From Verrucomicrobiota bacterium (GTDB lineage Bacteria > Verrucomicrobiota > Kiritimatiellia > JAHIZV01): a stretch of 64,000 nt of DNA. Location: positions 49,729 to 113,728 of the forward strand of contig JAHIZV010000237.1 in assembly GCA_018814445.1 (NCBI GenBank). Reading direction: 5' to 3'. Positions 1 to 64,000 of the stretch are shown here, piece after piece. Positions within the stretch are counted from its first letter, which is position 1. Each line of letters opens with the position of its first letter. The notes under the pieces are model-generated. The model did not search any database and was not told the DNA's origin. It saw only the letters and a program-made list of their open reading frames with translations. A program made the translations under genes and the position numbers.

Positions 1-3000
1 AATGGATCCAGTTGTTGGAGTTTGCGGCTCCAACGAGATTTGTCTCGTAAAGGAACACTTCAGCGACAGTGTCCGTTCCTTCGATGGATCGCACATACGG
101 CCAATAAACAACTTCTGCGTCATCGGTGATGATGCTTCCTGAGAACGGGATTCTGTATACATCAACCGTTGCGACTCCCAGTGTCGGAAGACCGTGGAAG
201 CTACCGCTTGAATCGATTTCCGCAGTTAGGTAGTGGCCTCCTGTGAGCCAAAGAGTCTCGTTGTGGTAGCTGACCTTTGCTCCCACTTCAGCGGATTCAT
301 CAACACCGAGAACCAAGTTGGTTGCGGCAACAAGATAGATGTAGTTCGTTCCCTTGCGCGGGCCGGTAAGGAACTTCTGAAATCCGGCAGCTGATCCGTG
401 TGGAAGGTTCTCGGCAGACGGCCACCAGTATTCGGTGTTGCCATGAAATAGCCAGTTCGTGTTGATGCCAGATGCCGGCAGTTTGCTTCGCGGGTTGCTC
501 CCGGAGCCAACTTCCAAGCCATCGTCGATCCCATCACCATCGGTATCGACCAGAGTTACATCGGTCAGAGAGACGAAGCGCTCGAAATAGTCGCTAAGCC
601 CATCGCCATCACTGTCGACCGCCTCTTCCAAGAACTTAACGCTGTACTCGCCGGAAGATGGATCGAACTCAATCAAGCAATGAATATTCGTTCGCGTAAC
701 GTAGATATCGACTAGATCGTCATTGTTGACTCCTGGAATCCATGCTTCAGCCGTTCCAGTCATCAACGGATCGGGCAACGAATCTGTCTGATTGGTCTCA
801 GCCCAGAAGACATGCCACGGTTTCCCTTCATCCTCCTCAACAATGCTGAAATAGCGGGGATTTGTTGGGAAGTTGGTTACGACTTTTGCAGTCACTTGGT
901 ACTTCCCTGACGACACGGGAATAAAGACATTTGTATAATGGTACTTGTAAATCCCCAATTCAATCGAGAGCTTCGAAGCCAACCGGTACGTTGGACAGAG
1001 GTCCCCGAAATCCTCGGGTACTGAACTCACAGATTGGACGGAGCTATTGCTGATAGCTTCGTTGAGCTGAATAAGATACCAGCCGCTTTCTTCGGCAAAA
1101 AACTGGTTAGTGCTCGGTCGTTCAGACACGTACATCAGTTCTTGCGTGCTTCCACTGATCAGAAGATTGGTCGATGTCGGCGACCACCCTGCTTCAGTGT
1201 ATTCCTTGTTGTTGAAGTTGAGGCTATGGAACTCGAAGGCGAACTCGTTCGTCGTGTATTCTTCGAAATAGAGATATGCCGACCAGATGTTTTTGCTGGT
1301 GAGCACCATGTTCGTTGAAGGAACCCAGTCGCTGAATTCCCCATTGAGATAGATGGCAGCACTCCGAGACGTGTAGGCCATCGGGTGTGTGCCTGCGAGG
1401 TATTCATTAGATGACAATACTCCGTCTGAGTCAGGGTCGGCACCTCCGTCACTCGCATCTACCGGATTCAAACAATGCGCCACTTCCCAACCGTCCGGCA
1501 TACCGTCTCCATCACTGTCTGTCTGCATTGGATTCGCCTGCCACCAGTACTCCTCACCAAGAGTCAGCCAGTCCTGATCAGGATCCGCGTAGACGCTGTT
1601 CGACAACTCGTGGTCAAGGCCATATCTCATCTCCCACCAATCAGGCAGGGAGTCACCATCCGAATCAGGGTCTGACATCTCAAAGCTAATGCCGGTCACC
1701 TGACCTGTGATAGTAACCAGATTTGTGTAATAGCCGTTTGCCTCGAACGACTCGGCTACTGTGTCACCATCCAGATCTCGAAAGGCTTTAATCCAGTAGT
1801 TCGAAGGTGGCAGTTTGGTTATCTGGTACCAGCCGGGTCCTGAACTTACAGATGAGTAGTTCGTTGCCCATGCGTTCGACTGCACAACGGCGACAACCCA
1901 TACGTCTCCGGTCTGAAAGCCGTAATACGAGATGAAGCCCGAGACATTCGGTGGATCATCAGAATTGAGGGGATCAGTTCCATCGTTGATTTCGCCACCA
2001 TCAGACACTCCATCGTCATCCGTGTCCCAATCGTTGGTACTCGTTCTGTGTAGAAAGATTTCTCGAGCGTCCGCAAGTGAGTCACTGTCGGCATCACGAT
2101 CCGCATTTCCTGCTACGTAGTATCGTCTGACACAGTTGCTGATATCGTTGTCTGTCCAGGTGATGACATTTGTTCCGACCGTCTCAAGATTCGTCGCGCG
2201 CAATTCCCAGCTCCAAGTCAGCACATTTGTTGTCGAGAACATCTCCAAATCATTGGTGAAGTCGATAGGGATATGCGCGAGGATGTCGATGACTCCCCAC
2301 ACGTCCTGAACCGGGCCATGAATACTCAGCCATAAGTCATTGCTCGACGGCGTCGACATCATGTAGCCGCCATCCCCGCTTGATGGAGACAAAGCAGCGT
2401 ATTGCGCTGCTGCCGCCTCAGCGTACAAATACAACTCCAGATCATCTTCCTCAACAAGGGTTATTGAAACTTCGATTCGTGACGGATCCCATAGTGCATA
2501 TTGCATCGATATCCACCACCTTGGGTAGGTGCCTGTCCCGATAAGGGGATACAGATGAAAGAGGTATGCATAGGGGTCGTAGTCATCCGATGCCGGCAGC
2601 GAGTAGATAACTTCTTCATTGCTGTTGACGAAGAGTGCGGCCCTAGTTTCCTGATCTTCGGCGACTGTTACAGGGTATGTAAGCACGCTGTTTTTATACT
2701 CACCAACCAAACCATCGTTGAACTCTTTAGGAAAATCGGTCATGTCGAACGGGAGAACCCGGGCGCCTATTCCTTGCCGCAGAATGAAGCCTTCACCTGG
2801 TGGAAGCACAGGGATCAAAGTGTCCTGCTCATCACGAAATCGATCCTCTAGGTCGGCTATCCCAGTGAGCTTTGAAGACATCAGCGTTTGATACTGATTG
2901 AGGTCCACAGACGCCGCTTCGCTTGTGCGTGCGGACAGGAAGACGGTGATAATCAAGAGGGGCAACAGAACACCTCGGGTGCCTCGTCCGTATTGCTTCA

Positions 3001-3001
3001 T
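1..3001 (-). CDS. Large secreted protein with thrombospondin-type-3-like Asp-rich Ca-binding repeats (partial; C-terminus lies beyond window start)
   Basis: Minus-strand frame is open from the window edge to an ATG at 2999-3001, preceded by a GGAAGGA RBS. N-terminus MKQYGRGTRGVLLPLLIITVFLSARTSEAAS looks like a signal peptide. Internal motifs include DSDGDGLSDYF and DTDGDGIDDGLEVGSGSNP. The ORF is absent from the ORF track because it runs off the window. Confidence 0.6.
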   Translation of the reverse strand, partial: MKQYGRGTRGVLLPLLIITVFLSARTSEAASVDLNQYQTLMSSKLTGIADLEDRFRDEQDTLIPVLPPGEGFILRQGIGARVLPFDMTDFPKEFNDGLVGEYKNSVLTYPVTVAEDQETRAALFVNSNEEVIYSLPASDDYDPYAYLFHLYPLIGTGTYPRWWISMQYALWDPSRIEVSITLVEEDDLELYLYAEAAAAQYAALSPSSGDGGYMMSTPSSNDLWLSIHGPVQDVWGVIDILAHIPIDFTNDLEMFSTTNVLTWSWELRATNLETVGTNVITWTDNDISNCVRRYYVAGNADRDADSDSLADAREIFLHRTSTNDWDTDDDGVSDGGEINDGTDPLNSDDPPNVSGFISYYGFQTGDVWVVAVVQSNAWATNYSSVSSGPGWYQITKLPPSNYWIKAFRDLDGDTVAESFEANGYYTNLVTITGQVTGISFEMSDPDSDGDSLPDWWEMRYGLDHELSNSVYADPDQDWLTLGEEYWWQANPMQTDSDGDGMPDGWEVAHCLNPVDASDGGADPDSDGVLSSNEYLAGTHPMAYTSRSAAIYLNGEFSDWVPSTNMVLTSKNIWSAYLYFEEYTTNEFAFEFHSLNFNNKEYTEAGWSPTSTNLLISGSTQELMYVSERPSTNQFFAEESGWYLIQLNEAISNSSVQSVSSVPEDFGDLCPTYRLASKLSIELGIYKYHYTNVFIPVSSGKYQVTAKVVTNFPTNPRYFSIVEEDEGKPWHVFWAETNQTDSLPDPLMTGTAEAWIPGVNNDDLVDIYVTRTNIHCLIEFDPSSGEYSVKFLEEAVDSDGDGLSDYFERFVSLTDVTLVDTDGDGIDDGLEVGSGSNPRSKLPASGINTNWLFHGNTEYWWPSAENLPHGSAAGFQKFLTGPRKGTNYIYLVAATNLVLGVDESAEVGAKVSYHNETLWLTGGHYLTAEIDSSGSFHGLPTLGVATVDVYRIPFSGSIITDDAEVVYWPYVRSIEGTDTVAEVFLYETNLVGAANSNNWIH

Positions 3002-3252
3002 ATATCCTTCCTTCCGCTATCTTGACACTGTCAGAAACGACCGTAGTCGCCCAGAGATAATGCCCCTCGTTTCGCCGGTCTATTTGCCCTCCTCGGACAT
3101 AAGAAAAGGCTACTCTATTGATGGCGTTCTGTCTTGTCGGGAAAAACCCCACATTTCGTTTATGAGCTCAGTCAGTCTCCGCTCGTGCTGAATCAGTGCA
3201 TCTCTTGCCGGATCTTCTTCTGCCGAGACAAGGCGAACTCCTTACGACTATG

Positions 3253-3280
3253 CCCCCACGCATGGCGCGAAAAGAGGCGG
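3253..3280. terminator. Putative bidirectional intrinsic terminator hairpin between two secreted-protein genes
   Basis: Imperfect stem AGAGGCGG-atacgga-CCGCaTCTCT, flanked by an A-run (gcgaaaag) upstream and a T-run (ctcttttt) downstream. It lies just 3' of the 3300..4523 gene on the minus strand. Confidence 0.3.
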
Positions 3281-3299
3281 ATACGGACCGCATCTCTTT

Positions 3300-4523
3300 T
3301 TACGGCGTCCTCGTCGACCAGACGCTGAAAGCGCTCTCCAGCGGTTCCGTGCGGTCCCTGATGTAGACTTCGATGTCATTCACGACCACCTGATCACCGG
3401 GATCCAGACTCCCGTCTCCGAGCGCAGCATTGACTTGCGGCGTGATGTCTACGTACTCGTGACCGTTCGGAAGGTGCCCATCCGGCGTGACATACCGGCG
3501 TTCTGTATTCCAGTCCAACGCACACCAGAACGGCTCCGTGAGTGCAGGACCGCCTGCCCCCGAGTCATTCCGCAGCGTCAAAGTTCCGAAGAACGTACCG
3601 CGCTGACGGTCGAGAGTCCAAGTGAGCTTCGGAGACATAAGCATCGCTGTGACATTCGTGAATACCCCTGAAGCGACTTCGCCTGCCCACCACTCTTCGG
3701 CAGTCACCTGCCACGACGCACCGTTCGCCAGCGATTCACTGCGCCATTGCAGCGCGTACGCCGCGTCATGAATAGACGCATCCACCGTATCGGGAAGCGT
3801 TCCCCACTTACATGCGTTCCGCACGAGTTGAAAGTGGGCTTCATGGTGAGTGTCAGCGAGAGAGCCCCCCACCCCCTTCAACCCCATGAAGACCGGAGGA
3901 TCATTCGTGGTCAGCACGTACACGGTATTGGAACCTGCGCCCCAATGACCTGTCGCGACATCCTCGCCGGATGGAGATACATCACCGCCGTGGACAAAGC
4001 GAAGATTGTTGAAAGAGACGCCGGAACCGTTGGCGATAGTCCACTGCAGGGAGAAAAAAGGGTTCCCGTTCACATAAGAAACCAACTGGGTCACGACCAC
4101 ACCGCGTTGTCCCGCGCGAAGCGCTGTCTCAATCGACCAGGCATCGGGCATCGAATGGGAGACGGGCGTAAACCGGTCCGTACTCTCATCATCCCACAAC
4201 GCAAACGTGCTGGTACCGTTGCCAAATCGTGACGAAGCATTTGTGCCGTCGAGAAACAGAGCGGACCCTGTCGCAAAGGCAGAGTAGAATTGCGGCCGCG
4301 TCTCCGTCCCCTCCTGCCGCGTGACACCGATCGTTCCGTATTCGTCCACGCTGATCCGGAGAGGGTCGCCAGAGATTTGGAGCGTCTGCGTTGTCGCCGC
4401 CAACGGCAGCAGAACAAGAAGAGCTCCCAACATCGTACATCGAACATAACGCACCGAACATCGAAGGACTCCTGCAGTTCGGTGTTCGATGTTCAATGTT
4501 TGATGTTCGATGTTCCCGCTCAT
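3300..4523 (-). CDS. Secreted hypothetical protein (about 377 aa mature)
   Basis: The long ORF has an ATG at 4523 whose stop/start overlap with the upstream β-barrel gene is TGATG (one shared nucleotide). An alternative ATG at 4433 sits immediately before the hydrophobic signal sequence MLGALLVLLPLAATTQTLQ. The segment between the two starts is encoded by the palindromic repeat. No homolog is recognised by eye. Confidence 0.55.
   Translation of the reverse strand: MSGNIEHQTLNIEHRTAGVLRCSVRYVRCTMLGALLVLLPLAATTQTLQISGDPLRISVDEYGTIGVTRQEGTETRPQFYSAFATGSALFLDGTNASSRFGNGTSTFALWDDESTDRFTPVSHSMPDAWSIETALRAGQRGVVVTQLVSYVNGNPFFSLQWTIANGSGVSFNNLRFVHGGDVSPSGEDVATGHWGAGSNTVYVLTTNDPPVFMGLKGVGGSLADTHHEAHFQLVRNACKWGTLPDTVDASIHDAAYALQWRSESLANGASWQVTAEEWWAGEVASGVFTNVTAMLMSPKLTWTLDRQRGTFFGTLTLRNDSGAGGPALTEPFWCALDWNTERRYVTPDGHLPNGHEYVDITPQVNAALGDGSLDPGDQVVVNDIEVYIRDRTEPLESAFSVWSTRTP
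4434..4516. repeat. Imperfect palindromic (AACATCG)n repeat element, copy A of 3
   Basis: The left arm carries catcgaacat...ccgaacatcgaa. The right arm carries ttcggtgttcgatgttcaatgtttgatgttcgatgttc, with a CTGCAG centre. The same element is present at 20064-20158 and 33731-33832. Confidence 0.6.
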
Positions 4524-5788
4524 CAGAATCTCCTCCCGCCCTCAACACTCACCGAGTACCCGCTGATATCAATCGTCAACTCGTTCGGACCGATACTCCC
4601 CTTGAACTCATCGGGCACCCAGTCGTACCCGCCTGTCAGGACGGCGAACCAACTCTCGCCAAGTGCCACTTCCACACCCCCATGAAGTCCGAGACCGAAC
4701 AGCACATCGGATTCACACAGATCGTCCCGCCAACTTCCGAGGGTCGACGTCTGCCCGTTTTCCTCCGCCATCCATATCTCCCTACGATCGGCTTCGACAT
4801 CGACCAGATTCATGGAAACAATCGGGTTCAGGAAGAACGTCAAACCGCCTCCCGTCATCCACGTGAATTGAGGACCAATCCACAGCTCCAGGATCTGTGC
4901 TTCCACGTCAAAAGACACCTGATTGTAGGCCGTGATCCGGGAACTCGATCCGCCGCCGGCCGTGTAGTCCAACACTGCGCCGACCACATCCAACGACTCG
5001 GGGCGATTGGGAATGAGCGGTGATGGCGGAGGCCAGCCATCAAGGCTACCGGCGTACGGAGGCGAAGGAGGAACCACCCCCATCAAGTCATAGGTATATG
5101 TGGAGTCCTGAACGTAAGACACCGAGCCGCCTGTCCTGGTTCTGCTGATCTCTTCTGCGTACGGGGCCGCATTGAGATCAGACTCAATCCCCGGGAACCA
5201 TGTCACGCCCATGCGCAGATCGAAGGAGAAGCCCTCGTCTCGTTTGAGTCCGAGCGTTGCGCTAAGGTCGACGCCCAACGCGTCAAGATCGTCATCCAGA
5301 GAAACCGCGCTGCTCCACAACTCATCAATCGTCGTTCTCTGCTGCGATGCGCTCAACTGGAACATATCGTTGCGATGGAAGGTCAATGTGTCGGCTATGG
5401 GACTGTACTGACCCGCATTGTCATATCCCCAGTACCACGTGTCCCCGTCGTTCGGCGTTCCCGCGTCCATGAACACATACCCGTCATCGAACTGCCTGTC
5501 GGCATACTGCGTGATGTCATCAAGCGTCGGCACGGTGTACTGAAGACCCGAGTTACCGGCCGACGCGGCATGAAGCCCGTTCATCTGTACATACGACGAA
5601 CCCTCAATTTCCAGTCTCATGCCCGCGCGATAGGCGAGGCCCGCGGAGAAGCGCCAAGCGTCCGCCACGCTTCGCGTCGGCGCTAGAACAAACAACAAGA
5701 AACCAACAAGAAACAACGCATAACGGACGGGGAGCCGCGTTCCAGTGCTTGAGCGTTGATCGTTATCAGTTGATAGTTGAGCGTTCAT
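4523..5788 (-). CDS. Putative outer-membrane β-barrel protein
   Basis: ATG at 5786-5788 with a GAGGAAA RBS. Signal peptide MNAQL...LFLVGFLLFVLAPTRSVADA. Alternating amphipathic composition and a C-terminal ...SVEGGRRF ending in an aromatic residue are typical of outer-membrane β-barrels. Its start overlaps the upstream stop as ATGA. Confidence 0.6.
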   Translation of the reverse strand: MNAQLSTDNDQRSSTGTRLPVRYALFLVGFLLFVLAPTRSVADAWRFSAGLAYRAGMRLEIEGSSYVQMNGLHAASAGNSGLQYTVPTLDDITQYADRQFDDGYVFMDAGTPNDGDTWYWGYDNAGQYSPIADTLTFHRNDMFQLSASQQRTTIDELWSSAVSLDDDLDALGVDLSATLGLKRDEGFSFDLRMGVTWFPGIESDLNAAPYAEEISRTRTGGSVSYVQDSTYTYDLMGVVPPSPPYAGSLDGWPPPSPLIPNRPESLDVVGAVLDYTAGGGSSSRITAYNQVSFDVEAQILELWIGPQFTWMTGGGLTFFLNPIVSMNLVDVEADRREIWMAEENGQTSTLGSWRDDLCESDVLFGLGLHGGVEVALGESWFAVLTGGYDWVPDEFKGSIGPNELTIDISGYSVSVEGGRRF

Positions 5789-7395
5789 CACGGTTTCCTC
5801 ACCCTGAAATATCCTTTGCGATCCTCCGGCGGTGTGACCTTTGTTGTCACGCCCGTAACGGGTCCGCCCATCGGCATCCAATTCGTTCCCGGCAGAACCG
5901 GACTGAATTCGATGAGGTATACCCCGCCCTCCGATTTTCCGCTGCCGCCCTCATCCCACGTTATGGCTTTCAACCCGGCCTTGTCGTGGCCGAAGAGAAC
6001 AATACCGAGGAACTCCTTCGTGCCGCCGCCACCCCCTGCTCCGCCGCCGCCAATCCCGGGCAGTCCTGTCCATGCGTACGTGTCGTCCAGATAGACCGTT
6101 CCGGCTGACCCCGACACCCAGGAACCGGATCCCCCCGCGCTGACCATAGTCATCCCATTGGTGTTGCTGGAACCGGAAGGATAATAGACCGCGACCCTCC
6201 CCCCGCCTCCCGCGACTTCGTTGCCGCCGCCGTTAGCCCGAATGGTTCCATTGCCTGTCAGCCCGCCCGTCTCAATGTAGATCGTGCCTCCAGAACCACC
6301 CCCGGCCCCATCGCCACCCCCCGCGGAACCGTCGGCCGTTATGACACCATCCAGATCAAGCGATCCGGCCAGAATCCTGATCCAGCCGCCACCATCGCCG
6401 CCTGCCCACGAGTCACTGCCACCGCGTGATCCACCGGATCCCAGTGCCGCGGGATTCGTCGCGGTTCCGTAAACCGGATTGGGCGTGCCGCCCCCAGCGC
6501 CGCCGAGACCTCCGTACGATCCGCCGGATCGCTGTGAAGAACCGGTTGCATTGTTCAACGTGCGTCCGGAGTTGAAATTGATGTTAGGCGAGTGCTCTCC
6601 ACCCAGGTACCCGCGTCCGATCACATTGATCGAACTGTTGCTCGAAATTTGAAGTCTCTCGGCAAGTAATTGCAGCCGCGATTCCATAACCGTGGATGCA
6701 TCGAAGTGCGTCACCCCCCCGAACTGAGCCACGACCATGTTGCTCGTCACATGCAGAACATCGCCGAGAACAAGGAATCCCCCGCGTCGGAAAAAGACAT
6801 TGTCGTATACATGGACGGCAGCATAGGTGTCTCCAATCGAGGCGACATCTGTGAGCATTGTCCCACCGCTCACATCCACGGTAATGGACGTCGCGGTATT
6901 ACCGCTGACCGTGAAGACTTCTGTCTGATCCAGATTCGGGTTGACGGTGAGACCCACGAGTCCGCCCGGGAGCAGGGCCACCTTCTGATCTGTTGAGAAT
7001 TCATTGGAACTGACGGCCTGAATAGTCCCGTATCCCACCCGTGTCAAAGGAGTCCAACGCGTGGACGTGGAGCCGGATTTGTTGTCGTCAATGTACAGAT
7101 CGCCATACGTTTGTGCGTGCTGCCTCATCACAATCGTTCCGGCACTGCCCGGCGACCAAGATCCCGATCCGCCAAAAACCGTCACATTGCTGAGACTATT
7201 GAGATTATCACCTCCACCACCCAGCGCACCGTAGGTGATTCCGATCCGGCCTCCCGCACCCCCGACTTCATTTCCTCCGCCGTTCGCGGATACAGTTCCG
7301 GTGCCACGCAGGGTTCCCACTTGAATCTTAACGGACCCTCCGGACCCGCCCCCGGCTCCGTCACCATGACCGGGACCGCCCGCAGCCGTGATCGT
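5788..7395 (-). CDS. C-terminal segment of the giant Gly-rich repeat protein (same frame as 7396..15054, downstream of an in-frame TGA); ends in an FN3-like domain
   Basis: Same reading frame as the 2552-aa ORF. The repeat motifs (GDGAGGGSGG, ANGGGNEVGG, YGDLYIDDNK) continue uninterrupted across the stop. C-terminus ...GYFRVRKP. Confidence 0.5.
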   Translation of the reverse strand, partial: TITAAGGPGHGDGAGGGSGGSVKIQVGTLRGTGTVSANGGGNEVGGAGGRIGITYGALGGGGDNLNSLSNVTVFGGSGSWSPGSAGTIVMRQHAQTYGDLYIDDNKSGSTSTRWTPLTRVGYGTIQAVSSNEFSTDQKVALLPGGLVGLTVNPNLDQTEVFTVSGNTATSITVDVSGGTMLTDVASIGDTYAAVHVYDNVFFRRGGFLVLGDVLHVTSNMVVAQFGGVTHFDASTVMESRLQLLAERLQISSNSSINVIGRGYLGGEHSPNINFNSGRTLNNATGSSQRSGGSYGGLGGAGGGTPNPVYGTATNPAALGSGGSRGGSDSWAGGDGGGWIRILAGSLDLDGVITADGSAGGGDGAGGGSGGTIYIETGGLTGNGTIRANGGGNEVAGGGGRVAVYYPSGSSNTNGMTMVSAGGSGSWVSGSAGTVYLDDTYAWTGLPGIGGGGAGGGGGTKEFLGIVLFGHDKAGLKAITWDEGGSGKSEGGVYLIEFSPVLPGTNWMPMGGPVTGVTTKVTPPEDRKGYFRVRKP

Positions 7396-10300
7396 TCAAT
7401 TGACCGTCAGGTCATTCGAGACGACGAGATCGATTCGTCCACCACCGCTTCCACCGGCCCATGAATCGCTTCCGCCTCGCGAACCACCCGAACCGAGGTA
7501 GATGGGATTATGAGGGTCGCCATAGGCAGGATTGGGAGATCCTGCTCCGTAGGAAGCCCCATATCCGCCAAACGAGCCGCCCGACCTCTCCGATGAACCT
7601 ATCTGCCCCGCGAGCGTCAGTCCGTTGTTATTGTCCGTGTTGCCCGGCCTCTCACCACCTCGATAGCCTCGCGCGGTCACATCTATCGAACTCCCGGCGT
7701 CGATCTCAATGTTGTTCGCGTGAACCTGAAGGCCGTTTTCGTTGCTGAGTGTATGCGTCAGGACGCTGTTCGTCTGGAGCCGCAAGGCACCGGCCACGTT
7801 CAAGCCCGCATCTGCGGTCACCCGGGCCTTGTTCCTGAAGATGATGTTGTCGAATTCATAGCCGTCCAGGATAGGACACTTATCGATCGCGGGTTTCACA
7901 TTGTGCCCGTCAACGACCAGATCCCCATAAGTCTGGCTGGAATGCTTCAGGAACAGCGTGCCATTGCCTCCATTCGTCCAATTTCCGCTTCCGGCTCTGG
8001 CTTCAAGGTGACTCTGGTCGATAGCAAGCGTGTTGTAGCGAATGGCTATCCTTCCACCGCCACCACCGACCTCGTTGCCCCCGCCATTCGCGCGAATGAT
8101 GCCGCTTCCCGAAAGACTGTCTGCGTGTATGTCAATCGTTCCGCCCGAACCGCCTCCGGCCCCATCACCATGACCGCCCTGCCCGTTCGCGGAGATGATC
8201 CCATCATTCGCGATCGCACCCGCGGTTATGCGGACCCAACCACCGCCATCGCCACCCCACCAGGAATCACTGCCGCCACGCGAACCGCCCGAACCCAACT
8301 CCTCCGGGTTTGTCATGCTTCCATAGACGGAATTCGGCGCCCCAGCACCCCAATGACCTCCAAGTCCACCGTAGGAACCGCCCGCCCGCTCCGTGGAGCC
8401 GGCGGAGTTGTTCTCTGTCCGTCCCGAATTCACGCCGACGTTCTGATGGTGTTCGCCACCGAGATAGCCGACCGCATCGGCGTTGATATACCCGTTGCTG
8501 CTCAGTTCCAGCGTGCCTACCGTCAGATCCAGCCGTGATTCAAAGGTCGTCGTCGCTTTGAAATGCGTCAGTTTCCCGTGCTCATCGATTCTTACCGTAT
8601 CGCCAACAACGACCTTGTCTCCGCATCTGAGGGAACCGCCTCGCCGGAAGAAAATATTGTCAAAGCGATGTATCGCAGCATAACCGTCACCGGGCGCTGC
8701 CACGTCCGTGAGATTCGTGCCACCGCTCACATCGACCGTTATGGATGTCGCCGAGTTGCCGATAATGTCGAAGGTTGTCTGCTGCGTCAGGTCAGGATTG
8801 ATCTCCAGTCCGACGAGACCGCCGGGAAGGACGCGAACCGTCTGGTCCAGCAAGAGCATATTCGAGGACAACGCCTGCACCGTTCCGAAACCGACGTGCG
8901 TCAACCATGTGTAGTTTGTGGATGTCGAGACCTTGTTGTCGTCCACATACAGGTCACCGTAGCTTTGACTATGCCGCCTCATGACGACCGTTCCCGCCCC
9001 GCCCGGCGCACTCCACGTCCCGGATCCCCCGAACGCGCCGATATTGCGCAAGTCATTCAGATCGTCACTTTTCCCGCCGAGATAGTCATAGTCGATCAGA
9101 ATCCGACCGCCGCCACCGCCGATTTCGTTCCCGCCGCCATTCGCGCTGATACTACCGCTTCCTCGCAGAAGCGAGGTGTCGATCTTGATAGACCCGCCCG
9201 AGCCACCACCGGCGCCATCACCTGCACCAACCTGCCCGTCTGCCCTGATAACCCCTTCAACAACAACGGCTTCGGACGCTTCTATCGTGACCCTTCCGCC
9301 GCCGTTTCCGCCCGCCCAAGAGTCACTGCCTCCTCTCGATCCGCCGGAACCGAGGTACGCCGGGTTAAGATCCGAACCGTAAACAGGATTCGGAACCCCC
9401 GCGGAGGCGCCTCCGTATCCGCCGTACGATCCGCCTGCACTTTGAGAGGACCCCATCTGTTCCGCCAGCGTGAACCCGCTATTGTTAGGATTTCCATCGC
9501 GCTCGCCGCCGCGATAGCCCTTGGCACCCACATCGATCGAGCTGGAGGAGTCTATCTCCAGACGCTTGCACGTAATGCGTACGCCGTCGGTCAGCATCAG
9601 CGAATGCGTCATGATGCTACCGGTCAGAATCTCGATCTTGTTGCTGACTACGAGTTCATCATCGGCGACGACACGCGCCGTGTTCCTGATGATGATATTG
9701 TCGAAGACATGGCCCGGCGGGATCGGCAAAGCCGAGAAACTGGAACCCGCGCCCTGTCCATCAACGACGAGTGTTCCACCACCTTCATCGACCCCCTTGA
9801 GAAACACCGTGCCGTTTCCGCCATCGACCCAGTTGCCCTGACCGCCCAGGGCATGGAGCAGCGTCGTATCCCAAGTGTCGATGTCCACGTAGTGGACCGC
9901 AATCCGTCCACCCCCGCCCGCAACCTCGTTGCCGCCACCATCCGCGGTCAAATCGCCTCTTCCGCTCGCGGTCGTGACAATCAGGTAGACTGACCCGCCG
10001 GAACCGCCGCCGGCGCCATAGCCGTGCCCCGCCTGTCCGTCCGAAGTGATCAGGCCGTCGTTCACAATATTGATGGCCTGGATGAGAATCTTCCCGCCGC
10101 CGTCACCGCCCCACCAGGAATCACTCCCCCCGCGTGAACCACCCGACCCCAATTCGGAAGGCGCCGTTAAATCACCGTATAACGCGCACGGCGTCCCGCC
10201 CCATGCTCCACCTGTGCCTCCGTATGATCCTCCCGAACGCTGTGTAGAACCTGCGACGTTCCCTGACGTCCTCCCCTCATTCATGCCCGTGTTCGGAGCA

Positions 10301-13300
10301 TGTTCTCCGCCCAGATAGCCCAACTCGTCGACGTTGACGGCACTGTTCGAGTCAACGGTGACGGTCCATGCATCGATATCCACCCCGTATTCCGCCGTTG
10401 TTGTCGTGTCCGGATGCGTCACCACCGCGCCATTCAAGAGTTCAACATTGTGGAACATGTGATGACCGTTGATCGTTACGGTCACACCGTCTATACGCAG
10501 ATTCACATTGTCGTAGGCCGTATTTCCGAGCGAAATATTCGTGGGAGAGGATATGGTGATCCAGACCGTCCCGGCGCTGAACGCGCGCACTTCATCCGCC
10601 GTGACTACGCCGGTTGCATTGGTCGGCGGAAGTCCGCGGTTGCCGTATTGGTCGACACCTATCGAGTAGAATTCGTATGTTCCGTCCCCACCCATCTTCG
10701 CCGAATCGAAGATCAGGCTCCCCACGGCGACGCCGCCTGGATCGTAATGACCCAGTGAGTTCCCACCGTCAGCATCTGTGTAGCGGTTAAACGTCCCGTA
10801 GCCATCTCGCCGGAAGTAGATTTCAACGTGATCCAGATCGTCGAGGCCATCGGTGACCTCGTACGTCACCGTGGCAGTCGTACCTACCCCGGGATCGGCT
10901 ACGGCAGTCACCTCCGTCGCCGGAGGCGTGATATCAGCATCTGACAACACGATCGGCACATTGATCGCCGTCCCTTTATTATTTTCGTCGTCCCACGCCT
11001 CCGCATGCAGCGTAACGTCAGGATACGGCGCGCCGAAGGGAACGGATATGCTGAATACCTCATTTGTGCCACCGACCGATGCCCCGTAGATACGCGTCTC
11101 GTCAGAACTGAGTGCGCCTGTCGCGTAACACCGCACTATCTTGACACCGACTGCATCCGAAGCCACTACGACGACGGTCACCGTTTCTCCATAGCCATAC
11201 GCCGTTTCCGGAATCGGCGATGAGATGAATACTTGCGGCGATGTCCCGTCGCCAAGCTGAAGCACGATGCTGTCGACCGTCGAGGTGTGTGCGCTCGTAT
11301 CGACAGCCCATGTCCTGACAGTGATGACGCCGCTGATGGGTGCGTTACTTGAAACCGTGAAGTTGAAGACCTGCGTCGTATCCTTCTTCGATGGAGATAT
11401 CTGGCGTTGATCCGTGAATGTCGTCGCACCGGATACCGCGAGATAGATGCGGGTCACGCCATTCGTCGGATCCTGCGCCCGCACAGAAACCGGAACCAAC
11501 TCGTTGCGCTCGACGCCGGAACCGCTGGGCGGACTGAGAATATCAACGGTCGGAGGCGGATCCATTCCCGTATCAACGCTCACGTTAACAAACGCGGACG
11601 GCAGCCCTGAGCGATACACGGATATCTGCGTCAGCCCGTCGGATACCGCCGTAATCAGGCCCGAAAGTGAAACCGTCGCAATGGCGGGATTGCCGCTGAC
11701 AAATGTGTTTCCAGAATTCAGCGGCCCGCTTGTGCCGTTGTTGTACTGCCCGGTGACAGCAAGTTGTCTCGTGTTGCCCACGCCCGCCAACAACACCGAT
11801 TTCGGCGCTGCCGTGATGTTGGTGAGCTTGACAATATCCGCGAAGATCTCGGCCGTTGCCGCATTCGACCCCACAGCCGCCGATATCGTTGCGGCACCTC
11901 GTTTCAGAGCGACAACACGACCCGCACTGCTCACCGATGCCACAGATGGAACACTCGAAGAGAAGGTCGCTTTCCCGGTAACGTTGGATGCCGAACCTCC
12001 CTGGTAAAACCCAGTCACGACGAGATCCACAAATGCCCCCGCAGAGGGCAGAACGGCATTCGACGGGTAGGCTCTGATCGACATAATCACTGGTTTCGGC
12101 GGCACGACCGCAACGGTCGGAGGGCTCGGATCCGGACTCTGGGTGAAGTCATAGGCCACCAAACTGAGAACATTCCCGACGTTCGCGTTGATCGTCGCGG
12201 TGAAAGCGCCGGAACTATTTGCATATACACTGACGGCGACGTTCTGGTTCGTGTTCCGAATGTTAATCCGAGCGTTGGCCACGCTGGTACCGGTGACTTT
12301 CGAGGCGAGGCCTTCCGGCGGCGACACACCCGTGACCATCGGCGCAGCAGGAGGCACACCGGGGGGCGGCTCGATGATCGTGAACTCCAGATAGGAATCC
12401 GGATCGAATCTGTCGTTCGCAACACCGAGGTTGTTAGTCGCCAGCACAATGACCCTGTGCGTTCCGAGCGCGAGATTGGTGGTGTTGATCAGGATGGGAG
12501 AGGCGTTGGTACTGACCAGGTTCGTGGCACTCGCGATAAATACGTGGATGGAACGGACTCCGACATCATCCTCGACACTCGGATCAATCGAGAAGATGTC
12601 ACCCATTACGTACACCGCACCGTCCGACTCGTTGAAACTGATGACAGGCATGTTCAGATTCTCAACCAACTCGAAGTCGTAGTCATCGAATCCTGTCTGC
12701 CCCAAACCGTCTTCGGCCACCGCGCGGACGACATGCGTGGTGAGGCTCATGGTCAGCGTCGACAGCGTCGCCTGCCACGGAGGAAGCGTGACCGTTTTGT
12801 AAGGAACAAGCGCACCATCCAGAAAATATCTGACACGGCGCACACCGCCGGTCAGCGCTACCGGCTTCAACCTCACGGATATGCCCTGCAACTGAGGCGC
12901 GACAGGATCACCTGGAAGAACGATGGTAGGCGGATCGGCGGTCGGAGCCATGACAATCGAGATGGTCGCATTCTGACCGTTGAAGAGCCCGTCATAGGCC
13001 GTGGCCATGAGCTGGTATGTCCGTCCGGTCGTCAGATTCGATGAATCGAGTGCGAAGATGAACGGCGGCTCGTTGCCATGGAACACGCTCTTCTGATCCA
13101 CCAGTTTGTACAGGTTTGTAGGATTGGACATGTCCTTGATGCGCAGTTCCACACGGGCAACACCGCTTCCCTGATCGGATGCGTAGGCATTAACGCGGAC
13201 GATCTCACCGGGAAGGACGTAGTTAGGGTTCACAGGCGGCTCGATGGAAAGAGTCAGCAGAGGAGGATCCACATCACCCAGTCCCGTCGTGGTTGTCTTG

Positions 13301-15054
13301 AATACGCTGAGCCACTCATTATACAGGTGATTGCCGTCGCGGTCTCTTATCGCCTGGCTGACCCAGACCGTGTACTTCTCGCCGGGACGCCAGCGATTGA
13401 GCACACCGTCATCGACCTGCCAGATCGCCATGGAGCGGGAGCTCAGGTTCGTCTCGATCCTGATCTTCCCTTTCACCAGCCTGCCGGTGTCGTCGTAGAC
13501 GTTGAACGTACCGTTGGATCCCGTCGTTATGGTGTCGTGATTCATCAACTCGCTGAAGAACGCGACCACGGGCGACTCCGTCGAAATCCCCTGGGCGTTG
13601 TGCGCGGGCGCAACGGAGACAGCGGGAATACCCGCCGGAACGTCTGTCATCGGAGGATTGTGTCCGACCGCGCACCCGAGAGTCCCGACGACGACCTGGA
13701 GGCTGACATTCTGATCGGAGATGCCCATGCAGGATGAAATAGCCCCGCTTTCCGACGGGAGAACGGTGAAGGTCTCACTGATCGTCTCGCCCGGATCCAG
13801 ATGACCGAGCGCTCGCGTGACGGGCTCCTGCACGTATTCGCAGTCCGGCTCTCCCGTTGCCGCGTCCAGTTCACAATTCACAAGCTGCGCATCGGCGCTC
13901 ACATCGAGTTCAAGGCTGGCGTACATGGCGGGCAGTTCGCCGGTATTGAGTATTCTCACGGTCAGGTCATATGGCTCGCCGGCGATGACGAAGTCAGGAT
14001 GAAGCACGGTCACCTGGAAGTCCGGCGGCCCTTTCACTTCCACATCCGTTGTCGCGCTGCCATTAAAGGGGACGGCATCATCCCCCGCGATGCCCGGACC
14101 GACCACACTGCCCCCGAAGTTCACTGTGACGTCATGAATACCGATCTCATCGCCGCGAATGATGAACTCACGTTCCAGTTGACCCGGCTCGTCGGGGGTC
14201 CCCGGCAGAATGTCGCCGAAGGACACGATGCCATCGGCCGGTAGAGTGTGGCTCAAACCGCCGGCAGGAAACCCGATCTCGGCGACCACGTTGGAAAGCG
14301 TGAAAATACCCGATGTATTCATCAGCATCAGTCGAACAGAGAAGAACTCCTTCAGGCTCTTGATGCGGCCTTCAATAATGATCACGCCCGGTATGGGAGG
14401 AACTTCGATCGTTCCCGACGGTGAGACTTCCTGCGCGAAGAAGATGATCTCAGGCGGCAGTCTGGGTGCGTGTTTTTGCCCGGCAGGGTCGTCGGGCGGT
14501 GGCATCCTGTATGTCTCCGAACCTCCGCTGTTCCCGCCTGATCCTTTTGGAAACACAATGGGAAGGGAGATGGGGACCTCCTCTTTATCGATCGTCAGGA
14601 CGATCGTGAATGTCGACACGTTGAAGTTCTCCGGATCTTCAAGATCGATCACCCCGTCCGCAACCAACTGCTCAACTTCTTCCGTCGACAGCCGCTCCGA
14701 AGTGAGGCGCGAGACGACGATCTGATCGAGAGACAACTGCGTTACAGCGAGTTCAGCCGCTTCTGTGTTCCCGTACGAATCTGTCGCCGTCACCTGGATG
14801 TTGTTCACCGCGTTGCGGTTCAGAGGCAAATTGACCTCAAACGATCCACCCTCATCGGGAAGAACAGCGCTACCGGCGCCGCCCGGGGCGGTGACGTTGA
14901 CGGTGATTGCGGCGTCGGTCGGCATGGAGAGGCTTACGATGAGAAGAGAAAGCAGGAGAGCTGAGATGCGAATGGGAGAAAGGGAGAATGGGAGAGAGGG
15001 AGAGAATCTGCGTCTCCCATTCCTCCACTCTTCCTTTCTCCCACTCACCCTCAT
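7396..15054 (-). CDS. Giant secreted Gly-rich β-helix/β-roll repeat protein with Big_2-like Ig domains (2552 aa before the in-frame TGA)
   Basis: Long ORF with N-terminal hydrophobic segment ISALLLSLLIVSLSMPTDAA. It has at least five copies of an approximately 250-aa unit (GYLGGEH...GGSRGGSDSWxGGDGGG...GDGAGGGSGG...ANGGGNEVGGGGGRI...YGDLxVDxxNV). Big_2-like segments are also present (for example AGRVVALKRGAATISAAVGS). Its ATG overlaps the upstream stop as ATGA at 15051-15054. Confidence 0.7.
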   Translation of the reverse strand: MRVSGRKEEWRNGRRRFSPSLPFSLSPIRISALLLSLLIVSLSMPTDAAITVNVTAPGGAGSAVLPDEGGSFEVNLPLNRNAVNNIQVTATDSYGNTEAAELAVTQLSLDQIVVSRLTSERLSTEEVEQLVADGVIDLEDPENFNVSTFTIVLTIDKEEVPISLPIVFPKGSGGNSGGSETYRMPPPDDPAGQKHAPRLPPEIIFFAQEVSPSGTIEVPPIPGVIIIEGRIKSLKEFFSVRLMLMNTSGIFTLSNVVAEIGFPAGGLSHTLPADGIVSFGDILPGTPDEPGQLEREFIIRGDEIGIHDVTVNFGGSVVGPGIAGDDAVPFNGSATTDVEVKGPPDFQVTVLHPDFVIAGEPYDLTVRILNTGELPAMYASLELDVSADAQLVNCELDAATGEPDCEYVQEPVTRALGHLDPGETISETFTVLPSESGAISSCMGISDQNVSLQVVVGTLGCAVGHNPPMTDVPAGIPAVSVAPAHNAQGISTESPVVAFFSELMNHDTITTGSNGTFNVYDDTGRLVKGKIRIETNLSSRSMAIWQVDDGVLNRWRPGEKYTVWVSQAIRDRDGNHLYNEWLSVFKTTTTGLGDVDPPLLTLSIEPPVNPNYVLPGEIVRVNAYASDQGSGVARVELRIKDMSNPTNLYKLVDQKSVFHGNEPPFIFALDSSNLTTGRTYQLMATAYDGLFNGQNATISIVMAPTADPPTIVLPGDPVAPQLQGISVRLKPVALTGGVRRVRYFLDGALVPYKTVTLPPWQATLSTLTMSLTTHVVRAVAEDGLGQTGFDDYDFELVENLNMPVISFNESDGAVYVMGDIFSIDPSVEDDVGVRSIHVFIASATNLVSTNASPILINTTNLALGTHRVIVLATNNLGVANDRFDPDSYLEFTIIEPPPGVPPAAPMVTGVSPPEGLASKVTGTSVANARINIRNTNQNVAVSVYANSSGAFTATINANVGNVLSLVAYDFTQSPDPSPPTVAVVPPKPVIMSIRAYPSNAVLPSAGAFVDLVVTGFYQGGSASNVTGKATFSSSVPSVASVSSAGRVVALKRGAATISAAVGSNAATAEIFADIVKLTNITAAPKSVLLAGVGNTRQLAVTGQYNNGTSGPLNSGNTFVSGNPAIATVSLSGLITAVSDGLTQISVYRSGLPSAFVNVSVDTGMDPPPTVDILSPPSGSGVERNELVPVSVRAQDPTNGVTRIYLAVSGATTFTDQRQISPSKKDTTQVFNFTVSSNAPISGVITVRTWAVDTSAHTSTVDSIVLQLGDGTSPQVFISSPIPETAYGYGETVTVVVVASDAVGVKIVRCYATGALSSDETRIYGASVGGTNEVFSISVPFGAPYPDVTLHAEAWDDENNKGTAINVPIVLSDADITPPATEVTAVADPGVGTTATVTYEVTDGLDDLDHVEIYFRRDGYGTFNRYTDADGGNSLGHYDPGGVAVGSLIFDSAKMGGDGTYEFYSIGVDQYGNRGLPPTNATGVVTADEVRAFSAGTVWITISSPTNISLGNTAYDNVNLRIDGVTVTINGHHMFHNVELLNGAVVTHPDTTTTAEYGVDIDAWTVTVDSNSAVNVDELGYLGGEHAPNTGMNEGRTSGNVAGSTQRSGGSYGGTGGAWGGTPCALYGDLTAPSELGSGGSRGGSDSWWGGDGGGKILIQAINIVNDGLITSDGQAGHGYGAGGGSGGSVYLIVTTASGRGDLTADGGGNEVAGGGGRIAVHYVDIDTWDTTLLHALGGQGNWVDGGNGTVFLKGVDEGGGTLVVDGQGAGSSFSALPIPPGHVFDNIIIRNTARVVADDELVVSNKIEILTGSIMTHSLMLTDGVRITCKRLEIDSSSSIDVGAKGYRGGERDGNPNNSGFTLAEQMGSSQSAGGSYGGYGGASAGVPNPVYGSDLNPAYLGSGGSRGGSDSWAGGNGGGRVTIEASEAVVVEGVIRADGQVGAGDGAGGGSGGSIKIDTSLLRGSGSISANGGGNEIGGGGGRILIDYDYLGGKSDDLNDLRNIGAFGGSGTWSAPGGAGTVVMRRHSQSYGDLYVDDNKVSTSTNYTWLTHVGFGTVQALSSNMLLLDQTVRVLPGGLVGLEINPDLTQQTTFDIIGNSATSITVDVSGGTNLTDVAAPGDGYAAIHRFDNIFFRRGGSLRCGDKVVVGDTVRIDEHGKLTHFKATTTFESRLDLTVGTLELSSNGYINADAVGYLGGEHHQNVGVNSGRTENNSAGSTERAGGSYGGLGGHWGAGAPNSVYGSMTNPEELGSGGSRGGSDSWWGGDGGGWVRITAGAIANDGIISANGQGGHGDGAGGGSGGTIDIHADSLSGSGIIRANGGGNEVGGGGGRIAIRYNTLAIDQSHLEARAGSGNWTNGGNGTLFLKHSSQTYGDLVVDGHNVKPAIDKCPILDGYEFDNIIFRNKARVTADAGLNVAGALRLQTNSVLTHTLSNENGLQVHANNIEIDAGSSIDVTARGYRGGERPGNTDNNNGLTLAGQIGSSERSGGSFGGYGASYGAGSPNPAYGDPHNPIYLGSGGSRGGSDSWAGGSGGGRIDLVVSNDLTVN

Positions 15055-18000
15055 TCCACAACCTCTACACTAAGCACTCCAAGTGGCAGACCGTCTTCAT
15101 GGTAATAGCCACAGCCATCCGCCGTCAGTTCAGTCACCTCAAAGCCGTTCACCTTCACGATGACCGTCGCACCGGGGATGGGATTACCATCACCGTCTTT
15201 TGCCACGCCGGAGACGGCCTGGCTTGTCGCGGGAGCAGTCTGCCGTCTGACCCTCGTTGAAAGGGAAACGCCGCTGATGTAAGGACCGTTTGCGGCTGCT
15301 CGCCCGGTCAGATAATTATCGCCCGTGTTCAGAGGCACGTTGTTAACGATGAAGTCGTTGTCGTTCCCGGTAAAAACGAGCGGATAGCTTCCTCCGCTTG
15401 CGTCAAGCGTACCGCCTGTAAGCGTGAAGTCCGTGTCCGCCGGAAAGATCGTTCCGCGAACCGTGACGGTCCCGTTCGACACGATCTCTCCGTCAGCCGG
15501 TGACGTGATCACCACGCAGGGCGCCGGGCGAAGCGTGGATCCGCATCGCCAATCGATAACGATGTCTTCCGTGAAGTTAGTCAGAGGATGACTGACATCC
15601 AGGATGCCGACTGACGCGGCTGTATAGCCGCCGAAGGTGTAGTAGCCATTTCCATCCGCCAGCGTCTTCTCCTCGCCGCCAGCAGTGATAAGCTTTACAA
15701 CCGCGCCGACAAGCGGCTGGTCGTCCTCCGTCAGCGCCCTTCCCGTAAACCCGAAACGGGTGTACTGCACGCCCGCGTCCGTAACGTAGATGAGCGCCTT
15801 CCCGTCATCTGCGATCGCCACATCCATCGGATGTGGAACGTTCTCGATAAAGGTGTACGCGGTCATGAGCTCGGAATATTGCGCGGGATCGGAAGGGACA
15901 AGTAGCGGGAGGTCGCTGACGGGAACTCTGAGTATCCGGTTGGCCGCCATATCAGCAATAAACAGGTAGGTCGCGTAGCGTGACTCGCAGAACGCGCATG
16001 AGGTCGCATTATCGAAAACCGTGCCGTTGATGAAGAGGCCCTGCGCTGTATCTCCTTTCGTCCGCACGATGTTGTTCCCCTGGGTGATGTAGAGCCATTC
16101 CTTCGTCAAGTCGAACTCCAAATCGGTCCACGCGTCGAACGCAAAGATATCGGGCCACGTCGACCAGCTCTCGTTCTCGCCCCACAAGCCTTTTGCCACG
16201 TTGTGATACGCGACGGCCAGGTTGGCGTAGTTACTTCCGAGATACTGCTCACTCCAACTCACGTCGATCTTCTTGACCGTCGTATCGTAGTTGTCGGCAA
16301 GGTACAGTTCCTCGTCGTATGCGTCCGTTCCCTTGCTGCCCATCGCGATGTCCTGGATTGATGTCGGTCGCCCGCGCAGCAGCGTTTGTGAGAAGTAGTT
16401 CACGTTGGCTACGTGAGAACGCCCGGTCGCAAGACCCGTCACAGCATCCATGTAGAATTTGAATATCTTCCCGCCGTAAGCCATCTGTGACGCCCCGTTG
16501 ACCGCGTACAGATCACCGTCCGAATCCATGGTCATGCCCACTTGACCAGGCTGCATGAATAGACTGTTGTGCGACACGGCTTCAACCATCTCGCTCTTCT
16601 CTGGGCGATACAGGAAGATCGCACCGCTCCCGCGATCGTTGTTGAATTTGAAGTCGGGAATACTGATGTAGATCCGGTCGGGCTTGTCGTAGTCCGCAAC
16701 AAGATCTATATGCCCGAAAGGTGCGAAACCTGTCCCGGCGCCGCGCACAAAGACCGATCCGACGCGCGACAGGGCGCTGACATCGAGCCGCTCCCCTTCG
16801 ATGAAGGCTTTGCCCGGATGAATATTGCGGGTGCCCAGCTTCAGCACCTGGTCCTGCGAAGCCGCGAGCGGATCATCCAGATATCCCGAGAGCCATGGCT
16901 TCACTTTTGCCAGCGTATTTGTGTTATCGAGAGCCTTCTTCACCACATTCTCGCTTCCGCGTATGCAGTCGATCCGGTAATACTGGTGACCCGGCTCAGG
17001 GAACGGCACGCGGAAAACCAGTTTCGCCGTATCGTTGGTGTCTCTGTGAGGAGAGAAGAAATCACTTCTGTCGGTGGTTTCCTGCCCGGCGGCGACAATC
17101 TTCATCGCCGCCCGTTCGGAAACAGTGGTGCCTTTGGGCTGCCACTGCCATAGCCGGTAAGCGTAAGTTTCTTCCTTCTTCACCCGCTCATCCGGACTCG
17201 GATAGAACAGAATTTCGACAAAGGGAATGTACAGCGGGTTGTACGCGCTTCCTATATTCCGCCGCACTTCCTTCACGGAATGGAGATACGGCGCCGCAGG
17301 GGCGAGAGACTTGATCAGTACCGCCGAGGTCACCGTCGGATCTGTGCCAAGCGCAAGGAACATCATCGGCGACAGGGTTCCATGTCCCCAACTGACTTTG
17401 AATGGCGCCCAGATGCTGCCGCTGCTGTAGTCGCGTCCGGCAATCGCAATGAAGTTCGTGCGAAGATGAATATCCGTCGCCGTAATGCGAACAAGACTGG
17501 TGACGGCCGCCACTACCCCGTACTTGTCCTTGTTGAAGATGTTGGCGATCGTCGGATTACCGGGAAATGCATTCTCCAGTTGCAGTCGTGCCGCGGCGAG
17601 CGAGTTGGTCGTGCCGTCCATGTAGTACTTGCTGAGGATGTCCTCAAACCCCGGCAATTCACGGTTCACGGCATTCGTTGAGTTGAAAACAGCCTCTGTC
17701 GGATAGTCCCCCATCTCCTGCGCCAACCTCTCCCACGTGATCGTATACGTGCCCGCCTTTCCGCCCGGAACCTGGGCCACAGCATCGGGCCCGCACACGA
17801 AGTCGTGGACGGCTTTGGACAAGGATTCGCCGAGAGACATCACGAAGGCATCTTCCGGCGGGGTCGGAGCCCAGACCCAATCATCACGATGGTGATACGC
17901 CGCACTCATGAAGCCGCTGACCATGATGAAGGCCTGCAGTTTGGTCAGCCTGGTCGCACCGTTCAGGACGGGAGGATTAGGGCTGAGATTGCGCCCCGTG

Positions 18001-20165
18001 TTGAATGCCGCTATGGCGGCCGCGTTGTTCGGGTCACTCGGATTCGCCCACGCATCGTTCAGAATCTGCTGTAGTGCTGCAATCCATTCCGTGAAGGAGG
18101 GCGTACTCCCACTCTTCCACTTGATGCCGAAGCTCAGGTCGTAGAGCAGATCGATCAACCGCACATCTTCGCCGCGCGCGTGTCGGCGCGCATACAGTTC
18201 GACACCCTTGTGGCTGATGCTGAACAGGTTGTTTGTGTCCAATGAAGGATTCAACTCGTTGCCGAATTCATCCCATACCCCGACTTCTTCCGCGCCGAGG
18301 GTCAGAAACGTATCTCTGACCAACTCAATCGCGTCCTGCAGGTCTATCCTCCCCGACAAATCACCAAGTCCACGGCCAAGAATACTGAAAAGGCTGGCAG
18401 AAGCGGCAGACGACGGATCATAGACCGTCGGCTCAGTGGCCAGTTCGCCCACGTCCACCGGCACCCCCTGCTCGACCCCGATCGGCAGGCGGATGAGCTT
18501 GTGGTTCGTCGGATTGAGCAGAAGAATCCGGGTCCCTATCGGGACGTTAAGAAGTGTGAAGCTGCCGTCGAGAAGAGACAACGTACTGATGACCGTTCCC
18601 TCAATCGATATCAGCGCCCCGACGATCGGGCTTCCCGTCTCTGAGTCAACCAGTCTTCCACTTACCGTCGTCAGACCTTCCTTTACATGGAATGCAGGGA
18701 CCGCGACGGCTGTCTCGCTCCCAGTCTTCAACTTTACGCCCCGCGCCCCCGTCGCGGCGGACGCCGCCACGGAGATATTCGCGATCGCTTGAGTCCCATT
18801 GTTTACGGTCAGCGAGTTGACTGTGATGCCGTCACCGAACGACGCGCTGCTGCCCCCCGCCGCAAAATGTGTGACGTAGGCGCCCGTTCCCTTGCCACTG
18901 ATGAGTACGCTGACGTTGGTATCGCCCTGGCGCGCGTCTGAAGGAAAAAGCCCCGTGATCAGAGAGGCGATGATCTTCTGCGCCGGAGGAAGGTTTGTCC
19001 CCGCGTTTACGCGGCCCGTCACTCGCTGTTCCGTGAGCAGCGTCGGACTCTCGGAATCGTCCACCACCAGAACGAGTTGATTGCTTTCGGCGGTCGCCTC
19101 GATATTGCTGACGGTGACGCTGACGATCGTGTCCGTGCTGTAGAGTGATCCGTCATACGAGCGGCACGTGATGTTGTAGGTGCCGTCCTGCGAGTAGTCG
19201 GGCGCAAAGGTGATACCTCCCCCCGCCTGAACGAAAATCGCATTATCCGGCAGTGGAGAACATTCGATGCTGATTGGGTCTCCGTCGGGATCCGAGCCCG
19301 TGACCGGGATCATGACATTTTGTCCTTCATTCACCGACACCGACGCTGGCGCGGAAATGGTAGGCGGATTGTTGGTCGGTGTGACAAGAATCTGCACGAC
19401 CCTGCTCGTCGACAGGCCTGATTCATCCCACGCAGTGAACGTAACGGCGTAGACACCTTGCTGCCCCGGACTGGTTGCAAGCACGTAATCGCCTGTCGCG
19501 TTGAGACTGCTTGCAGATGTGAAGGCGGCATTAGGAAGGATAGGAGAAGCCCCGATGGAGACGACCTCCCCATCCGCATCATAACCGTAGAGTCTAAGGG
19601 CAAGCGTCTCACCCTCCATCACCACGTATGGCGGAACCTGTACAATATTCAATGTGGGCGGATGCTGCTGAAGAAGTCCACCCCGCGGACCGGGGTTATA
19701 CATGAAGCGGTCATATTTGGGCCGCTCAAATTGAAGGGCCTGACCAACGAAATGTCCTGACGCGAATTGCCCCGCCGTGAACTTCGCATCCAGATTGAAA
19801 TAGTACTTACTATACGGACCCGAGCCCTGCCCTCCGGACGCGCCCGGCATAACCACGCGATCGACGCGTCCGGAAACCAGGTCAACGGTCAGATCAATCG
19901 GCGGCATGGCTGCGGAACCGGAGTGATTCGCGGCAACGGAGGCGACCGTGGAAACCAGCGTCCCGTTCGCGCGATCCAACGCCGTGCGCGTTCTTCCCGA
20001 CATAACCTCAATCTGCGCGCTGATATCAGGAGCCTGTGCGGCGGCGTTGCGGCCCCCTAATCCCAACATCGAACATAGAACAACCAACATCGAACATCGA
20101 ATGATAAGGTGTCTTCTGTGTTGAATGTTCGGAGTTCGATGTTCGATGTTCGATGTTCTTATCAC
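15051..20165 (-). CDS. Large secreted multidomain protein (Ig/cadherin-like repeats, carboxypeptidase-regulatory-like β-sandwiches, NHL/β-propeller-like region), 1704 aa
   Basis: Long ORF. A GTG at 20163-20165 overlaps the stop of the upstream small gene as GTGA. An alternative ATG at 20090 immediately precedes the signal sequence MLVVLCSMLGLGGRNAAAQA. Motifs: PPTISAPASVSVNEGQNVMIPVTGSDPDGDPISI, GRLVDSETGSPIVGALISIEG and DGDLYAVNG...KIFKF. Confidence 0.65.
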   Translation of the reverse strand: MIRTSNIEHRTPNIQHRRHLIIRCSMLVVLCSMLGLGGRNAAAQAPDISAQIEVMSGRTRTALDRANGTLVSTVASVAANHSGSAAMPPIDLTVDLVSGRVDRVVMPGASGGQGSGPYSKYYFNLDAKFTAGQFASGHFVGQALQFERPKYDRFMYNPGPRGGLLQQHPPTLNIVQVPPYVVMEGETLALRLYGYDADGEVVSIGASPILPNAAFTSASSLNATGDYVLATSPGQQGVYAVTFTAWDESGLSTSRVVQILVTPTNNPPTISAPASVSVNEGQNVMIPVTGSDPDGDPISIECSPLPDNAIFVQAGGGITFAPDYSQDGTYNITCRSYDGSLYSTDTIVSVTVSNIEATAESNQLVLVVDDSESPTLLTEQRVTGRVNAGTNLPPAQKIIASLITGLFPSDARQGDTNVSVLISGKGTGAYVTHFAAGGSSASFGDGITVNSLTVNNGTQAIANISVAASAATGARGVKLKTGSETAVAVPAFHVKEGLTTVSGRLVDSETGSPIVGALISIEGTVISTLSLLDGSFTLLNVPIGTRILLLNPTNHKLIRLPIGVEQGVPVDVGELATEPTVYDPSSAASASLFSILGRGLGDLSGRIDLQDAIELVRDTFLTLGAEEVGVWDEFGNELNPSLDTNNLFSISHKGVELYARRHARGEDVRLIDLLYDLSFGIKWKSGSTPSFTEWIAALQQILNDAWANPSDPNNAAAIAAFNTGRNLSPNPPVLNGATRLTKLQAFIMVSGFMSAAYHHRDDWVWAPTPPEDAFVMSLGESLSKAVHDFVCGPDAVAQVPGGKAGTYTITWERLAQEMGDYPTEAVFNSTNAVNRELPGFEDILSKYYMDGTTNSLAAARLQLENAFPGNPTIANIFNKDKYGVVAAVTSLVRITATDIHLRTNFIAIAGRDYSSGSIWAPFKVSWGHGTLSPMMFLALGTDPTVTSAVLIKSLAPAAPYLHSVKEVRRNIGSAYNPLYIPFVEILFYPSPDERVKKEETYAYRLWQWQPKGTTVSERAAMKIVAAGQETTDRSDFFSPHRDTNDTAKLVFRVPFPEPGHQYYRIDCIRGSENVVKKALDNTNTLAKVKPWLSGYLDDPLAASQDQVLKLGTRNIHPGKAFIEGERLDVSALSRVGSVFVRGAGTGFAPFGHIDLVADYDKPDRIYISIPDFKFNNDRGSGAIFLYRPEKSEMVEAVSHNSLFMQPGQVGMTMDSDGDLYAVNGASQMAYGGKIFKFYMDAVTGLATGRSHVANVNYFSQTLLRGRPTSIQDIAMGSKGTDAYDEELYLADNYDTTVKKIDVSWSEQYLGSNYANLAVAYHNVAKGLWGENESWSTWPDIFAFDAWTDLEFDLTKEWLYITQGNNIVRTKGDTAQGLFINGTVFDNATSCAFCESRYATYLFIADMAANRILRVPVSDLPLLVPSDPAQYSELMTAYTFIENVPHPMDVAIADDGKALIYVTDAGVQYTRFGFTGRALTEDDQPLVGAVVKLITAGGEEKTLADGNGYYTFGGYTAASVGILDVSHPLTNFTEDIVIDWRCGSTLRPAPCVVITSPADGEIVSNGTVTVRGTIFPADTDFTLTGGTLDASGGSYPLVFTGNDNDFIVNNVPLNTGDNYLTGRAAANGPYISGVSLSTRVRRQTAPATSQAVSGVAKDGDGNPIPGATVIVKVNGFEVTELTADGCGYYHEDGLPLGVLSVEVVE
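20064..20158. repeat. Imperfect palindromic (AACATCG)n repeat element, copy B
   Basis: Left arm caacatcgaacatagaacaaccaacatcgaacatcgaatg, loop ataaggtgtcttctgtg, right arm ttgaatgttcggagttcgatgttcgatgttcgatgttc. It lies in the junction between the small secreted-protein gene and the 1704-aa gene. Confidence 0.6.
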
Positions 20166-20728
20166 GGCGTCCCCCCCGCCGTAACGGCCACGTTGTCCAC
20201 CCGCACCGCGCTATCCCCGGCGACGAAGTTCAGGTCGTAGAGCTCGAAGATAACGATGACGTACGTGTGACTGTTGTTGAACGTACCGGAGAAATGCGAC
20301 CAGCCCGCGCCTTTCGGCGAATCGCCGATCGTTCCATTGATGTTGAAGTTTCCGTTTGCGTCGCAGTCGAAAAGGCCCTGCGACGCGTCGAACTTGTCGT
20401 TCTCGGTGATAAAATCGGAAAGCGTGTCGACGTAATAGACAGACGCATAGAAGGAATCATTGAAAGCGCCATCGGGGACCTCCACCGAAAGTGCGCTGCG
20501 GAAGTCGAATTCAATCGTGAACTGCCCCGCACCGACCTCATCCGCCTGAAACACAAACGCATGAACATCCTGCGTGTCCGCGAGCACGGCCTCGCCACCA
20601 GCTGACGTCACATGCCAGGCGGTCTTCCAATGGATAAGCGCAGAAGTGAAATCGCCGTTCAGAATCGCGGACGCACTGGTTGCGCCAACGAACAGCGCCA
20701 AAGCCCAAGCCAGTCCTAACCTCCTCAC
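20162..20728 (-). CDS. Small secreted β-sandwich protein (NGDF-type carbohydrate-binding/galactose-binding-like N-terminal motif), first gene of the giant-protein cluster
   Basis: GTG start at 20726-20728, 5 nt after a strong AAGGAGG RBS. Signal peptide VRRLGLAWALALFVGATSASA followed by ILNGDFTS. The upstream part of the longer tracked ORF (from 20815) lacks an RBS. Confidence 0.5.
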   Translation of the reverse strand: MRRLGLAWALALFVGATSASAILNGDFTSALIHWKTAWHVTSAGGEAVLADTQDVHAFVFQADEVGAGQFTIEFDFRSALSVEVPDGAFNDSFYASVYYVDTLSDFITENDKFDASQGLFDCDANGNFNINGTIGDSPKGAGWSHFSGTFNNSHTYVIVIFELYDLNFVAGDSAVRVDNVAVTAGGTP

Positions 20729-20744
20729 ACAAGCCTCCTTAGCC

Positions 20745-20790
20745 TCCACGGCTAATATTTTATTAGACTCTTTTTCGTTCAGGAATACAA
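20745..20790 (-). promoter_or_regulatory. Candidate σ70-type promoter for the giant-protein cluster
   Basis: On the minus strand: TTGTAT (revcomp of 20775-20780), 17 bp spacer, TCTAAT (revcomp of 20752-20757). It sits in an AT-rich stretch about 25 nt upstream of the AAGGAGG RBS. Confidence 0.25.
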
Positions 20791-20838
20791 GAACCGGGAG
20801 GAACAATTCCCACATGTCCCCATAGAACTCCTGTCATC

Positions 20839-20878
20839 TGTCACATTCAGGTGTGCGATCGCACACCTGAATGTGACA
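20839..20878. promoter_or_regulatory. 40-bp perfect palindrome in divergent intergenic region; candidate dimeric-regulator operator
   Basis: The sequence is TGTCACATTCAGGTGTGCGA immediately followed by its exact reverse complement TCGCACACCTGAATGTGACA. It lies between the cluster promoter (minus strand) and the trmFO start (plus strand). Confidence 0.5.
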
Positions 20879-20912
20879 ACTTCCCGGCTTTCGCTTCCTT
20901 TGCCGCGGCGGA

Positions 20913-22289
20913 ATGACGCTCGCAACGCAAGCCATTGGCCCTTACATTTTCCGAATGACGCAACTTATCATCATCGGCGGAGGCCTCGCCGGCAGCGAAG
21001 CCGCGTGGCAGGCGGCTGAGCGCGGAATCTCAGTTGCTCTGGTGGAGATGCGACCGGGAACGACGACGGGAGCACACCGAACCGGAAACCTGGCTGAACT
21101 TGTCTGTTCCAACTCTCTTGGTTCCGATCTGCCTGACCGGGCATCCGGCGTGTTGAAATCTGAACTGCGCCGACTGGGTTCGCTTCTCATGACGTGCGCA
21201 GACAGGACAGCCGTGCCTGCCGGAGGTGCGCTGGCTGTGGATCGCGATGCCTTCGCCGAACTTGTCTCGCAGAAACTGTCCGGAAATCCGAATATTGAAA
21301 TCGTTCGTGAGGAGGCGGTCTCCGTTCCCGACGGACCCGCCATCATCGCGTCTGGGCCCCTTACGTCTTCAAGACTTTCCCGCGCAATAGCGGAACTGAG
21401 CGGCGAAGAGCATCTCTTCTTCTTCGACGCCATCGCACCGGTTGTCAGCGCCGATTCAATCAACATGAATATCGCTTTCTGCGCATCGCGTTACGGACGC
21501 GGCGAGCAGGATGAAGGCGACTACATCAACTGTCCTTTCACGAGGGAGGAATACGAAGTCTTCGTCGACGCGCTCCTGACAGCGGAGAGGATTTCCCTTC
21601 GCTCCTTTGAGAAGCTTGTGGAGTCTGGCGTACGGGCAGGCCCGCATCATTTCTTCGAGGGCTGTCTGCCTATTGAGATCCTCGCCCAACGGGGACGCGA
21701 TGCGCTCGCTTACGGCCCCATGCGACCTGTTGGCCTGACCGATCCGCGCACTGGCAGGCGTCCTTACGCGGCCCTTCAGCTCCGCCAGGATAACCTGGCG
21801 GCGAGCATGTACAACCTGGTGGGCTTTCAGACCAACCTGAAGTTCCCCGAGCAGAAGCGTGTATTCAGTCTGATCCCCGGACTGGAGAAAGCCGACTTCA
21901 TCAAGTATGGCCAGATGCACCGGAACACCTTCATCGCCGCTCCGAAACTGCTGAGACCTACGCTTCAATGGCATGATCGCGACGACCTGCTCTTCGCAGG
22001 ACAACTTACGGGTGTGGAAGGGTATGCCGGAAACATTGCGACCGGATTGCTGGCGGGAATCAACATGTGCCGAATACTGAACTGTGAGGAGCCGATGGTC
22101 TTTCCTCAGACAACCATGCTCGGTGCTCTGTGCCACTACGTGACACACGCAGACATGAAGGACTTCCAACCCATGAAAGCCAACTTCGGCATCCTTCCCC
22201 AGCTCGCCAATCCGCCCAAGGGTAAAAGGCCAAGAGCCGAAGCATATGCTGAGCGGGCAAAGGATGCGCTCGAGGATTCCCTAAGGTAG
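20913..22289 (+). CDS. trmFO: Methylenetetrahydrofolate--tRNA-(uracil-5)-methyltransferase TrmFO
   Basis: [42 protein letters not shown] and the overall length match the TrmFO/Gid family. An alternative start lies at 20955. Confidence 0.85.
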
Positions 22290-22333
22290 GGACGACCGGC
22301 TCGATCATCCACGGATGATTCAGCGAATCATCC

Positions 22334-23644
22334 CTACCCCACTTTGCCGACCAAGTCATACTCTTCACCATCTGTAATGGTCACATCATAGAACTCGCCC
22401 ACCTCCAGACCCGGCGACTCCACGATGACTTCGTTGTCGATGTCGGGTGAATCGAACTCGGTACGGCCAATGGCTACAGTGCCTTCTTCGCGATCGATGA
22501 TGGTCTTCATGACCTGCCCGATCCGAGCCTTGTTGAGCTCAAGTGAGATGTTCTGCTGAAGCAGCATGACCTGATCCAGGCGCTGCTCTTTCACTTCAGC
22601 CGGAACGTCATCATCGAAAGTGTACGAGTGCGTATTCTCCTCGTGAGAGTAGATGAACGCCCCCACCCTCTCCAGACGAGTCTCTTTCAGAAAGTCCAGA
22701 AGCTCCTCATGTTCACGCTCCGTCTCGCCCGGATGACCGACGAGCAAGGTACTGCGGATCGCCACACCGGGCACTTCATCGCGGATTCGTTTGATGAGAT
22801 CGGTCAGTTTTGCCCGCGAAGTCGCTCGCCGCATTCTCTTGAGCATCGCGTCAGACGCGTGCTGAATCGGCATGTCGAGGTACTTGCAGATATTTGAGCG
22901 GTCACGAATGGTGGGAAGGATGTCCAAAGGAAAATGCGACGGATACGCGTAGTGCAGTCGGATCCATTCGAGGCCTTCGACGTCCGACAGACGCAACAGC
23001 AGTTCGTTGAGCCGGCGTTCCTTGTAAAGGTCCAGACCGTAGAAGGTCAGATCCTGTGCTATCAGCATGATTTCTTTCACGCCTCGTTTAACGAGGTGTT
23101 CGGCTTCATCTACCAGAAAATCGATACTGCGTGAAACATGCTTTCCGCGCATCAGAGGAATAGCGCAGAAACTGCATCCCCGGTCGCAACCCTCAGAGAC
23201 CTTCAGATAAGCATAATGACCTTCCGTTACGGTAATCCGGTCACCCAGAAGCTCCTTCCTGTAGTCAGCCCCCAGCGTCTTCAGCAAGTCGGGCAGATCG
23301 TGCGTTCCGAAGTAGCCATCGACATCCGGCAGATCACGCATGAGTTCGGGCTTATAGCGTTGGGACAAACAGCCCGTGACAAAAACGCGCTTGATGGCCC
23401 CCTCTTTCTTCAGCTCGAGAAAGTCCACAATGGTTTGAATAGACTGCTCTTTCGCCCGGTCGATGAATCCGCACGTGTTGATGACAACGGTGCCCGCGTT
23501 GCCCTGCCGGGATTCGTGAGAAACATCGAACTTACTGGCCCGCAACTGGGTCAGCAGCACTTCAGAATCCACGATATTCTTCGCGCAGCCCAGGGTTACG
23601 ATATTGATCTTATCCGGGTCGGGCTTTGTCTGTTTTGTTCTCAT
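22334..23644 (-). CDS. rimO: Ribosomal protein S12 methylthiotransferase RimO (radical-SAM MTTase with TRAM domain)
   Basis: N-terminal INIVTLGCAKNIVDSE, radical-SAM motif GCDRGCSFCAIP, and a C-terminal TRAM-like segment. The GCxKNxVDSE N-terminus favours RimO over MiaB. Confidence 0.75.
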   Translation of the reverse strand: MRTKQTKPDPDKINIVTLGCAKNIVDSEVLLTQLRASKFDVSHESRQGNAGTVVINTCGFIDRAKEQSIQTIVDFLELKKEGAIKRVFVTGCLSQRYKPELMRDLPDVDGYFGTHDLPDLLKTLGADYRKELLGDRITVTEGHYAYLKVSEGCDRGCSFCAIPLMRGKHVSRSIDFLVDEAEHLVKRGVKEIMLIAQDLTFYGLDLYKERRLNELLLRLSDVEGLEWIRLHYAYPSHFPLDILPTIRDRSNICKYLDMPIQHASDAMLKRMRRATSRAKLTDLIKRIRDEVPGVAIRSTLLVGHPGETEREHEELLDFLKETRLERVGAFIYSHEENTHSYTFDDDVPAEVKEQRLDQVMLLQQNISLELNKARIGQVMKTIIDREEGTVAIGRTEFDSPDIDNEVIVESPGLEVGEFYDVTITDGEEYDLVGKVG

Positions 23645-23816
23645 CCGTCAGAATTCCAGGCTGGTAGACCTGTAGCCACCTTAGAGGATGCAGAGGAGAA
23701 GTGATAGCCCGGATGCAGAAAGAAGGAGTTGACCCGGACCGTCTTCGGCGCAGACTTCCAATGCTTGGAACTTTTTCTCAGAAAACTTCCAAGGTATGGA
23801 AGTTTCCGGGTACGAT

Positions 23817-25952
23817 ATGAACACGATGAAGAAACTTACAGGATTCTTGGCAATAGGAACAGCCCTCGTCATGAGCATAACTTCCTCACTCGCAACGAAT
23901 GTAGTAACCGTCATGACGTTCAATCTCCGGTATGCTTCCGCACCGGACGGCGACAATACATGGGAGAACGCCGACCAGGTTCCCGACCGAAGGCAGGTTG
24001 CCCTGTCGGTACTGCAGGATTATGCACCCGACATAGTCGGATTTCAGGAAGGCGAAGATCAGCAACTCGACTACCTGGCGGCGAATCTGCCCGCGTATTC
24101 TTTCGAACGCCAGAAGCCCAGCGGCGGATCCGGCAATGAGAATGCGGCGATTGCCTACGACACAAACAAACTGGAGTTGCTCGACCGGGGCGTTATCTCT
24201 CTCGGCAACAGTCCGGGCGGGGGATACTGGAACAACACACCGGGCGTTGATTTCAAACCGTGGGATATCTTCCCCGAGAACAACTTCGCATTCCCCCGTC
24301 TTGCTCTCTGGGGCAGATTCCGGTGGACCGCGACGCAACAGGAATTCATCTTCTACTCGACCCATTTCGATGTGTTCAACGGGAGCAACGACGGTGAGTC
24401 GCAGGTTAAAAGCGCGCGTCTTGTTACAGACGATGCGCTTTCCCGGAACGACCGTATGCCCGCTTCTCCGCTCGCCATCGTCGTCGGAGACTTCAACGGC
24501 AGTCAGAACAACCGGGCCTGGAAACTCTTCACAGGCGCCTACACCAACAACGGCATCTCCGGCGATTTCACGGACAGTTGGCAGCAGGTTCACGGCACGT
24601 GGACAGACTCCGGCACGTTTCATGGTTTCGCGGGAGGCACCTTACCGGGAAGCTCGCGCATCGATTGGATACTGCACCGCGGCGGTTTAGCGGCTACGCA
24701 GGCGGTGATCATCACCGATTCCGCCATATCGACGAATCAGTCCGGCGGAGGAACACATACGCTTTACCCCTCAGATCATTATCCTGTGCTCGCGCGGCTC
24801 AGACTTCCCGATCTTTTTGCCGATTTCGACAAAGACGGCTTGCCCGACGCGCTGGAATTGGCGTCGCCCCTCTCCCTGCCCGCTGATCCAGACACCGATG
24901 GAGACAGACTTCTTGACGGCGAGGAGAATCTGAACGGAGACAGCGCCGTGGACGGCGGAGAGAGTGATCCGCAAAACGGCACCGACACCCAACTCCCGAC
25001 GGACATCCGGAACTACCAGATGGATGGTCTTGCCGACTATCAAAGCTCTCAACTCGGGGCGAACGGACTGGAACTCTACTGGCGGTTTGACGGCCGCCAT
25101 CTCTATCTCGCCACGCAGGATGCCGGCGAGGGCAGCGACCACTTCATCTTCGTTGCCCCGACGCCGGACAATCCCGTTTCGGCGCCCTGGGCAAAGACGG
25201 GACAGGTCTCCGCCTGGGACGCCTATCTCGCCGACGAAAACGACGGGGGCTTCACGGGCTGGTTTGACGCGACAGGCAGTCAGATCACAAACCAGTTCGC
25301 CGCGCGGGCCACAACCTACTTCGAAAACGGAGGATGGGTGGAAGGCGTCATTGACCTGGCGCAGATTTACGGGAGCGGTTTCACAAACTCCTTTTATATC
25401 GCGGCGGGCCCATACGGGACCGCTGACGGCGGCGCCCTGTACCCTCCGGCACAAGTGCCCGGCGGCAACAGTGACGGCGATATTCTGGGCGCCGATGAGT
25501 ACATCGTTGTTCACCCCGGCGACTTCGACGGCGACGGGATCAACGATTATGCAGACCCGGACAGAGACGGCGACCACTTGCCCGACAAATGGGAGACCGC
25601 GCACGGACTTGATCCGGACGATGCCTCCGGTGACAACGGCACTGCGGGCGACCCGGACGGAGATCATCTGGACAACTTATCCGAGCTTCGCGCCTGCACG
25701 TCGCCTTCACTTGCGGGTTCCGTACTCGACATAAGGGCAGGACTGCTCGGCGGGAATCTCCGGCTCACGTGGCCGGGAGTCCACAGCAATCGATACGTTG
25801 TGGAGCATCTGACGGAACCATTAACTGTTTTCAAGCCGTGGTTCGGAATCTACACCAACCACAGCAATCCAGTCTTCCCGGTCGCAACAAACAGCCTCCT
25901 TCACACTCTGGAAAGTGCGCATGGATTCTATCGAATCCGAGTGCTTCAGTGA
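23817..25952 (+). CDS. Secreted endonuclease/exonuclease/phosphatase (EEP)-family enzyme with Asp-rich Ca-binding repeats and a C-terminal FN3-like domain
   Basis: Signal peptide MNTMKKLTGFLAIGTALVMSITSSLA. EEP motifs: VMTFNLR, GFQEG, STHFD, SDHYPV. Repeats DKDGLPD and DPDTDGDRLLDGEENLNGDS. C-terminus ...GFYRIRVLQ. Confidence 0.7.
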   Translation: MNTMKKLTGFLAIGTALVMSITSSLATNVVTVMTFNLRYASAPDGDNTWENADQVPDRRQVALSVLQDYAPDIVGFQEGEDQQLDYLAANLPAYSFERQKPSGGSGNENAAIAYDTNKLELLDRGVISLGNSPGGGYWNNTPGVDFKPWDIFPENNFAFPRLALWGRFRWTATQQEFIFYSTHFDVFNGSNDGESQVKSARLVTDDALSRNDRMPASPLAIVVGDFNGSQNNRAWKLFTGAYTNNGISGDFTDSWQQVHGTWTDSGTFHGFAGGTLPGSSRIDWILHRGGLAATQAVIITDSAISTNQSGGGTHTLYPSDHYPVLARLRLPDLFADFDKDGLPDALELASPLSLPADPDTDGDRLLDGEENLNGDSAVDGGESDPQNGTDTQLPTDIRNYQMDGLADYQSSQLGANGLELYWRFDGRHLYLATQDAGEGSDHFIFVAPTPDNPVSAPWAKTGQVSAWDAYLADENDGGFTGWFDATGSQITNQFAARATTYFENGGWVEGVIDLAQIYGSGFTNSFYIAAGPYGTADGGALYPPAQVPGGNSDGDILGADEYIVVHPGDFDGDGINDYADPDRDGDHLPDKWETAHGLDPDDASGDNGTAGDPDGDHLDNLSELRACTSPSLAGSVLDIRAGLLGGNLRLTWPGVHSNRYVVEHLTEPLTVFKPWFGIYTNHSNPVFPVATNSLLHTLESAHGFYRIRVLQ

Positions 25953-25999
25953 GCACGGACTTCGGCACTCGACTCGCTATTCGACAAGCTTGATTCACG

Positions 26000-27568
26000 T
26001 CAGTGCTCAACGCTGGAGTAAAGCTCTTCACCCGTTTCCGCATTGATGATGCTGAAATCCTCCTGGTGCATCCCCGGCTCCGAAACGAACGTGAGTTGAC
26101 CGCCGAATTTCCGTTCGATCTCGATCAACATCTGCTCGTCCTCGCTCCGCAGTCGATCGAGAACAGTCGGATTGATCGTGATCTTCAGCGAAATCTTCGC
26201 TTTGTCTCTCCGGTTTCTCCTGAAGACCTCGCCGATGCGGCGATGAATCTCGATGCTCATACTTTCGACGGACTTGATCTTTCCCCTGCCCTTGCAGTGC
26301 GGACAGTCGGAATATGCCGTATCACGAATGCTGACATCAGCCCGCTGACGAGTCATCTCAAGCAGACCCAGATCACTGATCGGAAGAATATTCGTACGCG
26401 CCCGGTCCCGGCGTAAAGCATCTCGTATTGCCCGATACACCTGTGTCTGATGGCGTTTGTGCTTCATGTCGATGAAGTCCACGACGATGAGTCCGCCAAC
26501 ATTCCGCAACCTGAGTTGACGACCTATCTCCGCCGCCGCCTCCATGTTCACTTCAAGAATGGATTCCTCCTGCGTCTTACCCCCTTTGTGCCGCCCTGTA
26601 TTGATGTCAATGGCCACCAAAGCTTCCGTTTCGTCGAAGACAAGATATCCACCCGACTTCAGCCAGATCTTCCGGCGGAAGACGCTCTCCAACTGGCGCT
26701 CGACGTCAAAGTGGTCGAAAACGGCCGCTTCGCCGTCATACAGTTTCACTTTCCCCTTCGCGCGGCGGGAAGTTTTCGAAACGAGGCCCTTGATCTGCTC
26801 GTATCTCTCCCGTGAATCCAAGACGATACGGTCGACGTCTTCGGTAAGAGAATCCCGCACGACGCGCTCAACCAGGTCCGGCTCTTTGTAGAGCCGACAC
26901 GGAGCGGGCATCTCTTTGATGCCCCTCTCGATATCCGCCCATGTTTCCAGAAGCGCGCGCATATCCCGGGCAAAGCTCGTTTTCCGCGCGCCCGATCCCG
27001 CAGTCCTGATAATGAATCCGTTATCCTTCGGCACAGGCAGACGCCCCAGGATTGTCTTCAGACGCTGGCGTTCTTTCGCATCACCTATCTTGCGTGAAAC
27101 GCCTTTTAAACCACTTCCGGGCATCATCACCAAATACCTTCCCGGAATGCTCAAGTTGGCGGTCACCCTGGGTCCCTTGGTTCCTATAGCCCCTTTTGTC
27201 ACCTGGACAACAATTTCGGAACCTACCGGAAATTTCTTGATCATTTCGCCCGGCGGATACTTCTTGCGCCGTCCTGAACGGGCTGTCTTGACTCCTTCTT
27301 CCGCTTCAAGCCGGACGGTATCTTCCGGGATCATGTCCCAGTAGTGAATGAACGCGTTCTTCTTCTGCCCGATGTCGACAAATGCCGCCTGCAGTCCATC
27401 TTCCAGGTTCTGGATCTTGCCTTTGAAGACACTGCCGACGATTTGCACCTCGCCGGTCCTTTCGATAAAGAAATCGTCCAGTTTGCCGTCATCAAGCACG
27501 GCAACCCGCGTTTCAAGCGGCTCCATGTTGATGATGATTTCTTTCTTATTTTCCTGTCGTGATGACAT
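26000..27568 (-). CDS. rng: Ribonuclease E/G family protein (RNase G-like, no long C-terminal scaffold)
   Basis: S1-domain region KEIIINMEPLETRVAVLDDG...VFKGKIQNLEDGLQAAFVDIGQKKNAFIHY. Start chosen at the ATG preceded by a GGGAG RBS. Confidence 0.8.
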   Translation of the reverse strand: MSSRQENKKEIIINMEPLETRVAVLDDGKLDDFFIERTGEVQIVGSVFKGKIQNLEDGLQAAFVDIGQKKNAFIHYWDMIPEDTVRLEAEEGVKTARSGRRKKYPPGEMIKKFPVGSEIVVQVTKGAIGTKGPRVTANLSIPGRYLVMMPGSGLKGVSRKIGDAKERQRLKTILGRLPVPKDNGFIIRTAGSGARKTSFARDMRALLETWADIERGIKEMPAPCRLYKEPDLVERVVRDSLTEDVDRIVLDSRERYEQIKGLVSKTSRRAKGKVKLYDGEAAVFDHFDVERQLESVFRRKIWLKSGGYLVFDETEALVAIDINTGRHKGGKTQEESILEVNMEAAAEIGRQLRLRNVGGLIVVDFIDMKHKRHQTQVYRAIRDALRRDRARTNILPISDLGLLEMTRQRADVSIRDTAYSDCPHCKGRGKIKSVESMSIEIHRRIGEVFRRNRRDKAKISLKITINPTVLDRLRSEDEQMLIEIERKFGGQLTFVSEPGMHQEDFSIINAETGEELYSSVEH

Positions 27569-27601
27569 TTTTAATCGCTCCCACATATATCACTCTCCAT
27601 A

Positions 27602-28714
27602 TCAACGTCGATATCTCTGCACATAAACACTCTGCACAAGACCCAGAGAGATCATTGTGCATACCATGAACGAACCGCCGTAACTGATCAGAGGAAGAGG
27701 AAGCCCAGTAATGGGCATCAGACCTACAGTCATGGCGATGTTAACGAAAACGTGCGCGAACAGCATGGTCATGACACCTACCACGACCAAGCGACCGAAC
27801 TTATCGCGCGCGACCAAACTGGTTCGGAGCCCCGCCGCCAGAACGGCGGCGTAGAGAGCCAGGATCAGCGCAGATCCGAGAAACCCCGTCTCCTCCGCTA
27901 TTACGGAGAATATGAAGTCTGTCGGCGCCACCGTTCTCGGCAGAAACCCCAGAACATTCTGTGTTCCTTTGAGATAACCCTTGCCGAGCAACCCGCCCGA
28001 ACCCACTGCAATTTCCGATTGGATCTTGTTCCAGCCGGCCCCAAGTGGATCACGGCCGGGATCGAAAAAGACAAGTATCCGTTCCTGCTGATAGCCTCCA
28101 AGCCCCAGCCATCCAACCGGCAGCAGAAATATCCCTATCACCACAAGCAAGCCTATCGCCCTTGCCGGAACACCCGCGACATAGGCCATGACCAATGTGA
28201 CCGGCAGCAGCATGGCGGCAGTTCCCAGATCCGGCTCCTTCAGGATCAGCAGGAAGGGAACGGCAGCGATCAGCAGAGCGACAAACATGGTCCTGGCTTC
28301 ACGGAGATTTCTCCCGGGACGGCTGAGGTGCCTTGCCAGAACCAGGATCGTGGCGATCTTCGCGAACTCCGAGGGCTGAACGCGTATACCGAACAGATCC
28401 AGCCACCTGCGCGCGCCGTAGACAACCTTTCCACTCACAAGGACAACGATCAGGAGCACCAGCGCGGAGGCGTAGAGAGCCCAGGCCAGCTCCTTCCCCT
28501 TATTGTAATCTATCACGGCCAGACCAAAGAAGCACAGAATACCAACGACCGCCCACACTATCTGCTTCTTGTAGAAGGAACTGACCGGAACTGCATCGCT
28601 TCTGTAGCATGCGCTGTAGATAAAGAGCACACCCAGAACGAGAAGAAACAGAACCGCGAGTGCAAGCATCCAGTCCGCCCTGCGAATCTTTCGATATATG
28701 CTCGTCCAGTCCAT
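27602..28714 (-). CDS. rodA: Rod shape-determining SEDS-family protein RodA
   Basis: Multi-TM FtsW/RodA family (…LFIYSACY…, …PSEFAKIATIL…). It lies immediately downstream of the PBP2 gene in a mreBCD-mrdA-rodA arrangement. Confidence 0.85.
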   Translation of the reverse strand: MDWTSIYRKIRRADWMLALAVLFLLVLGVLFIYSACYRSDAVPVSSFYKKQIVWAVVGILCFFGLAVIDYNKGKELAWALYASALVLLIVVLVSGKVVYGARRWLDLFGIRVQPSEFAKIATILVLARHLSRPGRNLREARTMFVALLIAAVPFLLILKEPDLGTAAMLLPVTLVMAYVAGVPARAIGLLVVIGIFLLPVGWLGLGGYQQERILVFFDPGRDPLGAGWNKIQSEIAVGSGGLLGKGYLKGTQNVLGFLPRTVAPTDFIFSVIAEETGFLGSALILALYAAVLAAGLRTSLVARDKFGRLVVVGVMTMLFAHVFVNIAMTVGLMPITGLPLPLISYGGSFMVCTMISLGLVQSVYVQRYRR

Positions 28715-30540
28715 TACCCTTCGCCTTTCCCCTCTGCAGGACTGAAAAGTTGTGTGAGCAGCTTCTTCAGCTTCGGCCCTACCGTACTGCCTCCGCTGTC
28801 AGCGTTTTCGACCACCATGGCGATAGCATATTGAGGTTTCTCGAAAGGTGCATAGGCGATCATCCATCCTCGGTACTTCCTCTCATCTTTCCTTCCGTAT
28901 TCGGCGGTTCCCGTTTTTCCGGCGAAAACGAGACCCGGCACCGCTGCCGCCCGGCCCGTTCCGTGATCGGACATGATCACGTCTTTAAGACCGTTGCGAA
29001 CGGTGCTGAGCCGCTCGACCGACCACTTCAAATCGTTGACCTTCTGAGGCGGAAAAGCGCGGAACTTCTCCTCTTCAGCAGCTTTGAGCCCCATGATCAG
29101 GCGCGGCTTGTAGACTATGCCGCCGTTCGCGAGGGCCGAGGTCACAACAGCCATCTGCAGGGGAGTGACCGTGAGCGCGCCCTGACCGATTGACAGATTC
29201 ACAGTGTCACCAGCGCTCCAACCATGTCCGTACATGCGCCTCATCCAACCCTCATCCGGAAGTAAACCCGGTACCTCATAGTCGATGTCTATTCCGGTTT
29301 TCTCCCCGAGGCCCAGCGCGGCCGCCATATGGGAGACCGCATCATGTCCGCAAGCAAGGCCTAGGTGGTAGAAGTAGACATTGCAGGAACGCGCGATGGC
29401 CTCGCGCATGGCAATATTTCCGTGCGCCCGTCCATGTGCGCAGCGGAATACCACGTTGCCAAGCGTCATGCGGCCGTTGCATTCATAGTGTGTATTACCG
29501 GAAACCTTACCGTTCTCCAGAGCAGCCATCGCCACAACCGGCTTGAACGTACTGCCGGGCGGATACGCGCCCGCAACCGCGCGGTTCAGCAACGGCTTAT
29601 TTGCATCACCGACCAACTGCCTCCATTTTGACGACGATATATAGGGGACAAACTCGTTCGGGTTGAACCCGGGAGTGCTGGCGATAGCCAGCACGTCTCC
29701 ATTGTTCGGATCCATGACCACGACCGCGCCCGGATCATCTCCGAGCGCCTCCTCAGCGAGAGTCTGAACCTTTACGTCCAGGGTCAGCCAGATGTCGTCG
29801 CCCGCCCTTGGCTCGCGGGTGAGTTTCTCCAGTTCCGCATCATGGTGCCTGTAGCCGGTCACATCAACTCGCATGAGCTGTCCTCCGGCCTCTCCCCGCA
29901 GGAGCGCATCAAAGCGCCTCTCAATGCCACTCTTGCCGGCCATCTCGGGAAGGTAGTAGTGGTAGCTTCCCTCATCGGGCGCAATGGTCGCGCGCCCCAC
30001 GTAGCCCAGTGTATGGCAAGCCGTGCTGCCTCTTGGGTATATCCGTACGGCTTCCGTATAGATATCGACCCCCGGCGTGTTGGACGCCAACTCCGCCCAC
30101 TTAGCCAATGTCTGCTGGTCAATATCCTTCCATGCAAGCAGCGGCAGAGGAAGGCGACGTTTGATGTGGGCTTCAATCTCACTCCGCGTCAACTGAGGCG
30201 GAATGCCCAATTTATCCGAGAGATCAGCGACCATTCCTTCTATCCTCTCTACCGTCTTAGCCCAGGTGCCCGGCTGTCGCAGTTCTTCCAGGTAGATGGC
30301 TATGCAATGACTCGGCCTGTTGGCGGCAAGCTGTTCACCGTTCCTGTCATAGATATGACCACGCAGTCCGGGCAGCCGAACCCGCCTGATGCTTTGCCGC
30401 TCCAGGTTCTGCTGAAATTCATGTCCGCGGGCTACCTGAATCCGCCACAGCATCATGCAGATGAAGGCGAGCGCGCCCACCATCAACGCGAAAGCGATGC
30501 GCAGACGTATGATTTCATCATGGAATACTCGTATGGCCAT
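28714..30540 (-). CDS. mrdA: Penicillin-binding protein 2 (peptidoglycan D,D-transpeptidase MrdA)
   Basis: N-terminal TM helix. Transpeptidase motifs STFK (GSTFKPVV), SCN (RSCNVYF) and KTGT (AGKTGTAEY). Confidence 0.85.
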   Translation of the reverse strand: MAIRVFHDEIIRLRIAFALMVGALAFICMMLWRIQVARGHEFQQNLERQSIRRVRLPGLRGHIYDRNGEQLAANRPSHCIAIYLEELRQPGTWAKTVERIEGMVADLSDKLGIPPQLTRSEIEAHIKRRLPLPLLAWKDIDQQTLAKWAELASNTPGVDIYTEAVRIYPRGSTACHTLGYVGRATIAPDEGSYHYYLPEMAGKSGIERRFDALLRGEAGGQLMRVDVTGYRHHDAELEKLTREPRAGDDIWLTLDVKVQTLAEEALGDDPGAVVVMDPNNGDVLAIASTPGFNPNEFVPYISSSKWRQLVGDANKPLLNRAVAGAYPPGSTFKPVVAMAALENGKVSGNTHYECNGRMTLGNVVFRCAHGRAHGNIAMREAIARSCNVYFYHLGLACGHDAVSHMAAALGLGEKTGIDIDYEVPGLLPDEGWMRRMYGHGWSAGDTVNLSIGQGALTVTPLQMAVVTSALANGGIVYKPRLIMGLKAAEEEKFRAFPPQKVNDLKWSVERLSTVRNGLKDVIMSDHGTGRAAAVPGLVFAGKTGTAEYGRKDERKYRGWMIAYAPFEKPQYAIAMVVENADSGGSTVGPKLKKLLTQLFSPAEGKGEG

Positions 30541-31043
30541 CAGTAGGCATCCGCCTCCATATTGCCGAGAAAGCGGTCCAGATCTTCAACCGCCCTGAAA
30601 ACGAATGGGACCGCAATAGCACCCAGAACCAGCGAGCCGGCACATTTGAGAATGACCCACTGCGGGTAGGGAGTAATGAAACCGGTACTGGAGAGAAGAA
30701 AAGACATCATGAGAGTCGTGATAAGATAGCCAAGAGCACCGAACATCATGTGCGTCACGGCCCTGTACCCGAAGACTATGTCCTTGAATCGATTGGTGGC
30801 CAGACCGGCGATGCAGAAACAGAATGAGCTGTACCCGAGCGGGCTCATCCCGAGGGCATCCTGAAGAACACCCGCGAAGATGGCGGCTCGCAACATCGCA
30901 TTCCGCTCTCTCGTCAGAGCATAGTAGAGGACGATACCGAGGAGAATCGGCGCCTTCGAATCTCCCAGATGGGTCCACGATGGTATCACAGCCTGGAGGA
31001 CAGCGCCGACGATCATCACGAAAACCATGACCAGTCCGTTCAT
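30540..31043 (-). CDS. mreD: Rod shape-determining protein MreD
   Basis: 167-aa polytopic membrane protein between mreC and mrdA, with overlapping start/stop on both sides. Confidence 0.6.
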   Translation of the reverse strand: MNGLVMVFVMIVGAVLQAVIPSWTHLGDSKAPILLGIVLYYALTRERNAMLRAAIFAGVLQDALGMSPLGYSSFCFCIAGLATNRFKDIVFGYRAVTHMMFGALGYLITTLMMSFLLSSTGFITPYPQWVILKCAGSLVLGAIAVPFVFRAVEDLDRFLGNMEADAY

Positions 31044-31951
31044 CGAGCCCCCCCCGCTCCCGGAAGGCCCTTTTTCTTCAGCAGAGAAGCGATCGGATCC
31101 TCTTCCTCCATCACGACAAACGCGTAGGAGAGGGATCCCAGATCCGCCTTAGGAATCACATCCGCGTACTGATAGAGACCTGTGCGTTCCGTGTAGACCT
31201 TCTCAACGTAACCTATCAGCAGGCCCTGCGGGAAAACACCGCCGAGACCGGAACTCACTACTTCATCACCCGGCCTGACCGGCACGTTGACATTTATGAA
31301 ATCCATTCTGCACACGACCTGACCGTTCCAGGACAGCCCCTGCCCTGACACGACACCAAAGGCGCCCGTCCGCGTAATCTTCGCCGACACTTTGCATCCG
31401 GAATCGGAGATAAGAAGAACATCGGACGTTCTTACAGAAGTGTCCACAGTCTTGCCGATGACGCCATCGGTCGTAACGACAGCACGCTGCGGGACGACAC
31501 CGTCAATTGCGCCCTTGTTCAGCCTCACCGTCTGCCACCAACCGGCAATATCGCGGGCAATGATCTCACACGGAATTAACGTTCTCTCACTCTGCTTGAG
31601 AAATTGAAGCTGTTGTCTGAGTTGGAGGTTTTCGTCTTCAAGATAGTCGCGGGCACGGACATCGTTTCTCAGCCGAACCAGATCCGAAGCCATCTCGCGA
31701 TTCTCTTCAACAATGCCGCCAAGCCCTCGGACTACCGTGACGGTTTCCTTGATGTTGCCGGAAATGCCTCCGATCAACCCCTGCAGAGGCGAGAGACCTT
31801 CCCGCACCGCTGCTTTGATCTGGTGGGATACTGAACCGGGGAGGTTCAGGACTATCAGAAGAACAGCGCCCAGGATCACCCAGACTAAAAAACCTTTGTG
31901 TCTCACGTTCCCAAAAAGCTTTCTCAAAAGGCCAGTCGGCCCAGGCCGCAA
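31040..31951 (-). CDS. mreC: Rod shape-determining protein MreC
   Basis: N-terminal TM segment and coiled-coil (LRQQLQFLKQSE), followed by β domains (VVTTDGVIGKTVD...SGLGGVFPQGLLIGYV). Confidence 0.8.
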   Translation of the reverse strand: MRPGPTGLLRKLFGNVRHKGFLVWVILGAVLLIVLNLPGSVSHQIKAAVREGLSPLQGLIGGISGNIKETVTVVRGLGGIVEENREMASDLVRLRNDVRARDYLEDENLQLRQQLQFLKQSERTLIPCEIIARDIAGWWQTVRLNKGAIDGVVPQRAVVTTDGVIGKTVDTSVRTSDVLLISDSGCKVSAKITRTGAFGVVSGQGLSWNGQVVCRMDFINVNVPVRPGDEVVSSGLGGVFPQGLLIGYVEKVYTERTGLYQYADVIPKADLGSLSYAFVVMEEEDPIASLLKKKGLPGAGGAR

Positions 31952-31989
31952 GGGATACGTTTCAGGCGGGGAACAGCGGTATACAGATC

Positions 31990-33084
<1,095 letters not shown>

Positions 33085-33136
33085 CTATACGTCAATATAG
33101 CGTCAAGCGATAAAAAGGATAACGCGCGAGGGTTCC

Positions 33137-33721
33137 ATGCAGGGATTAGACCCGCTTCTATGCCGTCACAGCCAATTGCTTGTTCTAAGGTGTCTGTACC
33201 GCGCCAAGGAATCGCTGACCGGCCGTGAAATAGAACGGAGAACGGGCCTCTCGAACCGGGCTACGATGCTTGCGCTTGAAAGCCTGGTTGAAGCATCAGC
33301 CGTCAACCTCGACATCACTTCAACGGCGCATTGGTACGAGCTCAACCAGAACCACTACTTTGTCGCCAAAGCCCTGAAACCCGCTTTTGAGGCCGAAGAC
33401 CTGTTCTGGGACGACCTGAGGAAGACGGTCAGGAAGATCGTTCATCCACGCCCGCTGGCGGCTGTCGCGACGGGTCCCCTGGCTCGAGACGAAACCGCCT
33501 TTGCGGGACGTGTTGACCTGTCCATGGTGTTTTCGACCGGCAGGGCTCGAATCCGCGCCTTCAAATCAATCGAAGAACTGAAAGAGGGCGTATGGGACCG
33601 CTACGCCATCCAGATCGAGCCCATCCTTCTGGATGTAAATACGATGGACGAGGAGGAATACGACACGCTCTGGCGCCGGGTGGAAAGAGAAGGTATTCTG
33701 CTGTTCGGAACGCTGCCCTAG
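33137..33721 (+). CDS. Hypothetical winged-helix DNA-binding protein with an uncharacterised C-terminal domain
   Basis: N-terminal segment LLVLRCLYRAKESLTGREIERRTGLSNRATMLALESLVEA resembles a MarR/ArsR-type winged helix. It is divergent from mreB. No catalytic motifs recognised. Confidence 0.4.
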   Translation: MQGLDPLLCRHSQLLVLRCLYRAKESLTGREIERRTGLSNRATMLALESLVEASAVNLDITSTAHWYELNQNHYFVAKALKPAFEAEDLFWDDLRKTVRKIVHPRPLAAVATGPLARDETAFAGRVDLSMVFSTGRARIRAFKSIEELKEGVWDRYAIQIEPILLDVNTMDEEEYDTLWRRVEREGILLFGTLP

Positions 33722-33730
33722 CCGCTGCGC

Positions 33731-33832
33731 GGAACATCGAACGCCGAACATGAAACATCGAACTTCAAATCGAAGTCATTGATGTCCATACTTCGATGTT
33801 CGTTGTTCGAAGTTTGATATGTTCGTTGTTTC
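33731..33832. repeat. Imperfect palindromic (AACATCG)n repeat element, copy C
   Basis: Left arm ggaacatcgaacgccgaacatgaaacatcgaacttcaaatcgaagt. Right arm acttcgatgttcgttgttcgaagtttgatatgttcgttgtttc. It ends at the maf start codon. Confidence 0.55.
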
Positions 33833-34414
33833 ATGAAGCTAATCCTCGCATCTCATTCCCTCGCGCGGGCAGCCTTGATGGAGGCTGCGGGCTATCAGTT
33901 CACGCGTATTCCCTCGGACGTCCCCGAACCGCCTTTGCGGGCTGATGAAGATCTGGAGTCGTATGCGGTTCGCCTTGCGGAGTTGAAAGCAAGAGAAGTC
34001 TCCAGGCTTCACCCCGACTCTTTTGTTCTCGGTGCGGATACGATCCTCTACCTGGATCACGAAACGATCGGCAAACCGGCGGATCTTGATGACGCATTTC
34101 AGATCCTGAAGAAACTCGGCGGGAGGACACACGAACTCTCCTCAGGAATCTGCGTCGTGTCACCCGGAGCGGACAACGTTTTCACCGACGCCGACACAGC
34201 ACATGTGACGATGCGGGAATGGAGTGACGACCGAATACGACAACACGTCGAACTGGTGAGACCTCTTCGTTTTGCAGGAGCCTATGCGCTGCAAGGAGAA
34301 GGCGCAGTTATGGTGAAACATCTGGACGGAGACCCCAACACCGTGATCGGCCTTCCGATGGGACTGGTTGAGGACCTGCTGGATAAAGCGGGATACCGGA
34401 TGCCGGATACCTGA
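33833..34414 (+). CDS. maf: Maf-like nucleoside triphosphate pyrophosphatase
   Basis: MKLILASHSLARAALMEAAGYQF... matches the Maf/YhdE N-terminus. 193 aa. Confidence 0.8.
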   Translation: MKLILASHSLARAALMEAAGYQFTRIPSDVPEPPLRADEDLESYAVRLAELKAREVSRLHPDSFVLGADTILYLDHETIGKPADLDDAFQILKKLGGRTHELSSGICVVSPGADNVFTDADTAHVTMREWSDDRIRQHVELVRPLRFAGAYALQGEGAVMVKHLDGDPNTVIGLPMGLVEDLLDKAGYRMPDT

Positions 34415-34582
34415 TACCGGATTCCGGGGGCCGTCTTCGCGAGCTAAGTCCATGGGATTCGGGAGGAATACGGTGAAGGCGAAGCGATCCAACGTGCAAC
34501 GAGGCTGGATTGCTTCACCGTCGATCTGGTGAAAACGTCAGGGCAAACAGTTCACAATGACGCTCGCGGCATCCGGCATCAA

Positions 34583-34598
34583 GCGTCCTGAAGGACGC
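34583..34598. terminator. Perfect 6-bp stem hairpin in a convergent intergenic region (possible terminator)
   Basis: GCGTCC-tgaa-GGACGC, just 3' of fabF (minus strand) and 3' of maf (plus strand). No clear U-tract, so the call is weak. Confidence 0.2.
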
Positions 34599-34601
34599 GC
34601 C

Positions 34602-35852
34602 TCACGCGATGCTCTTGAAACACAAGGTCGCATTGTGCCCGCCGAACCCGAGTGAGTTCGACAAACAGGCGTTCACCTTTGCCTCACGCGCGGTATTCGG
34701 AACATAATCCAGATCGCAGTCCGGGTCAGGATTCTCAAGATTGATGGTCGGAGGAATAATGCCGTTCCTGATGATCAGGGCAGACGCGATCGCTTCAACA
34801 CCGCCGGCCGCACCCAGGAGGTGACCCGTCATCGATTTGGTGGAGCTGATGGCAACCTTGCGCGCGTTGTTTTCGCCCAGCGCGGTCTTGATAGCCAGCG
34901 TTTCACCTTTGTCGTTCAGCTTCGTGCTTGTGCCATGCGCGTTGATATAGTCAATCTCGTCAGCATTAAGTCCGGCATCTTCGTATGCAAGTTTCATTCC
35001 GCGAGCGCCGCCCTCGCCTTCCGAGTCCGGAGCAGTGATATGATATGCGTCACAAGTGCGGCCGTATCCCGCCAGTTCGCAGTAGATATTGGCGCCGCGT
35101 TTCACGGCATGATCGTACTCCTCAACCACGAGAAGCCCCGCCCCCTCACCAATAACAAACCCGTCACGATCCATATCAAAAGGACGTGACGCACGCGTCG
35201 GCTCATCATTACGCGTGCTCAGCGCGCGCATCGCACAGAAGCCGCCCACTCCCAGCTCGTTGATAGCGCCCTCCGTACCTCCCGCAACCATTATGTCGGC
35301 TTCCCCGCGCTCAATCATTCTCAAGGATTCGCCAAGGCAGTGAGTCGCCGAAGCGCATGCTGATGTAATGCAGAAATTGGGACCTTTCAGGCCGTATTCA
35401 ATCGCTATCTGTCCCGCGATGATATTCGTGATCATCTGAGGAATCATGAAGGGCGAGAAACGGGATGGGCCACGACTGTCCAGCGTTCTCATCTGCGAAA
35501 TCAGAATCTGAAGTCCGCCTATCCCCGAGCCGACAAGCACACCGGCGCGCGTCGTATCACACGCGGAGAAATCAATGCCGGAATCATTAACAGCCATCTT
35601 GGCCGCAGCCAGGCCGTAGAGGCTGAAGGGATCCATCCGGCGGGCTTCTTTCTTCTCTACGAAATCCTCGGGATTGAACTCGATTACCTCGCCGGCGATC
35701 TGAGATGTGTAATCCGAAACATTAAAGGTCTGAATGTTCCGGATGCCTGATGTCCCCGCAACCAGACGCCCCCAGAAATCGTCAAGCTTGCACCCCAGCG
35801 GGGACACGACACCCATTCCCGTAATGACTACCCTACGCCGGTTCATGGTCAC
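34602..35852 (-). CDS. fabF: 3-oxoacyl-ACP synthase II (KAS II)
   Basis: RRVVITGMGVVSPLG and a thiolase-fold β-ketoacyl synthase throughout. 416 aa. Adjacent to acpP. Confidence 0.9.
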   Translation of the reverse strand: MTMNRRRVVITGMGVVSPLGCKLDDFWGRLVAGTSGIRNIQTFNVSDYTSQIAGEVIEFNPEDFVEKKEARRMDPFSLYGLAAAKMAVNDSGIDFSACDTTRAGVLVGSGIGGLQILISQMRTLDSRGPSRFSPFMIPQMITNIIAGQIAIEYGLKGPNFCITSACASATHCLGESLRMIERGEADIMVAGGTEGAINELGVGGFCAMRALSTRNDEPTRASRPFDMDRDGFVIGEGAGLLVVEEYDHAVKRGANIYCELAGYGRTCDAYHITAPDSEGEGGARGMKLAYEDAGLNADEIDYINAHGTSTKLNDKGETLAIKTALGENNARKVAISSTKSMTGHLLGAAGGVEAIASALIIRNGIIPPTINLENPDPDCDLDYVPNTAREAKVNACLSNSLGFGGHNATLCFKSIA

Positions 35853-35925
35853 ACCCTTATATACACCAACGGCAAACGGCCGGAGAAGGCGACGATGCCC
35901 TCTCCGGCCTCTAAGACCGGAACGG

Positions 35926-36165
35926 TTATTCCCCGAAGCCCTTTTCTTTCAGGTACTCGGTCACCGCACCAACCGTCGTCAGCTTCTCGGCGTCCTCGTC
36001 AGGAATCTCAGCCCCGAATTCCTCTTCGAAGGCCATGACCAATTCGACCGTATCCAGAGAGTCAGCGCCAAGATCCTCGATGAAAGAGGCCTCGGACGTT
36101 ACCTGCTCCGCATTCACACCAAGCTGTTCGACGATGATATCTTTTACTTTATCTTCAAGCGCCAT
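35926..36165 (-). CDS. acpP: Acyl carrier protein
   Basis: 79 aa with the DSLD phosphopantetheine-attachment motif ([19 protein letters not shown]). Confidence 0.9.
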
Positions 36166-36194
36166 CGGATTCCCTCCTTATTACGCGCGTTCAC

Positions 36195-36938
36195 TCAGGT
36201 TACCATTCCGCCGCAAACCGTCAGAACCTGACCGGTTACATAGGAAGCTTCTTCACTTGCCAAAAACGCCACGACGTTCGCGACGTCCTCGACCACACCA
36301 AATTTCTTAAGCGGGATCGCTTCCAGCATCTTCTGCCGGACCTCTTCCGGAAGCTGCTGAGTCATCGCCGTGTCGATAAAGCCGGGAGCAACAGCATTCG
36401 CCCGAATGTTCCTTCCCGCGAGCTCTTTGGCGACCGTCTTCGTGAAAGCGATCAACCCGCCCTTTGAAGCTGCATAGTTCGCCTGCCCCGGATTCCCGAT
36501 AAGACCGATTATGGAGGCCACGTTGACGATCGCGCCCGCACGCTGTTTCATCATGATCCTGCCTACGGCTTTTGTGAAAAGGAAAGAGCCCTTCAGATTG
36601 ACGTTCAGGACCGCATCCCAATCATCCTCTGACATGCGCGCGAGCAAACCGTCTTTTGTGATGCCCGCATTGTTAACCAGCACGTCAATACGCCCCAGAT
36701 CCTTATTGATTTGCTCCACCGTTGACTGGACAGCCTGTCCGTTGCTTACGTCGACAGAGTAGCATTCGGCCTTACGACCCAACTCCGCAACTTTTCCGGC
36801 TGTTTCCTCTAACCACTCCTTCTGCAGGTCACAGAGAGCCAGATCCGCGCCTCCCCGGGCGAACCTGATGGCAATCGCCTGTCCTATTCCGCGGGCAGCG
36901 CCGGTCACAAGTGCAATTTTACCTTCGAATTGAGCCAT
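36195..36938 (-). CDS. fabG: 3-oxoacyl-ACP reductase (SDR family)
   Basis: [18 protein letters not shown] Rossmann motif. SDR catalytic YxxxK region. 247 aa within the fab cluster. Confidence 0.85.
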
Positions 36939-36949
36939 GCTGATTTCCC

Positions 36950-37879
36950 CTAACCATCGTTCAACGAAGTTACGGCCGATTCCAAGCTAGTCAAATCCTG
37001 TATGTTAAGGAGGGATATCTCCTTGTCAATACGCTTCACCAGTCCTGAGAGCACCTTGCCCGGCCCACATTCTACGCAATGTGTAACCCCTTGATCTACA
37101 ATCCATTGTACATTCTTCACCCATTGGACTGAACTGACGATCTGCTGTGTCATGGAGGCGGGGATCTTGTCGGCACTGCCGTGCGGTCCACCTTTGACAT
37201 TTGAGAGCACGGGCAAAGACGGCTCCTGAATCTCAACATCTGAGAGAAACCGGCCAAAGTCCTGTGCCGCTGATTCCATCAACGGCGAGTGAAACGCGCC
37301 GGCTACATTGAGTCTTACAGCTCTTTTGGCGCCGGCGGCCTGCGCCAGCGTTTCAGCCTCAGCTATGCCCGCCAGATCACCCGAAAGAACAGTCTGCGCG
37401 GGGGAATTGTAGTTGGCAGCCTGGACGCCGCACTGTCTTGCGATGTCTTCCGATTCTTCCGCAGACAGGCCGATGATACTGAGCATGCCCCCCTGCGTAT
37501 TCGTGCAGGCCTCCTGCATGAAACGGCCGCGCGCTTCGAGTATCCTCAATGCATCCTCAAACGACACGGCCCCGGATAAATGCAATGCCGTCCATTCACC
37601 TGAGCTCAAACCCGCCATGGCGGCGACATCAAGATTCGGAGCCCTCTCTTTCAGCGCGTGATAGGCCGCCACGCTCACGACGAAAATACCCGGCTGAGCG
37701 TGATCGGAGCGGGTCAACTCCCCCTCGGGCCCATCGAAACAAATCGCACTCAGGTCATATCCAAGGACTTCGCCGGCCTTATCAAATAGAGAACGTGCCG
37801 AAGGAATGGACTCCGCCAGTTCCTTACCCATCCCGACGAATTGTGCTCCCTGACCGGGAAAAAGAAACGCTGTTTTCAT
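36950..37879 (-). CDS. fabD: Malonyl-CoA:ACP transacylase
   Basis: [14 protein letters not shown], a GxSxG nucleophile elbow (GLSSGE) and AGAFHSPLM. 309 aa. Confidence 0.85.
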
Positions 37880-38934
37880 CCTTCAAACCACTCCAGCAAA
37901 GTTGCGCCCCATGTGAAACCAGCCCCGAACACCACGAGAAGAACAAGGTCATGATTCTTGACCCTTCCCGCCCGAACGGCCTCATCAAGCGCGACAATCA
38001 CGGACGCGGCTGAGGTGTTGCCGTACTTATCAACGTTGATGAACATCTTATCCATCGACGCGCCCACGCGCTGCGCGATGGCCTGAAGAATTCGCGCGTT
38101 CGCCTGATGAGGAATGATACAGTCAATCTCGTCAATCGTCAGCCCGCAGCGATCCAACGTCGCTGTAACAGCCTCGCTCATGTTCGTCACTGCGTGTTTG
38201 AAGACTTCCCTTCCCATCATCTTGATGTAGTGCCGCTTGTTCTTGACCGTATCCGCAGAAGTCGGTTCACGGCTTCCGCCCCCCGGCACCATTAGCAGGT
38301 CTCCCAGAGACCCGTCAGACCCTAGAACAGAAGTCAAAATGCCGTGTTTGGCGCCCCGCGACTGAAGAACTGCCGCTCCCGCTCCATCGCCGAAGAGAAC
38401 GCAGGTGGACCGATCGCTCCAATCGGTGATACAGCTCATCTTCTCCGCGCCGATGATCAACGCGGTCTCGACTGAACCCGACCCGACAAACTGCTGGCCC
38501 ACTTCGAGCCCGTAGAGAAACCCCGAACAGGCCGCCGACAGGTCAAAACAGACGGCGTTTTCCGCTCCGATCATGTCCTGAACCAGACAGGCCGTACTCG
38601 GAAACGACATGTCGGGTGTGCTGGTGGAAACCAGGAGCAGGCCGATATCGTCCGCCGTCACACCGGCCGATTCCATCGCTCGCCGTGCCGCCTCCGCAGC
38701 CATATCAGATGTGAATTCACCATCCGCGGCAATTCTTCGTTCGTGCATGCCGGTTCGCGACACGATCCATTCGTCGGTAGTATCGACCATGTCCGCGAGT
38801 TCATGATTCGTCATGACCCGCTCGGGCATGTAGGAGCCGGTACCGACGATTGAGACGGCCCGCGTATTGGCGGGACGGGGATGCAGCATCCCGCTGTTCC
38901 TAGTTCGTTTCACTCTTGAAATCCAATTGAGCAA
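37876..38934 (-). CDS. fabH: 3-oxoacyl-ACP synthase III (KAS III)
   Basis: AVSIVGTGSYMPERVMTNHELADMVDTTDEWIVSRTGMHERRIA matches the FabH N-terminus. An alternative start lies at 38889. Confidence 0.85.
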   Translation of the reverse strand: MLNWISRVKRTRNSGMLHPRPANTRAVSIVGTGSYMPERVMTNHELADMVDTTDEWIVSRTGMHERRIAADGEFTSDMAAEAARRAMESAGVTADDIGLLLVSTSTPDMSFPSTACLVQDMIGAENAVCFDLSAACSGFLYGLEVGQQFVGSGSVETALIIGAEKMSCITDWSDRSTCVLFGDGAGAAVLQSRGAKHGILTSVLGSDGSLGDLLMVPGGGSREPTSADTVKNKRHYIKMMGREVFKHAVTNMSEAVTATLDRCGLTIDEIDCIIPHQANARILQAIAQRVGASMDKMFINVDKYGNTSAASVIVALDEAVRAGRVKNHDLVLLVVFGAGFTWGATLLEWFEG

Positions 38935-39919
38935 TCCCGTCTTCGATCATATCCGTTACCTGGTGAGCAACAGACTCACAGGCTACACGAATGCCGTTTC
39001 TCACGGCGAGCGCGTTCGAGGAGCCGTGGCCGATAATGCATATTCCATTGACCCCCAACAGGGGAGCCCCGCCATATGTGGCAGGGTCCCAAGCCTTCTT
39101 GACACGGCTCATGGATCTCTTCAGAAGCAAAGCCCCGACAACACTGACGGGATTGCAGAGAAAGGCCCGCTTCAGCCAGCTGCTCACGGCATGCGCGACG
39201 GCCTCGCTTGTTTTCAGCACAACATTACCCACAAACCCGTCGCAGACGACCACGTCGACTTCCCCGTCGAACAAGTGGCTGCCCTCGACATTGCCCGCGA
39301 AATTCAGATGCGACCGCTCGAGAATGCTGAATGTCTCCTTGGTCATGCCACTGCCCTTGGCATCTTCTTCTCCAATGCTGAGCAACCCGATCTTCGGAGA
39401 TTCCGTTCCCAGAATTACACGGGAATAGACACTTCCCATAACCGCAAACTGCGCCAGAAGCCTGGCGTCGCACTCGGGATTGGCACCGGCATCGATAAGA
39501 ATAAAAGGCTTCGACGGCGTTGGCATGACGGTGGCAATTGCGGGCCGGTCGACGCCGGCGAGCGTTCTCAACCAGAGAGTTGTCGCCGCGACGGCAGCTC
39601 CCGTATTACCAGCTGTGAAGATAGCTTCGGCCCGGCCCTCTTTAACCAACTCGACAACGCGACGAATCGAGGAGTCCTTCTTCCGCCTTAAAGCAATAGC
39701 TGGAGCTTCGGACATCTCGACGACTTCCGATGCATGAACAATCTCGATCTTCGGTGAGATCCTGCCGGACACGGCATCCAGTTCCGCCCTGATCGCATCC
39801 TCACGCCCCACCAGATACAGTCCTGATAGACCGGACACGTCAGACGCCGCCTGAATGGCGCCTCTGACTATCTCGCCGGGGGCGTAATCGCCACCCATAG
39901 CATCCACGGCGATGCGCAT
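38900..39919 (-). CDS. plsX: Phosphate acyltransferase PlsX
   Basis: MRIAVDAMGGDYAP... matches the PlsX N-terminus. 339 aa, upstream of fabH. Confidence 0.85.
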   Translation of the reverse strand: MRIAVDAMGGDYAPGEIVRGAIQAASDVSGLSGLYLVGREDAIRAELDAVSGRISPKIEIVHASEVVEMSEAPAIALRRKKDSSIRRVVELVKEGRAEAIFTAGNTGAAVAATTLWLRTLAGVDRPAIATVMPTPSKPFILIDAGANPECDARLLAQFAVMGSVYSRVILGTESPKIGLLSIGEEDAKGSGMTKETFSILERSHLNFAGNVEGSHLFDGEVDVVVCDGFVGNVVLKTSEAVAHAVSSWLKRAFLCNPVSVVGALLLKRSMSRVKKAWDPATYGGAPLLGVNGICIIGHGSSNALAVRNGIRVACESVAHQVTDMIEDGIAQLDFKSETN

Positions 39920-39921
39920 GC

Positions 39922-40107
39922 TTACTCGTCAGCTTCTATGGTAAGAACCTGTTTCCCGCGGTATTTGCCCGTTTCCGGGCAGACGCGGTGAGGAATGGAA
40001 TATCCCTCGGCGCTTGGCGAGAAGTTTGCCTGACTCTGCTGAGTTTTGTGTGAACGCTTACGCATTCGAATCTTGCTTTTCGACGTTCTTCTTTTTGGAA
40101 CTGCCAT
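39922..40107 (-). CDS. rpmF: 50S ribosomal protein L32
   Basis: MAVPKRRTSKSKIRMRKRSHK... is the canonical L32 N-terminus. The shorter internal ATG was chosen over the tracked 76-aa ORF. Confidence 0.85.
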   Translation of the reverse strand: MAVPKRRTSKSKIRMRKRSHKTQQSQANFSPSAEGYSIPHRVCPETGKYRGKQVLTIEADE

Positions 40108-40159
40108 AACACTGCCTCCATCCAGAAAGCTCTTAGAAACTGCGGATACCAATCAGCCA

Positions 40160-40630
40160 TCACTTCGAATCAAGCTGATCCAACGCCCCCCAACGGTTCT
40201 CCCAGTGGGGCGGTTCACAGGCGCACGTGCCCGCATTGAGATCCTGTCCGCACTGCAGGCAGACACCTTTGCACTGTGAACTGCACAGTGGAAAGTTCGG
40301 CACCTTCAGGAGGACGGCCTCGCGAATATCCTCCGTAAGATCCACTGTTTCCACTTCTTCGGAGATTTCGTAAGCGCGTAGAAAAGAGGAATCCTCTATA
40401 TATGTCGAGAAAAAAGCCCCACATCTTACGCATTCCAACGATAACTGCGTGTTCACACTTCCCTTGACTACAAGTTCGCGGGACACCACTTGAACGAAGA
40501 AGTCATATTTTACGGGTTCTTGAGCCCTGATACCTTGATTTTCCCCTATATCCAGGATTGAGGGAGCTTCCTCGCCTGCAATATGGGATCCATCAGGCGA
40601 TATTTTTCTGGAATGGATTGTTAGAGGCAT
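40160..40630 (-). CDS. yceD: YceD/DUF177-family protein (large-ribosomal-subunit accumulation protein)
   Basis: 156 aa with C-terminal Cys cluster CxxC...CLQCGQDL..C.CE. It holds the conserved position immediately upstream of rpmF-plsX. Confidence 0.65.
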   Translation of the reverse strand: MPLTIHSRKISPDGSHIAGEEAPSILDIGENQGIRAQEPVKYDFFVQVVSRELVVKGSVNTQLSLECVRCGAFFSTYIEDSSFLRAYEISEEVETVDLTEDIREAVLLKVPNFPLCSSQCKGVCLQCGQDLNAGTCACEPPHWENRWGALDQLDSK

Positions 40631-40664
40631 CTTGTGCGCACCTTGTTCGACCCGTCACGCGAAT

Positions 40665-41156
40665 CTACTGCCGGGACTGGACCAGCTTATCCTTCAATGC
40701 CTTTCCGACGCACAGCGGTACAAACTGTCCGAAACTCCCTCCCAGCGCAGCGATTTCCTTGACCGTGTTTGAGCTTACGTAGCTGTATTCCTCTTTGGGC
40801 ATGAGAAACATGGTCTCTATCTCGGGAGCAAGCTTTCTATTCGTGAGAGCCATCTGGAATTCAAACTCGAAATCGGAGAAGGCGCGGAGCCCCCGGATCA
40901 ACACATGGGCCTTTTTCGCCCGTGCATACTCGACCAGAAGTCCGTTGAAGGAGTCCACCTCGATATTTTCAAAAGGAGCGGAGGCCTCTTCCGCCAGCCC
41001 CACACGCTCCTCCAGGGTGAACAGAGGCTTCTTCCTGACACTTTCAGCCACCGCCAGAATAAGCTTGCCGAAAATGAGCGAGGCCCGCTCCATGACATCA
41101 AGATGACCTAACGTTATCGGATCAAACGTACCCGCATATATAGCCGTCGAATTCAA
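40665..41156 (-). CDS. coaD: Phosphopantetheine adenylyltransferase
   Basis: IYAGTFDPITLGHLDVMERA (the T/HxGH nucleotidyltransferase motif). 163 aa. Confidence 0.85.
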   Translation of the reverse strand: MNSTAIYAGTFDPITLGHLDVMERASLIFGKLILAVAESVRKKPLFTLEERVGLAEEASAPFENIEVDSFNGLLVEYARAKKAHVLIRGLRAFSDFEFEFQMALTNRKLAPEIETMFLMPKEEYSYVSSNTVKEIAALGGSFGQFVPLCVGKALKDKLVQSRQ

Positions 41157-41165
41157 TATCCCACC

Positions 41166-41747
41166 TCACTCACTTATGTCTCTGACCTCTCCCAGTCGAA
41201 AAAAGACCAAACGCGTCTCCCCGTACACCTTGTCTCGTACGATGTTCCACCCGTCCAGATCATTGTGAGGACAGCCGGCACTCAGTTCAAACACAACCAA
41301 ACCCCGCGCTGAAAGCATAGAACGGCGTTGAATAGTGCGCAAGGCCTTTCCCGGGAGACCCGCCGGGATTGCCTCATCATAAGGGGGATCCGCCATAATC
41401 AAGTCAAACGGCCGCCTGTTGTCGGCTGTTCCAATATAGGCATCAGCTTTCATTTGCACACACTGAGTCCTGTCTTCAGCGTTTCCGCAAAGCTCCCCCA
41501 CATTCCTCTTCAGGTTTCGATATGTTGGCCCATGGCTTTCAACCCAGCAGACAAAAGACGCCCCCCTGCTCCATGCTTCCAGGCCCAATGCCCCTGATCC
41601 GGCATACAGGTCCAGCACCCGCGCACCGACAATATCCTCACCTATGCTGGAGAACAGGGCTTCCCTCACCCTTTCCTGAGTCGGCCGAAGGCCCTTGCGG
41701 GGAACGCGCAGAACGCGACCGCGAAGTATTCCACCGGTTATTCTCAT
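41166..41747 (-). CDS. rsmD: 16S rRNA (guanine966-N2)-methyltransferase RsmD-like
   Basis: VLDLYAGSGALGLEA and DPPY motifs. 193 aa. Upstream of coaD as in many bacteria. Confidence 0.75.
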   Translation of the reverse strand: MRITGGILRGRVLRVPRKGLRPTQERVREALFSSIGEDIVGARVLDLYAGSGALGLEAWSRGASFVCWVESHGPTYRNLKRNVGELCGNAEDRTQCVQMKADAYIGTADNRRPFDLIMADPPYDEAIPAGLPGKALRTIQRRSMLSARGLVVFELSAGCPHNDLDGWNIVRDKVYGETRLVFFRLGEVRDISE

Positions 41748-41903
41748 CTCATGATCTCTTTACTTCGATTTTGCGGCCTCTTATATTAGAAAGGTAGTTC
41801 TCATTTTTGCGATTCAATAAAGCTGTTCCGGGGCGAATCTTACAGCAGGCGTATTTGGGGTACAGGTCAATGATGTTACTCCTTCTTGCGCATAGGGTAT
41901 AGC

Positions 41904-44900
41904 ATGAGAAAGACAGCAGTCTATTTGGCGATGCTTGTTATCCCTCTCCAGGGATTTGCTCAGCTGAAGATCAATGAAGTCTACTACAACGTCACACCGC
42001 AAGGCGGGAATCAGTTTGTCGAACTGTACAACGCCGCCTCTTCAAACCTGTACCTGGACGGTTTGATCATAACGGATGAGGCAGGCACGGGCGTCGAGGG
42101 CATCTACAAGTTCCCCGGTGATCCAGGAGAAACCAATTACCCCGTCACACCCGGTGAGTACGTGATGATCGCGGTGGACGCAAAAGACGCCACGTCCAAC
42201 GCCCATTGGGAGTGTTACGCGCAAGGCGCCGACTCCGACAACCCGCTTGTCCCTAACCTCGAACTGGTCAGCGGGGTTACCGACCTCGCGCTCTACGGAA
42301 ACGGTGATAATCTGATCCTCGCGGACGGAACGGATACCAACGCACCGATCGACCATTCAACTATCATCGACGGCATGAACTACGGCGGCGGAGGCGGAGA
42401 ACTGGCTCCGCTTTCTTCCTCTGCACCCGACACCGATCCGTCGGTCATCGCCTCGTCTAATTTCTCGCTTGGAAGGTGTCCCGACGGATGGGATCTCGAC
42501 GCAGCCAGCTCATATGACTTCATCGAACTGTCGCCCACGCCGGGTGCCGCGAACGCATGCGAGACACCAGTGTTCAGCGTGCAGGATGTCAGCCTCAACG
42601 AGGGCGATTCGGGAACTTCCGAGGCGATGTTCACAGTTACGCTGTTGCCCGCGCCAACGCAGAATGTGTCGGTAACACTGTCGACTGCTGACGGGACGGC
42701 CACGGCGGGAAGCGACTACACGGCAGTAGCAGCAACGGCACTCGTGTTCACCGCGGGAGTAACCCAGCAGACATTTGATGTTTCCATTCTTGGTGACACA
42801 CAGACTTCAACGAATGAGATCTTCTACCTGAATCTCAGCAATCCGACGAACGGCATGATCACGGACTCCCAGGCTGTATGCACCATTCTGAACGATGATG
42901 GCATATCCATGTTTTCGATCAATGACTCTTCCATCCTGGAGGGCGATTCAGGAACAGTGAATATGCCCTTTGCAGTGAGCCTGTCGCCGCCCTCGGAACT
43001 CACTGCACGGGTTACGTACTCCACATCCAACGGTACGGCAAGCGCGGGAGCGGATTTCACTGGCATTGGCGGTCTGCCCCTCCAGTTCACGGCGGGCGTC
43101 ACGTCGCAGACCTTTTCGATTTCAGTCATTGGAGATACCACTGATACGGCGGACGAATCCTTCTACGTCCATCTCAGCGGACCCACCAATGCAGCCATCG
43201 ATGACGGAGATGGCATCGGAACCATCATAGATGACGACGGTATTCCGATCGTGTCGGTCTCCGACACCAATATCATGGAAGGTGACTCGGGGACAACCAA
43301 CGTTGTCTTCATAATCACGCTTAACAGAACTAATGACTCCGCGACTTCCATCAATTTCGCAACTTCGGACGGCACCGCTGAGGCAGGTCAGGATTACGTC
43401 GCCGTTGCCGCGACAACCCTTGTATTCTCTGCCGGCATCTCAACACAAATCGTGGAAGTTGACGTCCTTGGAGACACACTCGCCAGCGGAGATGAGATAT
43501 TCTATGCCGTTCTCTCCTCCCCGACCAATCTGCTCCTGCTCGACAATCAAGGCGCATGTACCATCATCAACGACGACGGAACAAGCAGCGTAGTGATCGC
43601 AAACGTCAATATTAACGAAGGCAACACCGGGACCAGCAATATGGTGTTTGCCGTCACGATGAGTGCGGAAAACGAGAGCGATGCCTCGGTCAATTATCTT
43701 ACTCAGGACGGATCGGCAAAGGCGGGCTCCGACTACATTGCCATAGGCGAGACAGCCCTGATCATACCGGCCGGAGAAACGGTAACGTCGATTACTGTTC
43801 AGGCTGTCAGCGACGCTCTGGCCAGCCCGCACGAATACATGGTCGTGAACCTGGTAAATCCAACGAACACCACCATCGCAGACTCTCAGGCCTCCGGGTG
43901 GATATTCAATGATGACGGCAGTTCCGCATTCTCGATCAACGATTCTTCTGTAGACGAGGGCGATTCAGGCACAACCAACCTGCCGTTCACCATCACGCTG
44001 TCTCCCGGCAACGAGGACGAGACATCCGTGGTATTTGCATCATCCAACGGCACCGCCCTGGCCGGCAGCGACTACACTGCCGTGGCGCCCACCACAGTAT
44101 TGTTCAGCGCCGGCACACTGAATGCAGTTGTAGACGTCGAAGTCCTGGGCGATACGGACATCGAAGCCAACAAGACATTCTTCGGCCTCCTCTCATCTCC
44201 GGTTAACGCCTCCATCAGTGACGCCCAGGGCGTCGCGACCATCCTCGATGATGACGCGGGAGCAACAGTCTCCGTATCCGATGCGAGCGCCCTGGAGGGC
44301 AATGCGGGTACCACCGGCCTCACCTTCATGATCACTCTTTCTGAACCCGCAGGAGGAGGAGAATCGATCAACTTCTCCACCGACGACGATACGGCCCTCG
44401 CGGGATCGGACTATACGTCTATCGCGACAACCACGCTGGTCTTCTCCGGGGGTTCAACTGCCGTCGCAGTAGAGGTGACGGCTTTTGGCGATACAGCCGC
44501 CAGTGAAGACGAAACCTTCTTCCTTAATCTTTCCTCGCCAACAGGCCTCGTTGTGGGCGACAGCCTGGCAACCGGAACGATCATCAATGATGACGGGACC
44601 TCCTCCGTGTCGATTGCTGACGCCTCGCTGCCCGAGGGCGATGCCGGGACCGCGGACATGACTTTCACGTCGACGCTCAGCGTCGCCAACGAGAATGACG
44701 TCTCGATCAACTACGCCACCAGTGACGGGTCGGCCTCCTCAGGCACGGATTACACGGGCGTGAGCAGTTCCCTTGTCTTCACCGCCGGGGCAACAAGCGA
44801 GACCTTTTTCATCTCCATTATCGGCGATGAGCTGGCCACCACCAATGAGTCGTTTACCATTGATCTGTCATCCCCGACCAACGCGCTCATTGACGACGGA

Positions 44901-45494
44901 CAGGCAACCGGAACGATCATCAACGATGACGGGACCTCCTCCGTGTCGATTGCTGACAATGCCATGCTGGAAGGCGACTCAGGAACAGCCAACCTGTCCT
45001 TTGCCCTGGAGATACTGCCCGCCGCCGAAGACTCCGCCTCGGTGACCTACTCTACCGCAGATAACACTGCACTCGCCGGGACCGATTATGTGGCCATCGT
45101 ATCAACACCCTATGTCTTCGCAGCCGGTGACACTTCCGGGGTTATCAACGTCGCAGTCATGGGCGACGGAACAGAGGAAAGCCCTGAGACCTTCTTTGTT
45201 AATCTGACAAGTCCCACGAACGCAGTCATCGCAGATGGCCAGGCGACCGGCGGCATTACCGATGACGATGACAATATGTTCACACTTTCAATCGACTACA
45301 ACTTGCCGGGGAACATCGCGACGGTGAACTGGGATTCCGTTGTTGCTGAAACCTACTACATCCAGTTCTCAACCAATCTTTACTCGGGAATTTGGAGCAA
45401 CCTGACAAGCCTGACAGCAGTCGGACCGACCTCGACCGCAGTAGATGCAACCGGTTCAGTAACATCCCGCTACTATCGCGGACTCAGGGAGTAG
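41904..45494 (+). CDS. Secreted protein with N-terminal lamin-tail-like domain, at least 8 Calx-β repeats and a C-terminal FN3-like domain
   Basis: ATG at 41904 with an AGGGTA RBS (the tracked ORF starts at a TTG at 41886). Signal peptide MRKTAVYLAMLVIPLQGFAQ. LTD-like segment LKINEVYYN...NQFVELYN. Repeated units xSVxDxSxxEGDSGT...YxTxDGTAxAGSDY...GDTxxExxExFxxxL...GTIxDDD. C-terminus ...SRYYRGLRE. Confidence 0.75.
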   Translation: MRKTAVYLAMLVIPLQGFAQLKINEVYYNVTPQGGNQFVELYNAASSNLYLDGLIITDEAGTGVEGIYKFPGDPGETNYPVTPGEYVMIAVDAKDATSNAHWECYAQGADSDNPLVPNLELVSGVTDLALYGNGDNLILADGTDTNAPIDHSTIIDGMNYGGGGGELAPLSSSAPDTDPSVIASSNFSLGRCPDGWDLDAASSYDFIELSPTPGAANACETPVFSVQDVSLNEGDSGTSEAMFTVTLLPAPTQNVSVTLSTADGTATAGSDYTAVAATALVFTAGVTQQTFDVSILGDTQTSTNEIFYLNLSNPTNGMITDSQAVCTILNDDGISMFSINDSSILEGDSGTVNMPFAVSLSPPSELTARVTYSTSNGTASAGADFTGIGGLPLQFTAGVTSQTFSISVIGDTTDTADESFYVHLSGPTNAAIDDGDGIGTIIDDDGIPIVSVSDTNIMEGDSGTTNVVFIITLNRTNDSATSINFATSDGTAEAGQDYVAVAATTLVFSAGISTQIVEVDVLGDTLASGDEIFYAVLSSPTNLLLLDNQGACTIINDDGTSSVVIANVNINEGNTGTSNMVFAVTMSAENESDASVNYLTQDGSAKAGSDYIAIGETALIIPAGETVTSITVQAVSDALASPHEYMVVNLVNPTNTTIADSQASGWIFNDDGSSAFSINDSSVDEGDSGTTNLPFTITLSPGNEDETSVVFASSNGTALAGSDYTAVAPTTVLFSAGTLNAVVDVEVLGDTDIEANKTFFGLLSSPVNASISDAQGVATILDDDAGATVSVSDASALEGNAGTTGLTFMITLSEPAGGGESINFSTDDDTALAGSDYTSIATTTLVFSGGSTAVAVEVTAFGDTAASEDETFFLNLSSPTGLVVGDSLATGTIINDDGTSSVSIADASLPEGDAGTADMTFTSTLSVANENDVSINYATSDGSASSGTDYTGVSSSLVFTAGATSETFFISIIGDELATTNESFTIDLSSPTNALIDDGQATGTIINDDGTSSVSIADNAMLEGDSGTANLSFALEILPAAEDSASVTYSTADNTALAGTDYVAIVSTPYVFAAGDTSGVINVAVMGDGTEESPETFFVNLTSPTNAVIADGQATGGITDDDDNMFTLSIDYNLPGNIATVNWDSVVAETYYIQFSTNLYSGIWSNLTSLTAVGPTSTAVDATGSVTSRYYRGLRE

Positions 45495-45565
45495 GCTCTG
45501 GCGCGATCCAAGTGGAACTGCTGCGGCAAAACGGCGCGGCCAGCCATGGAATTGCCTTATACCGT

Positions 45566-48500
45566 CTAGAACGAGCCGGCTTCGTAGTATTCCCACACGA
45601 TTCGATACAACCTGCGCTCACGGTTTGTGGACTCGACATCCTGATAGAAGAAGTCGCCGCCGATGTCCGAGAGGAAGTTGGCATCCTGATTCACGCCCGG
45701 GCCATCCATGGCATTGGACCACGTGGTACTGTTTTCAGAATACTGCACCTGGTATATCTCATCCCATGCTCCCCGCCACTTGATCTGGCGGAGGCCGCTG
45801 GCCTTCTTGATTTCAGAGATGGCGAACTCACCGAAGAAAAGCGCCGCACGGTTGTCGTTCGTATCCACGTAAACGACTCCGTTTGTCTCGCCGATGAACC
45901 TCCACCACGCTTTGTAGGAGTTGTGACTCGGCGTCGGCTGCCAGATGATATACTCTTGATAGACATCCACAGCGGTGTCCAGGTCGATCCACGAATCACC
46001 GTCATCGCCGGAGTACTGAATCCGGACTTTGAGATTTGTGGGTATATTGACGGCACTCCATATAAGCGGCCACGTGCTGTTGGTTTCACTGATTTTGACG
46101 GAGTTGTTCCACGTGCGAACATACTGAATCACATTCGTGTTGCTCTTGCTCGCGTAGATCGTGTTCCCGTACGCACCCATGTTGACCCGATTCGCATTTG
46201 TTTCCGGTTCATCGGCGTAGTCCGAATCAGGATTACCCTTGTCGAGAGCCCACGCGTCACTCGTATCACTGGTCACCCAGCCAACTCCGTCAACGTATCG
46301 TCCGCCACGCGATTTGAGATGGAAGTCCCCGCCCGTCGCATCTGCAATGCCGGCGTTGGTGAGGGCGCTTCGATAGTCGTGCCCTACGGCGAGCTGCCAG
46401 GGCAGGAGTTGCTTGTAGGAACTGCCATCCTTGAAGATGAAGGCATTTGTTTGAAGATCATACACGTTGTAGTCGATGAAGACATTGAAGGGCGTTCCCC
46501 CAACAGCCGCCACCGATCCCGTGCTGTGGTTGAACTGGAAGATGTTATTCTGTATGACACCGTTCACGCTGCCGTTATAGACATGATACTCGGGGCGGCC
46601 GGCGAAGGTGTTGTTCTCGATTGTGAAGTCACTGCCCGAAAACACCCTGACTCCCCTGCCCCAGTTATTCCAGAACCGGCCGTTCCTCACTGCAAGCGTC
46701 GTGCTATTCGACGCTACAACGGCGACACGATTGCTGACGAAAAGGAGCCCTTCCAACGTGGCGTTTTCGCTGTAGTCGAGACTCACGGCCGCTCTCGCAT
46801 TTCGCAACGCCAGATCCTGAAAGGTGACGCGCGAGCCGAATATCTTCAACCCGACTCCAGTGGACGTGTTCTGACGGTCCAGCACGGCGCCTCCGGCGGC
46901 GAAATTTGTACTGCCTCTGACCATAACGTCACCATAGTCATCATCACCCCCGTCGGACCATATAAAGGTCGTCGCGGTCGGAAGAGTGTAGACGCCGGTG
47001 TCGATGTAGACCGTATCGCTTCCTTCCATGTCATATGTATCGAGTACCCGCTGGAGCGAATCCATCGGTGTCGCCGGAGTCAGACCATCCGCAAATGCAG
47101 AGCCAATATCCGTGGCGAATACGTCGTTGTTGGTAGAGCCGTCGTTCACATAGAACTTGCGGATGTCGTTTCTCACTGCAAAGATGTTATCGACTTCGTC
47201 GAATATGTTCGTATCTGAATCAAGCACGACACGCCAGAGAGCGAATACACTGGATGTCACCAGCGTTGTATCCCACGAATACTGATTGGTGCTACTGAGA
47301 ACTCCGAAGGCGAACGAAGTCCAGGTCAACCCGTTGTTCGGAGAGTAGTCGAGCCTCAGTGTGTCACCTCCACCCAGGTTACCTGACCTCCACCAAATCG
47401 TGTTTGTGCCCTTGAGAACGCCGCCATCGTTAATGGTCACGGCCAACAGCCATTTATTTGTCAGGCTTTTGCTCGCTTCACTCGTATTGCCATACGCGCC
47501 GATGTTAATCCGTGGGCCTCTTGGCGTCAGTTCGTTCGTGTACACGGAATCGGGATCACCGGCATCGATGAGCGGCGAATGTTGAGCATCGACAACAAAG
47601 CTTCCTCCGGAATATCGCCCTTCTATGCTTTTAGGGTGGAAATCTCCTCCCGCCTCGCTGGCGAATAGCGGCTCGTGCGAAAGGCTGTGCTCTTCCAACC
47701 CTGACTCTCGCTGCCAGTAGATTAGTTTTTCCCAGTTTCCGTTTACGATGCCATTCTTATTCCCTATCCAGGCGTTGTTGCGGGCAATCAAGTTGTTGTA
47801 ATCGGAGGACAGACTCCCCGCGGCCAGCAACACGCAGAACTTGTCTGTACCATCCGCAATGACAACGCTGTTCTTCATCGTCACACTCGACAACCCCCGC
47901 TGGATGAGCTGTGACGCACCCGAAATCTTGAGAGTCGCATTCCTCAATCCCACGTTTTGACTGTTGATGACGTGAACAGCCACCGTATCAGACCCGTAAA
48001 CCAACGCATTCCGGATATCGATCAGGAGGCAGCTCTGCAGGTCAATGTGGCCATTCTTGAGATGGACGCCTCGAATTGTCGCATTTGTAGTCGCCCCGAT
48101 TTCCAGATCTCCGCCATTGACCATGAGATTGTTGATCGTCTTTCCCGTACCCGATATCTTGACCGTCCCGTTTGTGACCGTGATGTTGTTCAGAACGGTG
48201 CCGTTGGCCTCGCCGACCAGATTGCCGCCGTCCAGATACATGTCGGAAACGGTGATGTACGAACCTTGAAGTTTCCAGAAGTCGCTGCTTCCGGCATCGT
48301 TCTTGAACACGGAAGGTACTTCTCCGGTGCTTCCCTGAACAACGACCGGAATACCGGCGAGTCCTTGATCGGCAACCGTGTGCAGAATCTTCTCGCCTAC
48401 ATTGTAGTATCCGGCATCGACCAGAATCGTGTCCCCTTCAGCCACAAGCCACTGCTCCAGAACATCCGACATGGAATCGAGCGGCGCAAACGCAAAGATC

Positions 48501-51500
48501 CCCAGGTTGCTGGCCGAGCCTGTTGTTGTCGTATAGATATCACCGTTGGTGGAGCTGTCATTAAGGTAGTAGAAGAACGGCCGGTTTCGCAGGGAGAACC
48601 TGGAATCCGTCATATCCTCGACGTTCGTATCGCTGTTGAGGACAATCCTCCACCGTCCAAGCCGGCTGGAAGGCCACTTCTCATTGCCGGTCTCCTCTGT
48701 GTCACTGATCCAGGCATACTCTCTGTCTCCAATGGCCACATTATTCGCGATTGAGGTCCATGTAATGCCGTTGTCGTAGGAGTAGTCCAAACTCACCTTG
48801 TTTGTCGCGGGAATAGCCGCGCTTCCCCATACCAGCAGAAACGTCCCCTCCAATTGACCGCCGCCCGACGCCGTAATGGCATACACCCACGCGTTCGTGC
48901 GGCTCATGCTCGCTTCACCGGTGTTGCCGTAAAGACCGATATTCCTCCGGCTCCCATTCGGCGCCGGCTCCCTCGAGTATGGAAACGTTGGATTCGCCGT
49001 ATCGATCAGGAATGAGGTGTTCGTATCGCCGGTGACATGGTTCGTCACGGCAGGATCAAACCGGCCGACCTCACTGACCAGATGGAAATCTCCGCCCGCT
49101 GCGTCATAGAATCCCGGGTTGACGGTCAGACTGTGCGTATCCTGGCCGGAAACCTTTGTCCATTGCGGCAAGCCTTTATATTCGACGCCATTGAAGTAGA
49201 CATAGGTTGCACCATTCTGAATATACAGATCGTTGTAGTCCGCTTTTATCGTGGTGTTCGTATTGAGAGTGTAGCAGAAGGATTCAGGTGCGCGGGCATG
49301 CACAACGGAGTGCCTGACCTCGATATTTCCAAGATTGGCCGCCACGGCGTCGGCCGTGTTGGACCAGAATACGCATGAGTAGAAACGATTCGACGTTGAG
49401 GTGATAGAGCCCACTCCACTTTTCTTGCCGGAGACAAGAATGTAGTCGAAATTGTTGTGAGACGCCTGCGACAATGCGATTCCCGAGCCGTTGCCACCTG
49501 TGATGCTGAGATTGCTGGCCACACAGTAGCTTGCCTGAAAGAGTCGGACGCCGTTCGTACCGCCGTCGATGACAAAATCGGACAGCTCGATATACGCGGT
49601 CACATTCAGATTAAACATCGCCGACCCGGAGAAGTTCGACGACGGTTGGAAAACAGTTCCCCCGGCCGCCAGGTTCGTGCTGCCGAGCATTCTCACGCGC
49701 CCGGCGGCAGTTCCCTTATCACCGGACGTAACAAGCACCTCGTTCGTCAGGGGGTAGACTCCTGTGTCGACAAGGATCTTATCTCCCGCGAGAAGCTTGT
49801 ACTGGTCAAGGACCGCAGAGATGCTGCACATCGGAAATGCCGGGCTGGTACCGGGGTTGCCGCAGTTACCAACCGACAACGCATATATATCTCCGTTAGT
49901 CGAGTTGTCATTCACGTAGAAGATGAAGGGGCCGCACCGAACGAACAGATCCGTGCCCGATACGTCGATAATGTTCGTATCGCTCTCGCTTACCACACGC
50001 CAGCGCCCAATGGGAGTCGAAGGCACGATGCATGGATCCAAAGTCACGCCCGTACTGAATACCGATGTGTTCGTGGCGAGCGCCTCAGACCAACTCAATC
50101 CGCCGTCGGTCGAGAACTGCACCTTGACTTTGTCTGAAGGCGTGAAGCCACGGCTTAGCCAGTAGAGAGTCACGGCCTCACCTATGCTTCCTCCGTCGTC
50201 GAGAGACACAGCGAGAAATTCCTTGTTGGTGGGCGACTTACTCGCCTCGCTCGTTCCTCCATAGATACCCAGGTTCGCACGGAAACCATTCGGACTGGGT
50301 TCATTCGCGTAGGGCGAAGTGAAGTTGGCAGCATCGATCGCCCAGGACGAAATGGTATCGTTTGTGAAGGAATCTGTTAGCGGCTCATACCTGCCCGCCG
50401 TGCTTCTGAGGTGGAAATCACCGTTCGTTGGATTGACAAACAGAGGATCACCCAGACGGGAATGGTAATCTGCGCTGCGGTCAGTCTGCCAGTCGAGCAA
50501 CGTTTCGTATTCAATCTTCTTGAATGTGTCATTCGCAAGCTTGCTGACTTTATCCGGATGCAGAAGGTTGTAGTCGCCGCTCACCGAACCCGCCTGCCCG
50601 TAAACATAGATGTAGGTACCCGTCTGGTAGGCGTGAAGTATCGAGTTATTCACCGTCAAGCCGGCACGAACTGACACCGCCCCATTGCGGTTGGACCAGA
50701 TGACACAGTGGTTCATGGCCAGGGGCTGAGAATGACTGACACCGTAACCGTTGTTATCCCACGAAGCGCAATGTTCAAAGACCAGCCCCTGATTCAGACC
50801 GAAGCTGAACCCGTTTGAAGAGTTCCCGTAGCTTTCAATCCAACTGAGCTGGCAGCCCTCGGTGCCGGACATCGCGACACCGATGCTGGCGCCCGTAAAT
50901 CGAATGTGATCCATCTCAATGAAACGTGTTTCGGTGACCTGGAGCCCGTATCTTGTCAGATTCGTTCCGGCCCTGTGAATCACCGTTCCGCCGCAGCCTG
51001 CTGAGTTGTTCGTACTGCCATGGATCATGATCGGGAAGTTGGATGATCCTCGGGAAAGGGCGCCGATGACCCAATCATTCGAGATCATGTAGGTGCCGGT
51101 GTCTATGTAGATCGTGTCTCCCTCCCGAATACTGAAGTTCTGGAAGGCGGTAACCGGGCTGTCCAAAGGTGACGAAGGATCCAGGCCTGAGTTACCCGGA
51201 TCGCCCGGGGCCGTGGCGAATACATCGCAGTTGGTGTCACTGTCGTTGATGTAGATCGTGATAGGATTGTTCCGAATGGAAAAGCTGTCATCAACAGCGT
51301 CCCAGGTATTCGTATAGTCCTCAAGCACTACTCTCCACTTCGCGGCAGACACGGCGGGTTGACTGGAAACATTCCACGTCTGCTCTCCAAGCGAGGCAAG
51401 TTGGTTCGTCCTGAATATGGTCCATTCGACGCCGTTGTTCAGCGAGTACTCAAGTCGGACCGTGTCATCCGTTGCTATTCCGCCGGCAGCCCAGGTCAGG

Positions 51501-54500
51501 CGCACGACACCTTTCACGAACCCTCCATCGTTCACGGATATAGCCAGCACCCACGGGTTGGTCTTGCTCATGCTTGCTTCGTAGGTATTCCCATATCCGC
51601 CCAGATTGATTCTCGTCCCTCTTGGAGCAGGCTCATTTGTGTAGACCGCTGACGGATCCCCCGTATCTATCAACGGGGAGTGTTGAGCGTCCTGAACAAT
51701 ATTGGTTCCGCTGCGACGGCCGGTCACGCTCTTCGGATGAAAGTCTCCACTTACAGTGTTCGCGAACAGAGGCTTATGACTGAGACTATTCTCGTCCTGA
51801 CCGGTTCCGTCCGACCAGAAGATCAACGTCTCGTACAGATCGTTTCCGCCTGTGAACTTCTCCTTCTCCGCTACTATCGCCCCATTTGTGCGAACCAGGT
51901 TGTTGTAGTCCGAAGTAACGGAGCCGCCGATACCCATGTCATAGATTCGAGAACCCGAACCCGACGCCTGCAGGACGCTGTGCCGGAACGTCCCAAGGCC
52001 CTGCTCAATGCTTGCGGCATTCTTGTTATTCCAGACGACGCCCTGGTTCCAATTGAGCGCCCCCTCGGTTGAGACGCCGTTCAGGCCATTGTCATACGAG
52101 AAACAACGGTCGAACGTGCCGACCGAGAACTGATCCAGAAGGAAGCCGTTCGCACCGTTGTTGTGGCTCTTCACATTGACGCCACGCGCACGGGAACGGG
52201 TCATCTTCAGACCGTCTCCACCATTTTTCAGCTTCAGGTCGCGTAATTCAACATCGGCGACGCGGTAGAGGTGGATAGCGGACACGCTGCCGGTTCCCAA
52301 CTGGCGATCGAAAACCGTCCCCGTTGTGGAAATGTTAGTACTCCCCTGGATAATGACGGGGTTATTGGTTGACCCGGAATCAAGATCATCGATCGTGATG
52401 TCCGTATCCACATCGTACTCACCGGTGTCCACGTAAACTATGTCTCCCGGCTGCAGATCGTAGGCGTTCAGTATGGCCTGGAGCGATTCCTTGGGAGCAA
52501 GCGGTGTATAGCCAAGGTTGTCGTCATCGCCAAGCCCCAGAGTGAACACATCCCCTGCGGACGCACCATCATTCACGTAGTACTTGATGAGTCCGCCGTT
52601 GCGCAGGCCGAAGAATGCCCCGTTGGTCTCGGTCAGTCCCGCCTGGTCCTCACTTGAGATGCGCCAGAGACCTACCGGTGTGCTGCTGTAGCCCGTGGAA
52701 TCCCACAGATACTCACCGAAAGAGGCCGAGACACCTGACGTCAGATTACTCCACGTCATCCCCGCATCTCCGGAGAAATCGATGGTCACCGTATGACCGG
52801 TTGCATCGCCCCCCGCAGTCCACCGAAGGGTTATCTGGTCCTCGCCGAATCCACCCGTGTCAAATGTAATCGGTTGAATCCACGCATTCGTCGGCGTCTT
52901 GCTGGCCTGATCCGTGTTCCCGAAGAGGCCTATATTGAGCCGCCCCCCATTGAACAGAGGTTCCTGAGCGTAACTCGAAGCCGGATTGCCCGCATCCAGC
53001 AGGCGAGAGGGAGACTCGAGACTGTTGGTGATAAACACCGATGAACTTATGTCGTACCGGCCGGCCGGACTGCTGATGTGGAAATCAGCGTTCTCACCGT
53101 CCGTGAACTGCGGATCCACGGCCAGCGAATGTTCGTCATACCCGAGTTCCGACACCCAGGCAGACACCGTCGCGTATCGCGTGGTACCGCTCCCCGCGAA
53201 ACCGCCCAGCACCGCCCCGGCCTGCGCCCCATTCTCGAGATAGATGTTGTTGTAGTCCGCGGTCATGGTCCCGGACACATGAAGGTAAGCAAACTGGTCA
53301 CTGCCGTCGGCCACGATGATGCTGTTTCCAAAGCCAAGTGTTCCCGATTCCTGCTTCGCTCCATGTGTGTTCTTCCACATCACACCATGGTCCCATGTTA
53401 CTCCATATGACTGATCCGCGAAGAAGCCTGCATCGCTGTTTTCAAACGCAATACAGTGATTCATGGTGAACCGCGAGGATCTGTCGATCCAGATGCCTAT
53501 TTCACCGCCGTCGCACATTACCCACTCAGCAAGACAGTCATCCGATTTGTAGACCCAGATTCCGGCTTCCGCACTCCTGATCACAAGATCGCGGAAACCG
53601 ATACCATCCGCTTCATCAAGGTGTACTCCATAGCCCGAACCAAAACGCACAAGGACGGTTTTGCTAACGTCATTTGTGCTGCCCTGAATCGTCACCCGTT
53701 CTGAAGGAGTCCCGCCGTCAAACTCATCGATAAGAATCTCCTGAGAAAGAAGGTAGTTGCCCGTATCGACATATATCGTATCGCCCGGTTCCAGATCATA
53801 CGTATCGATGATGGCCTGAATACTGAGTTTCGGCTGATCGGTTGAGAAACCGTGGTTCGTGCTGTTGCCCAACGCTTCAGTATATACGTCGCCCGCCTGA
53901 GAAATGCTGTCGTTAACATAGAAGCTCAAGGGGTCGTTTCTCACGGCAAAAGGCTTCTCGGTCATGTCAAAGATGTTGGTGTCCGTCGTACTTCCCACTT
54001 TCCAGCGGCCGAAGATTGAAGACTCGACCAAGGTGGTGTCCCAGAGTAATTGGCGGTTCGTAGCAGCGATACTGGCCACGACCGTAGTCCAATTAAGGCC
54101 GAAGTCGGGGGAGTACTCAATCGAGACGTTGTGACCGGTTACCGGACCTGAAACCCACCAGTAGATTAGATTCGTGCCTTCCACGCGCCCGCCATCATTC
54201 AGCGACACCGCCGTAAGGCCGGAATTGGCCTCGTTCGTTGTGGTCAGACTGGCTTCCCCGCTGTTTCCGTAGAGTCCCACATTGAGCCAGGCGCCGTTGG
54301 GAGGTGGCTCCGCGGAATAGGCGCTTCCGGGCCGACCTCCATCGAGCAGCGGAGAATTCACCGTGTCATTGGTATACGACTTTGTGGCGGGAACATAGCG
54401 CCCACCTTTGCTCTTCAGATGGAAGTCCCCTGCCGGGGCTGATGTAAAACGAGGATCACCACCGTAGGAATGAGCATCCTCTCCGTAGTCGCGCACCCAG

Positions 54501-57500
54501 CGGGAGAGCGTCTGGTAAATGGTATCAGGTGAGCCCGGAGTGTACAGTCCGGCATAAGCTCCGTTCGTCAGGAACACGCAGTTGTAGTCTGAAGACAGAT
54601 CGGCCTGACTCGAATTGATGACATAGGCATAGTCACCGGCTCCGGACACGCCGATAACGCTGTTGGACATGAACAAGTCGGCATTGCCCATTTCAACGCC
54701 GATCGCGTTGAACCAGATCACTCCATTCTCCCATATCGCGTCCGATGTCGTGATGCTGAGTCCTGCGTCACTCGCGCTTCTGGCCACACAATGCCGCATG
54801 ACACAACCATCTGACTGCTGCATGTAGAAGCCATTCTCAGACGAATTCGCTGTGACCCATTCCAGCAGGACGTTGTCAGCAAGGTTCAGGCTGACGCCAT
54901 TCTTGCCTCCAACCACGGTGACATTACGAATGTTGACGCCGTCTATGCCGTTCAGATAGAAGCCGTGAGAGACAGAGGAGAGCTGATTGAATACCGTTCC
55001 TGAAGAGGCCGTATTCGTACTTCCCTGAATCGTGATCGGCTCCGCCGGCGTGCCATCGTCAAACTGATCGATTGTGACGGCCTGGTTGAGGGTGTAAGTA
55101 CCCGTATCCACATAAACCGTATCGCCCTCTTCCAGGTCGTAGCGGGTGAGAAGATTGATGAGCGACGCCATAGGCGACGATGCAGTGACTCCCGTGTTTG
55201 TCGCATGCCCCAGGGCCGTGGCATAGACATCACCGTTGGTCGTGACGCTATCGTTGACATAGAATAAAAGCGGTTCATTTCTCAAGGCAAAGGTTCTATC
55301 TGTCGCGTCATAGAGGTTTGTGTCGCTGTCGCTCACGACGCGCCACATACCCAGTGCGGAGGACTGGAATTGGGTCGTTCCCCATGAGTAACATCCAAGA
55401 TCGGCATCGACCCCGGTCACGATCGAGGTCCAGCTGACGCCGCCATCGGCCGAGTACTCAAGCGAGACAGTATCGCCCGTAACACTTCCAATAGCCCGCC
55501 AGCAGATATCCTGAACTCCTTCCGTCCGCCCCCCGTCGTTCAGCGATACTGCGATAAGGAACGAGTCGGCTTCATTGGTCGGCGAAAGGCTTGCCTCCGT
55601 TGTGTTGCCGAACATACCGATATTGACGCGGGAGCCGTTCGGCAACGGCTCATTTGTGAATGCGGATGCGGGATTTCCGCTGTCGATCAGCACCGAGGTC
55701 AAAAGATCGTTCGTGTAGACGCCCGTAGAAGGATCGTATCTTCCCTCCACGCTCGCGGGATGGAAGTCACCACTCGATGAGTCAGCGAATCGCGGGTCGT
55801 GACTGAGACTGTGTTTGTCCTGATGGAAGTCCCTGACCCAGCGTGACACCGTTTGGAAGACCTGGTCGGGCGAGGCATTGCTGCTGCCCGCATAAGCTCC
55901 GTTCGTCAGGAAGATGTTGTTGTAGTCGGACACCAGATTTCCGGAAGCGAAGTAGTAGGCATAGCGCCCGGAACCAGAAGCGAAGATCAGCGTGTTTTCT
56001 ACGGACAGATCTCCCTCACCGTCAGGATTCGACTGCTCCCAGACTCCGTAGGCATTATTCCACAACACGCCATGGGTCCAAGTAACATTGGTCGAATTAC
56101 CTCCGTGATAAAAACCCCAGCTTGAGCAATCGATTGCCGACGAGCGGCTGAAATCCACATTGTGCGATTTCTTTACTTCGAACCCGCGGACACAGTCTAC
56201 GGCCTGCACTGCATCCACGGTGACAAAATGGGCCTCTTCCAGCTCGAAGGCAGTGGAAGCGTTTGAAACGGTGATATTCCTGAACTCATAGCCCTGAACC
56301 GTATCGAGATGGAAGCCGTATGACTGAATCACAGATCCTCCCGCGCCGGCATTCGTACTGCCCTGCACCAGGATCCTGTTGGTCGCACTGCCCGTGTCGA
56401 ACGTTCCGATTTCGATGACTCCGGACTCAGGGAACTTACCTGTGTCGATGAATACATTGTCGCCCGGCTCCAGGTCATAGTTGTTGAAGACGGTCCGCAC
56501 ACTCAATGCCGGTTCCGAAGGTGAGACACCCGCGAATGCACCGGATCCCGCGGCACTGCAAAATACGTCTCCGTTGGTGGAACCGTCATTCACATAGAAA
56601 GAAAGTGGCTCGTTCCTCAACGCGAACGAGATATCCGTGTCGTCAAAGACCGAGGACTGCTCACTCGCGACACGCCACATCCCGCGAGCGGTTGACGGGT
56701 AATTTGTCGAGTTCCAGTAGTAGACCCCGTTTGTCGCAGGAATGTTAGTTGCCACGGTCAAGAATGATGCTACCGCATCAGTAGAGAAACGAATCGCAAC
56801 CGTATCAGCAATTGAAGCGCCCCCGGCAATCCAGTACAGGGGGACGTTTGTTCCTTCGGTCCTGCCTCCATCGTTAAACGACACGGCAACGAACCATCCG
56901 TTTGTCGGAGTAATACTCGCTTCCGCCGAACCACCGTACTGCCCTATGTTTCTACGCCCGGCATTGTTCGGAGGTTCATTGGAGAAGGATGCCTCAATGG
57001 CTCCCGCATCGAGCAGGACAGACGTTTCCGTGTCGAAGACCGTCCCGGCAGTCGTGTATCTTCCGCCCTGGCTCTTCGGATGGAAGTCCACAGCGGATCC
57101 CAACGTCAGTTTGGGATTATGCGATAACGTGTGAAGGTCGTTGCCGGATGAACGCGCCCACAAAGACACACTGGGTTCAATCACTCCAGTGGGCGCACGG
57201 TACGCGACGTATGCACTGTTCTTCAAGTGGTAGTCGTTGTAATCCCCGTACACGTTCCCGGAATTGATATAGTGAGCGTATCGTCCAGTCCCAAACGCGC
57301 CTATCACACTATTGCTAAAGGTCAGTTTTCCGCCGTTCAGATATACACCGTACAGATTCGACCACAACACACCGCTATCCCAGAAGGCCGACGTGTTATT
57401 GGTGGTAAAGATCGACAGCCCCGCTTTGCTGGCTTCCGATGCCGAGCAGTGGTCGAACATCGTGTTGGTGGCAGCGTGGACTCTGTAGCCAACGACACCG

Positions 57501-60500
57501 TCTTTCACGTTCACCCACTCGGCTCCGCAGTCTGCCGTTCCGTAGAAGAGCAGACCGGTCGTGGTATTCTCAATCGTCAGATGCTTTATCCTTATGCTGG
57601 ATGTGTTTCGAACAGTGATTCCGCGCTTCCCGCTTCCTCCATCCAGCACAGTCGCGCGTCCGAGCGGCGAATTCGCGCCTTGTATGACGATGGGGTTCGT
57701 CGCCACTCCGACAAGATCACTGGCAATGGCCAGATCGTCTGAGAGGATATACGTTCCGCTGTCGACCAGTATGACTTCGCCGGCCCTTATGCTGTATCTG
57801 TCAAAGACCTGCTGAATAGTCGCGAGCGGTTTATTGCTGGTCACGCCGCTGTTCAGAATACTCCCGGGAGCTTTCGTGTAGACATCGCCGTTCGTCGAGG
57901 AATCGTTCACAAAATACGTGAGCGGCTCGTTATTGATGATGAAGGTCACGTTGCTGAGAACGGGCGAGATGCCGAAGGTGTTCGTGTCCGTATTGCTGAC
58001 GATCCGCCATTTGGCCTCGGGAACGGATGCGAAGGGAGTCGAGTCGAACAGATAGGAACGCACACCCTTCGGAATATTCGTACTGATGTTGGTCCAGCTT
58101 TGACCCGCATCCACAGACAGTTGAAAAGAGAAGCTGTCATTTGTGGCGGTTCCGCCGGCGACCCAGTAGAAGTAGTTCGACCCGCGGAATGTGCCGCCGT
58201 CATTGAGCGTGAGGGCCAGCAACCAACCGTTCGTGCGGCTTAAACTGGCCTCCGAATGGTTCGCGTACAGACCGATATTTGCCCGACGGCCATTCGGCGA
58301 AAGTTCGCGAGCGTAGCTGTCCGCAGGATTCCCCACATCAATCATGGGCGAGGTGACCAGGTCATTCGTTCGCACGCTTGAGCCCGGAACAAAACGCCCT
58401 GCCGCACTCATCGGATGAAAATCGCCCGTTGTCAGATTAGGGAAAAGAGGTTCGTGCGTAAGACTCTGCACGTCTTGCCCCTTCTCCTTGGTCCACGTGT
58501 ACATATTGGCATAACGGTCGCTGCCGAACTTGGCGATCTCGGCAAAATTCTTGGCGAGGATATTGTTGTAGTTCGCCGAATAATCGACTGATCCGCCGAG
58601 GTCGTATGCATAGCGCTCCGTGCCATTGACTAGAACAACAGAATTGCTGAGCCCTATGCTGCCCGCGTTGGCATAAAGGCCCCCGGAAGTATTCGACCAT
58701 ATCACCGAACGGTTGATACGAATCCTGTCGGAACCCGCGGCCCTTATGCCGTAGCCTGCATTCTTCCACGAAAGCACCCGGGAAAGACTCATATTCGTGC
58801 TCGTGTTCAGATCCACACCGTGCGATGCATTGTTCATGGTGCGAATGTTATCGATGTTAATCTGATTTGCGCGGGCGAAGCGCATACCCACATTCGCGTT
58901 CCGCAGAACCAGATTTGAGACGGAAACCAGCGTCGGGGTATCAAACTCAAAAACATACGCTCCGGCGGAGGTGTTGCCGCGATCGAGAACCGATGCCCCG
59001 GAATTTAGATTAGTCGTACCGAATATGCGGACTCGCGCGTTGGTGGCACCGCTGTCGAGGAGTGTGACAACGATATTGGAGCCGTTTGTGTAGACGCCTG
59101 CATCGACATAGACCTTGTCGTTCGGCTCGAGATCATAGGCGGCAAGGGCCGTGGCCAGGGAGTTCAGAGGCTTGGCGGAAGTAGCGACCCAGTTTGTCGG
59201 CGATCCGTTCCCGGTTGTATATTGATCCCCAACCCCCGAGGCATCGTCAATGTAGATACTCAGATTGCCGTTGCGCACGGCAAAGAAGCCGGGTGTCCGG
59301 TCAAAAATGTTTGTGTCGCTGTCGCTGGTAGCCCGCCAGAGGGCCGCAGGCGTATTGCTTACGCTCAACGTATTCCACGCGACAGTCTCATCTGCCGCAT
59401 CCACTCCGTTGTTCAACTCAAACCAAGTGTTTCCGCCATCCACAGACACATCTACTGTGACGGTGATCCCGGTGTCGATGTTCGCGGCAACCCAGTGAAA
59501 CGCCGCCGTGCCTGCCACCCATCCGCCGGAGCGAGGCGAGGCCGCGTGCAGCCACGCATTCGTAACACCTTTGCTGGCTTGGTCCGTATTCCCGTAGAGC
59601 CCGATATTGACCCTTCCCCCATTGAAAGAAGGCTCAGAAGAAAAGGAAGCAGAGGGATTGCCGCTGTCTATCAGCAAAGAGGTCACGGCATCGTTTGTTA
59701 CATAACCTTGGCCCCATACGTACCGCCCCATGGGAGTTACTGTCTTCAGATGAAAATCACCGGTGAGGGGAGCGGCGAACCTGGGATTGACACTCAGGCT
59801 ACGCTTGTCGGAGCCGGTTCGGCTGATCCATGCCGCAAGGGTGTCCTGGTTTCTCTGCTGGCTGACTATATAGCCGACAGCGGCGTTGCTCTCGGCATAC
59901 AGATCGTTGTAGTTGCCGACAATGTTGGTCAGCGTTCCCGCCTGATAACAGCGCGCTTTATGTCCCGACGCCACGACAATGCTGTTGCTGACACCGACAG
60001 AACCGCTGTTGGCCCTGATGCCGGCCGCCCCGTTCCGCCAGATCACATTTCGATCGACGCGCACATTGGAGGAACTGCGCACCCACACGCCGTTGGTCTT
60101 GCTGAGCTGTGTTATGCACCGATGAAGCAAGACATCGGAACTATTCTGAATGTCAAAACCTATGCCGTTGTTTGAGAACGCTTCGACTTCTTTCAGCTCG
60201 ACTTTGTTGGCATTGTAGACTCGGATGCCTCCCGCTCCCCCGGTCGCCCGGATGTTGGAAACACGCACGTAGTTGGCTCCGGAAATGTCTATCGCGTATG
60301 CGCCCCCGACGCCACTGGTACGGTTGAGCACGGTGCCTCCCGCAGCCCTGTTCGTACTGCCGATGATCCGGACGTGGTTGTTCGAATTGCCGGCGTCCGT
60401 GGAGTCAATGACCGTATTGGCCGTCAGATTGAATGTGCCCGTATCGACATAGATAAGATCCTCACCCTCCAGATCGTAAGCGTCCAATATTGCCTTGATG

Positions 60501-63292
60501 GTGGCCTTCGGGCTGCCGACGTCCGTGCCGAGATTGGAATCGTTACCGGGAGCAGTCGTATAGACATCGCCGTTGGTGGAGGAGTCGTTCACGTAATAAA
60601 CGAACGGCCCGTTTTTGAAGAAGAATGTCGCGTCAGTCGCATCGTACACGTTCGTGTTCGATTCAAGCACCACCCTGTACTTGGCATTGGTCGATGAGAA
60701 GAAGTTCGTGTTCGCCCAAGTGTATGTACCTACGGACGCCAGAATATTCGTTTGAACAATCTTCCATGTCTGTCCGTTGTCACGCGTCAGTTCGATGCGG
60801 ACGGTTGATCCGGTAGCGATTTCGCCTGCATTCCAATACACCGCATCGCCCGGCACACTGAGCGTGCCCCGGTCATTATAGGTGAGAGCCAGGAGCCACG
60901 CATTTGTTCGGCTCTTACTCGCCTCGCTGGTACCGCCGAACGCCGACGCATTCAGCCGACTGCCGTTGGGCGAAGGCTCATTTGTATAGGCCGTCGAAGC
61001 GGAACTGCCGAAATCTATCAAAGGCGAGTAGTTTGTGTCGGTCGTTACGAACGCACCTGTCGCAGGATTAAAACGGCCGGAGGGACTGAGAACGTGAAAA
61101 TCAAGCGTCGCGGGGCTCTTGTAATGTGGATTGATCACACTGCTGCGCCACCACCCCCCCTGGCTCTTCTGAAACTCCGCAAAATCGCTGAATCCGGACT
61201 TAACCACCGTTTTCCAGAAGAGACTGTGATCGCCCTTCGGGGTCGTGGATCCGCTGAAAGCCGTGCCGCCCGCCACCACGCTGTTACTGACAGAAAGGGG
61301 GTTACTGCCACCGGTCACGTCAAAGGCAATCGTGTTGCTCCAACTGACGCCATTCTCCCAGGTCCAGCCGTCGTTGCTGATGGAACGCAGGCCGCGCGTG
61401 TTGTTAATCGTAAAACATCCTCTGAAACTGATGTCGTCAGATGCTGAATCCGCCTCGAAACCCGAGGTGTTCTTATACGCGAGAAACCGTTCGAACTCGC
61501 AGTAGGCGCTATCCGTGATCTCCACGGCATATCGGCCGTCCGCCGCCGTGATGTGCTCCAAGCGAACATAGTCGGCGTCATTGATGTTGAATACATTGAT
61601 ACCCGTATTGCCCGTGCGGAATACGGTTCCCGTCAGGGAACTGTTTGTACTACCCCGAATGGTCATGGGGTTGCCGGGCTCACCACGATCCGCAAACGTG
61701 ATCGTGACGGGACTCGGCAGGGTGAAGCGTGCCGTATCGACCAGAATTTCGTCACCGCCGCCAAGGTCGTAGTTATCGAGGACCGTCTGTACGCTATTCA
61801 GCGGATTGGACGAACTGAGACCGTCATTTGCCGGACTGCCAACTGCTGAGGTATACACGTCACCAAGAGTACTGCCATCATTTACATATACGGAGAAGCC
61901 ATGGCCCGGGCTGCGCAGTGTGAAGATAGAGTCACACGCGTCGGCAATATTCGTATCTGCCTCATGCACCACACGCCACTTGGCTTCCAGACTGGAAACA
62001 AGACCCGTCGTGACAATAGTATAGTAATCGCTGGTCACCGGCACACCCGAGGCAAGAGTCGCCCACTGACTGCCGGCGTCCTTTGAGTACTCAATGCGAA
62101 CGGTCGATCCGTTGGTGAAGTTATTGTTGGCCCAGTACACGCGGCCGGTGCCGTTCAAAGTGCCGCCGTCGTTGTAAGTGAGAGCAAGCAGCCACGCGTT
62201 GGTCCGGCCTTTGCTGGCCTGCGGAGTATTGCCGTAACGCCCGATGTTGAGTCGATTCGTCTGCGGCTCATTGACGGCGCTTGCTGACCGAGCTCCGAGG
62301 TCGATGAGCAGAGAGGTTACCGTGTCGGTGGCAAACGTTCCCGAAACCGGATTATAACGGCCATACTGACTTTTTAGATGAAAGTCCGCGTTTGTTAGGT
62401 TTCCGGGATTGTAGAAATTCGGTTGAATGCTGGAACTGTGCCGAAATTCGCCCGTCTGTTTCTGCAATTCACTCAGGAAGGCATACGGACCTCCAGAACC
62501 TGAGCTCATGATCGTCGTCTTCCAGAAAATATTGTAATCGCCCGAGGGCTGTGCGGTGCCGGAAAAGGCAGTGCCTCCCATAATAACGGTATTGCTGACG
62601 GGCGTCGCGAGAGCGAACTGGAATGCCGTCACGTTACTCCAGCAGACGGAGCTCTGCAGGCTCCCGCCCACCCGATCATTGCGGAATCCCAGGGTGTTCC
62701 GAGAGAACACGGACCTCGCAACCGTATTGTAGCCGCCGGCTATGATTTCCATTCCGCTCGTATTCGATCGCAGAGTCAGCCGTTGAAATGCGTTGGACTG
62801 GCTCTGTATCAGTACGCCGACCCGAGACTGCGAGATGGTCAGATCCTCCAGGTTGATATGGTTCGCACCTGTCTCGAGTCGGATCGCATCGGCGGCAATA
62901 CTGTTCCGGCGAATGATGCTTCCCCCAGCTAAAAGATTCGTACTCCCCCGCAACGTTACCGGATTGCCACCAGCCCCTTTGTCAGGGGAGGTTATCGAGA
63001 TTGTGTAGTTAGAGTAGATCCCCGTATCGATATAGACCACATCGCCCGGCTCAAGGTCATAGGACGCAAGAATATTGGTCACGGTGCGCATCGGGGTGAG
63101 AGAATTGGTTCCCCGGCCGGGAATATCCAGACCGCCCGCCGCCGTATAGACATCGCCGTTCGTGCTGGAGTCGTTTACGAAGTAATTGGCCCCCTCGACC
63201 GGCAGAACTGCCGGGAGAAACGCGGCGATGAGTGCTATCAGAATGTAGTCTCTAAGTCTCATAACTCCACAAAAAACAACCATGCCGAGCAT
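45566..63292 (-). CDS. Giant (5908 aa) secreted protein of 13 tandem right-handed β-helix-type modules, each followed by a β-sandwich segment; C-terminal FN3-like domain
   Basis: Single uninterrupted 17.7-kb ORF. N-terminal signal sequence (MRLRDYILIALIAAFLPAVLPVEGA). 13 recurrences of the module start Y[YF]VNDSSTNGDVYTxAxG...P...T...A...YDLxxGDxIYVDTGxY, each followed by Asn-ladder β-helix-like segments (NVRVDRNVIWRNGAAGIRANSGSVGVSNS). Module ends carry GDFHLKS...NIGxYGNTxEASKSxTN...WRVVSxSDTN. C-terminus ...RLYRIVWEYYEAGSF. Confidence 0.8.
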   Translation of the reverse strand: MLGMVVFCGVMRLRDYILIALIAAFLPAVLPVEGANYFVNDSSTNGDVYTAAGGLDIPGRGTNSLTPMRTVTNILASYDLEPGDVVYIDTGIYSNYTISITSPDKGAGGNPVTLRGSTNLLAGGSIIRRNSIAADAIRLETGANHINLEDLTISQSRVGVLIQSQSNAFQRLTLRSNTSGMEIIAGGYNTVARSVFSRNTLGFRNDRVGGSLQSSVCWSNVTAFQFALATPVSNTVIMGGTAFSGTAQPSGDYNIFWKTTIMSSGSGGPYAFLSELQKQTGEFRHSSSIQPNFYNPGNLTNADFHLKSQYGRYNPVSGTFATDTVTSLLIDLGARSASAVNEPQTNRLNIGRYGNTPQASKGRTNAWLLALTYNDGGTLNGTGRVYWANNNFTNGSTVRIEYSKDAGSQWATLASGVPVTSDYYTIVTTGLVSSLEAKWRVVHEADTNIADACDSIFTLRSPGHGFSVYVNDGSTLGDVYTSAVGSPANDGLSSSNPLNSVQTVLDNYDLGGGDEILVDTARFTLPSPVTITFADRGEPGNPMTIRGSTNSSLTGTVFRTGNTGINVFNINDADYVRLEHITAADGRYAVEITDSAYCEFERFLAYKNTSGFEADSASDDISFRGCFTINNTRGLRSISNDGWTWENGVSWSNTIAFDVTGGSNPLSVSNSVVAGGTAFSGSTTPKGDHSLFWKTVVKSGFSDFAEFQKSQGGWWRSSVINPHYKSPATLDFHVLSPSGRFNPATGAFVTTDTNYSPLIDFGSSASTAYTNEPSPNGSRLNASAFGGTSEASKSRTNAWLLALTYNDRGTLSVPGDAVYWNAGEIATGSTVRIELTRDNGQTWKIVQTNILASVGTYTWANTNFFSSTNAKYRVVLESNTNVYDATDATFFFKNGPFVYYVNDSSTNGDVYTTAPGNDSNLGTDVGSPKATIKAILDAYDLEGEDLIYVDTGTFNLTANTVIDSTDAGNSNNHVRIIGSTNRAAGGTVLNRTSGVGGAYAIDISGANYVRVSNIRATGGAGGIRVYNANKVELKEVEAFSNNGIGFDIQNSSDVLLHRCITQLSKTNGVWVRSSSNVRVDRNVIWRNGAAGIRANSGSVGVSNSIVVASGHKARCYQAGTLTNIVGNYNDLYAESNAAVGYIVSQQRNQDTLAAWISRTGSDKRSLSVNPRFAAPLTGDFHLKTVTPMGRYVWGQGYVTNDAVTSLLIDSGNPSASFSSEPSFNGGRVNIGLYGNTDQASKGVTNAWLHAASPRSGGWVAGTAAFHWVAANIDTGITVTVDVSVDGGNTWFELNNGVDAADETVAWNTLSVSNTPAALWRATSDSDTNIFDRTPGFFAVRNGNLSIYIDDASGVGDQYTTGNGSPTNWVATSAKPLNSLATALAAYDLEPNDKVYVDAGVYTNGSNIVVTLLDSGATNARVRIFGTTNLNSGASVLDRGNTSAGAYVFEFDTPTLVSVSNLVLRNANVGMRFARANQINIDNIRTMNNASHGVDLNTSTNMSLSRVLSWKNAGYGIRAAGSDRIRINRSVIWSNTSGGLYANAGSIGLSNSVVLVNGTERYAYDLGGSVDYSANYNNILAKNFAEIAKFGSDRYANMYTWTKEKGQDVQSLTHEPLFPNLTTGDFHPMSAAGRFVPGSSVRTNDLVTSPMIDVGNPADSYARELSPNGRRANIGLYANHSEASLSRTNGWLLALTLNDGGTFRGSNYFYWVAGGTATNDSFSFQLSVDAGQSWTNISTNIPKGVRSYLFDSTPFASVPEAKWRIVSNTDTNTFGISPVLSNVTFIINNEPLTYFVNDSSTNGDVYTKAPGSILNSGVTSNKPLATIQQVFDRYSIRAGEVILVDSGTYILSDDLAIASDLVGVATNPIVIQGANSPLGRATVLDGGSGKRGITVRNTSSIRIKHLTIENTTTGLLFYGTADCGAEWVNVKDGVVGYRVHAATNTMFDHCSASEASKAGLSIFTTNNTSAFWDSGVLWSNLYGVYLNGGKLTFSNSVIGAFGTGRYAHYINSGNVYGDYNDYHLKNSAYVAYRAPTGVIEPSVSLWARSSGNDLHTLSHNPKLTLGSAVDFHPKSQGGRYTTAGTVFDTETSVLLDAGAIEASFSNEPPNNAGRRNIGQYGGSAEASITPTNGWFVAVSFNDGGRTEGTNVPLYWIAGGASIADTVAIRFSTDAVASFLTVATNIPATNGVYYWNSTNYPSTARGMWRVASEQSSVFDDTDISFALRNEPLSFYVNDGSTNGDVFCSAAGSGAFAGVSPSEPALSVRTVFNNYDLEPGDNVFIDTGKFPESGVIEIGTFDTGSATNRILVQGSTNAGAGGSVIQSYGFHLDTVQGYEFRNITVSNASTAFELEEAHFVTVDAVQAVDCVRGFEVKKSHNVDFSRSSAIDCSSWGFYHGGNSTNVTWTHGVLWNNAYGVWEQSNPDGEGDLSVENTLIFASGSGRYAYYFASGNLVSDYNNIFLTNGAYAGSSNASPDQVFQTVSRWVRDFHQDKHSLSHDPRFADSSSGDFHPASVEGRYDPSTGVYTNDLLTSVLIDSGNPASAFTNEPLPNGSRVNIGMFGNTTEASLSPTNEADSFLIAVSLNDGGRTEGVQDICWRAIGSVTGDTVSLEYSADGGVSWTSIVTGVDADLGCYSWGTTQFQSSALGMWRVVSDSDTNLYDATDRTFALRNEPLLFYVNDSVTTNGDVYATALGHATNTGVTASSPMASLINLLTRYDLEEGDTVYVDTGTYTLNQAVTIDQFDDGTPAEPITIQGSTNTASSGTVFNQLSSVSHGFYLNGIDGVNIRNVTVVGGKNGVSLNLADNVLLEWVTANSSENGFYMQQSDGCVMRHCVARSASDAGLSITTSDAIWENGVIWFNAIGVEMGNADLFMSNSVIGVSGAGDYAYVINSSQADLSSDYNCVFLTNGAYAGLYTPGSPDTIYQTLSRWVRDYGEDAHSYGGDPRFTSAPAGDFHLKSKGGRYVPATKSYTNDTVNSPLLDGGRPGSAYSAEPPPNGAWLNVGLYGNSGEASLTTTNEANSGLTAVSLNDGGRVEGTNLIYWWVSGPVTGHNVSIEYSPDFGLNWTTVVASIAATNRQLLWDTTLVESSIFGRWKVGSTTDTNIFDMTEKPFAVRNDPLSFYVNDSISQAGDVYTEALGNSTNHGFSTDQPKLSIQAIIDTYDLEPGDTIYVDTGNYLLSQEILIDEFDGGTPSERVTIQGSTNDVSKTVLVRFGSGYGVHLDEADGIGFRDLVIRSAEAGIWVYKSDDCLAEWVMCDGGEIGIWIDRSSRFTMNHCIAFENSDAGFFADQSYGVTWDHGVMWKNTHGAKQESGTLGFGNSIIVADGSDQFAYLHVSGTMTADYNNIYLENGAQAGAVLGGFAGSGTTRYATVSAWVSELGYDEHSLAVDPQFTDGENADFHISSPAGRYDISSSVFITNSLESPSRLLDAGNPASSYAQEPLFNGGRLNIGLFGNTDQASKTPTNAWIQPITFDTGGFGEDQITLRWTAGGDATGHTVTIDFSGDAGMTWSNLTSGVSASFGEYLWDSTGYSSTPVGLWRISSEDQAGLTETNGAFFGLRNGGLIKYYVNDGASAGDVFTLGLGDDDNLGYTPLAPKESLQAILNAYDLQPGDIVYVDTGEYDVDTDITIDDLDSGSTNNPVIIQGSTNISTTGTVFDRQLGTGSVSAIHLYRVADVELRDLKLKNGGDGLKMTRSRARGVNVKSHNNGANGFLLDQFSVGTFDRCFSYDNGLNGVSTEGALNWNQGVVWNNKNAASIEQGLGTFRHSVLQASGSGSRIYDMGIGGSVTSDYNNLVRTNGAIVAEKEKFTGGNDLYETLIFWSDGTGQDENSLSHKPLFANTVSGDFHPKSVTGRRSGTNIVQDAQHSPLIDTGDPSAVYTNEPAPRGTRINLGGYGNTYEASMSKTNPWVLAISVNDGGFVKGVVRLTWAAGGIATDDTVRLEYSLNNGVEWTIFRTNQLASLGEQTWNVSSQPAVSAAKWRVVLEDYTNTWDAVDDSFSIRNNPITIYINDSDTNCDVFATAPGDPGNSGLDPSSPLDSPVTAFQNFSIREGDTIYIDTGTYMISNDWVIGALSRGSSNFPIMIHGSTNNSAGCGGTVIHRAGTNLTRYGLQVTETRFIEMDHIRFTGASIGVAMSGTEGCQLSWIESYGNSSNGFSFGLNQGLVFEHCASWDNNGYGVSHSQPLAMNHCVIWSNRNGAVSVRAGLTVNNSILHAYQTGTYIYVYGQAGSVSGDYNLLHPDKVSKLANDTFKKIEYETLLDWQTDRSADYHSRLGDPLFVNPTNGDFHLRSTAGRYEPLTDSFTNDTISSWAIDAANFTSPYANEPSPNGFRANLGIYGGTSEASKSPTNKEFLAVSLDDGGSIGEAVTLYWLSRGFTPSDKVKVQFSTDGGLSWSEALATNTSVFSTGVTLDPCIVPSTPIGRWRVVSESDTNIIDVSGTDLFVRCGPFIFYVNDNSTNGDIYALSVGNCGNPGTSPAFPMCSISAVLDQYKLLAGDKILVDTGVYPLTNEVLVTSGDKGTAAGRVRMLGSTNLAAGGTVFQPSSNFSGSAMFNLNVTAYIELSDFVIDGGTNGVRLFQASYCVASNLSITGGNGSGIALSQASHNNFDYILVSGKKSGVGSITSTSNRFYSCVFWSNTADAVAANLGNIEVRHSVVHARAPESFCYTLNTNTTIKADYNDLYIQNGATYVYFNGVEYKGLPQWTKVSGQDTHSLTVNPGFYDAAGGDFHLVSEVGRFDPAVTNHVTGDTNTSFLIDTANPTFPYSREPAPNGSRRNIGLYGNTGEASMSRTNAWVYAITASGGGQLEGTFLLVWGSAAIPATNKVSLDYSYDNGITWTSIANNVAIGDREYAWISDTEETGNEKWPSSRLGRWRIVLNSDTNVEDMTDSRFSLRNRPFFYYLNDSSTNGDIYTTTTGSASNLGIFAFAPLDSMSDVLEQWLVAEGDTILVDAGYYNVGEKILHTVADQGLAGIPVVVQGSTGEVPSVFKNDAGSSDFWKLQGSYITVSDMYLDGGNLVGEANGTVLNNITVTNGTVKISGTGKTINNLMVNGGDLEIGATTNATIRGVHLKNGHIDLQSCLLIDIRNALVYGSDTVAVHVINSQNVGLRNATLKISGASQLIQRGLSSVTMKNSVVIADGTDKFCVLLAAGSLSSDYNNLIARNNAWIGNKNGIVNGNWEKLIYWQRESGLEEHSLSHEPLFASEAGGDFHPKSIEGRYSGGSFVVDAQHSPLIDAGDPDSVYTNELTPRGPRINIGAYGNTSEASKSLTNKWLLAVTINDGGVLKGTNTIWWRSGNLGGGDTLRLDYSPNNGLTWTSFAFGVLSSTNQYSWDTTLVTSSVFALWRVVLDSDTNIFDEVDNIFAVRNDIRKFYVNDGSTNNDVFATDIGSAFADGLTPATPMDSLQRVLDTYDMEGSDTVYIDTGVYTLPTATTFIWSDGGDDDYGDVMVRGSTNFAAGGAVLDRQNTSTGVGLKIFGSRVTFQDLALRNARAAVSLDYSENATLEGLLFVSNRVAVVASNSTTLAVRNGRFWNNWGRGVRVFSGSDFTIENNTFAGRPEYHVYNGSVNGVIQNNIFQFNHSTGSVAAVGGTPFNVFIDYNVYDLQTNAFIFKDGSSYKQLLPWQLAVGHDYRSALTNAGIADATGGDFHLKSRGGRYVDGVGWVTSDTSDAWALDKGNPDSDYADEPETNANRVNMGAYGNTIYASKSNTNVIQYVRTWNNSVKISETNSTWPLIWSAVNIPTNLKVRIQYSGDDGDSWIDLDTAVDVYQEYIIWQPTPSHNSYKAWWRFIGETNGVVYVDTNDNRAALFFGEFAISEIKKASGLRQIKWRGAWDEIYQVQYSENSTTWSNAMDGPGVNQDANFLSDIGGDFFYQDVESTNRERRLYRIVWEYYEAGSF

Positions 63293-63516
63293 TAACCGCT
63301 TCAGCCTGCACCTAAACTACACCTTCGAGGAAGCTGCCTGCGACCCCTCTACGTCTAATCTGTCAATAGTTAGCATACAACATTTGAGAATATCCGTTAA
63401 CATTGCAAATGAAAACATACCTGTTTTCGGGGGCTTTTCCATGGGTCCGGCAACTGTCGGCAGGTCTCGATCTTGCATTGCCAAACGGAAGTTTCACGGG
63501 TACAAATCTGAGTCCG

Positions 63517-64000
63517 ATGCGGGAAACTACCATTTCAGTGCTGCAAAAGCGTTTCGGAGAGATCCTGCGGGGGCTTTTTCTCGTGCTTTCCGTGGCGGCA
63601 CTGGCAACTTCTGTTGTGTGGAAATTCGCCCCGCAGGCGATCGAATGCGTTGATCGGGCCGTCGTCCTCCGCCATCTCGATCGTTTTGAGAAACGTCTGC
63701 TGGCAGCGCGTCAACTGGTGGAATCCGATGAAAAGGCGGCCGCGGCCGCCTACGAGGCGATACTTCTGGATCTTAAGGAAATCAAGAAAGGCGACCGGCT
63801 CGGAAGGAAGAAACGGGAGGCGCTGAACGAACTCTCTCTTGTCCTGTCGACAGCAGGCAAAACAGACCGGGCTCTTTCCGTCTGTGAAGAATGGGTGGAA
63901 TTCGATGATCGGGACTTGATCCCGAAAATCCACAAAGCCGACCTCTTGCTTCGAGGACAGAACACGAGAGTCGAGGGCGAAGAGTACCTGATGTCCCTCG
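63517..64000 (+). CDS. Hypothetical membrane-anchored protein with helical/TPR-like repeats (partial, continues beyond window)
   Basis: ATG at 63517. Frame open to the window end with coding-like GC3-rich codons. TM helix ILRGLFLVLSVAALATSVVW, followed by a helical Ala/Glu/Lys-rich sequence. Preferred over the antisense 132-aa ORF 63535..63933. Confidence 0.4.
   Translation, partial: MRETTISVLQKRFGEILRGLFLVLSVAALATSVVWKFAPQAIECVDRAVVLRHLDRFEKRLLAARQLVESDEKAAAAAYEAILLDLKEIKKGDRLGRKKREALNELSLVLSTAGKTDRALSVCEEWVEFDDRDLIPKIHKADLLLRGQNTRVEGEEYLMSL

What the first reader, a model, noticed from the sequence alone, without database searches (positions are those of the whole stretch)
4434..4516. Novel imperfect palindromic (AACATCG)n repeat family at three gene junctions (4434-4516, 20064-20158, 33731-33832)
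Three elements of roughly 85-100 bp share arms built from AACATCGAAC / GTTCGATGTT heptamer iterations around a short loop. Each can fold into a long imperfect hairpin on either strand. All three sit at the 5' end of a gene, directly after the preceding gene's stop: the 3300..4523 secreted protein, the 1704-aa protein and maf. This is reminiscent of REP/BIME-type intercistronic palindromes that modulate mRNA stability or translation, or of a miniature mobile element. No inverted-repeat termini or target-site duplications were recognised by eye.
Basis: seen in the sequence. Interest (0 to 1): 0.65.

Follow-up and report, generated by a model that had tools for sequence, protein, structure and literature searches.

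The report
Hairpins built from inverted heptamer repeats
Three gene junctions in this Verrucomicrobia-type genome are filled by long hairpins, each made of two opposed runs of the 7-base unit AACATCG; they belong to a little-studied kind of repeat-built hairpin between genes, not to a mobile or REP element, and probably set how neighbouring genes of an operon are expressed.

Summary
Three 87-100 nt elements (4429-4515, 20065-20158, 33733-33830) consist of a degenerate (AACATCG)n array, an unrelated loop, and a (CGATGTT)n array. All fold stably (-36 to -46 kcal/mol). Each starts 4-9 nt after the stop of the upstream co-directional gene and reaches the start region of the next gene.

They are not REP/BIME elements or MITEs. 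The loops are unrelated, there are no target duplications and no GTAG/CGTC head. They are inverted pairs of heptanucleotide simple-sequence arrays.

The same unit forms arrays in at least 120 stretches of species-representative genomes from many phyla, about 46% of them PVC. Permuted control heptamers are about as common in viral contigs, so shared sequence does not imply shared descent.

The key evidence is an orthologous series at a dehydrogenase E1alpha-E1beta junction in Limisphaerales. The hairpin persists across lineages with 83-100% identical E1alpha. Both arms switch unit together (AACATCG/CGATGTT to AACATCC/GGATGTT). One lineage has an unrelated unit, and two lineages have an empty site.

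What is kept is a hairpin in the spacer between two genes, not a sequence. The most likely role is an RNA hairpin that affects termination, mRNA processing and translational coupling. This role is inferred, not shown.

The parts
4429..4465 (.). Element 1, left arm: degenerate (AACATCG) x5.3.
   Evidence: TRF period 7; sequence.
4466..4476 (.). Element 1, loop. It is unrelated to the loops of the other elements.
4477..4515 (.). Element 1, right arm: (CGATGTT) x5.6. On the sense (-) strand this is the arm next to the upstream stop codon (TGA 4525-4523).
20065..20101 (.). Element 2, left arm: (AACATCG) x5.3. On the sense (-) strand this is the 3' arm and holds the candidate ATG starts at 20090 and 20069.
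20102..20124 (.). Element 2, loop.
20125..20158 (.). Element 2, right arm: (CGATGTT) x4.9, including 25 nt of perfect repeat. The main stem starts 4 nt after the stop TGA at 20164-20162 (- strand).
33733..33767 (.). Element 3, left arm: five degenerate AACATCG units. It starts 11 nt after the TAG at 33719-33721; the paired stem starts 9 nt after it.
33768..33791 (.). Element 3, loop.
33792..33830 (.). Element 3, right arm: degenerate (CGATGTT) x5.3. It ends 2 nt before the maf ATG at 33833. An in-frame TGA at 33815 shows that this element is not translated as part of maf.
14970..15046 (-). Same architecture with a different unit: inverted arrays of GGGAGAA/GAATGGGA-type units. The hairpin (dG -58 kcal/mol) lies directly after the stop of the 1704-aa gene, at the 5' end of the 2552-aa gene.
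5749..5789 (-). Single, unpaired heptamer array (CGATCAA-like x5.9 in sense) at the 5' end of the 421/452-aa gene, right after the stop of the 510-aa ORF.
34391..34427 (+). Single heptamer array (GGATACC x5.3) spanning the maf stop codon.

Best explanation
Each element is an inverted pair of degenerate tandem arrays of one 7-nt unit, (AACATCG)n - loop - (CGATGTT)n. Together they fill the spacer between two co-transcribed genes.

The elements are not copies of a transposable sequence. The arrays arise and are kept up locally, by slippage and by concerted change of the two arms.

On the operon mRNA each element folds into a 30-40 bp imperfect hairpin. The hairpin begins 4-9 nt after the upstream stop codon and buries, or directly abuts, the downstream start region.

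Inferred mechanism: the hairpin sets expression at the junction in three ways.
(a) It hinders the terminating ribosome and 3'-5' exonucleases, as REPs within 15 nt of a stop do.
(b) It offers a long double-stranded target for RNase III, as the heptamer-repeat hairpin of the H. influenzae hmw1A 5'-UTR does.
(c) It makes translation of the downstream gene depend on ribosomes arriving from the upstream gene, or on processing.

Shown here: the anatomy, the folding, the position, recurrence in other genomes, persistence at an orthologous junction and co-variation of the arms. Inferred only: that the hairpin acts as RNA and that it has these effects.
For: Anatomy and significance.

Position: the stems start 8, 4 and 9 nt after the upstream stops. 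No promoter-like or terminator-like site coincides with any element.

Other genomes, from 120 stretches of species-representative genomes:
- Neighbouring AACATCG arrays within 120 nt are in opposite orientation 43 times and in the same orientation 9 times.
- Paired elements lie a median of 7 nt after an upstream stop (14 of 21 within 15 nt). Single arrays lie a median of 62 nt after one (8 of 25 within 15 nt). Mann-Whitney p = 2e-4.

Orthologous series:
- The E1alpha-E1beta junction carries the hairpin in lineages whose E1alpha is 100, 96, 94, 85 and 83% identical.
- dG is -48 kcal/mol in the 100% lineage and -61 kcal/mol in the 94% lineage; the other lineages were not folded separately.
- 90.5% of pair cells form a standard pair, against 86.9% in shuffles (1 of 500 shuffles as high).
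- The covariation score is 0.171 against 0.118 in shuffles (3 of 500).
- 6 of 42 pairs show a change on both sides.
- In the 94% lineage both arms changed unit together (AACATCG/CGATGTT to AACATCC/GGATGTT).
- The 90% lineage has a hairpin of an unrelated unit (GGCAGAA/TTCTGCC) at the same place.
- The next junction (E1beta-E2) carries hairpins of yet other hepta- and octamer units.

The window shows the same mixture: AACATCG hairpins plus a GGGAGA-type hairpin.

Precedents: hmw1A heptamer-repeat hairpin cut by RNase III (PMC12721329); REPs within 15 nt of a stop stall ribosomes (Liang 2015, as cited in PMC12306157).
Against: There is no direct evidence of transcription, processing or any effect on expression.

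Sense and antisense strands fold equally well: the sense strand is more stable in 11 of 26 elements, p = 0.22. G-U versus A-C mismatches in the orthologous series show no strand bias (12 versus 9 cells, counted). Selection at the RNA level therefore cannot be told apart from maintenance of a DNA palindrome.

Across unrelated genomes, the two arms of a pair are no more complementary than arms taken from different elements (0.90 versus 0.89). Arm lengths are uncorrelated (r = 0.01). Loops range from 0 to 109 nt.

Both arm orders occur (29 type A, 18 type B), so there is no fixed RNA design.

Empty junctions exist in close relatives (L350, L362/L363), so the hairpin is dispensable.

Elements 1 and 2 may be translated. 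Their ORFs are open back to ATGA/GTGA overlap starts that have SD-like motifs at -8 to -14.

The covariation test rests on only 5 related sequences.
Confidence: 0.45

Rival explanations
1. By-product without function. Replication slippage makes heptamer arrays, and palindrome-templated repair or gene conversion keeps two opposed arrays alike. Such structures survive only in spacers where a folded insert does no harm.
For: Period 7 dominates all tandem arrays in the 120 loci: 291 arrays with 95 different units. Composition-matched permuted heptamers are about as common as AACATCG in viral contigs (9, 33 and 21 stretches against 32). Empty sites occur in close relatives. Units turn over and the arm order varies. 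There is no strand bias. Relatives of the window organism at about 70% protein identity have no arrays at all in about 20 kb each.
Against: The hairpin persists at one junction while four-fold degenerate sites fall to 58-65% identity, and the arms stay about 90% paired. Both arms changed unit together. Paired elements are much closer to stop codons than single arrays. Inverted neighbours outnumber direct ones 43 to 9. Gene conversion within a palindrome could, however, produce the first two effects without any selection.
Confidence: 0.3
2. Double-stranded DNA sites for a nucleoid-associated or global regulatory protein that reads the repeated unit, as was proposed for the paired hepta- and octanucleotide arrays of Geobacter metallireducens (IHF/HU).
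For: Paired inverted arrays at variable spacing are what that paper describes (PMC2700814). The variable loop length (0-109 nt) and the lack of strand bias fit a DNA-level site.
Against: At one orthologous junction the unit changes to unrelated sequences while position and inverted layout stay. One genome carries several unrelated units. Neither fits one sequence-specific reader. No sigma-70-type promoter-like site is found at the window elements. The window elements lie inside an operon rather than in a control region.
Confidence: 0.07
3. Phase-variation (contingency) switches. Gain or loss of 7-nt units shifts the reading frame, or changes 5'-UTR length, of surface-protein genes.
For: Elements 1 and 2 and two other arrays sit at the 5' ends of genes for giant Ig/cadherin-like secreted proteins. 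Their ORFs are open through the arrays from upstream starts. Element 2 has 3.5 perfect units. Heptamer repeats do drive phase variation of HMW adhesins (PMC12721329).
Against: Most units are interrupted (60-85% match). Element 3 and many elements elsewhere precede housekeeping genes such as maf, minD, E1beta and cas2. Among 19 contigs from different samples in the 90-100% lineages the unit number never differs within a lineage; the only change is one whole-hairpin absence.
Confidence: 0.06
4. A miniature mobile element (MITE) or a REP/REPIN spread by a transposase.
For: There are several copies in 64 kb, and the element is palindromic and extragenic.
Against: The loops are unrelated and the arm composition differs between copies. 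There is no target-site duplication at filled versus empty sites and no GTAG/CGTC head. Arm lengths are uncorrelated. Single arrays of the same unit are more common than pairs.
Confidence: 0.03

Closest known systems
Heptanucleotide long simple-sequence repeats (LSSR, Mrazek 2007) and cyanobacterial STRR; TAACTGA repeats of Beggiatoaceae (PMC4679880)
   Same: Tandem 7-nt units, mostly intergenic. Several units occur per genome. The taxonomic distribution is sporadic. They often lie just upstream of start codons in genes without a Shine-Dalgarno sequence.
   Different: Those are described as direct arrays; MacGregor found 169 direct sets and a single indirect one. Here the arrays are in opposed pairs that form 30-40 bp hairpins abutting the upstream stop codon.
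Paired 'global regulator binding sites' of Geobacter metallireducens (classes 1-3; PMC2700814)
   Same: Three to five tandem hepta-, octa- or nonanucleotide units occur as pairs on opposite strands at variable distance, in intergenic spacers such as proB-proA.
   Different: The units differ. Those sites were interpreted, without experiment, as IHF/HU sites on DNA. No orthologous comparison or RNA folding was reported.
hmw1A 5'-UTR hairpin of Haemophilus influenzae (PMC12721329)
   Same: A heptamer repeat is transcribed and forms one arm of a long RNA hairpin upstream of a giant adhesin gene. RNase III cuts it and expression changes.
   Different: There the right arm is a G-rich non-repeat region, the repeats are perfect and hypervariable in number, and the site is a promoter-proximal 5'-UTR. 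Here both arms are degenerate arrays, the unit number is stable, and the site lies between genes of an operon.
REP/BIME elements of enterobacteria and pseudomonads
   Same: Extragenic imperfect palindromes lie between co-transcribed genes. Many start within 15 nt of a stop codon, where they stall ribosomes and stabilise upstream mRNA (Liang 2015, via PMC12306157).
   Different: REPs are 20-40 nt long, have a conserved consensus with a GTAG/CGTC head, and are mobilised by RAYT transposases. These elements are 87-100 nt long, are built of tandem units, have unrelated loops and lack that head.

Membership tests
Heptanucleotide simple-sequence repeats (LSSR/STRR-like) | Head-to-tail copies of a 7-nt unit, three or more copies, longer than chance allows | tested here: met
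   TRF finds period 7 with 4.9-5.6 copies in all six arms. The 14-mer hits 17 times against 1.0 expected.
Heptanucleotide simple-sequence repeats (LSSR/STRR-like) | Several loci and several units per genome, mainly outside genes | tested here: met
   The window has six AACATCG arrays plus GGATACC and CGATCAA-like heptamer arrays and one octamer (GAAAGGGA-type) array pair. In the 120 loci from other genomes there are 291 period-7 arrays with 95 units.
REP/BIME | 20-40 nt palindrome with a conserved consensus and a GTAG or CGTC head | tested here: not met
   The elements are 87-100 nt long, the arms begin with AACATCG, and the loops share nothing.
REP/BIME | Associated RAYT (Y1 transposase) gene in the genome | not testable with these tools
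   Only 64 kb of the source genome is available, and the look-up did not return its 137-kb contig.
REP/BIME | Extragenic, close to the 3' end of a gene | tested here: met
   The stems start 4-9 nt after upstream stops. The median is 7 nt for pairs in other genomes.
MITE | Terminal inverted repeats around a conserved interior, with target-site duplication; filled versus empty sites differ by element plus duplication | tested here: not met
   The interiors are unrelated. The filled and empty E1alpha-E1beta junctions show no duplicated target.
Phase-variable contingency locus | Uninterrupted repeat tract whose unit number differs between close strains | tested here: not met
   The tracts are mostly interrupted. 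There is no unit-number difference within lineages among 19 contigs of the orthologous series. This was not testable for the window elements themselves, because no close relative exists.
Intrinsic terminator | G+C-rich hairpin followed by a run of U | tested here: not met
   No terminator-like site is found at any element. The 3' arms are followed by GGGA..., or by TC and then ATG.
hmw-type repeat hairpin processed by RNase III | Heptamer repeat forms an arm of a long RNA hairpin upstream of the regulated gene | tested here: met
   Folds. The position at the 5' end of the downstream genes is shown.
hmw-type repeat hairpin processed by RNase III | Cleavage by RNase III changes expression | not testable with these tools
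   This needs RNA end-mapping and an rnc mutant.
Any Rfam family | Match at or above the gathering score | tested here: not met
   There are 0 matches at gathering score. With permissive E-values only generic hairpin matches to eukaryotic miRNA precursors appear, far below threshold.

The most novel reading that the evidence does not exclude
Inverted short-unit arrays are a general and so far unnamed way for bacteria, especially PVC phyla, Desulfobacterota and Acidobacteriota, to build and retune long RNA hairpins between genes of an operon. Selection acts on the hairpin. Slippage plus inter-arm conversion lets both arms change unit together. The hairpin sets subunit stoichiometry by coupling translation, stalling termination or guiding RNase III.
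Probability: 0.25. Interest if true: 0.7.

Novelty: new variant of a known kind. Interest (0 to 1): 0.5.

Why it matters
If the hairpin is what is kept, simple-sequence repeats are raw material for evolving gene-junction control elements, not only mutational noise or phase-variation switches. The two arms can be rewritten together while position and fold stay. This would explain the unexplained 'paired sites' of Geobacter and many heptamer arrays in uncultured phyla. It would also offer easily tunable hairpins for operon design in organisms that mostly lack Shine-Dalgarno sequences. For annotation there are two practical points. These elements mislead start-codon calling at the 5' ends of secreted-protein genes, and they often break metagenome assemblies, since many hits lie at contig ends.

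Tried and rejected
1. Rfam, at gathering score and with permissive E-values: nothing relevant.

2. Full-text search for the repeat sequence: one irrelevant yeast paper.

3. Orthologous comparison of the window junctions:
- A metagenome scan with Maf found no relative.
- The nearest relatives of the 194-aa protein are only about 70% identical. They lack both the 194aa-maf junction and any heptamer arrays.
- The look-up of P0013 was not on record.
- I therefore switched to an AACATCG hairpin in a Limisphaerales MAG that has many relatives.

4. Is the AACATCG unit special across phyla? Rejected: permuted control units are similarly frequent in viral contigs, and TAACTGA is far more frequent.

5. 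Mirrored variants within pairs across unrelated genomes: none. Within-pair complementarity equals that between different elements, and arm lengths are uncorrelated.

6. Strand asymmetry of folding as a sign of RNA-level selection: none.

7. Copy-number polymorphism between related viral contigs or between the 120 loci: only exact duplicates, or no homologues.

8. Ideas considered from memory and dropped as not fitting the spacing or symmetry: LexA boxes (GAAC/GTTC), tRNA T-loop mimicry (GTTCGAN), parS and SARP/OmpR direct repeats.

9. Promoter and terminator scans: nothing at the elements.

Full report
OBSERVATION

Each has a run of about five degenerate AACATCG units, a loop of 11-24 nt, and a run of about five CGATGTT units.

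- A two-unit 14-mer with up to 2 mismatches occurs 17 times in the window against 1.0 expected. Sixteen of the hits fall in the three clusters.
- TRF calls period 7 in all six arms.
- The repeat finder reports inverted arms of 27-37 nt at 78-92% complementarity.
- Each element folds into one long imperfect hairpin on either strand: dG -36 to -46 kcal/mol, z -3.1 to -7.2.
- An alignment of the three shows that only the repeat units are shared. The loops have nothing in common.

CONTEXT IN THE WINDOW

The source is an NCBI metagenome-assembled genome labelled 'Verrucomicrobia bacterium'. Its nearest relatives are Kiritimatiellia and Lentisphaerae bins.

Elements 1 and 2 lie in a minus-strand operon (20815 down to 3300) encoding giant secreted proteins with Ig- and cadherin-like domains. 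Element 3 lies between a MarR-like gene and maf.

In each case the main stem starts 4-9 nt after the upstream stop codon. Element 3 ends 2 nt before the maf ATG and carries an in-frame TGA, so it is not translated as part of maf.

For elements 1 and 2 the downstream reading frame stays open through the element, back to a start codon that overlaps the upstream stop (ATGA at 4523, GTGA at 20165). SD-like G-rich motifs lie at -8 to -14. A perfect AACATCG or CGATGTT repeat has no stop codon in any frame, so an open frame by itself is weak evidence. Alternative starts lie in or just after the 3' arm: GTG 4454 and ATG 4433 for element 1, ATG 20090 and 20069 for element 2. These would give ordinary signal peptides. 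I cannot decide between the alternatives. Under either one, the initiation region sits inside or against a hairpin of about -40 kcal/mol.

The same operon holds a fourth hairpin with the same layout but a different unit: GGGAGAA/GAATGGGA type, 14970-15046, dG -58 kcal/mol. It also holds a single CGATCAA-like array at 5749-5789. A GGATACC array spans the maf stop. No promoter-like or terminator-like site coincides with any element. Rfam has nothing.

OTHER GENOMES

By my own estimate, chance would give about 4.

Of the 80 titles listed, by my tally, 37 are PVC bacteria: 25 Verrucomicrobiota, 8 Planctomycetota, 3 Lentisphaerae and 1 Chlamydiota. A further 16 are Desulfobacterota-type, and the rest include Acidobacteriota, Bacteroidota, Firmicutes and others. 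A few are isolates and one is a complete genome.

My scripts found the following in these loci:
- 131 single arrays.
- 29 pairs in the order AACATCG...CGATGTT (type A, like the window).
- 18 pairs in the reverse order (type B).
- About 21 further 'singles' that have a degenerate inverted partner.
- Neighbouring arrays within 120 nt are in opposite orientation 43 times and in the same orientation 9 times.
- Gene context is mostly co-directional, as for any intergenic site.
- Pairs lie a median of 7 nt after the upstream stop, singles 62 nt (p = 2e-4). The ORF calls behind this are crude.
- In some genomes the arrays are clearly translated as N-terminal leaders of pseudopilin-like proteins.

IS THE UNIT SPECIAL? 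A CONTROL

In viral contigs the AACATCG 19-mer occurs in 32 stretches. Three composition-matched permuted units occur in 9, 33 and 21 stretches. The published TAACTGA unit occurs in at least 120.

In the 120 loci, period 7 dominates all tandem arrays: 291 arrays with 95 units, of which 136 are AACATCG and many others are one-base variants.

The cross-phylum spread of AACATCG therefore does not show common descent or a shared reader. Heptamer arrays of many units are simply common, as Mrazek reported (cited in PMC4679880).

TESTS THAT CAME OUT NEGATIVE

- Across unrelated genomes the two arms of a pair are no more complementary than arms of different elements (0.90 versus 0.89).
- Arm lengths are uncorrelated (r = 0.01), and loops range from 0 to 109 nt.
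- Sense and antisense strands fold equally well.

THE ORTHOLOGOUS SERIES

The window organism has no close relative. Its 70%-identity relatives have no arrays and a different gene order. I therefore followed a type A AACATCG hairpin in a Limisphaerales bin (L075). It lies between the E1alpha and E1beta genes of a 2-oxoacid dehydrogenase, for which many close relatives exist.

At the E1alpha-E1beta junction:
- The 100% and 96% lineages have the same hairpin apart from two point changes.
- One contig with the 96% protein (L350) and the 93% lineage (L362/L363) have an empty 33-nt junction (AAAACATCCGGTTTTT...) with no structure.
- In the 94% lineage both arms have switched to AACATCC/GGATGTT.
- The 85% and 83% lineages have mixed AACATCG/AACATCC/AACATTC arms.
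- The 90% lineage has a hairpin of an unrelated unit (GGCAGAA.../...TTCTGCC) at the same place.

An alignment of the five AACATC-type versions gives these results:
- 42 consensus pairs, 6 with a change on both sides.
- 90.5% of cells paired against 86.9% in shuffles (1 of 500 as high).
- Covariation score 0.171 against 0.118 (3 of 500).
- Sliding the partner columns drops pairing to 31-44%.

Four-fold degenerate sites of E1alpha fall to 58-65% identity between the deepest lineages, and loop plus flanks fall to 50-54%, while the hairpin stays.

Unit number does not vary within lineages among 19 contigs from different samples.

The next junction (E1beta-E2) shows the same behaviour with other units:
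- CATCTTC-type hairpins in some lineages.
- A nested hairpin of about 180 nt built of octamers in others.
- An empty junction in four contigs.
- A single direct (AAATCGT) x3.5 array in one contig.

WHAT IT IS

These are inverted pairs of short-unit tandem arrays that fill spacers between genes of an operon, directly after a stop codon. They are long-lived at a given junction and are occasionally lost cleanly. Their unit can be rewritten in both arms together or replaced altogether.

The three window elements are three local instances that share a unit. They are not three copies of one mobile sequence.

HOW IT MOST LIKELY WORKS (INFERRED)

Once the operon is transcribed, a 30-40 bp hairpin will form. 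Its position predicts three effects, each known from studied systems:
- Hindrance of the terminating ribosome and of 3' exonucleases, as for REPs within 15 nt of a stop (Liang 2015, via PMC12306157).
- Cleavage by RNase III, as in the heptamer-repeat hairpin of the hmw1A 5'-UTR (PMC12721329).
- Occlusion of the downstream start, so that the downstream gene is translated mainly by ribosomes that have just opened the base of the stem.

I give this about 0.45.

The main rival, at about 0.30, is a self-maintaining by-product of slippage and intra-palindrome conversion with no function. It fits the empty sites, the lack of strand bias and the free arm order. Gene conversion could mimic the co-variation.

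The other rivals are less likely:
- Sequence-specific DNA-binding sites (the Geobacter proposal, PMC2700814) fit poorly with unit replacement at a fixed site.
- Phase variation fits poorly with interrupted units, stable unit number and housekeeping neighbours.
- MITE or REP membership fails its defining features.

NOVELTY

Heptamer arrays, paired arrays in Geobacter and one repeat-armed RNA hairpin are already known. I did not find the following described: the inverted-array hairpin as a recurrent junction element across phyla, the AACATCG unit, or the evidence for persistence with concerted unit change. The literature held by the tool is incomplete.

I rate this a new variant of a known kind, of moderate interest.

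Noticed in passing
window 20839-20878: A perfect 40-nt palindrome (TGTCACATTCAGGTGTGCGATCGCACACCTGAATGTGACA), single copy in the window. It lies in the divergent spacer between the first gene of the surface-protein operon (start 20815, - strand) and the trmFO-like gene (start 20913, + strand). It looks like an operator.
   Followed up: partly
window 7396-7398: The 2552-aa and 510-aa ORFs are in the same frame and carry the same Gly-rich repeat type. A single TGA separates them. This could be read-through, a recent pseudogene or a sequence error.
   Followed up: no
window 14970-15046: A hairpin of inverted GGGAGAA/GAATGGGA-type units (dG -58 kcal/mol) lies at the 5' end of the 2552-aa gene. The only in-frame start upstream of its signal peptide is the ATG at 15054, which overlaps the previous stop, so this hairpin is probably translated.
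   Followed up: partly
window 5749-5789 and 34391-34427: Two single heptamer arrays of other units: CGATCAA-like at the 5' end of the 421/452-aa gene, and GGATACC across the maf stop codon.
   Followed up: partly
window 45566-63292: A single ORF of 5908 aa on the minus strand. The window is rich in giant repeat proteins.
   Followed up: no
L129, L133, L142, L156, L158 (IMGVR_UViG_3300012347_000612): One 40.5-kb contig classed as viral carries at least seven AACATCG arrays, including an inverted pair in L142. So phages or prophage regions carry these arrays too.
   Followed up: no
L109 4029-4117 and 4807-4933: In a type II secretion/pseudopilin gene cluster the loop and 3' arm of type B elements appear to encode the N-terminal leaders of a prepilin-like protein (..KQGFTLLELLVAL) and a GspK-like protein (MRFALTSNTEHRISDRGIALLLVLW..).
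   Followed up: partly
L350 2527-2565; L362 2527-2565: The empty E1alpha-E1beta junction keeps a small remnant, AAAACATCCGGTTTTT. This is either the seed from which the two arms grew or the scar of a clean deletion.
   Followed up: partly
L023, L060: Contigs binned as 'Citrobacter freundii' carry CGATGNT/ANCATCG hairpins unlike anything expected in Enterobacteriaceae. The binning is doubtful.
   Followed up: no

What the first reader, a model, noticed from the sequence alone, without database searches (positions are those of the whole stretch)
5788..15054. Giant Gly-rich repeat protein (about 3060 aa) split by a single in-frame TGA at a position where paralogous repeats have Gly
ORFs 7396..15054 and 5788..7395 are in the same frame, separated only by a TGA at 7396-7398. 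The repeat architecture continues straight through the stop. The interrupted copy reads ...GGSGGGRIDLVVSNDLTVN*TITAAGGPGHGDGAGGGSGG. The four intact copies read ...NDGIISANGQGGHGDGAGGGSGG, ...LDGVITADGSAGGGDGAGGGSGG and similar. The stop therefore aligns with the conserved Gly of the D-G-[IVL]-I-x-A-D-G motif, consistent with a single GGA to TGA change. Possible explanations are a recent nonsense mutation in a giant adhesin-like gene, a consensus or sequencing error in a repeat-rich region, or stop-codon readthrough. The downstream part keeps an ATGA overlap with the β-barrel gene, so the frame has been preserved.
Basis: seen in the sequence. Interest (0 to 1): 0.6.

Follow-up and report, generated by a model that had tools for sequence, protein, structure and literature searches.

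The report
Premature stop in giant adhesin-like gene
One very large surface-protein gene of an uncultured groundwater-biofilm bacterium is cut by a single stop codon that replaces a conserved glycine codon, which is most likely an ordinary, very recent nonsense mutation and not an unusual way of reading the genetic code.

Summary
On the minus strand, 15054..5788 is one frame of 3,088 codons with a single internal TGA at 7398..7396. The TGA sits exactly where the paralogous repeats, three uninterrupted ~2,900-3,000-aa homologues and 98% of 373 aligned homologous motif copies have Gly. GGA to TGA is one substitution.

No recoding signal was found. TGA ends 13 of the 22 other listed genes. No other gene is interrupted. 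There is no SECIS-like structure, no Rfam hit and no tRNA.

The 535 codons after the stop show no decay: no further stops, the same identity to homologues, and an intact fifth repeat. The repeats share no 21-mer, so repeat collapse is unlikely. An independent Logan assembly of Illumina run SRR2540949 matches the window 100% over 8,957 nt, but does not cover the TGA.

Best reading (0.65): a real, very recent nonsense substitution. It truncates a secreted protein made of Ig-like domains plus five beta-helix modules, and uncouples a downstream outer-membrane barrel gene. A consensus error (about 0.18) can only be excluded with reads.

GenBank annotates the tail as a separate 510-aa protein (KJ626_15760). 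The finding is ordinary and of low interest. The Pfam-less beta-helix family is a side note.

The parts
5788..15054 (-). Complete ancestral reading frame of the giant secreted protein: 3,088 codons including the internal TGA.
   Evidence: It is collinear with the intact ORFs in L005 (50.5% identity over 2,984 columns), L001 and L002.
7396..7398 (-). The in-frame TGA (codon 2553). The plus strand reads TCA. The inferred ancestral codon is GGA (plus strand TCC), so the diagnostic base is plus-strand 7398, A versus C.
   Evidence: The column is Gly in 367 of 373 homologous motif copies and in all three full-length homologues.
7399..15054 (-). Upstream piece of 2,552 aa: an N-terminal signal-peptide-like segment, an Ig-like domain region (Big_5, Big_6, Big_2, Big_7) and beta-helix modules 1-3 plus the first part of module 4.
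   Evidence: ORF list, Pfam, motif scores.
5791..7395 (-). Downstream piece of 535 codons, still fully open. It holds the rest of module 4, the linker domain, module 5 and a C-terminal domain of about 80-100 aa. GenBank annotates 5788..7320 (GTG start, 510 aa) as the separate protein KJ626_15760 / MBU0679557.1.
   Evidence: 0 stops in frame against 15-16 in the other frames and about 19 in shuffles; identity to homologues is unchanged; annotation.
9925..10164 (-). Gly-rich motif copy 1 (A-type, aa 1631-1710).
   Evidence: HMM score 68.6 bits.
9124..9366 (-). Gly-rich motif copy 2 (B-type, aa 1897-1977). Its Gly1934 is the paralogue of the stop position.
   Evidence: 76.1 bits. This Gly is invariant in 32 sequences and lies in the two-residue turn between two predicted strands.
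8071..8310 (-). Gly-rich motif copy 3 (A-type, aa 2249-2328).
   Evidence: 76.5 bits.
7267..7509 (-). Gly-rich motif copy 4 (B-type, aa 2516-2596), which contains the TGA.
   Evidence: 75.8 bits with the stop scored as X, which is not degraded relative to the other copies.
6217..6456 (-). Gly-rich motif copy 5 (A-type, aa 2867-2946), downstream of the stop.
   Evidence: 78.6 bits, the highest of the five.
4523..5788 (-). Downstream 421-aa gene, a predicted eight-stranded outer-membrane beta-barrel. Its ATG overlaps the natural stop of the giant gene.
3300..4523 (-). 407-aa gene, last of the tightly coupled cluster. No family assigned.
   Evidence: No Pfam or NCBIfam hit. Homologue at the same position in L001.
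15051..20165 (-). Upstream 1,704-aa surface-protein gene (CarboxypepD_reg, Big_9, cadherin-like). Its stop overlaps the giant gene's ATG as ATGA.
   Evidence: Homologue upstream of the giant gene in L001.

Best explanation
A single G-to-T substitution changed a GGA glycine codon into TGA (codon 2553 on the coding strand; plus-strand 7398 C to A). The gene would otherwise be a 3,088-codon gene for a secreted, adhesin-like protein of an uncultured PVC-group bacterium (Verrucomicrobiota/Kiritimatiellota-like).

The protein has a signal peptide, about 1,500 aa of Ig-like domains, five right-handed beta-helix modules (A-B-A-B-A) and a small C-terminal domain. The lost glycine sits in a tight [D/N]-G turn between two strands of a helix rung.

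Shown:
- The stop is at this position, and homologues have one uninterrupted ORF with Gly there.
- TGA is the normal stop codon in this genome.
- No recoding signal was found.
- The 3' part shows no decay.

Inferred:
- The base is real in the sequenced population.
- The event is very recent, with less than roughly 1% neutral divergence since it happened.
- Translation ends at codon 2552. The product lacks the end of module 4, module 5 and the C-terminal domain.
- The 1.6 kb now left untranslated breaks translational coupling to the overlapping outer-membrane-barrel gene and the 407-aa gene, so their expression probably falls.
- Any full-length protein would come only from background UGA leakiness.
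For: - Single TGA in 3,088 codons.
- Gly at that column in 367 of 373 motif copies, in the paralogues and in L005, L001 and L002.
- The intact homologues are single ORFs of 2,865-2,966 aa, and each has exactly five motif copies. Many further representatives of about 2,950-3,450 aa exist.
- TGA ends 13 of the 22 other listed genes, and no other gene in 64 kb is interrupted.
- No tRNA. No Rfam hit, even at E <= 10, across 7000-7800. The RNA fold downstream of the TGA is no better than shuffles, z = -0.72.
- Downstream of the stop: 0 in-frame stops against about 19 expected, identity to homologues 50-55% against 45-56% upstream, and copies 4 and 5 score 75.8 and 78.6 bits.
- The repeats share no 21-mer inside 5000-16000.
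- The run that holds this population, SRR2540949, is Illumina HiSeq 2x150 (PMC5364579). Logan contigs from it are 100% identical to the window over 7,020 + 1,937 nt.
Against: - No read-level or second-assembly evidence covers position 7398. The Logan contig L008 ends at 6075, 1.3 kb short of it.
- No relative closer than about 52% identity exists in the collections searched.
- The complete absence of decay downstream fits a consensus error, or a minority variant, equally well.
- One tip mismatch between L008 and the window shows that either some microdiversity or read error exists in this data set.
Confidence: 0.65

Rival explanations
1. Consensus, sequencing or assembly error. The true base gives GGA, the gene is intact in the organism, and the stop exists only in the deposited contig.
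For: - The downstream 535 codons are perfectly preserved, as expected if nothing ever happened to the gene.
- The sequence comes from a metagenome-assembled genome.
- Logan contigs of the same run are short and break nearby (6075 and 4137), and one has a tip mismatch. This suggests modest coverage or microdiversity.
Against: - The matching run is Illumina data, where consensus substitution errors are rare. This rests on established knowledge and was not measured here.
- An independent assembly matches the window at 8,957 of 8,957 aligned bases.
- No other gene in 64 kb is broken, including genes of 5,908 and 1,704 aa.
- The modules share no 21-mer, so repeat collapse or chimerism is unlikely.
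- Only about 3% of random substitutions create a stop.
Confidence: 0.18
2. Functional recoding of this UGA. Possible forms are programmed readthrough, selenocysteine insertion or a Gly-inserting suppressor. The cell would then make full-length protein, perhaps alongside a short isoform.
For: - The frame is kept open for 535 codons after the stop.
- The stop is followed by A. UGA-A is not a strong termination context in model bacteria (from general knowledge, not tested here).
- UGA = Gly exists as genetic code 25 in other lineages (general knowledge).
Against: - TGA is the commonest genuine stop in the window, 13 of the 22 other listed genes.
- Only 1 of about 486 Gly positions in the gene is TGA.
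- All other genes are intact with full-length Pfam coverage.
- No SECIS-like hairpin, no Rfam hit at E <= 10, no tRNA in the window.
- Homologues carry GGN and not a conserved TGA or Cys/Sec, so the stop is not conserved as a programmed signal would be.
- No slippery heptamer precedes it (sequence).
- Near-cognate readthrough of UGA normally inserts Trp, which would not restore a Gly turn (general knowledge).
Confidence: 0.04
3. Stable gene fission. The two pieces are now two functional genes, as GenBank annotates them: a 2,552-aa protein and a 510-aa protein starting at GTG 7320.
For: - GenBank lists the 510-aa product as its own CDS, KJ626_15760.
- An in-frame GTG lies 25 codons after the stop.
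Against: - The split falls inside a beta-helix rung at an invariant turn residue, not at a domain boundary.
- The 510-aa product would start mid-module without a signal peptide (sequence).
- The only Shine-Dalgarno-like GGAGG lies about 16 nt from the GTG.
- All close homologues are single ORFs with five modules.
Confidence: 0.03

Closest known systems
Nonsense-truncated large adhesin or surface-protein genes (recent pseudogenes), as described in host-adapted Salmonella and other bacteria
   Same: A single premature stop in an otherwise intact, very long surface-protein gene. The rest of the gene is not yet degraded. Annotators may split it into two CDSs. PMC6540521 discusses the caveat that such 'pseudogenes' may still yield some full-length protein through suppression.
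   Different: This case is in an uncultured PVC bacterium from a deep-groundwater biofilm. It comes from a metagenome assembly, so fixation in the population is unknown. The protein family itself is uncharacterised.
Genetic code 25 (UGA = Gly) of Gracilibacteria/Absconditabacteria (from general knowledge)
   Same: A UGA at a position where homologues have Gly.
   Different: Here TGA terminates 13 of the 22 other listed genes. Only one of about 486 Gly positions is TGA. G+C is 51-60%. The defining features were tested and not met.
Right-handed beta-helix adhesins: tapirins, TpsA secretion domains (EtpA, HMW1, FHA, HxuA) and autotransporter passengers (Hbp, UpaB, Ag43, pertactin)
   Different: - There is no sequence-level membership: no Pfam, NCBIfam or meaningful PDB sequence hit for the modules.
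- The partner barrel is a small eight-stranded OmpA/OmpW-like barrel, not an Omp85/TpsB or an autotransporter barrel.
- The modules alternate with small beta-barrel linker domains, and about 1,500 aa of Ig-like domains precede them.

Membership tests
Recently interrupted gene (nonsense pseudogene or truncation) | Homologues encode one uninterrupted ORF that is collinear across the break. | tested here: met
   L005 has 2,966 aa, L001 2,865 aa and L002 2,953 aa. The alignment runs straight through codon 2553.
Recently interrupted gene (nonsense pseudogene or truncation) | The stop replaces a conserved sense codon that is reachable by one substitution. | tested here: met
   Gly in 367 of 373 motif copies and in all full-length homologues. 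GGA to TGA is one step, and GGA makes up 18-28% of the gene's Gly codons.
Recently interrupted gene (nonsense pseudogene or truncation) | The stop is present in the underlying reads or the population. | not testable with these tools
   Reads cannot be accessed. Logan contig L008 ends 1.3 kb short of the site. Guessed partial products could not be looked up.
Selenoprotein gene (UGA = Sec) | A SECIS hairpin immediately 3' of the UGA. | tested here: not met
   The fold of 7400..7320 has z = -0.72 against shuffles. No Rfam match at E <= 10 in 7000-7800.
Selenoprotein gene (UGA = Sec) | Homologues carry Cys or Sec at the aligned position. | tested here: not met
   The column is Gly, with minor Ala/Ser/Leu/Pro in distant copies and no Cys among the top residues.
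Selenoprotein gene (UGA = Sec) | The genome encodes tRNA-Sec and selA/selB/selD. | not testable with these tools
   No tRNA in the 64-kb window. The rest of the genome is not available.
Reassigned genetic code (code 25 UGA = Gly, or code 4 UGA = Trp) | TGA is not used as a terminator, and many in-frame TGAs occur at conserved positions. | tested here: not met
   TGA ends 13 of the 22 other listed genes. The other same-frame ORF pairs separated by TGA are distinct genes: mreD/pbp2 and rsmD/coaD.
Programmed stop-codon readthrough | The stop codon and its context are conserved in orthologues. | tested here: not met
   All homologues examined have a Gly codon at this position.
Two-partner-secretion exoprotein (TpsA) or autotransporter | An N-terminal TPS domain or a C-terminal autotransporter barrel recognisable by sequence, and an Omp85-type TpsB partner. 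| tested here: not met
   Pfam finds only Ig-like domains in the giant protein and nothing in the 421-aa neighbour. The neighbour's model is an eight-stranded OmpA/OmpW-like barrel. Only the beta-helix fold is shared.
Eight-stranded outer-membrane beta-barrels (OmpA-TM/OmpW/NspA-like), for the 421-aa downstream gene | A signal peptide, an antiparallel barrel of long strands and a C-terminal aromatic residue. | tested here: met
   [not shown]

The most novel reading that the evidence does not exclude
The UGA is deliberately leaky. A fraction of ribosomes read through it, so one gene yields two products. One is a short 2,552-aa form that is released. The other is a full 3,088-aa form whose fifth beta-helix module and C-terminal domain engage the co-encoded outer-membrane barrel. 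This would be a translational switch between shed and anchored adhesin in a biofilm bacterium.
Probability: 0.04. Interest if true: 0.55.

Novelty: new member of a known kind. Interest (0 to 1): 0.15.

Why it matters
The main value is annotation and method.

- Annotation: GenBank's KJ626_15760 (510 aa) and its upstream neighbour are two halves of one roughly 3,090-aa gene. They should be flagged as a single interrupted gene.
- Method: a stop that lines up with a conserved Gly looks like UGA = Gly recoding. Here that is simply what a nonsense hit in a Gly-rich gene looks like, because 13% of all possible stop-creating substitutions in this gene are GGA to TGA.
- Biology, if the stop is real: this biofilm population carries a freshly truncated giant surface protein, probably with reduced expression of its partner outer-membrane barrel. 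That could be a loss-of-adhesion variant.
- Side note: the beta-helix module family is large (about 4,000 cluster representatives), models confidently, and has no Pfam or NCBIfam entry.

Tried and rejected
- **Exact look-ups of window proteins.** The 2,552-aa ORF, MreB, FabG and the 407-aa protein were not on record. The first 422-aa query used the wrong start codon. It succeeded once the start was corrected to ATG 5788.
- **Collection scans.** A pattern spanning the site with N at the variable base found nothing in metagenome contigs. Protein-guided scans of genome contigs and metagenome contigs found only homologues of 44-52% identity. No population or sister-strain comparison was therefore possible.
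- **Reaching the Logan contig across the TGA.**
  - Nine guessed products were absent from the listing of cluster members. The 95-aa positive control was absent too, so that tool does not index cut products and the negative result is uninformative. The same control does work in the look-up of encoding contigs.
- **PDB sequence hit to CroV588.** It is a leucine-rich-repeat protein (PMC9525666). I rejected the hit as a compositional match.
- **Cluster representative P0268 (44 aa).** It is unrelated sequence, so I ignored it.
- **Local double frameshift.** The +2 frame around the stop reads PDGQLNDHG. I rejected this because the in-frame B-type alignment is gap-free and restores the consensus with a single base change.
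- **Interrupted homologues as a systematic phenomenon.** L009 and L010 are broken by frameshifts, not in-frame stops, and their contig names suggest long-read assemblers (my inference from the names). I did not treat this as the same phenomenon.
- **Apparent lack of ORFs in window 1-3000.** This is an ORF that runs off the window edge.

Full report
**Observation.** The minus strand from 15054 to 5788 translates as 3,089 codons, with stops only at codon 2553 and at the natural end. The internal stop is TGA at 7398..7396, in the context GTC AAT TGA ACG ATC. The mechanical ORF list shows the two pieces: 7396..15054 (2,552 aa) and 5788..7320 (510 aa from the first GTG), in one frame.

**Repeat structure.** Five copies of a Gly-rich motif start at aa 1636, 1902, 2254, 2521 and 2872.
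- The copies alternate between two subtypes, A-B-A-B-A, with a 618-aa super-repeat.
- The interrupted copy is B-type. It has the same length as the other B copy, so the two align without gaps: RVTIEASEAVVVEGVIRADG against RIDLVVSNDLTVN*TITAAG. The stop falls on that copy's Gly.
- The paralogous codons are GGC, GGG, GGG and GGT.

**Is the Gly really conserved?**
- A search with 758 aa around the stop found 772 homologues, the best about 52% identical.
- An HMM built from the five window copies pulled 388 motif copies out of the best 120. The column under the stop is Gly in 367 of 373 non-gap cells.
- In 1,004 copies from 142 more distant cluster representatives it is Gly in 792.
- Three homologous loci carry uninterrupted ORFs of 2,966 aa (L005), 2,865 aa (L001) and 2,953 aa (L002).
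- The window protein aligns collinearly with them, 50.5% identity over 2,984 columns to L005, straight through codon 2553. All three have Gly there: VVDGSILANG, LIDGEIRASG and TLDGFVLANG.
- Each of the four proteins has exactly five strong motif copies.
- Of the one-step sense neighbours of TGA, only GGA gives Gly, so the ancestral codon was almost certainly GGA. GGA supplies 18-28% of the gene's Gly codons.

**Is it more than chance?** The existence of the stop is a fact. Its coincidence with a Gly codon is not surprising. The gene has 99 GGA codons, and GGA to TGA is 99 of the 756 possible stop-creating single substitutions. The alignment tells us what was there before. It is not evidence that UGA is read as Gly.

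**Recoding tests.**
- TGA terminates 13 of the 22 other genes listed in the window, against TAG 7 and TAA 2. For one of the 24 listed coordinates (40668) the script returned CAG, so that gene's stop was not identified.
- The only other same-frame ORF pairs separated by one TGA on the coding strand are separate genes: mreD/pbp2 and rsmD/coaD.
- The housekeeping genes (mreB, mreC, pbp2, rodA, rng, plsX, fabH/D/G/F and others) show full-length Pfam coverage.
- There is no tRNA in the window.
- There is no Rfam hit at gathering thresholds, and none even at E <= 10 across 7000-7800.
- The 81 nt from the stop onward fold no better than shuffles (-31.5 kcal/mol, z = -0.72).
- No slippery heptamer precedes the stop.
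- Homologues have GGN at this position, so the stop is not conserved.

Code 25 or 4, Sec insertion and programmed readthrough are therefore each unsupported by the features that could be tested.

**State of the downstream part.**
- The 535 codons after the stop contain no further stop. The other two sense-strand frames contain 16 and 15, the three antisense frames 5, 14 and 28, and composition shuffles about 19.
- Identity to L005 is 50-55% after the stop and 45-56% before it.
- Motif copy 4 (with the stop scored as X) and copy 5 score 75.8 and 78.6 bits. The three upstream copies score 68.6-76.5 bits.
- About 3% of substitutions would create another stop, and indels would also disrupt the frame. 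The interruption is therefore either very young or not real.

**Provenance and reliability.**
- The 421-aa, 407-aa, 510-aa and RodA products are identical to GenBank proteins MBU0679556.1, MBU0679555.1, MBU0679557.1 and MBU0679565.1. They come from a MAG labelled 'Verrucomicrobia bacterium' (locus tags KJ626_157xx), on a 137,237-nt contig.
- GenBank thus annotates the post-stop fragment as an independent hypothetical protein starting at GTG 7320.
- RNase G is about 70-73% identical to proteins from Lentisphaerota and Verrucomicrobiota MAGs. The best operon match is in a Tichowtungia (Kiritimatiellota) MAG.
- Two contigs of the Logan assembly of SRR2540949 are 100% identical to the window. L007 covers 22805-29824 (7,020 nt). 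L008 covers 6075-4139 (1,937 nt) and has one mismatch in its last two bases.
- SRR2540949 is an Illumina HiSeq 2x150 metagenome of a biofilm grown on garnet in 'modern marine' groundwater at the Aspo Hard Rock Laboratory (PMC5364579).
- MAGs from these Aspo samples were assembled with MEGAHIT for the Fennoscandian Shield database (PMC8275790). That this particular MAG belongs to that project is my inference.
- The modules of the giant gene share no exact 21-mer, so repeat collapse cannot have produced the stop.
- L008 stops 1.3 kb short of the TGA. I could not retrieve a Logan contig across it.
- From established knowledge of short-read de Bruijn assembly, a consensus substitution error is much rarer than a real variant. 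Only the reads can settle this.

**What the protein is.**
- Pfam finds Big_5, Big_6, Big_2 and Big_7 Ig-like domains between aa 479 and 1237, and nothing in the repeat region or the tail. NCBIfam finds nothing.
- The N-terminus reads as a signal peptide (...ISALLLSLLIVSLSMPTDA).
- An AlphaFold2 model of the intact super-repeat aa 1530-2150, built on a 32-sequence alignment, has mean pLDDT 93.7 and pTM 0.90 and is all-beta.
- The paralogue of the lost Gly (Gly1934, residue 405 of the modelled segment) is invariant in the alignment. It lies in the two-residue turn between strands 392-403 and 406-408.
- Foldseek found nothing significant in the PDB.
- The module is widespread. 4,001 representatives of 50%-identity clusters match at E <= 1e-3 and 403 at E <= 1e-30. 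Most are proteins of 2,000-7,000 aa with 3-11 copies.

**Operon.**
- The genes for a 217-aa (or 188-aa) protein, the 1,704-aa protein, the giant protein, the 421-aa protein and the 407-aa protein overlap at each junction by 1-4 nt.
- L001 has homologues of the 1,704-aa, giant, 421-aa and 407-aa genes in the same order.
- The junction with the giant gene is GTGATGA. The natural stop at 5790..5788 shares a base with ATG 5788..5786, and the Logan gene call uses that ATG.

**Mechanism (inferred).**
- If the T is real, ribosomes terminate at codon 2552, inside a helix rung.
- The exported product lacks the rest of module 4, the linker, module 5 and the C-terminal domain. All four full-length homologues compared keep five modules.
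- The 1.6 kb of now-untranslated mRNA separates the ribosomes from the overlapping start of the barrel gene. Coupling is therefore lost, and Rho-dependent polarity is likely.
- The GTG at 7320 has no well-placed Shine-Dalgarno sequence, and its product would lack a signal peptide. An independently functional 510-aa protein is therefore unlikely.

**Verdict.** My estimates are:
- a recent, real nonsense substitution: 0.65
- a consensus error: about 0.18
- functional recoding: about 0.04
- stable gene fission: about 0.03

This is an ordinary kind of event in an uncharacterised but widespread family of giant beta-helix surface proteins.

Noticed in passing
[not shown]
   Followed up: partly
[not shown]
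   Followed up: partly
window 5788-7320 (-): GenBank annotates the post-stop fragment as an independent hypothetical protein (KJ626_15760, MBU0679557.1, 510 aa from GTG 7320), not as part of an interrupted gene.
   Followed up: yes
window 3300-20815 (-): Five genes (217/188 aa, 1,704 aa, giant, 421 aa, 407 aa) overlap by 1-4 nt at every junction. The order 1,704 aa, giant, 421 aa, 407 aa is conserved in a Tichowtungia (Kiritimatiellota) MAG, L001.
   Followed up: partly
window 45566-63292 (-) and 41886-45494 (+): There is a second, uninterrupted giant gene of 5,908 aa (Beta_helix, NosD, Disaggregatase-related, DUF5123). Next to it is a 1,202-aa protein with eight Calx-beta stretches and a lamin-tail domain.
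   Followed up: partly
L010 3740-3830; L009 4257-13162: Homologues of the giant gene in two ENA assemblies are split into 3-4 called genes by frameshifts. In L010 a 1-nt insertion lies 6 codons after the Gly equivalent to the window's stop. L009 has several shifts. The contig names ('ctg71989l', 'contig_26') suggest long-read assemblers, so these are probably indel errors.
   Followed up: partly
window 4138 (end of L008): The Logan contig L008 differs from the window at its penultimate base (A versus G) and ends there. It also breaks at 6075 without any repeat. This hints at modest coverage or microdiversity of this population in SRR2540949.
   Followed up: no
window 2-3016 (-): A further open frame of more than 1,005 codons runs off the start of the window. 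It is not shown by the ORF lister, because ORFs that run off either end of the source are omitted.
   Followed up: no
window 5785-5790 (-): The natural end of the giant gene is a tandem in-frame TGA TGA. It is created by the overlap with the downstream GTG-ATG start region.
   Followed up: no

What the first reader, a model, noticed from the sequence alone, without database searches (positions are those of the whole stretch)
20064..20165. Palindromic repeat lies inside the longest in-frame N-terminal extensions of two secreted proteins that start by stop/start overlap
For the 1704-aa gene the GTG at 20165 overlaps the upstream stop (GTGA). For the 377-aa gene the ATG at 4523 overlaps the β-barrel gene stop (TGATG). 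In both, the repeat is then read in frame and stop-free, giving similar extensions: SNIEHRTPNIQHRRHLIIRCSMLVVLCSML versus SGNIEHQTLNIEHRTAGVLRCSVRYVRCTML. These sit in front of the hydrophobic signal sequence. Neither internal ATG (4433, 20090) has a Shine-Dalgarno sequence, whereas most other genes in the window do. Either these are extended, basic signal-peptide N-regions encoded by a repeat, or the hairpin is an untranslated intercistronic structure and the downstream genes use SD-less internal starts. In the maf copy the element is not coding: there is an in-frame TGA 18 nt upstream.
Basis: partly seen in the sequence, partly recalled or inferred. Interest (0 to 1): 0.5.

Follow-up and report, generated by a model that had tools for sequence, protein, structure and literature searches.

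The report
Hairpin repeats translated into signal peptides
Three consecutive secreted-protein genes of one Verrucomicrobia operon carry a stop-free hairpin repeat just after their start codon, most likely translated as a disposable extension of the signal peptide; this kind of event has precedents, but the repeat family does not appear in the literature I could search.

Summary
Degenerate (GAACATC)n/(GATGTTC)n hairpins lie at 4429-4515, 20064-20158 and 33732-33830. The stop/start overlaps, peptides and maf TGA are as described.

The heptamer is stop-free in all six frames. Because 7 and 3 are coprime, every frame encodes the same peptide.

- Both overlapping starts have very strong Shine-Dalgarno (SD) sites (-10.3 and -10.1 kcal/mol, top 1% of the window). 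The internal ATGs have none and are paired in -43 to -47 kcal/mol stems.
- Orthologues of the 407-aa gene start at the same stop/start overlap, so the repeat landed inside the signal-peptide coding sequence.
- For the 1704-aa protein the repeat arm itself encodes the hydrophobic core.
- A third, unrelated palindrome (14970-15046) precedes the signal peptide of the next gene (2552 aa). No canonical start lies between them, so it must be translated.

The hairpins belong to cross-phylum short-tandem-repeat families. Single arms occur in frame in Lpd, UvrB and SMC genes elsewhere, and some long forms carry a 23S_rRNA_IVP gene.

The case resembles the Rickettsia RPE and Yersinia YPAL precedents. 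Translation is inferred, not shown.

The parts
20064..20158 (-). Heptamer hairpin copy 2. Its 5' arm is (GAACATC)n, with 3.5 perfect units at 20140-20158, and its 3' arm is a degenerate (GATGTTC)n. It lies in codons 3-34 of the 1704-aa ORF.
   Evidence: MFE -46.6 kcal/mol, z -4.5. All 3 sense frames are stop-free.
20163..20165 (-). GTG start of the 1704-aa ORF, overlapping the upstream TGA (20162-20164). This is the favoured start.
   Evidence: SD duplex -10.1 kcal/mol; only 0.9% of all ATG/GTG/TTG in the window reach -10.
20171..20177 (-). SD-like G run (GGGGGGG), 5 nt upstream of GTG 20165 and inside the end of the 217-aa gene.
20052..20096 (-). Hydrophobic core CSMLVVLCSMLGLGG of the 1704-aa signal peptide, followed by RNAAAQA|PD. 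Most of it is encoded by the 3' arm of the hairpin.
   Evidence: Relative to the family consensus arm, D->V and R->L changes fall here, in the interrupted (mismatch/bulge) part of the stem (read by eye).
20088..20090 (-). Internal in-frame ATG (rival start). It lies in a GATGTTG unit and is base-paired in the stem.
   Evidence: SD +0.1 kcal/mol; fold. This start is chosen by the gene caller of the Logan contig L124.
4429..4515 (-). Heptamer hairpin copy 1 (87 nt = 29 codons), in codons 4-32 of the 407-aa ORF.
   Evidence: MFE -43.4 kcal/mol, z -4.4. 2 of 3 sense frames are open.
4521..4523 (-). ATG start of the 407-aa ORF, overlapping the upstream TGA (TGATG). This is the ancestral and favoured start.
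   Evidence: SD -10.3 kcal/mol. Orthologues start at the same junction: TAATG in L120 and L122, TAGccATG in L121. The NCBI annotation uses it (P0001).
4530..4537 (-). SD GGGAGGAG, 6 nt upstream of ATG 4523.
   Evidence: Orthologue L122 has GGAAGGAG at the same place.
4395..4433 (-). Native hydrophobic core MLGALLVLLPLAA of the 407-aa protein, followed by TTQ|TLQ. It aligns with the orthologues' signal peptides. ATG 4433 is the rival start.
   Evidence: SD +0.1 kcal/mol.
4452..4454 (-). In-frame GTG in the 3' arm, an intermediate rival start. It would give MRYVRCT-MLGALL..., a canonical 23-aa signal peptide.
   Evidence: SD -6.9 kcal/mol, from an AGGAG in the hairpin loop at a long 14-nt spacing. 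It is paired in the inner stem.
33732..33830 (+). Heptamer hairpin copy 3. It is non-coding and fills the spacer between the 194-aa gene (stop 33721) and maf (ATG 33833).
   Evidence: MFE -39.4 kcal/mol. All 3 sense frames have a stop. The maf ATG has no SD (+0.6 kcal/mol); Maf Pfam 2.9e-48.
14970..15046 (-). An unrelated palindrome built of GGGAGAAN octamers, in codons 3-29 of the 2552-aa ORF.
   Evidence: MFE -58.1 kcal/mol, z -6.7. All 6 frames are open. Its 22-mer has 103 exact hits in metagenomes.
15052..15054 (-). ATG start of the 2552-aa ORF, overlapping the stop of the 1704-aa gene (ATGA).
   Evidence: SD -6.5 kcal/mol. With GTG 15048 it is the only canonical in-frame start upstream of the h-region.
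14929..14967 (-). Hydrophobic core ISALLLSLLIVSL of the 2552-aa protein, followed by SMPTDA|AITVNVTAPGG. It sits at the position of the signal peptides of more than 15 homologues.

Best explanation
The palindromes are copies of dispersed, stop-codon-free hairpin repeats built from short tandem units. Two families are involved: GAACATC heptamers and GGGAGAAN octamers.

They sit in a tightly packed, translationally coupled operon (20815 to 3300, minus strand). Each starts 4-10 nt after an upstream stop codon. Because stop and start overlap there, that position is codon 3-4 of the next gene, which is the n-region of its signal peptide.

Translation still starts at the overlapping start codon, whose SD lies in the end of the upstream gene. 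The ribosome reads through the hairpin. The product carries a 23-30-residue, net-positive extension of the signal peptide. In the 1704-aa protein the repeat also supplies the hydrophobic core. Signal peptidase removes the whole segment, so the mature protein is unchanged and the insertion is tolerated.

A likely side effect is enforced coupling. The -43 to -58 kcal/mol stem begins at about +9 from the start codon. This should block free 30S binding and make downstream translation depend on ribosomes arriving from the upstream cistron.

Shown: the anatomy, the frames, the SD strengths, the orthologue start positions, the lack of an alternative canonical start in the 2552-aa gene, and membership of widespread repeat families.

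Inferred: that translation really starts there, that the peptide is cleaved, and that coupling is enforced.
For: 1. SD duplex energies are -10.3 kcal/mol (ATG 4523) and -10.1 (GTG 20165). Only 0.9% of all ATG/GTG/TTG in the window reach -10. The internal ATGs 4433 and 20090 score +0.1.

2. Orthologues of the 407-aa protein start at the same junction: TAATG in L120 and L122, TAG-cc-ATG in L121. L122 has an SD at the same spot. None has a spacer, so the repeat lies downstream of the ancestral start.

3. In the 2552-aa gene, more than 15 homologues have a signal peptide directly before the conserved [AD]I.V.V.GPGG. The window's ISALLLSLLIVSLSMPTDA|A occupies that place. The only in-frame ATG/GTG/TTG upstream of it are 15054 and 15048, both 5' of the palindrome.

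4. All three palindromes keep the frame between an overlapping start and the h-region. Without selection the chance is about (1/3)^3.

5. Read by eye (no predictor was run), the short variants lose the basic n-region that the orthologues have:
- MLGALL... has net charge 0, against +2 for the long form.
- MLVVL... has net charge 0, against +4 for the long form.
- The start at 14925 gives no signal peptide at all.

6. The internal ATGs are paired inside the stems.

7. Four of five operon junctions are stop/start overlaps. No hairpin looks like a terminator, and no internal promoter-like site was found on the operon strand.

8. n-regions of 20-30 residues occur naturally in this protein family and in the neighbouring 421-aa protein.

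9. Arms of the same heptamer family are in frame inside conserved genes in other genomes: an Lpd-like enzyme in L012 and L033, where Pyr_redox_2 spans the arm, UvrB in L096 and SMC in L026. A DUF1501 Tat signal in L019 needs a start in the hairpin loop and translates the 3' arm.
Against: There are no expression, proteomic or start-mapping data, and SignalP could not be run.

A stem starting at about +9 should hinder initiation at the overlapping start as well, unless coupling opens it.

Gene callers disagree. PGAP called the 2552-aa ORF from ATG 14925 (2509 aa). The Logan contig's caller chose ATG 20090 for the 1704-aa gene.

The 1704-aa N-terminus has no orthologues, so its ancestral start is unknown.

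The maf copy shows the element can be purely non-coding.

The in-frame intragenic cases elsewhere are single arms of 41-49 nt, not full hairpins.

A near-cognate ATT at 14973-14971 would give a neat MRISALLL... signal peptide for the 2552-aa gene. It cannot be formally excluded.
Confidence: 0.6

Rival explanations
1. The hairpin is an untranslated intercistronic RNA element, like a REP/ERIC/Correia element or an rRNA intervening-sequence stem. It might act as an RNase III site or an mRNA stabiliser for the upstream cistron. The downstream genes would then start at codons supplied by the 3' arm (GTG 4454 or ATG 4433; ATG 20090).
For: The stems are very stable. All four palindromes begin 4-10 nt after an upstream stop, the classic position of REP-type elements. 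The GATGTTC arm offers an ATG every 7 nt, so in all frames. The maf copy is non-coding. In L080 the ATG of the last heptamer is the likeliest start, giving MFAPRPQRPLLYLLAIGAAL.... GTG 4454 would give a canonical MRYVRCT-MLGALL... signal peptide, with an AGGAG in the loop. The Logan contig's gene caller picks ATG 20090. Long forms of the family carry a 23S_rRNA_IVP gene between the arms, which recalls RNase III-excised intervening sequences.
Against: ATG 4433 and ATG 20090 have no SD and are buried in the stem. The short forms lack any basic n-region, unlike all orthologues. The 2552-aa gene has no canonical start after its palindrome. The overlapping starts keep top-1% SD sites and the correct frame. 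Orthologues have no intercistronic spacer at the 407-aa junction.
Confidence: 0.25
2. The element is a phase-variation switch. Slippage of the 7-nt unit, which is not a multiple of 3, in the 5' coding region would shift the frame. This would turn large surface proteins on or off, as the CTCTT repeats do in the signal-peptide region of Neisseria opa genes.
For: The period is 7, the position is between the start codon and the h-region of secreted Ig-domain proteins, and there are 3.5 perfect units at 20140-20158.
Against: There are only 2-3.5 perfect units and the arrays are degenerate. The octamer palindrome and the maf copy do not fit this reading. No length polymorphism was seen, but the only comparison is with contigs from what appears to be the same population, so the test is weak.
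Confidence: 0.05
3. The insertions are damaging or neutral junk on the way to gene decay. Secretion or translation of the downstream genes would be impaired, and nothing would be selected.
For: The copies are degenerate, with 78-85% arm complementarity. No close relatives exist to show persistence; the closest orthologue is 59% identical.
Against: The ORFs of 407, 1704 and 2552 codons are intact and in frame behind the palindromes. In copy 2, two charged codons of the consensus arm are replaced by hydrophobic ones exactly where an h-region is needed. Three insertions in one operon all keep the frame.
Confidence: 0.07

Closest known systems
Rickettsia palindromic elements (RPE; Ogata et al. 2000, as reviewed in PMC2229807)
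   Same: These are dispersed palindromic repeats with open reading frames. They are found both between genes and fused in frame into protein-coding genes, and they are translated there without destroying function.
   Different: The sequence was not compared here, but the architecture differs: this element is a hairpin of 7-8 nt tandem units. The host range also differs (Verrucomicrobia, Planctomycetes, Lentisphaerae, Desulfobacterota). Here the full hairpins sit in the cleavable signal peptide, not in the mature protein.
Yersinia YPAL/RU-2 and ERIC MITE fusions (Delihas 2007, reviewed in PMC2229807)
   Same: A MITE reading frame fused at the N-terminus forms part of a predicted signal peptide (locus YPO1552). 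The transcripts form long stem-loops that affect neighbouring mRNA.
   Different: The YPAL case creates a new small exported ORF. Here three large, conserved secreted proteins with pre-existing signal peptides received the insert. No TA ends or target-site duplication were seen.
E. coli REP/BIME intercistronic hairpins (own knowledge: malE-malF stabiliser; Liang, Rudd and Deutscher 2015 on REPs within 15 nt of a stop codon)
   Same: These are imperfect palindromes placed a few nucleotides after a stop codon inside operons. They can stabilise upstream mRNA or stall terminating ribosomes.
   Different: REPs are extragenic. Here stop and start overlap, so the same position is coding for the next gene. 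No RAYT transposase was looked for.
Intergenic heptamer direct repeats: TAACTGA in Beggiatoaceae, Cyanobacteria and Bacteroidetes (PMC4679880), and cyanobacterial STRR
   Same: These are 7-nt tandem units scattered across distant phyla, lying directly upstream of start codons where the RBS should be, with no known mechanism of spread.
   Different: Those are direct arrays. Here arrays of a different heptamer form inverted pairs (hairpins), and in two cases they lie downstream of the start codon.
CTCTT repeats in the signal-peptide coding region of Neisseria opa genes (own knowledge)
   Same: A short tandem repeat whose unit is not a multiple of 3 lies between the start codon and the hydrophobic core of a surface protein.
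   Different: The opa arrays are long, perfect and polymorphic, and they are not palindromic. No polymorphism is shown here.
23S rRNA intervening sequences with an IVP (four-helix-bundle) gene, Pfam PF05635
   Same: In Desulfobacterota and Chlamydiota MAG loci, the same heptamer arms flank a 23S_rRNA_IVP gene or its remnants. The architecture of a long stem plus a small ORF is that of an IVS.
   Different: None of the loci examined lies in an rRNA gene. The window copies have short loops with no gene remnant. RNase III cleavage is not tested.

Membership tests
In-frame palindromic repeat insertion (RPE-like) | Dispersed multi-copy palindromic element | tested here: met
   There are 3 copies in 64 kb. 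More than 119 stretches in genome contigs contain the 18-mer, and 55 hairpin pairs were found.
In-frame palindromic repeat insertion (RPE-like) | Open reading frame through the element, in frame with a host gene | tested here: met
   Copies 1 and 2 and the octamer palindrome are open and in frame from an SD-equipped start. Single arms lie in frame in Lpd, UvrB and SMC genes elsewhere.
In-frame palindromic repeat insertion (RPE-like) | Demonstrated translation of the insert | not testable with these tools
   This needs proteomics or ribosome profiling.
In-frame palindromic repeat insertion (RPE-like) | Sequence homology to Rickettsia RPE consensus | not tested
   No RPE sequence was compared. 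The architecture (7-nt tandem units) and the hosts differ.
MITE | Terminal inverted repeats, small size (50-500 bp), many copies | tested here: met
   Arms are 29-37 nt and 78-85% complementary; elements are 87-99 nt.
MITE | Target-site duplication | tested here: inconclusive
   No direct repeat was seen by eye at the ends of the three copies. The ends are fuzzy.
MITE | Related autonomous element with a transposase | tested here: not met
   The long forms carry only a 23S_rRNA_IVP four-helix-bundle gene. No transposase was seen between the arms.
Sec-type signal peptide with extended n-region | Net-positive n-region, 10-15-residue hydrophobic core, small residues at -3 and -1 | tested here: met
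   Read by eye, with no predictor. The n-region charges are +2, +4 and +6. The cores are MLGALLVLLPLAA, CSMLVVLCSMLGLGG and ISALLLSLLIVSL. The c-regions are TTQ|T, AQA|P and TDA|A. The cores align with orthologue signal peptides.
ESPR (extended signal peptide region of autotransporters/TPS; I recall it as Pfam PF13018) | Match to the ESPR profile | tested here: not met
   The Pfam scan of the 407-aa and 1704-aa proteins at E <= 0.01 and of the 2552-aa protein at E <= 0.001 returned no ESPR family.
Translationally coupled genes | Stop/start overlap with the SD inside the upstream gene | tested here: met
   The overlaps are GTGA, ATGA, GTGATG and TGATG. SD energies are -10.1, -6.5, -7.4 and -10.3 kcal/mol.
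REP/BIME-type intercistronic hairpin | Extragenic position | tested here: not met
   At the 407-aa junction the orthologues have no spacer, and the element lies after the conserved start. The maf copy is extragenic.
Intrinsic terminator | GC-rich stem followed by a T tract | tested here: not met
   None of the hairpins is reported by the terminator scan, and no T tract follows them.
Phase-variable simple sequence repeat | Repeat-number polymorphism | tested here: inconclusive
   Only same-sample contigs were available, and they are identical. There are 2-3.5 perfect units.
Known RNA family (Rfam 15) | Match at the gathering score | tested here: not met
   There were no matches in the window. 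Only chance-level miRNA hairpin hits appear at E >= 0.02.

The most novel reading that the evidence does not exclude
The hairpins may belong to an undescribed, cross-phylum class of selfish short-tandem-repeat elements. The units are stop-free in all six frames, and one arm carries an ATG in every frame. Such an element could land at gene junctions or inside genes and be translated harmlessly, even donating start codons, basic n-regions or hydrophobic cores to signal peptides.

The forms that carry a 23S_rRNA_IVP four-helix-bundle gene between the same arms would be the autonomous, IVS-like parents.

A 31-mer with at most 1 mismatch is shared between Desulfobacterota and Verrucomicrobia, which would imply horizontal spread or a conserved binding partner.
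Probability: 0.2. Interest if true: 0.7.

Novelty: new member of a known kind. Interest (0 to 1): 0.45.

Why it matters
If the reading is right, three neighbouring genes show that the cleavable signal peptide is a safe landing site for palindromic repeats in operons that have no intergenic space. They also show that a repeat can supply a working hydrophobic core.

There is a practical consequence for annotation. Start calls at such repeats are unreliable. The public record of the 2552-aa gene starts after its signal peptide (2509 aa), and two gene callers disagree on the 1704-aa gene.

The wider lead is the repeat families themselves, which my searches of the paper library did not find described. 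They occur in many phyla, sometimes in frame in essential genes, and sometimes carry a 23S_rRNA_IVP gene.

Tried and rejected
- **Exact look-ups.** Look-ups of the 377-aa and 407-aa variants in the look-up of encoding contigs found nothing, although the 407-aa protein is in the protein database.
- **Orthologues of the 1704-aa N-terminus.** The homologue search returned only generic Ig-domain hits, so orthologues cannot settle that start.
- **Rfam.** There were no matches at the gathering score. At the E-value threshold only chance miRNA-hairpin hits appeared. No rRNA was found near the IVP-carrying elements.
- **Literature.** Full-text searches for the repeat sequence and for IVP-gene mobility found nothing relevant.
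- **Position statistics.** I made histograms of distances from the elements to neighbouring stops and starts in 120 plus 103 loci. I set them aside because the ORF heuristic is crude and a T before GAACATC creates a TGA at the element edge, which inflates the 'stop at the edge' class.
- **Stop-free reading and peptide similarity.** Both were rejected as evidence (and the heptamer arithmetic).
- **Intrinsic terminator and internal promoter readings.** The consensus scan gives them no support.
- **Assembly artefact.** Rejected, because independent contigs are identical across the hairpins.
- **Covariation analysis of the hairpin.** Not attempted, because periodic arms cannot be aligned in a unique register.


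Full report
**1. The observation**

The window comes from a Verrucomicrobia MAG. The 407-aa protein is identical to NCBI 'KJ626_15750' on a 137-kb contig.

Three copies of a hairpin lie at 4429-4515, 20064-20158 and 33732-33830. Each has a 5' arm of degenerate GAACATC units and a 3' arm of GATGTTC units. The motif occurs 12 times against 0.42 expected by chance. As RNA the copies fold at -43.4, -46.6 and -39.4 kcal/mol, with z-scores from -3.2 to -4.5. Two independently assembled Logan contigs from SRR2540949 are identical over both operon copies.

- the GTGA and TGATG overlaps;
- the two peptide strings;
- the TGA 18 nt before the maf ATG;
- the absence of an SD before ATG 4433 and ATG 20090.

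**2. What is not evidence**

None of the 14 trinucleotides in GAACATC or its complement is a stop codon, so a perfect array is open in all six frames. In the degenerate copies 5 of 6 sense frames are still open.

Because 7 is coprime to 3, every frame of the array encodes the same cyclic heptapeptide. This is EHRTSNI on one arm and DVRCSMF on the other. The resemblance of the two 'extensions' is therefore automatic.

The GATGTTC arm also carries an ATG every 7 nt, so in all three frames. The 'internal ATGs' are part of the repeat.

**3. What bears on the start codons**

I scored the pairing of the 17 nt upstream of every candidate start with the anti-SD sequence. ATG 4523 scores -10.3 kcal/mol (GGGAGGAG with a 6-nt spacer). 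GTG 20165 scores -10.1 kcal/mol (a G7 run with a 5-nt spacer). Only 0.9% of all ATG/GTG/TTG triplets in the window reach -10. ATG 4433 and ATG 20090 score +0.1. Both internal ATGs are base-paired in the stems.

The 407-aa protein has ten orthologues of 41-59% identity, all with ordinary signal peptides and none with the repeat. In the three orthologous loci that I read, the gene starts at the junction with the upstream gene. The junction is TAATG in L120 and L122 and TAG-cc-ATG in L121, and L122 has GGAAGGAG at the same distance. ATG 4523 is therefore the ancestral start. The 87-nt element (29 codons) lies inside the former n-region coding sequence, not in a spacer.

Started at 4433, the protein would begin MLGALLVLL... 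with no basic residue. Every full-length orthologue start has K or R there. An intermediate GTG at 4454 would give MRYVRCT-MLGALL..., but it has only a distant loop AGGAG (-6.9 kcal/mol) and is paired in the inner stem.

The N-terminus of the 1704-aa protein has no orthologues in the database. Its hydrophobic core, CSMLVVLCSMLGLGG followed by RNAAAQA|PD, is largely encoded by the 3' arm itself. In other genomes the consensus arm reads ...CSMLDVRCSMF in this frame. Here GAC has become GTT and CGA has become CTA, which removes both charges. These changes fall in the interrupted (mismatch/bulge) part of the predicted stem (read by eye). This is a small hint of selection on the peptide rather than on the stem.

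**4.

The next gene (2552 aa) starts at ATG 15054, overlapping the stop of the 1704-aa gene (ATGA). Codons 3-29 are a different palindrome made of GGGAGAAN octamers at 14970-15046. It folds at -58.1 kcal/mol with z = -6.7.

More than 15 homologues of 52-64% identity carry a signal peptide directly before the conserved mature start [AD]I.V.V.GPGG. The window's ISALLLSLLIVSLSMPTDA|AITVNVTAPGG aligns there. Between the palindrome and this core there is no in-frame ATG, GTG or TTG. A functional signal peptide therefore requires translation through the palindrome. The only escape is a near-cognate ATT at 14973-14971.

The public annotation instead starts at ATG 14925 (2509 aa), after the signal peptide. 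That call is very probably wrong.

All three palindromes thus keep the frame between an overlapping start and the hydrophobic core, which has a chance of about 1 in 27 without selection. Four of the five junctions in the operon are stop/start overlaps. No hairpin resembles an intrinsic terminator, and no promoter-like site lies on the operon strand. Long n-regions of 20-30 residues are common in the 2552-aa family and occur in the neighbouring 421-aa protein.

**5. What the repeats are**

The 18-mer GAACATCGAACATCGAAC has more than 119 exact occurrences in one-genome-per-species contigs. Most are in Verrucomicrobiota, Planctomycetota, Lentisphaerae and Desulfobacterota. About 17 would be expected by chance for that database size, by my own estimate.

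About half of the loci show arm pairs, with loops from 0 to about 490 nt. A specific 31-mer, GAACATCGAACATCGAACGTCCAACATCGAA, occurs with at most 1 mismatch in both Desulfobacterota and Verrucomicrobia.

In L004, L008 and L060 the arms enclose a 121-aa four-helix-bundle gene (Pfam 23S_rRNA_IVP, 8e-14). L003, L117 and L042 keep remnants of it. None of these loci is in an rRNA gene.

Single arms of 41-49 nt lie in frame in several conserved genes:
- an Lpd-like enzyme in two Lentisphaerae (L012 and L033), where Pyr_redox_2 spans the arm;
- UvrB (L096) and SMC (L026);
- a TPR-repeat protein, PMT-like by my own reading of its sequence (L067).

In L019 a DUF1501 Tat signal (RRDLLRLSAAG) follows the hairpin with no intervening start, so the 3' arm must be translated. 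In L080 the ATG of the last heptamer is the likely start.

The octamer palindrome also belongs to a dispersed family. Its 22-mer has 103 exact hits in metagenomes, often beside other 7-8-nt tandem blocks. L129 is a nested hairpin with octamer arms outside and heptamer arms inside.

I found no paper that names these sequences. The nearest descriptions are the TAACTGA heptamer arrays upstream of start codons (PMC4679880) and the review of MITE reading-frame fusions (PMC2229807). That review covers the Rickettsia RPEs and a Yersinia YPAL element that forms part of a signal peptide.

**6. Most likely mechanism (confidence about 0.6)**

The elements sit 4-10 nt after a stop codon. In this operon that position is codon 3-4 of the next gene. 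Ribosomes start at the overlapping, SD-equipped start, read through the hairpin and make a long, net-positive n-region (+2, +4 and +6). Signal peptidase removes it. The stem at about +9 probably makes initiation depend on ribosomes arriving from the upstream cistron.

My confidence differs by gene: about 0.85 for the 2552-aa gene, 0.7 for the 407-aa gene and 0.55 for the 1704-aa gene.

The rivals are:
- an untranslated, possibly RNase III-processed, intercistronic hairpin with starts inside the repeat (0.25);
- phase variation by heptamer slippage (0.05);
- decay (0.07).

**7. Verdict**

This is a new member of a known kind: palindromic repeats fused in frame, here into signal peptides. The repeat families themselves are a more novel lead. 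Nothing about translation is shown directly.

Noticed in passing
window 14970-15046 (minus strand): A second, unrelated palindrome made of GGGAGAAN octamers lies in codons 3-29 of the 2552-aa ORF. It is single-copy in the window, but its 22-mer has 103 exact hits in metagenome contigs (L126 onward, 103 loci), as arrays and hairpins.
   Followed up: partly
window 7396-15054 (minus strand): The public annotation (MBU0679558.1, 2509 aa) starts this gene at ATG 14925. That is after the hydrophobic core which aligns with the signal peptides of all homologues, so it is probably a mis-called start.
   Followed up: yes
L004 421-989; L008 7395-7863; L060 3427-3959; remnants in L003, L117, L042: The same heptamer arms enclose a roughly 120-aa 23S_rRNA_IVP (four-helix-bundle) gene. 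In L004 the 5' arm plus ATGGTGAATGA is duplicated on both sides of the gene, and outer GGTTCAG arrays flank the whole element. None of these loci is inside an rRNA gene.
   Followed up: partly
L012 5864-5906; L033 2218-2266; L096 2456-2498; L026 2835-2875; L067 4949-4995: Single heptamer arms of 41-49 nt lie in frame inside conserved genes. These are an Lpd-like oxidoreductase in two Lentisphaerae, UvrB, SMC and a TPR-repeat protein (PMT-like by my own reading).
   Followed up: partly
L019 1552-1672; L080 619-724: In a Planctomycete DUF1501 gene the twin-arginine motif follows the hairpin with no start between them, so the start must lie in the hairpin loop. In L080 the ATG of the last GATGTTC unit gives a canonical signal peptide.
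   Followed up: partly
L129 about 3080-3270: A nested mosaic hairpin has GGGAGA octamer arms on the outside and CAACGTC/GACGTTG heptamer arms on the inside. Many loci carry further 7-8-nt tandem blocks next to the elements, such as GGTTCAG, GACTGCAA and AACCAGC.
   Followed up: no
L009, L030, L066, L079 versus Desulfobacterota loci such as L003, L007, L011: The 31-mer GAACATCGAACATCGAACGTCCAACATCGAA, which includes two specific variant heptamers, occurs with at most 1 mismatch in both Verrucomicrobia and Desulfobacterota.
   Followed up: partly
window 20839-20878: A perfect 40-nt palindrome, TGTCACATTCAGGTGTGCGATCGCACACCTGAATGTGACA, lies in the divergent region between the operon's first gene (ATG 20815, minus strand) and the gene starting at 20913 (plus strand). 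It may be an operator.
   Followed up: no
L122 10001-10050: The n-region of this orthologue (MKGNGHKKARRITKKE) is encoded by a short tandem repeat, GGCACGAAGAA/TCACGAAGAAGG. Repeat-derived basic n-regions may therefore recur in this gene family.
   Followed up: no
window 33732-33833: The maf ATG follows the hairpin by 2 nt, has no SD (+0.6 kcal/mol), and is paired at the base of the predicted stem.
   Followed up: partly
L060 2740-2785: An Acido-Lenti-1 RNA (RF01687, 38.2 bits against a gathering score of 37) lies about 650 nt upstream of an IVP-carrying heptamer element.
   Followed up: no
window 45566-63292 (minus strand): A 5908-codon ORF, with other very large Ig-domain proteins nearby, makes the window rich in giant secreted proteins.
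   Followed up: no

Follow-up and report, generated by a model that had tools for sequence, protein, structure and literature searches.

Introduction

The closest described counterpart of the palindrome analysed here is the binding site of PaaX, the regulator of the phenylacetate regulon of Escherichia coli and Pseudomonas, in which recognition lies in widely separated inverted blocks of a dyad of about 40 bp. A PaaX box overlaps a promoter or adjoins one, which makes the bound protein a competitor of RNA polymerase, and an acyl-CoA ligand relieves the binding. In E. coli the site spans 39 bp and has the form TGATTC-N27-GAATCA; PaaX is a repressor of divergent promoters that also controls its own gene, and no complex of it with operator DNA has been solved (PMC9493321).

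Palindromic sites are also known from other systems. REP/REPIN elements, which are paired with RAYT proteins of the Y1 HUH transposase type, are short palindromic intergenic repeats that form imperfect hairpins of 20–35 nt, are often clustered and number tens to hundreds per genome; the cognate gene is itself flanked by copies, and solitary copies occur elsewhere. In multi-operator looping systems (lac O1-O2-O3, gal OE-OI, deo), operator copies are found upstream of the regulated unit, inside it or at its end, and downstream, the auxiliary operators being weaker variants. Integron attC sites are imperfect palindromes at gene boundaries, with extrahelical bases that give them strand polarity, and related arrays differ by one gene and one site; a tyrosine integrase and an attI site are adjacent. 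HIP1 (GCGATCGC) is an iterated palindrome of cyanobacteria. Members of the Kiritimatiellota, the bacteria concerned here, have very large repertoires of secreted and glycan-degrading proteins, and to our knowledge essentially nothing is known about their transcriptional control.

The palindrome and its genomic setting

The window, i.e. the whole 64-kb stretch of DNA that was analysed, is core chromosome with rimO, rng, rodA, pbp2, mreBCD, maf, fab genes and plsX. At positions 20839–20858 it contains TGTCACATTCAGGTGTGCGA, followed at 20859–20878 by the exact reverse complement TCGCACACCTGAATGTGACA, which together form a perfect palindrome of 20 + 20 nt with a spacer of 0 nt and arms that are 100% complementary, just as the initial annotation had described it. 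The features of the locus are as follows.

20162–20728, minus strand: first gene of the leftward operon, MBU0679560.1, 188 amino acids, candidate regulated unit (NCBI start GTG at 20728)
20729–20954, no strand: divergent intergenic region of 226 bp, delimited by the NCBI gene starts, which must hold the promoters of both flanking units
20839–20878, no strand: perfect 40-bp dyad, an orphan copy of a PaaX-like-associated dyad family according to its perfect symmetry, its uniqueness and its agreement with the family consensus at all 24 specified positions
20839–20849, no strand: left outer block TGTCACATTCA, proposed as the half-site of one protomer (tGtnAcATyCA in the family consensus), from the alignment of 18 dyads
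20853–20864, no strand: central block GTGCGATCGCAC (in the family TGACGATCGTCA) with the conserved core CGATCG, from the same alignment
20868–20878, no strand: right outer block TGAATGTGACA, mirroring the left block, from symmetry and alignment
20955–22289, plus strand: trmFO, MBU0679561.1, 444 amino acids, folate-dependent tRNA U54 methyltransferase, candidate regulated unit (GIDA 1.2e-86; 100% to MBU0679561.1; ATG at 20955)

The expected number of perfect 40-nt palindromes in 64 kb is about 6e-8 (64000 x 4^-20), which bears out the earlier judgement that symmetry of this length is very unlikely to arise by chance, and the runner-up among perfect short-spacer inverted repeats in the window has arms of only 9 nt. 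Long perfect palindromes as such are not biologically rare, as five with arms of at least 17 nt were present in 0.9 Mb of unrelated trmFO loci; these were mostly terminators or local repeats. The same population is represented in a Logan assembly of run SRR2540949, which was obtained from biofilms in deep groundwater at the Äspö laboratory (PMC5364579). Its 1779-bp contig L001 is identical over trmFO and starts at window position 20852 inside the palindrome, where a short-k de Bruijn assembly is expected to break, and thus carries independently 7 nt of the left arm and the entire right arm. The dyad is therefore not an artefact of the MAG assembly.

A search for the half-site and for related dyads, which had been proposed in the initial annotation, was productive in one respect: related dyads were found in other genomes (see below). 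Within the 64-kb window no second copy of the half-site was detected, even at 3 mismatches (0 expected from 100 shuffles), the sole match being the dyad itself, and a dispersed repeat within the window was rejected on these grounds. The exact half-site had no match in 185,579 reference genomes or in JGI metagenomes. A HIP1-type iterated palindrome was likewise rejected: although GCGATCGC stands at the exact centre of the window dyad, it was observed 5 times against 3.6 expected, a count reached in 30 of 100 shuffles, and other members of the dyad family have ACGATCGT instead.

With the NCBI gene starts, the divergent setting assigned to the dyad holds: it is located in the 226-bp region between the operon of secreted and giant proteins and trmFO, at 110 nt from the start codon of the leftward 188-aa gene and 76 nt from that of trmFO. 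The 188-aa protein has a signal-peptide-like N-terminus and no family match in Pfam, NCBIfam or PADLOC; its gene is followed in the operon by those for Ig-domain proteins of 1704 and then 2552 amino acids, and a Shine-Dalgarno sequence, AGGAGG, was read from the sequence at 20734–20739, 5 nt upstream of the GTG. The putative −35 element of the cluster, placed earlier about 50 bp from the dyad, was not recovered, as a sigma-70 scan of 20600–21100 gave no promoter-like site, with the proviso that the sigma-70 consensus may not be that of this phylum. Nor did the suggested search for an adjacent regulator succeed: none lies next to the dyad, and no gene for a transcription factor or a mobile element, and no PaaX-like gene, was found in the 64-kb window. 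The reading as an intrinsic terminator had been rightly dismissed, since the terminator scan made no call, no T-run is present and the flanking genes diverge. Comparison with known RNA families (Rfam 15) yielded only a spurious miRNA-hairpin match of 25.7 bits against a threshold of 90.

A family of related 40-bp dyads

Inverted repeats were searched upstream of trmFO in 80 trmFO loci fetched from GTDB species genomes. In L007, the locus of a Kiritimatiellae MAG from soda-lake sediment, a 40-bp zero-spacer near-palindrome, TGTAACATCCAATCTGACGA followed directly by TCGTCAGTCTGGATGTTACA, was found 170 nt upstream of trmFO; it is exactly as long as the window dyad and has the same outer block, TGTnACATyCA, and the same centre, CGATCG. 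A degenerate pattern of 24 positions, TGTNACATNCA-N6-CGATCG-N6-TGNATGTNACA, was derived from the two dyads and led in metagenomes to two further contigs, L082 and L083. In 0.97 Mb of fetched DNA five sites matched this pattern with at most 1 mismatch, and no others were found with up to 6. In Kiritimatiellota-type genomes the members of the family are built alike: an outer inverted block of 11 nt around ATyCA, which is specific to the lineage, is followed by an inner hexamer of loose symmetry, and CGATCG stands at the centre. The window dyad matches the consensus at each of the 24 positions.

A conserved leader element of trmFO was rejected, because L007 is the only one of the 80 trmFO loci and two more to have the dyad; the hairpins at other trmFO loci are unrelated to it and represent terminators or local repeats. 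The dyad is present upstream of trmFO in the window and in L007 and absent in L008, L013, L104 and L105, and its link with trmFO is sporadic. A scan of IMG/VR with the N6 pattern returned three matches to the pattern only, with no dyad symmetry, so that the dyad type is absent from that collection, and no relatives of the PaaX-like protein described below were found there either. An origin from a phage or mobile element was rejected on this basis, as was a protelomerase or telomere-resolution site, the window being core chromosome.

Association of the dyads with a PaaX-family gene

In L083 two dyads bracket a gene of 270 amino acids whose product contains PaaX_M (2.8e-21) and PaaX_C (2.3e-9) and has its homologues in Pontiella and Pontiellaceae (Kiritimatiellota). 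This bracket architecture, in which dyad and PaaX-like gene are strictly associated, was observed in six lineages, namely L083; L084, the PDESU_03600 locus of P. desulfatans; L085/L086, from P. sulfatireligans; L093; L087–L092; and L103. Both Pontiella species have been cultured. The bracketed 270-aa proteins carry PaaX_M (E down to 4e-23) and PaaX_C and are only 50–75% identical across the six lineages. P. sulfatireligans has a second paralogue, SCARR_04656.

The upstream dyad (D1) ends 8–9 nt before the ATG in every case, the protein starting with MWxxFHHPDISLPVVRRR, and these 8–9 nt contain no recognisable −10 or Shine-Dalgarno sequence. The downstream dyad (D2) overlaps or abuts the stop codon, the TGA or TAA often being supplied by the dyad's own outer bases, and the D1–D2 spacing of 856–863 bp is maintained even where the proteins are just 50% identical. 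The bracket of L087 and L103 encloses no gene other than the paaX-like one. Additional dyads follow downstream genes in L085 and L093, the last of each lying between convergent genes; L085 D4, L093 D3, L087 D2 and L103 D2 are all copies between convergent genes, away from any promoter. The paaX-like gene of L087–L090 and L103 occupies a conserved chromosomal neighbourhood, which in L087 and L103 is read as one of polyamine biosynthesis from its saccharopine-dehydrogenase-type, Orn/DAP/Arg decarboxylase and arginine decarboxylase genes.

The PaaX-like protein is distant from PaaX itself. Its profile matches to TIGR02277 (48 bits vs a cut-off of 264) and to the PaaX structure 8a39 (E = 0.006) are weak but specific, and 3kfw was matched at 5.6e-6. 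The AlphaFold model (pLDDT 60) was too poor for a fold search, and sequence profiles were therefore relied upon. A Cas2-like beta-alpha-beta motif is retained, in which the Asp D111 is invariant, the Cas2 matches being weak; residues ~44–58 of the protein, the putative recognition region, differ in step with the type of dyad, a correlation that is partly what linkage alone would give. In the literature no paper was found that names both Pontiella and PaaX, or that combines Kiritimatiellota, transcriptional regulators and palindromes.

Symmetry and co-variation of the dyads

Alignment of 18 dyads gave the consensus half-site tGtnAcATyCA-nnntGa-CGA, with columns A7, T8, C18, G19, C22, T30 and T34 invariant and G23 conserved in 17 of the 18. 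Of the 18 dyads, 14 have CGATCG at the centre; the two lineages furthest removed have CGGCCG or CGGCCA there. Symmetry reaches ~95% at the outer positions 1–11 (~97% at positions 4–11), with compensatory changes at positions 1–6, 9 and 10, but only ~60% of cells at positions 12–16, the remaining 40% or so being unpaired. Overall, 86% of the cells are paired, as against 69% in shuffles and 25–40% with a slid partner, and double changes were found in 14/18 pairs; both arms of the dyad evolve in concert, symmetrically. Pairs of the G.U type are not enriched (11 of the 56 non-Watson-Crick cells vs ~17% expected by chance).

The outer block is common to the copies within one genome and differs between genomes (TGTGACAT, GGTGACAT, TGGTAAAT, TATTAAAT and ACTATCAT), and the ATTCA variant of the window is also that of a bona fide regulator-proximal dyad, D1 of L093. 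Between 14 and 20 of the 20 positions are symmetric; the window dyad is the extreme case with 20, and three dyads reach 19. The block centres are ~11.5 bp apart. Judged from this alignment, the combination of tight outer blocks, a self-complementary centre and a loose inner region would fit a symmetric protein that reads duplex DNA from one face better than a continuous stem.

A proposed orphan box of a PaaX-like regulator

The best explanation, to which we assign a probability of roughly 0.55, is that the palindrome is an orphan binding box of a PaaX-like dimer that is encoded elsewhere in the genome, and that it is placed to affect one or both of the divergent promoters. The 40-bp box would be the cognate site of a distinct PaaX subfamily in Kiritimatiellota-type PVC bacteria, whose members are predicted to consist of a region resembling a winged helix at the N-terminus, a Cas2-like middle domain and a helical C-terminal domain. 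Contacts of the dimer would be with the central CGATCG block and with both outer 11-bp blocks, whose centres are ~23 bp apart; the three blocks, spaced by about one helical turn, would all lie on the same side of the DNA. The protein's own gene would be served by two boxes, the first 8–9 nt ahead of the start codon and the other on the stop codon, and solitary boxes elsewhere in the genome, the window copy included, may recruit the same protein. The source MAG would then encode the cognate protein, and its binding in the middle of the 226-bp divergent region would alter the expression of the flanking genes by modulating the secreted/giant-protein operon, trmFO, or both.

The dyad family resembles the PaaX box above all in geometry, being a dyad of 39–40 bp with recognition blocks more than two helical turns apart. 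PaaX and the associated protein share the Pfam families PaaX_M and PaaX_C, and just as PaaX controls its own expression through a site at its gene and has sites in divergent promoter regions, so the dyads stand at the paaX-like gene and in the divergent region of the window. In sequence, however, TGTCACATTCA...TGAATGTGACA and TGATTC-N27-GAATCA are unrelated save for a short ATTC/GAAT coincidence, and the spacing differs as well; therefore the dyads represent a different specificity class and not a box of the paa regulon. Unlike the PaaX box, they have a third conserved block, CGATCG, at the centre and no paa genes nearby, and some of them sit on the regulator's stop codon or follow downstream genes, placements that are unreported for PaaX.

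The earlier proposal of an operator for a dimeric regulator is partly supported by these data and can be made specific as a PaaX-type 40-bp box. The bracketing of a PaaX-family gene in six lineages, the co-variation of the arms and the precedent of the 39-bp PaaX dyad speak for it. So does the distance of 110 nt from the window dyad to the divergent secreted-protein gene, which is close to the 103 nt and 107 nt of the regulator-proximal dyad in L083 and L084, and this similarity lends some support to the suggested control of the cluster. Against it stand the missing adjacent regulator, the failure to locate a promoter and the several copies at sites without a promoter. The initial annotation would have abandoned the operator if the dyad belonged to a dispersed repeat unrelated to promoters, and this applies in part, the element being repeated and several of its copies lying between convergent genes or on stop codons. 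Simple operator logic does not explain all copies, neither those on stop codons and between convergent genes nor the strict 8–9 nt distance to the ATG nor the copied orphans. By pure analogy with lac, gal and deo, where operators likewise lie upstream of, within and downstream of the regulated unit, multi-operator looping could explain D1 and D2, 856 bp apart, together with D3 and D4; their auxiliary operators, however, are not placed precisely on a stop codon, and the weakening seen in those operators is a further difference.

The regulator–operator principle and the long PaaX-type dyad are already known, whereas the dyad family, the bracket architecture and the orphan copies are undescribed as far as could be found. 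If the reading as an orphan box is true, one palindrome, from the MAG of an uncultured deep-groundwater bacterium, leads to a regulator–site pair that is conserved in Kiritimatiellota and has not been described. The site is long and specific (at least 24 constrained positions), and therefore the whole regulon could be read directly from genomes; direct tests are possible in two cultured species that have the system, Pontiella desulfatans and P. sulfatireligans. The family may also extend knowledge of how PaaX-family proteins read 40-bp dyads. A fixed architecture with one box 8–9 nt before the start codon, another on the stop codon and more at operon ends is unusual for operators, and the significance of the system would rise if the dyads proved to organise or mobilise gene modules.

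Alternative explanations

The alternative that survives best, though we regard it as unlikely, is that the window copy is a non-regulatory relic or dispersed palindrome, either a solo copy that remained after a dyad-paaX-dyad module had been inserted and deleted or one spread by recombination, with no effect on the flanking genes. Orphan copies must arise by copying, because point mutation cannot generate a 40-bp box in which more than 20 positions are constrained, and a copied origin would be expected just as much if the element were mobile or a relic. The patchy presence upstream of trmFO among syntenic Kiritimatiellae loci (found in L007, missing from L008, L013 and L105) indicates gain and loss, and a mechanism for leaving single copies is at hand: two flanking palindromic dyads are direct and inverted repeats at once, and a deletion between them therefore leaves one copy. 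The family copies at non-promoter sites point in the same direction, as does GACATGTGGGA on the minus strand, 23 nt from the window dyad, which matches the start context of the paaX-like gene in L084 and L085. A deleted paaX-like gene beside the window dyad was nevertheless rejected: the PaaX-like profile revealed no gene remnant in six-frame translations of 20000–21000, and what is left is a resemblance of 9–11 nt at an ATG. Moreover, the window copy has perfect symmetry and all conserved positions intact, as would not be expected of an old unselected relic, and no target-site duplications could be read from the sequence at the three orphans.

The density of copies argues against a relic of the REP type as well. 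Although the dyads share with REP/REPIN-RAYT systems the character of short palindromic intergenic repeats, the flanking of the cognate gene by copies and the solitary copies elsewhere, there is one dyad in 64 kb and no other orphan in ~180 kb of other, Kiritimatiellota-type DNA, a far lower density than in REP families. The dyad is also a strict 40-bp structure with zero spacer and not an imperfect hairpin of REP length, and the gene that it flanks encodes PaaX_M and PaaX_C, with no match to a transposase family, and not a Y1 HUH transposase.

More speculative, and in our estimate quite unlikely, is that dyads and PaaX-type protein with its Cas2-like domain form an undescribed self-propagating or cassette-organising system, in which the protein would recognise 40-bp palindromes that bracket its own gene, delimit neighbouring modules, among them the PrimPol-helicase gene described below, and seed solitary copies around the chromosome; the window palindrome would then be a seeded or emptied site. 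In function, such a system would parallel REP-RAYT or integron cassettes, with a transcription-factor/Cas2-like scaffold as its basis.

It is very unlikely that the dyads are, more narrowly, crossover or insertion sites of gene cassettes, with the window copy as one that is empty or has been used. What suggests this is the comparison of two arrays, D1-paaX-D2-(93 aa, 433 aa, TPR)-D3 in L093 and D1-paaX-D2-PrimPol/helicase-D3-(93 aa, 415 aa)-D4 in L085, which differ by one gene and one dyad, inserted exactly at a dyad, as related attC arrays do. The inserted L085 gene, whose ATG lies 8 nt after the dyad, codes for a fusion of a helicase with a PrimPol of the CRISPR-associated type (PADLOC PrimPol 2.3e-90), and the Cas2-like motif of the bracketed protein, with its invariant D111, is in keeping with such a role. 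The difference between the two arrays is, however, equally explained by deletion via homologous recombination between the repeats. No recombinase, integrase or transposase is associated with the dyads in any of the six lineages, no integrase was found in the window or in L083–L103, and the IS66 in L084 is a separate element. Both dyad and protein are absent from IMG/VR, and the conserved polyamine-gene neighbourhood of the paaX-like gene in L087–L090 and L103 marks the locus as chromosomal and syntenic. Unlike attC, finally, the dyads are symmetric duplex sites without extrahelical bases, and a recombination site with a core that is palindromic throughout lacks polarity.

Very little probability is likewise left for an RNA element, in which the transcribed dyad would act as a 5' UTR hairpin in translation control, in processing or stability (e.g. 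through a double-strand RNase), or as a terminator without a U-tract. A hairpin of 18 bp with a GAUC loop is predicted (-35.6 kcal/mol, z = -7.7). The fixed distance of 8–9 nt from dyad to start codon at paaX-like genes, with no such distance to a recognisable promoter element, would suit occlusion of the ribosome site, and copies at gene ends and between convergent genes occupy typical places of terminators. The alignment argues otherwise, given that positions 12–16 are so often unpaired and that there is no wobble bias; the CGATCG centre would form the loop, and a conserved self-complementary loop is better explained by recognition of duplex DNA. The lack of a T-run and of any Rfam family at threshold also weighs against an RNA element, and with diverging flanking genes there is no upstream transcript to terminate.

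Chance or an assembly artefact as the origin of the dyad is excluded, since apart from the general existence of fold-back artefacts everything opposes it, namely the expectation of ~6e-8, the dyad in the independent assembly, homologous dyads in at least eight other genomes, and a mirroring that is limited to 20 nt per arm and bordered by unique flanks.

Gene neighbourhoods of the dyad-bracketed PaaX-like genes

The neighbourhoods of the PaaX-like genes bracketed by 40-bp dyads differ between lineages, and four of the loci are described here:

L085 (Pontiella sulfatireligans CAAHFH010000002.1), 10857-13262: 801-aa protein with PrimPol and SF2 helicase parts, of the CRISPR-associated PrimPol type
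L085 13379-14919 and L093 (another lineage) 10819-13400: conserved operon 3' of the PaaX-like gene
L087 8673-15583 and L103 7564-16172 (two further lineages): dyad-bracketed PaaX-like gene amid putative polyamine genes

The assignment of the 801-aa protein of P. sulfatireligans was based on matches to the PADLOC PrimPol model (2.3e-90) and to NCBIfam PrimPol_Msp (5.5e-25). Its gene adjoins the PaaX-type gene with the Cas2-like domain and is itself flanked by two dyads, one of them lying 8 nt before the ATG start codon. The PrimPol-helicase gene is missing in L093, the operon of which otherwise corresponds to that of L085. The products of the conserved downstream operon are a very basic protein of 93 aa and a protein of 415-433 aa, neither of which matches Pfam, NCBIfam or PADLOC; a TPR protein is an extra member in L093, and another dyad ends the operon in both lineages. 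In L087 and L103, the neighbours (a saccharopine-dehydrogenase-type protein, an Orn/DAP/Arg decarboxylase and an arginine decarboxylase) read as polyamine biosynthesis, and the PaaX-like gene diverges from the first two of these polyamine-type genes. This setting, found in two lineages, hints at a possible target of the ancestral regulator.

Surroundings of the window dyad

A start-like motif lies 23 nt from the 40-bp dyad of the window:

20813-20826, minus strand: GACATGTGGGA, coding for MWE..., with which the leftward gene begins when its ORF is taken at greatest length

The motif matches the sequence context in which the PaaX-like genes start, i.e. GACATGTGG in P. desulfatans (L084) and ATGTGGGA in P. 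sulfatireligans; beyond this match, the PaaX-like family profile revealed no more similarity there. The TrmFO encoded on the other side of the dyad (20955-22289) has no close relative, its best matches being 72-75% identical and the top ones being split about evenly among Anaerolineales, Poribacteria and Kiritimatiellae, which shows that the MAG lineage is isolated and that trmFO is of little use as a taxonomic marker in this case.

The same organism's Logan contig (SRR2540949) stops within the palindrome, its position 1 corresponding to window position 20852. Many of the Logan contigs with the PaaX-like gene are just 0.9-1.4 kb long, approximately the distance between the two bracketing dyads. 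Short-k assemblies are suspected to break at the dyads and thereby to conceal their context.

Other hairpins and palindromes

The window contains further hairpin repeats:

4429-4515, 20065-20158 and 33732-33818: heptamer hairpins, tandem (GAACATC)n arms facing (GATGTTC)n
14970-15046: hairpin of purine-rich 8/16-nt repeats, two copies of GAATGGGAGAAAGGGA facing the complement

The three heptamer hairpins in the 64 kb are sited at gene junctions, some running into predicted ORF N-termini (e.g. MIRTSNIEHRTPNIQH of the 1704-aa protein); they are an intergenic repeat family of their own, with no relation to the 40-bp dyad. The GAATGGGAGAAAGGGA hairpin occupies the junction of the genes for the 2552-aa and 1704-aa proteins.

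Palindromes were also found in other genomes:

L099 (viral contig IMGVR_UViG_3300027777_002092), 8530-8569: CGATCG-centred palindrome AAATCCATTTTAGACGATCGTCCAAAATGGATTT
L028 5823-5855 and 12738-12770; L002 9353-9387 and 13113-13146; L010 12882-12915: repeated perfect intergenic palindromes

The ATCCA block of the viral palindrome is positioned one base farther from the centre than in the dyad family, and ORF translations suggest a second, related sequence around 6900-7000 of the contig. Since no PaaX-like gene is present on this contig, its palindrome is probably unrelated to the dyad family. The palindromes of L028, L002 and L010, loci of the trmFO set from Anaerolineales and Poribacteria, have arms of 15-16 nt and are families distinct from the 40-bp dyad; they show that repeated intergenic palindromes of this kind are common elements, one of those in L028 being located 146 nt upstream of trmFO.
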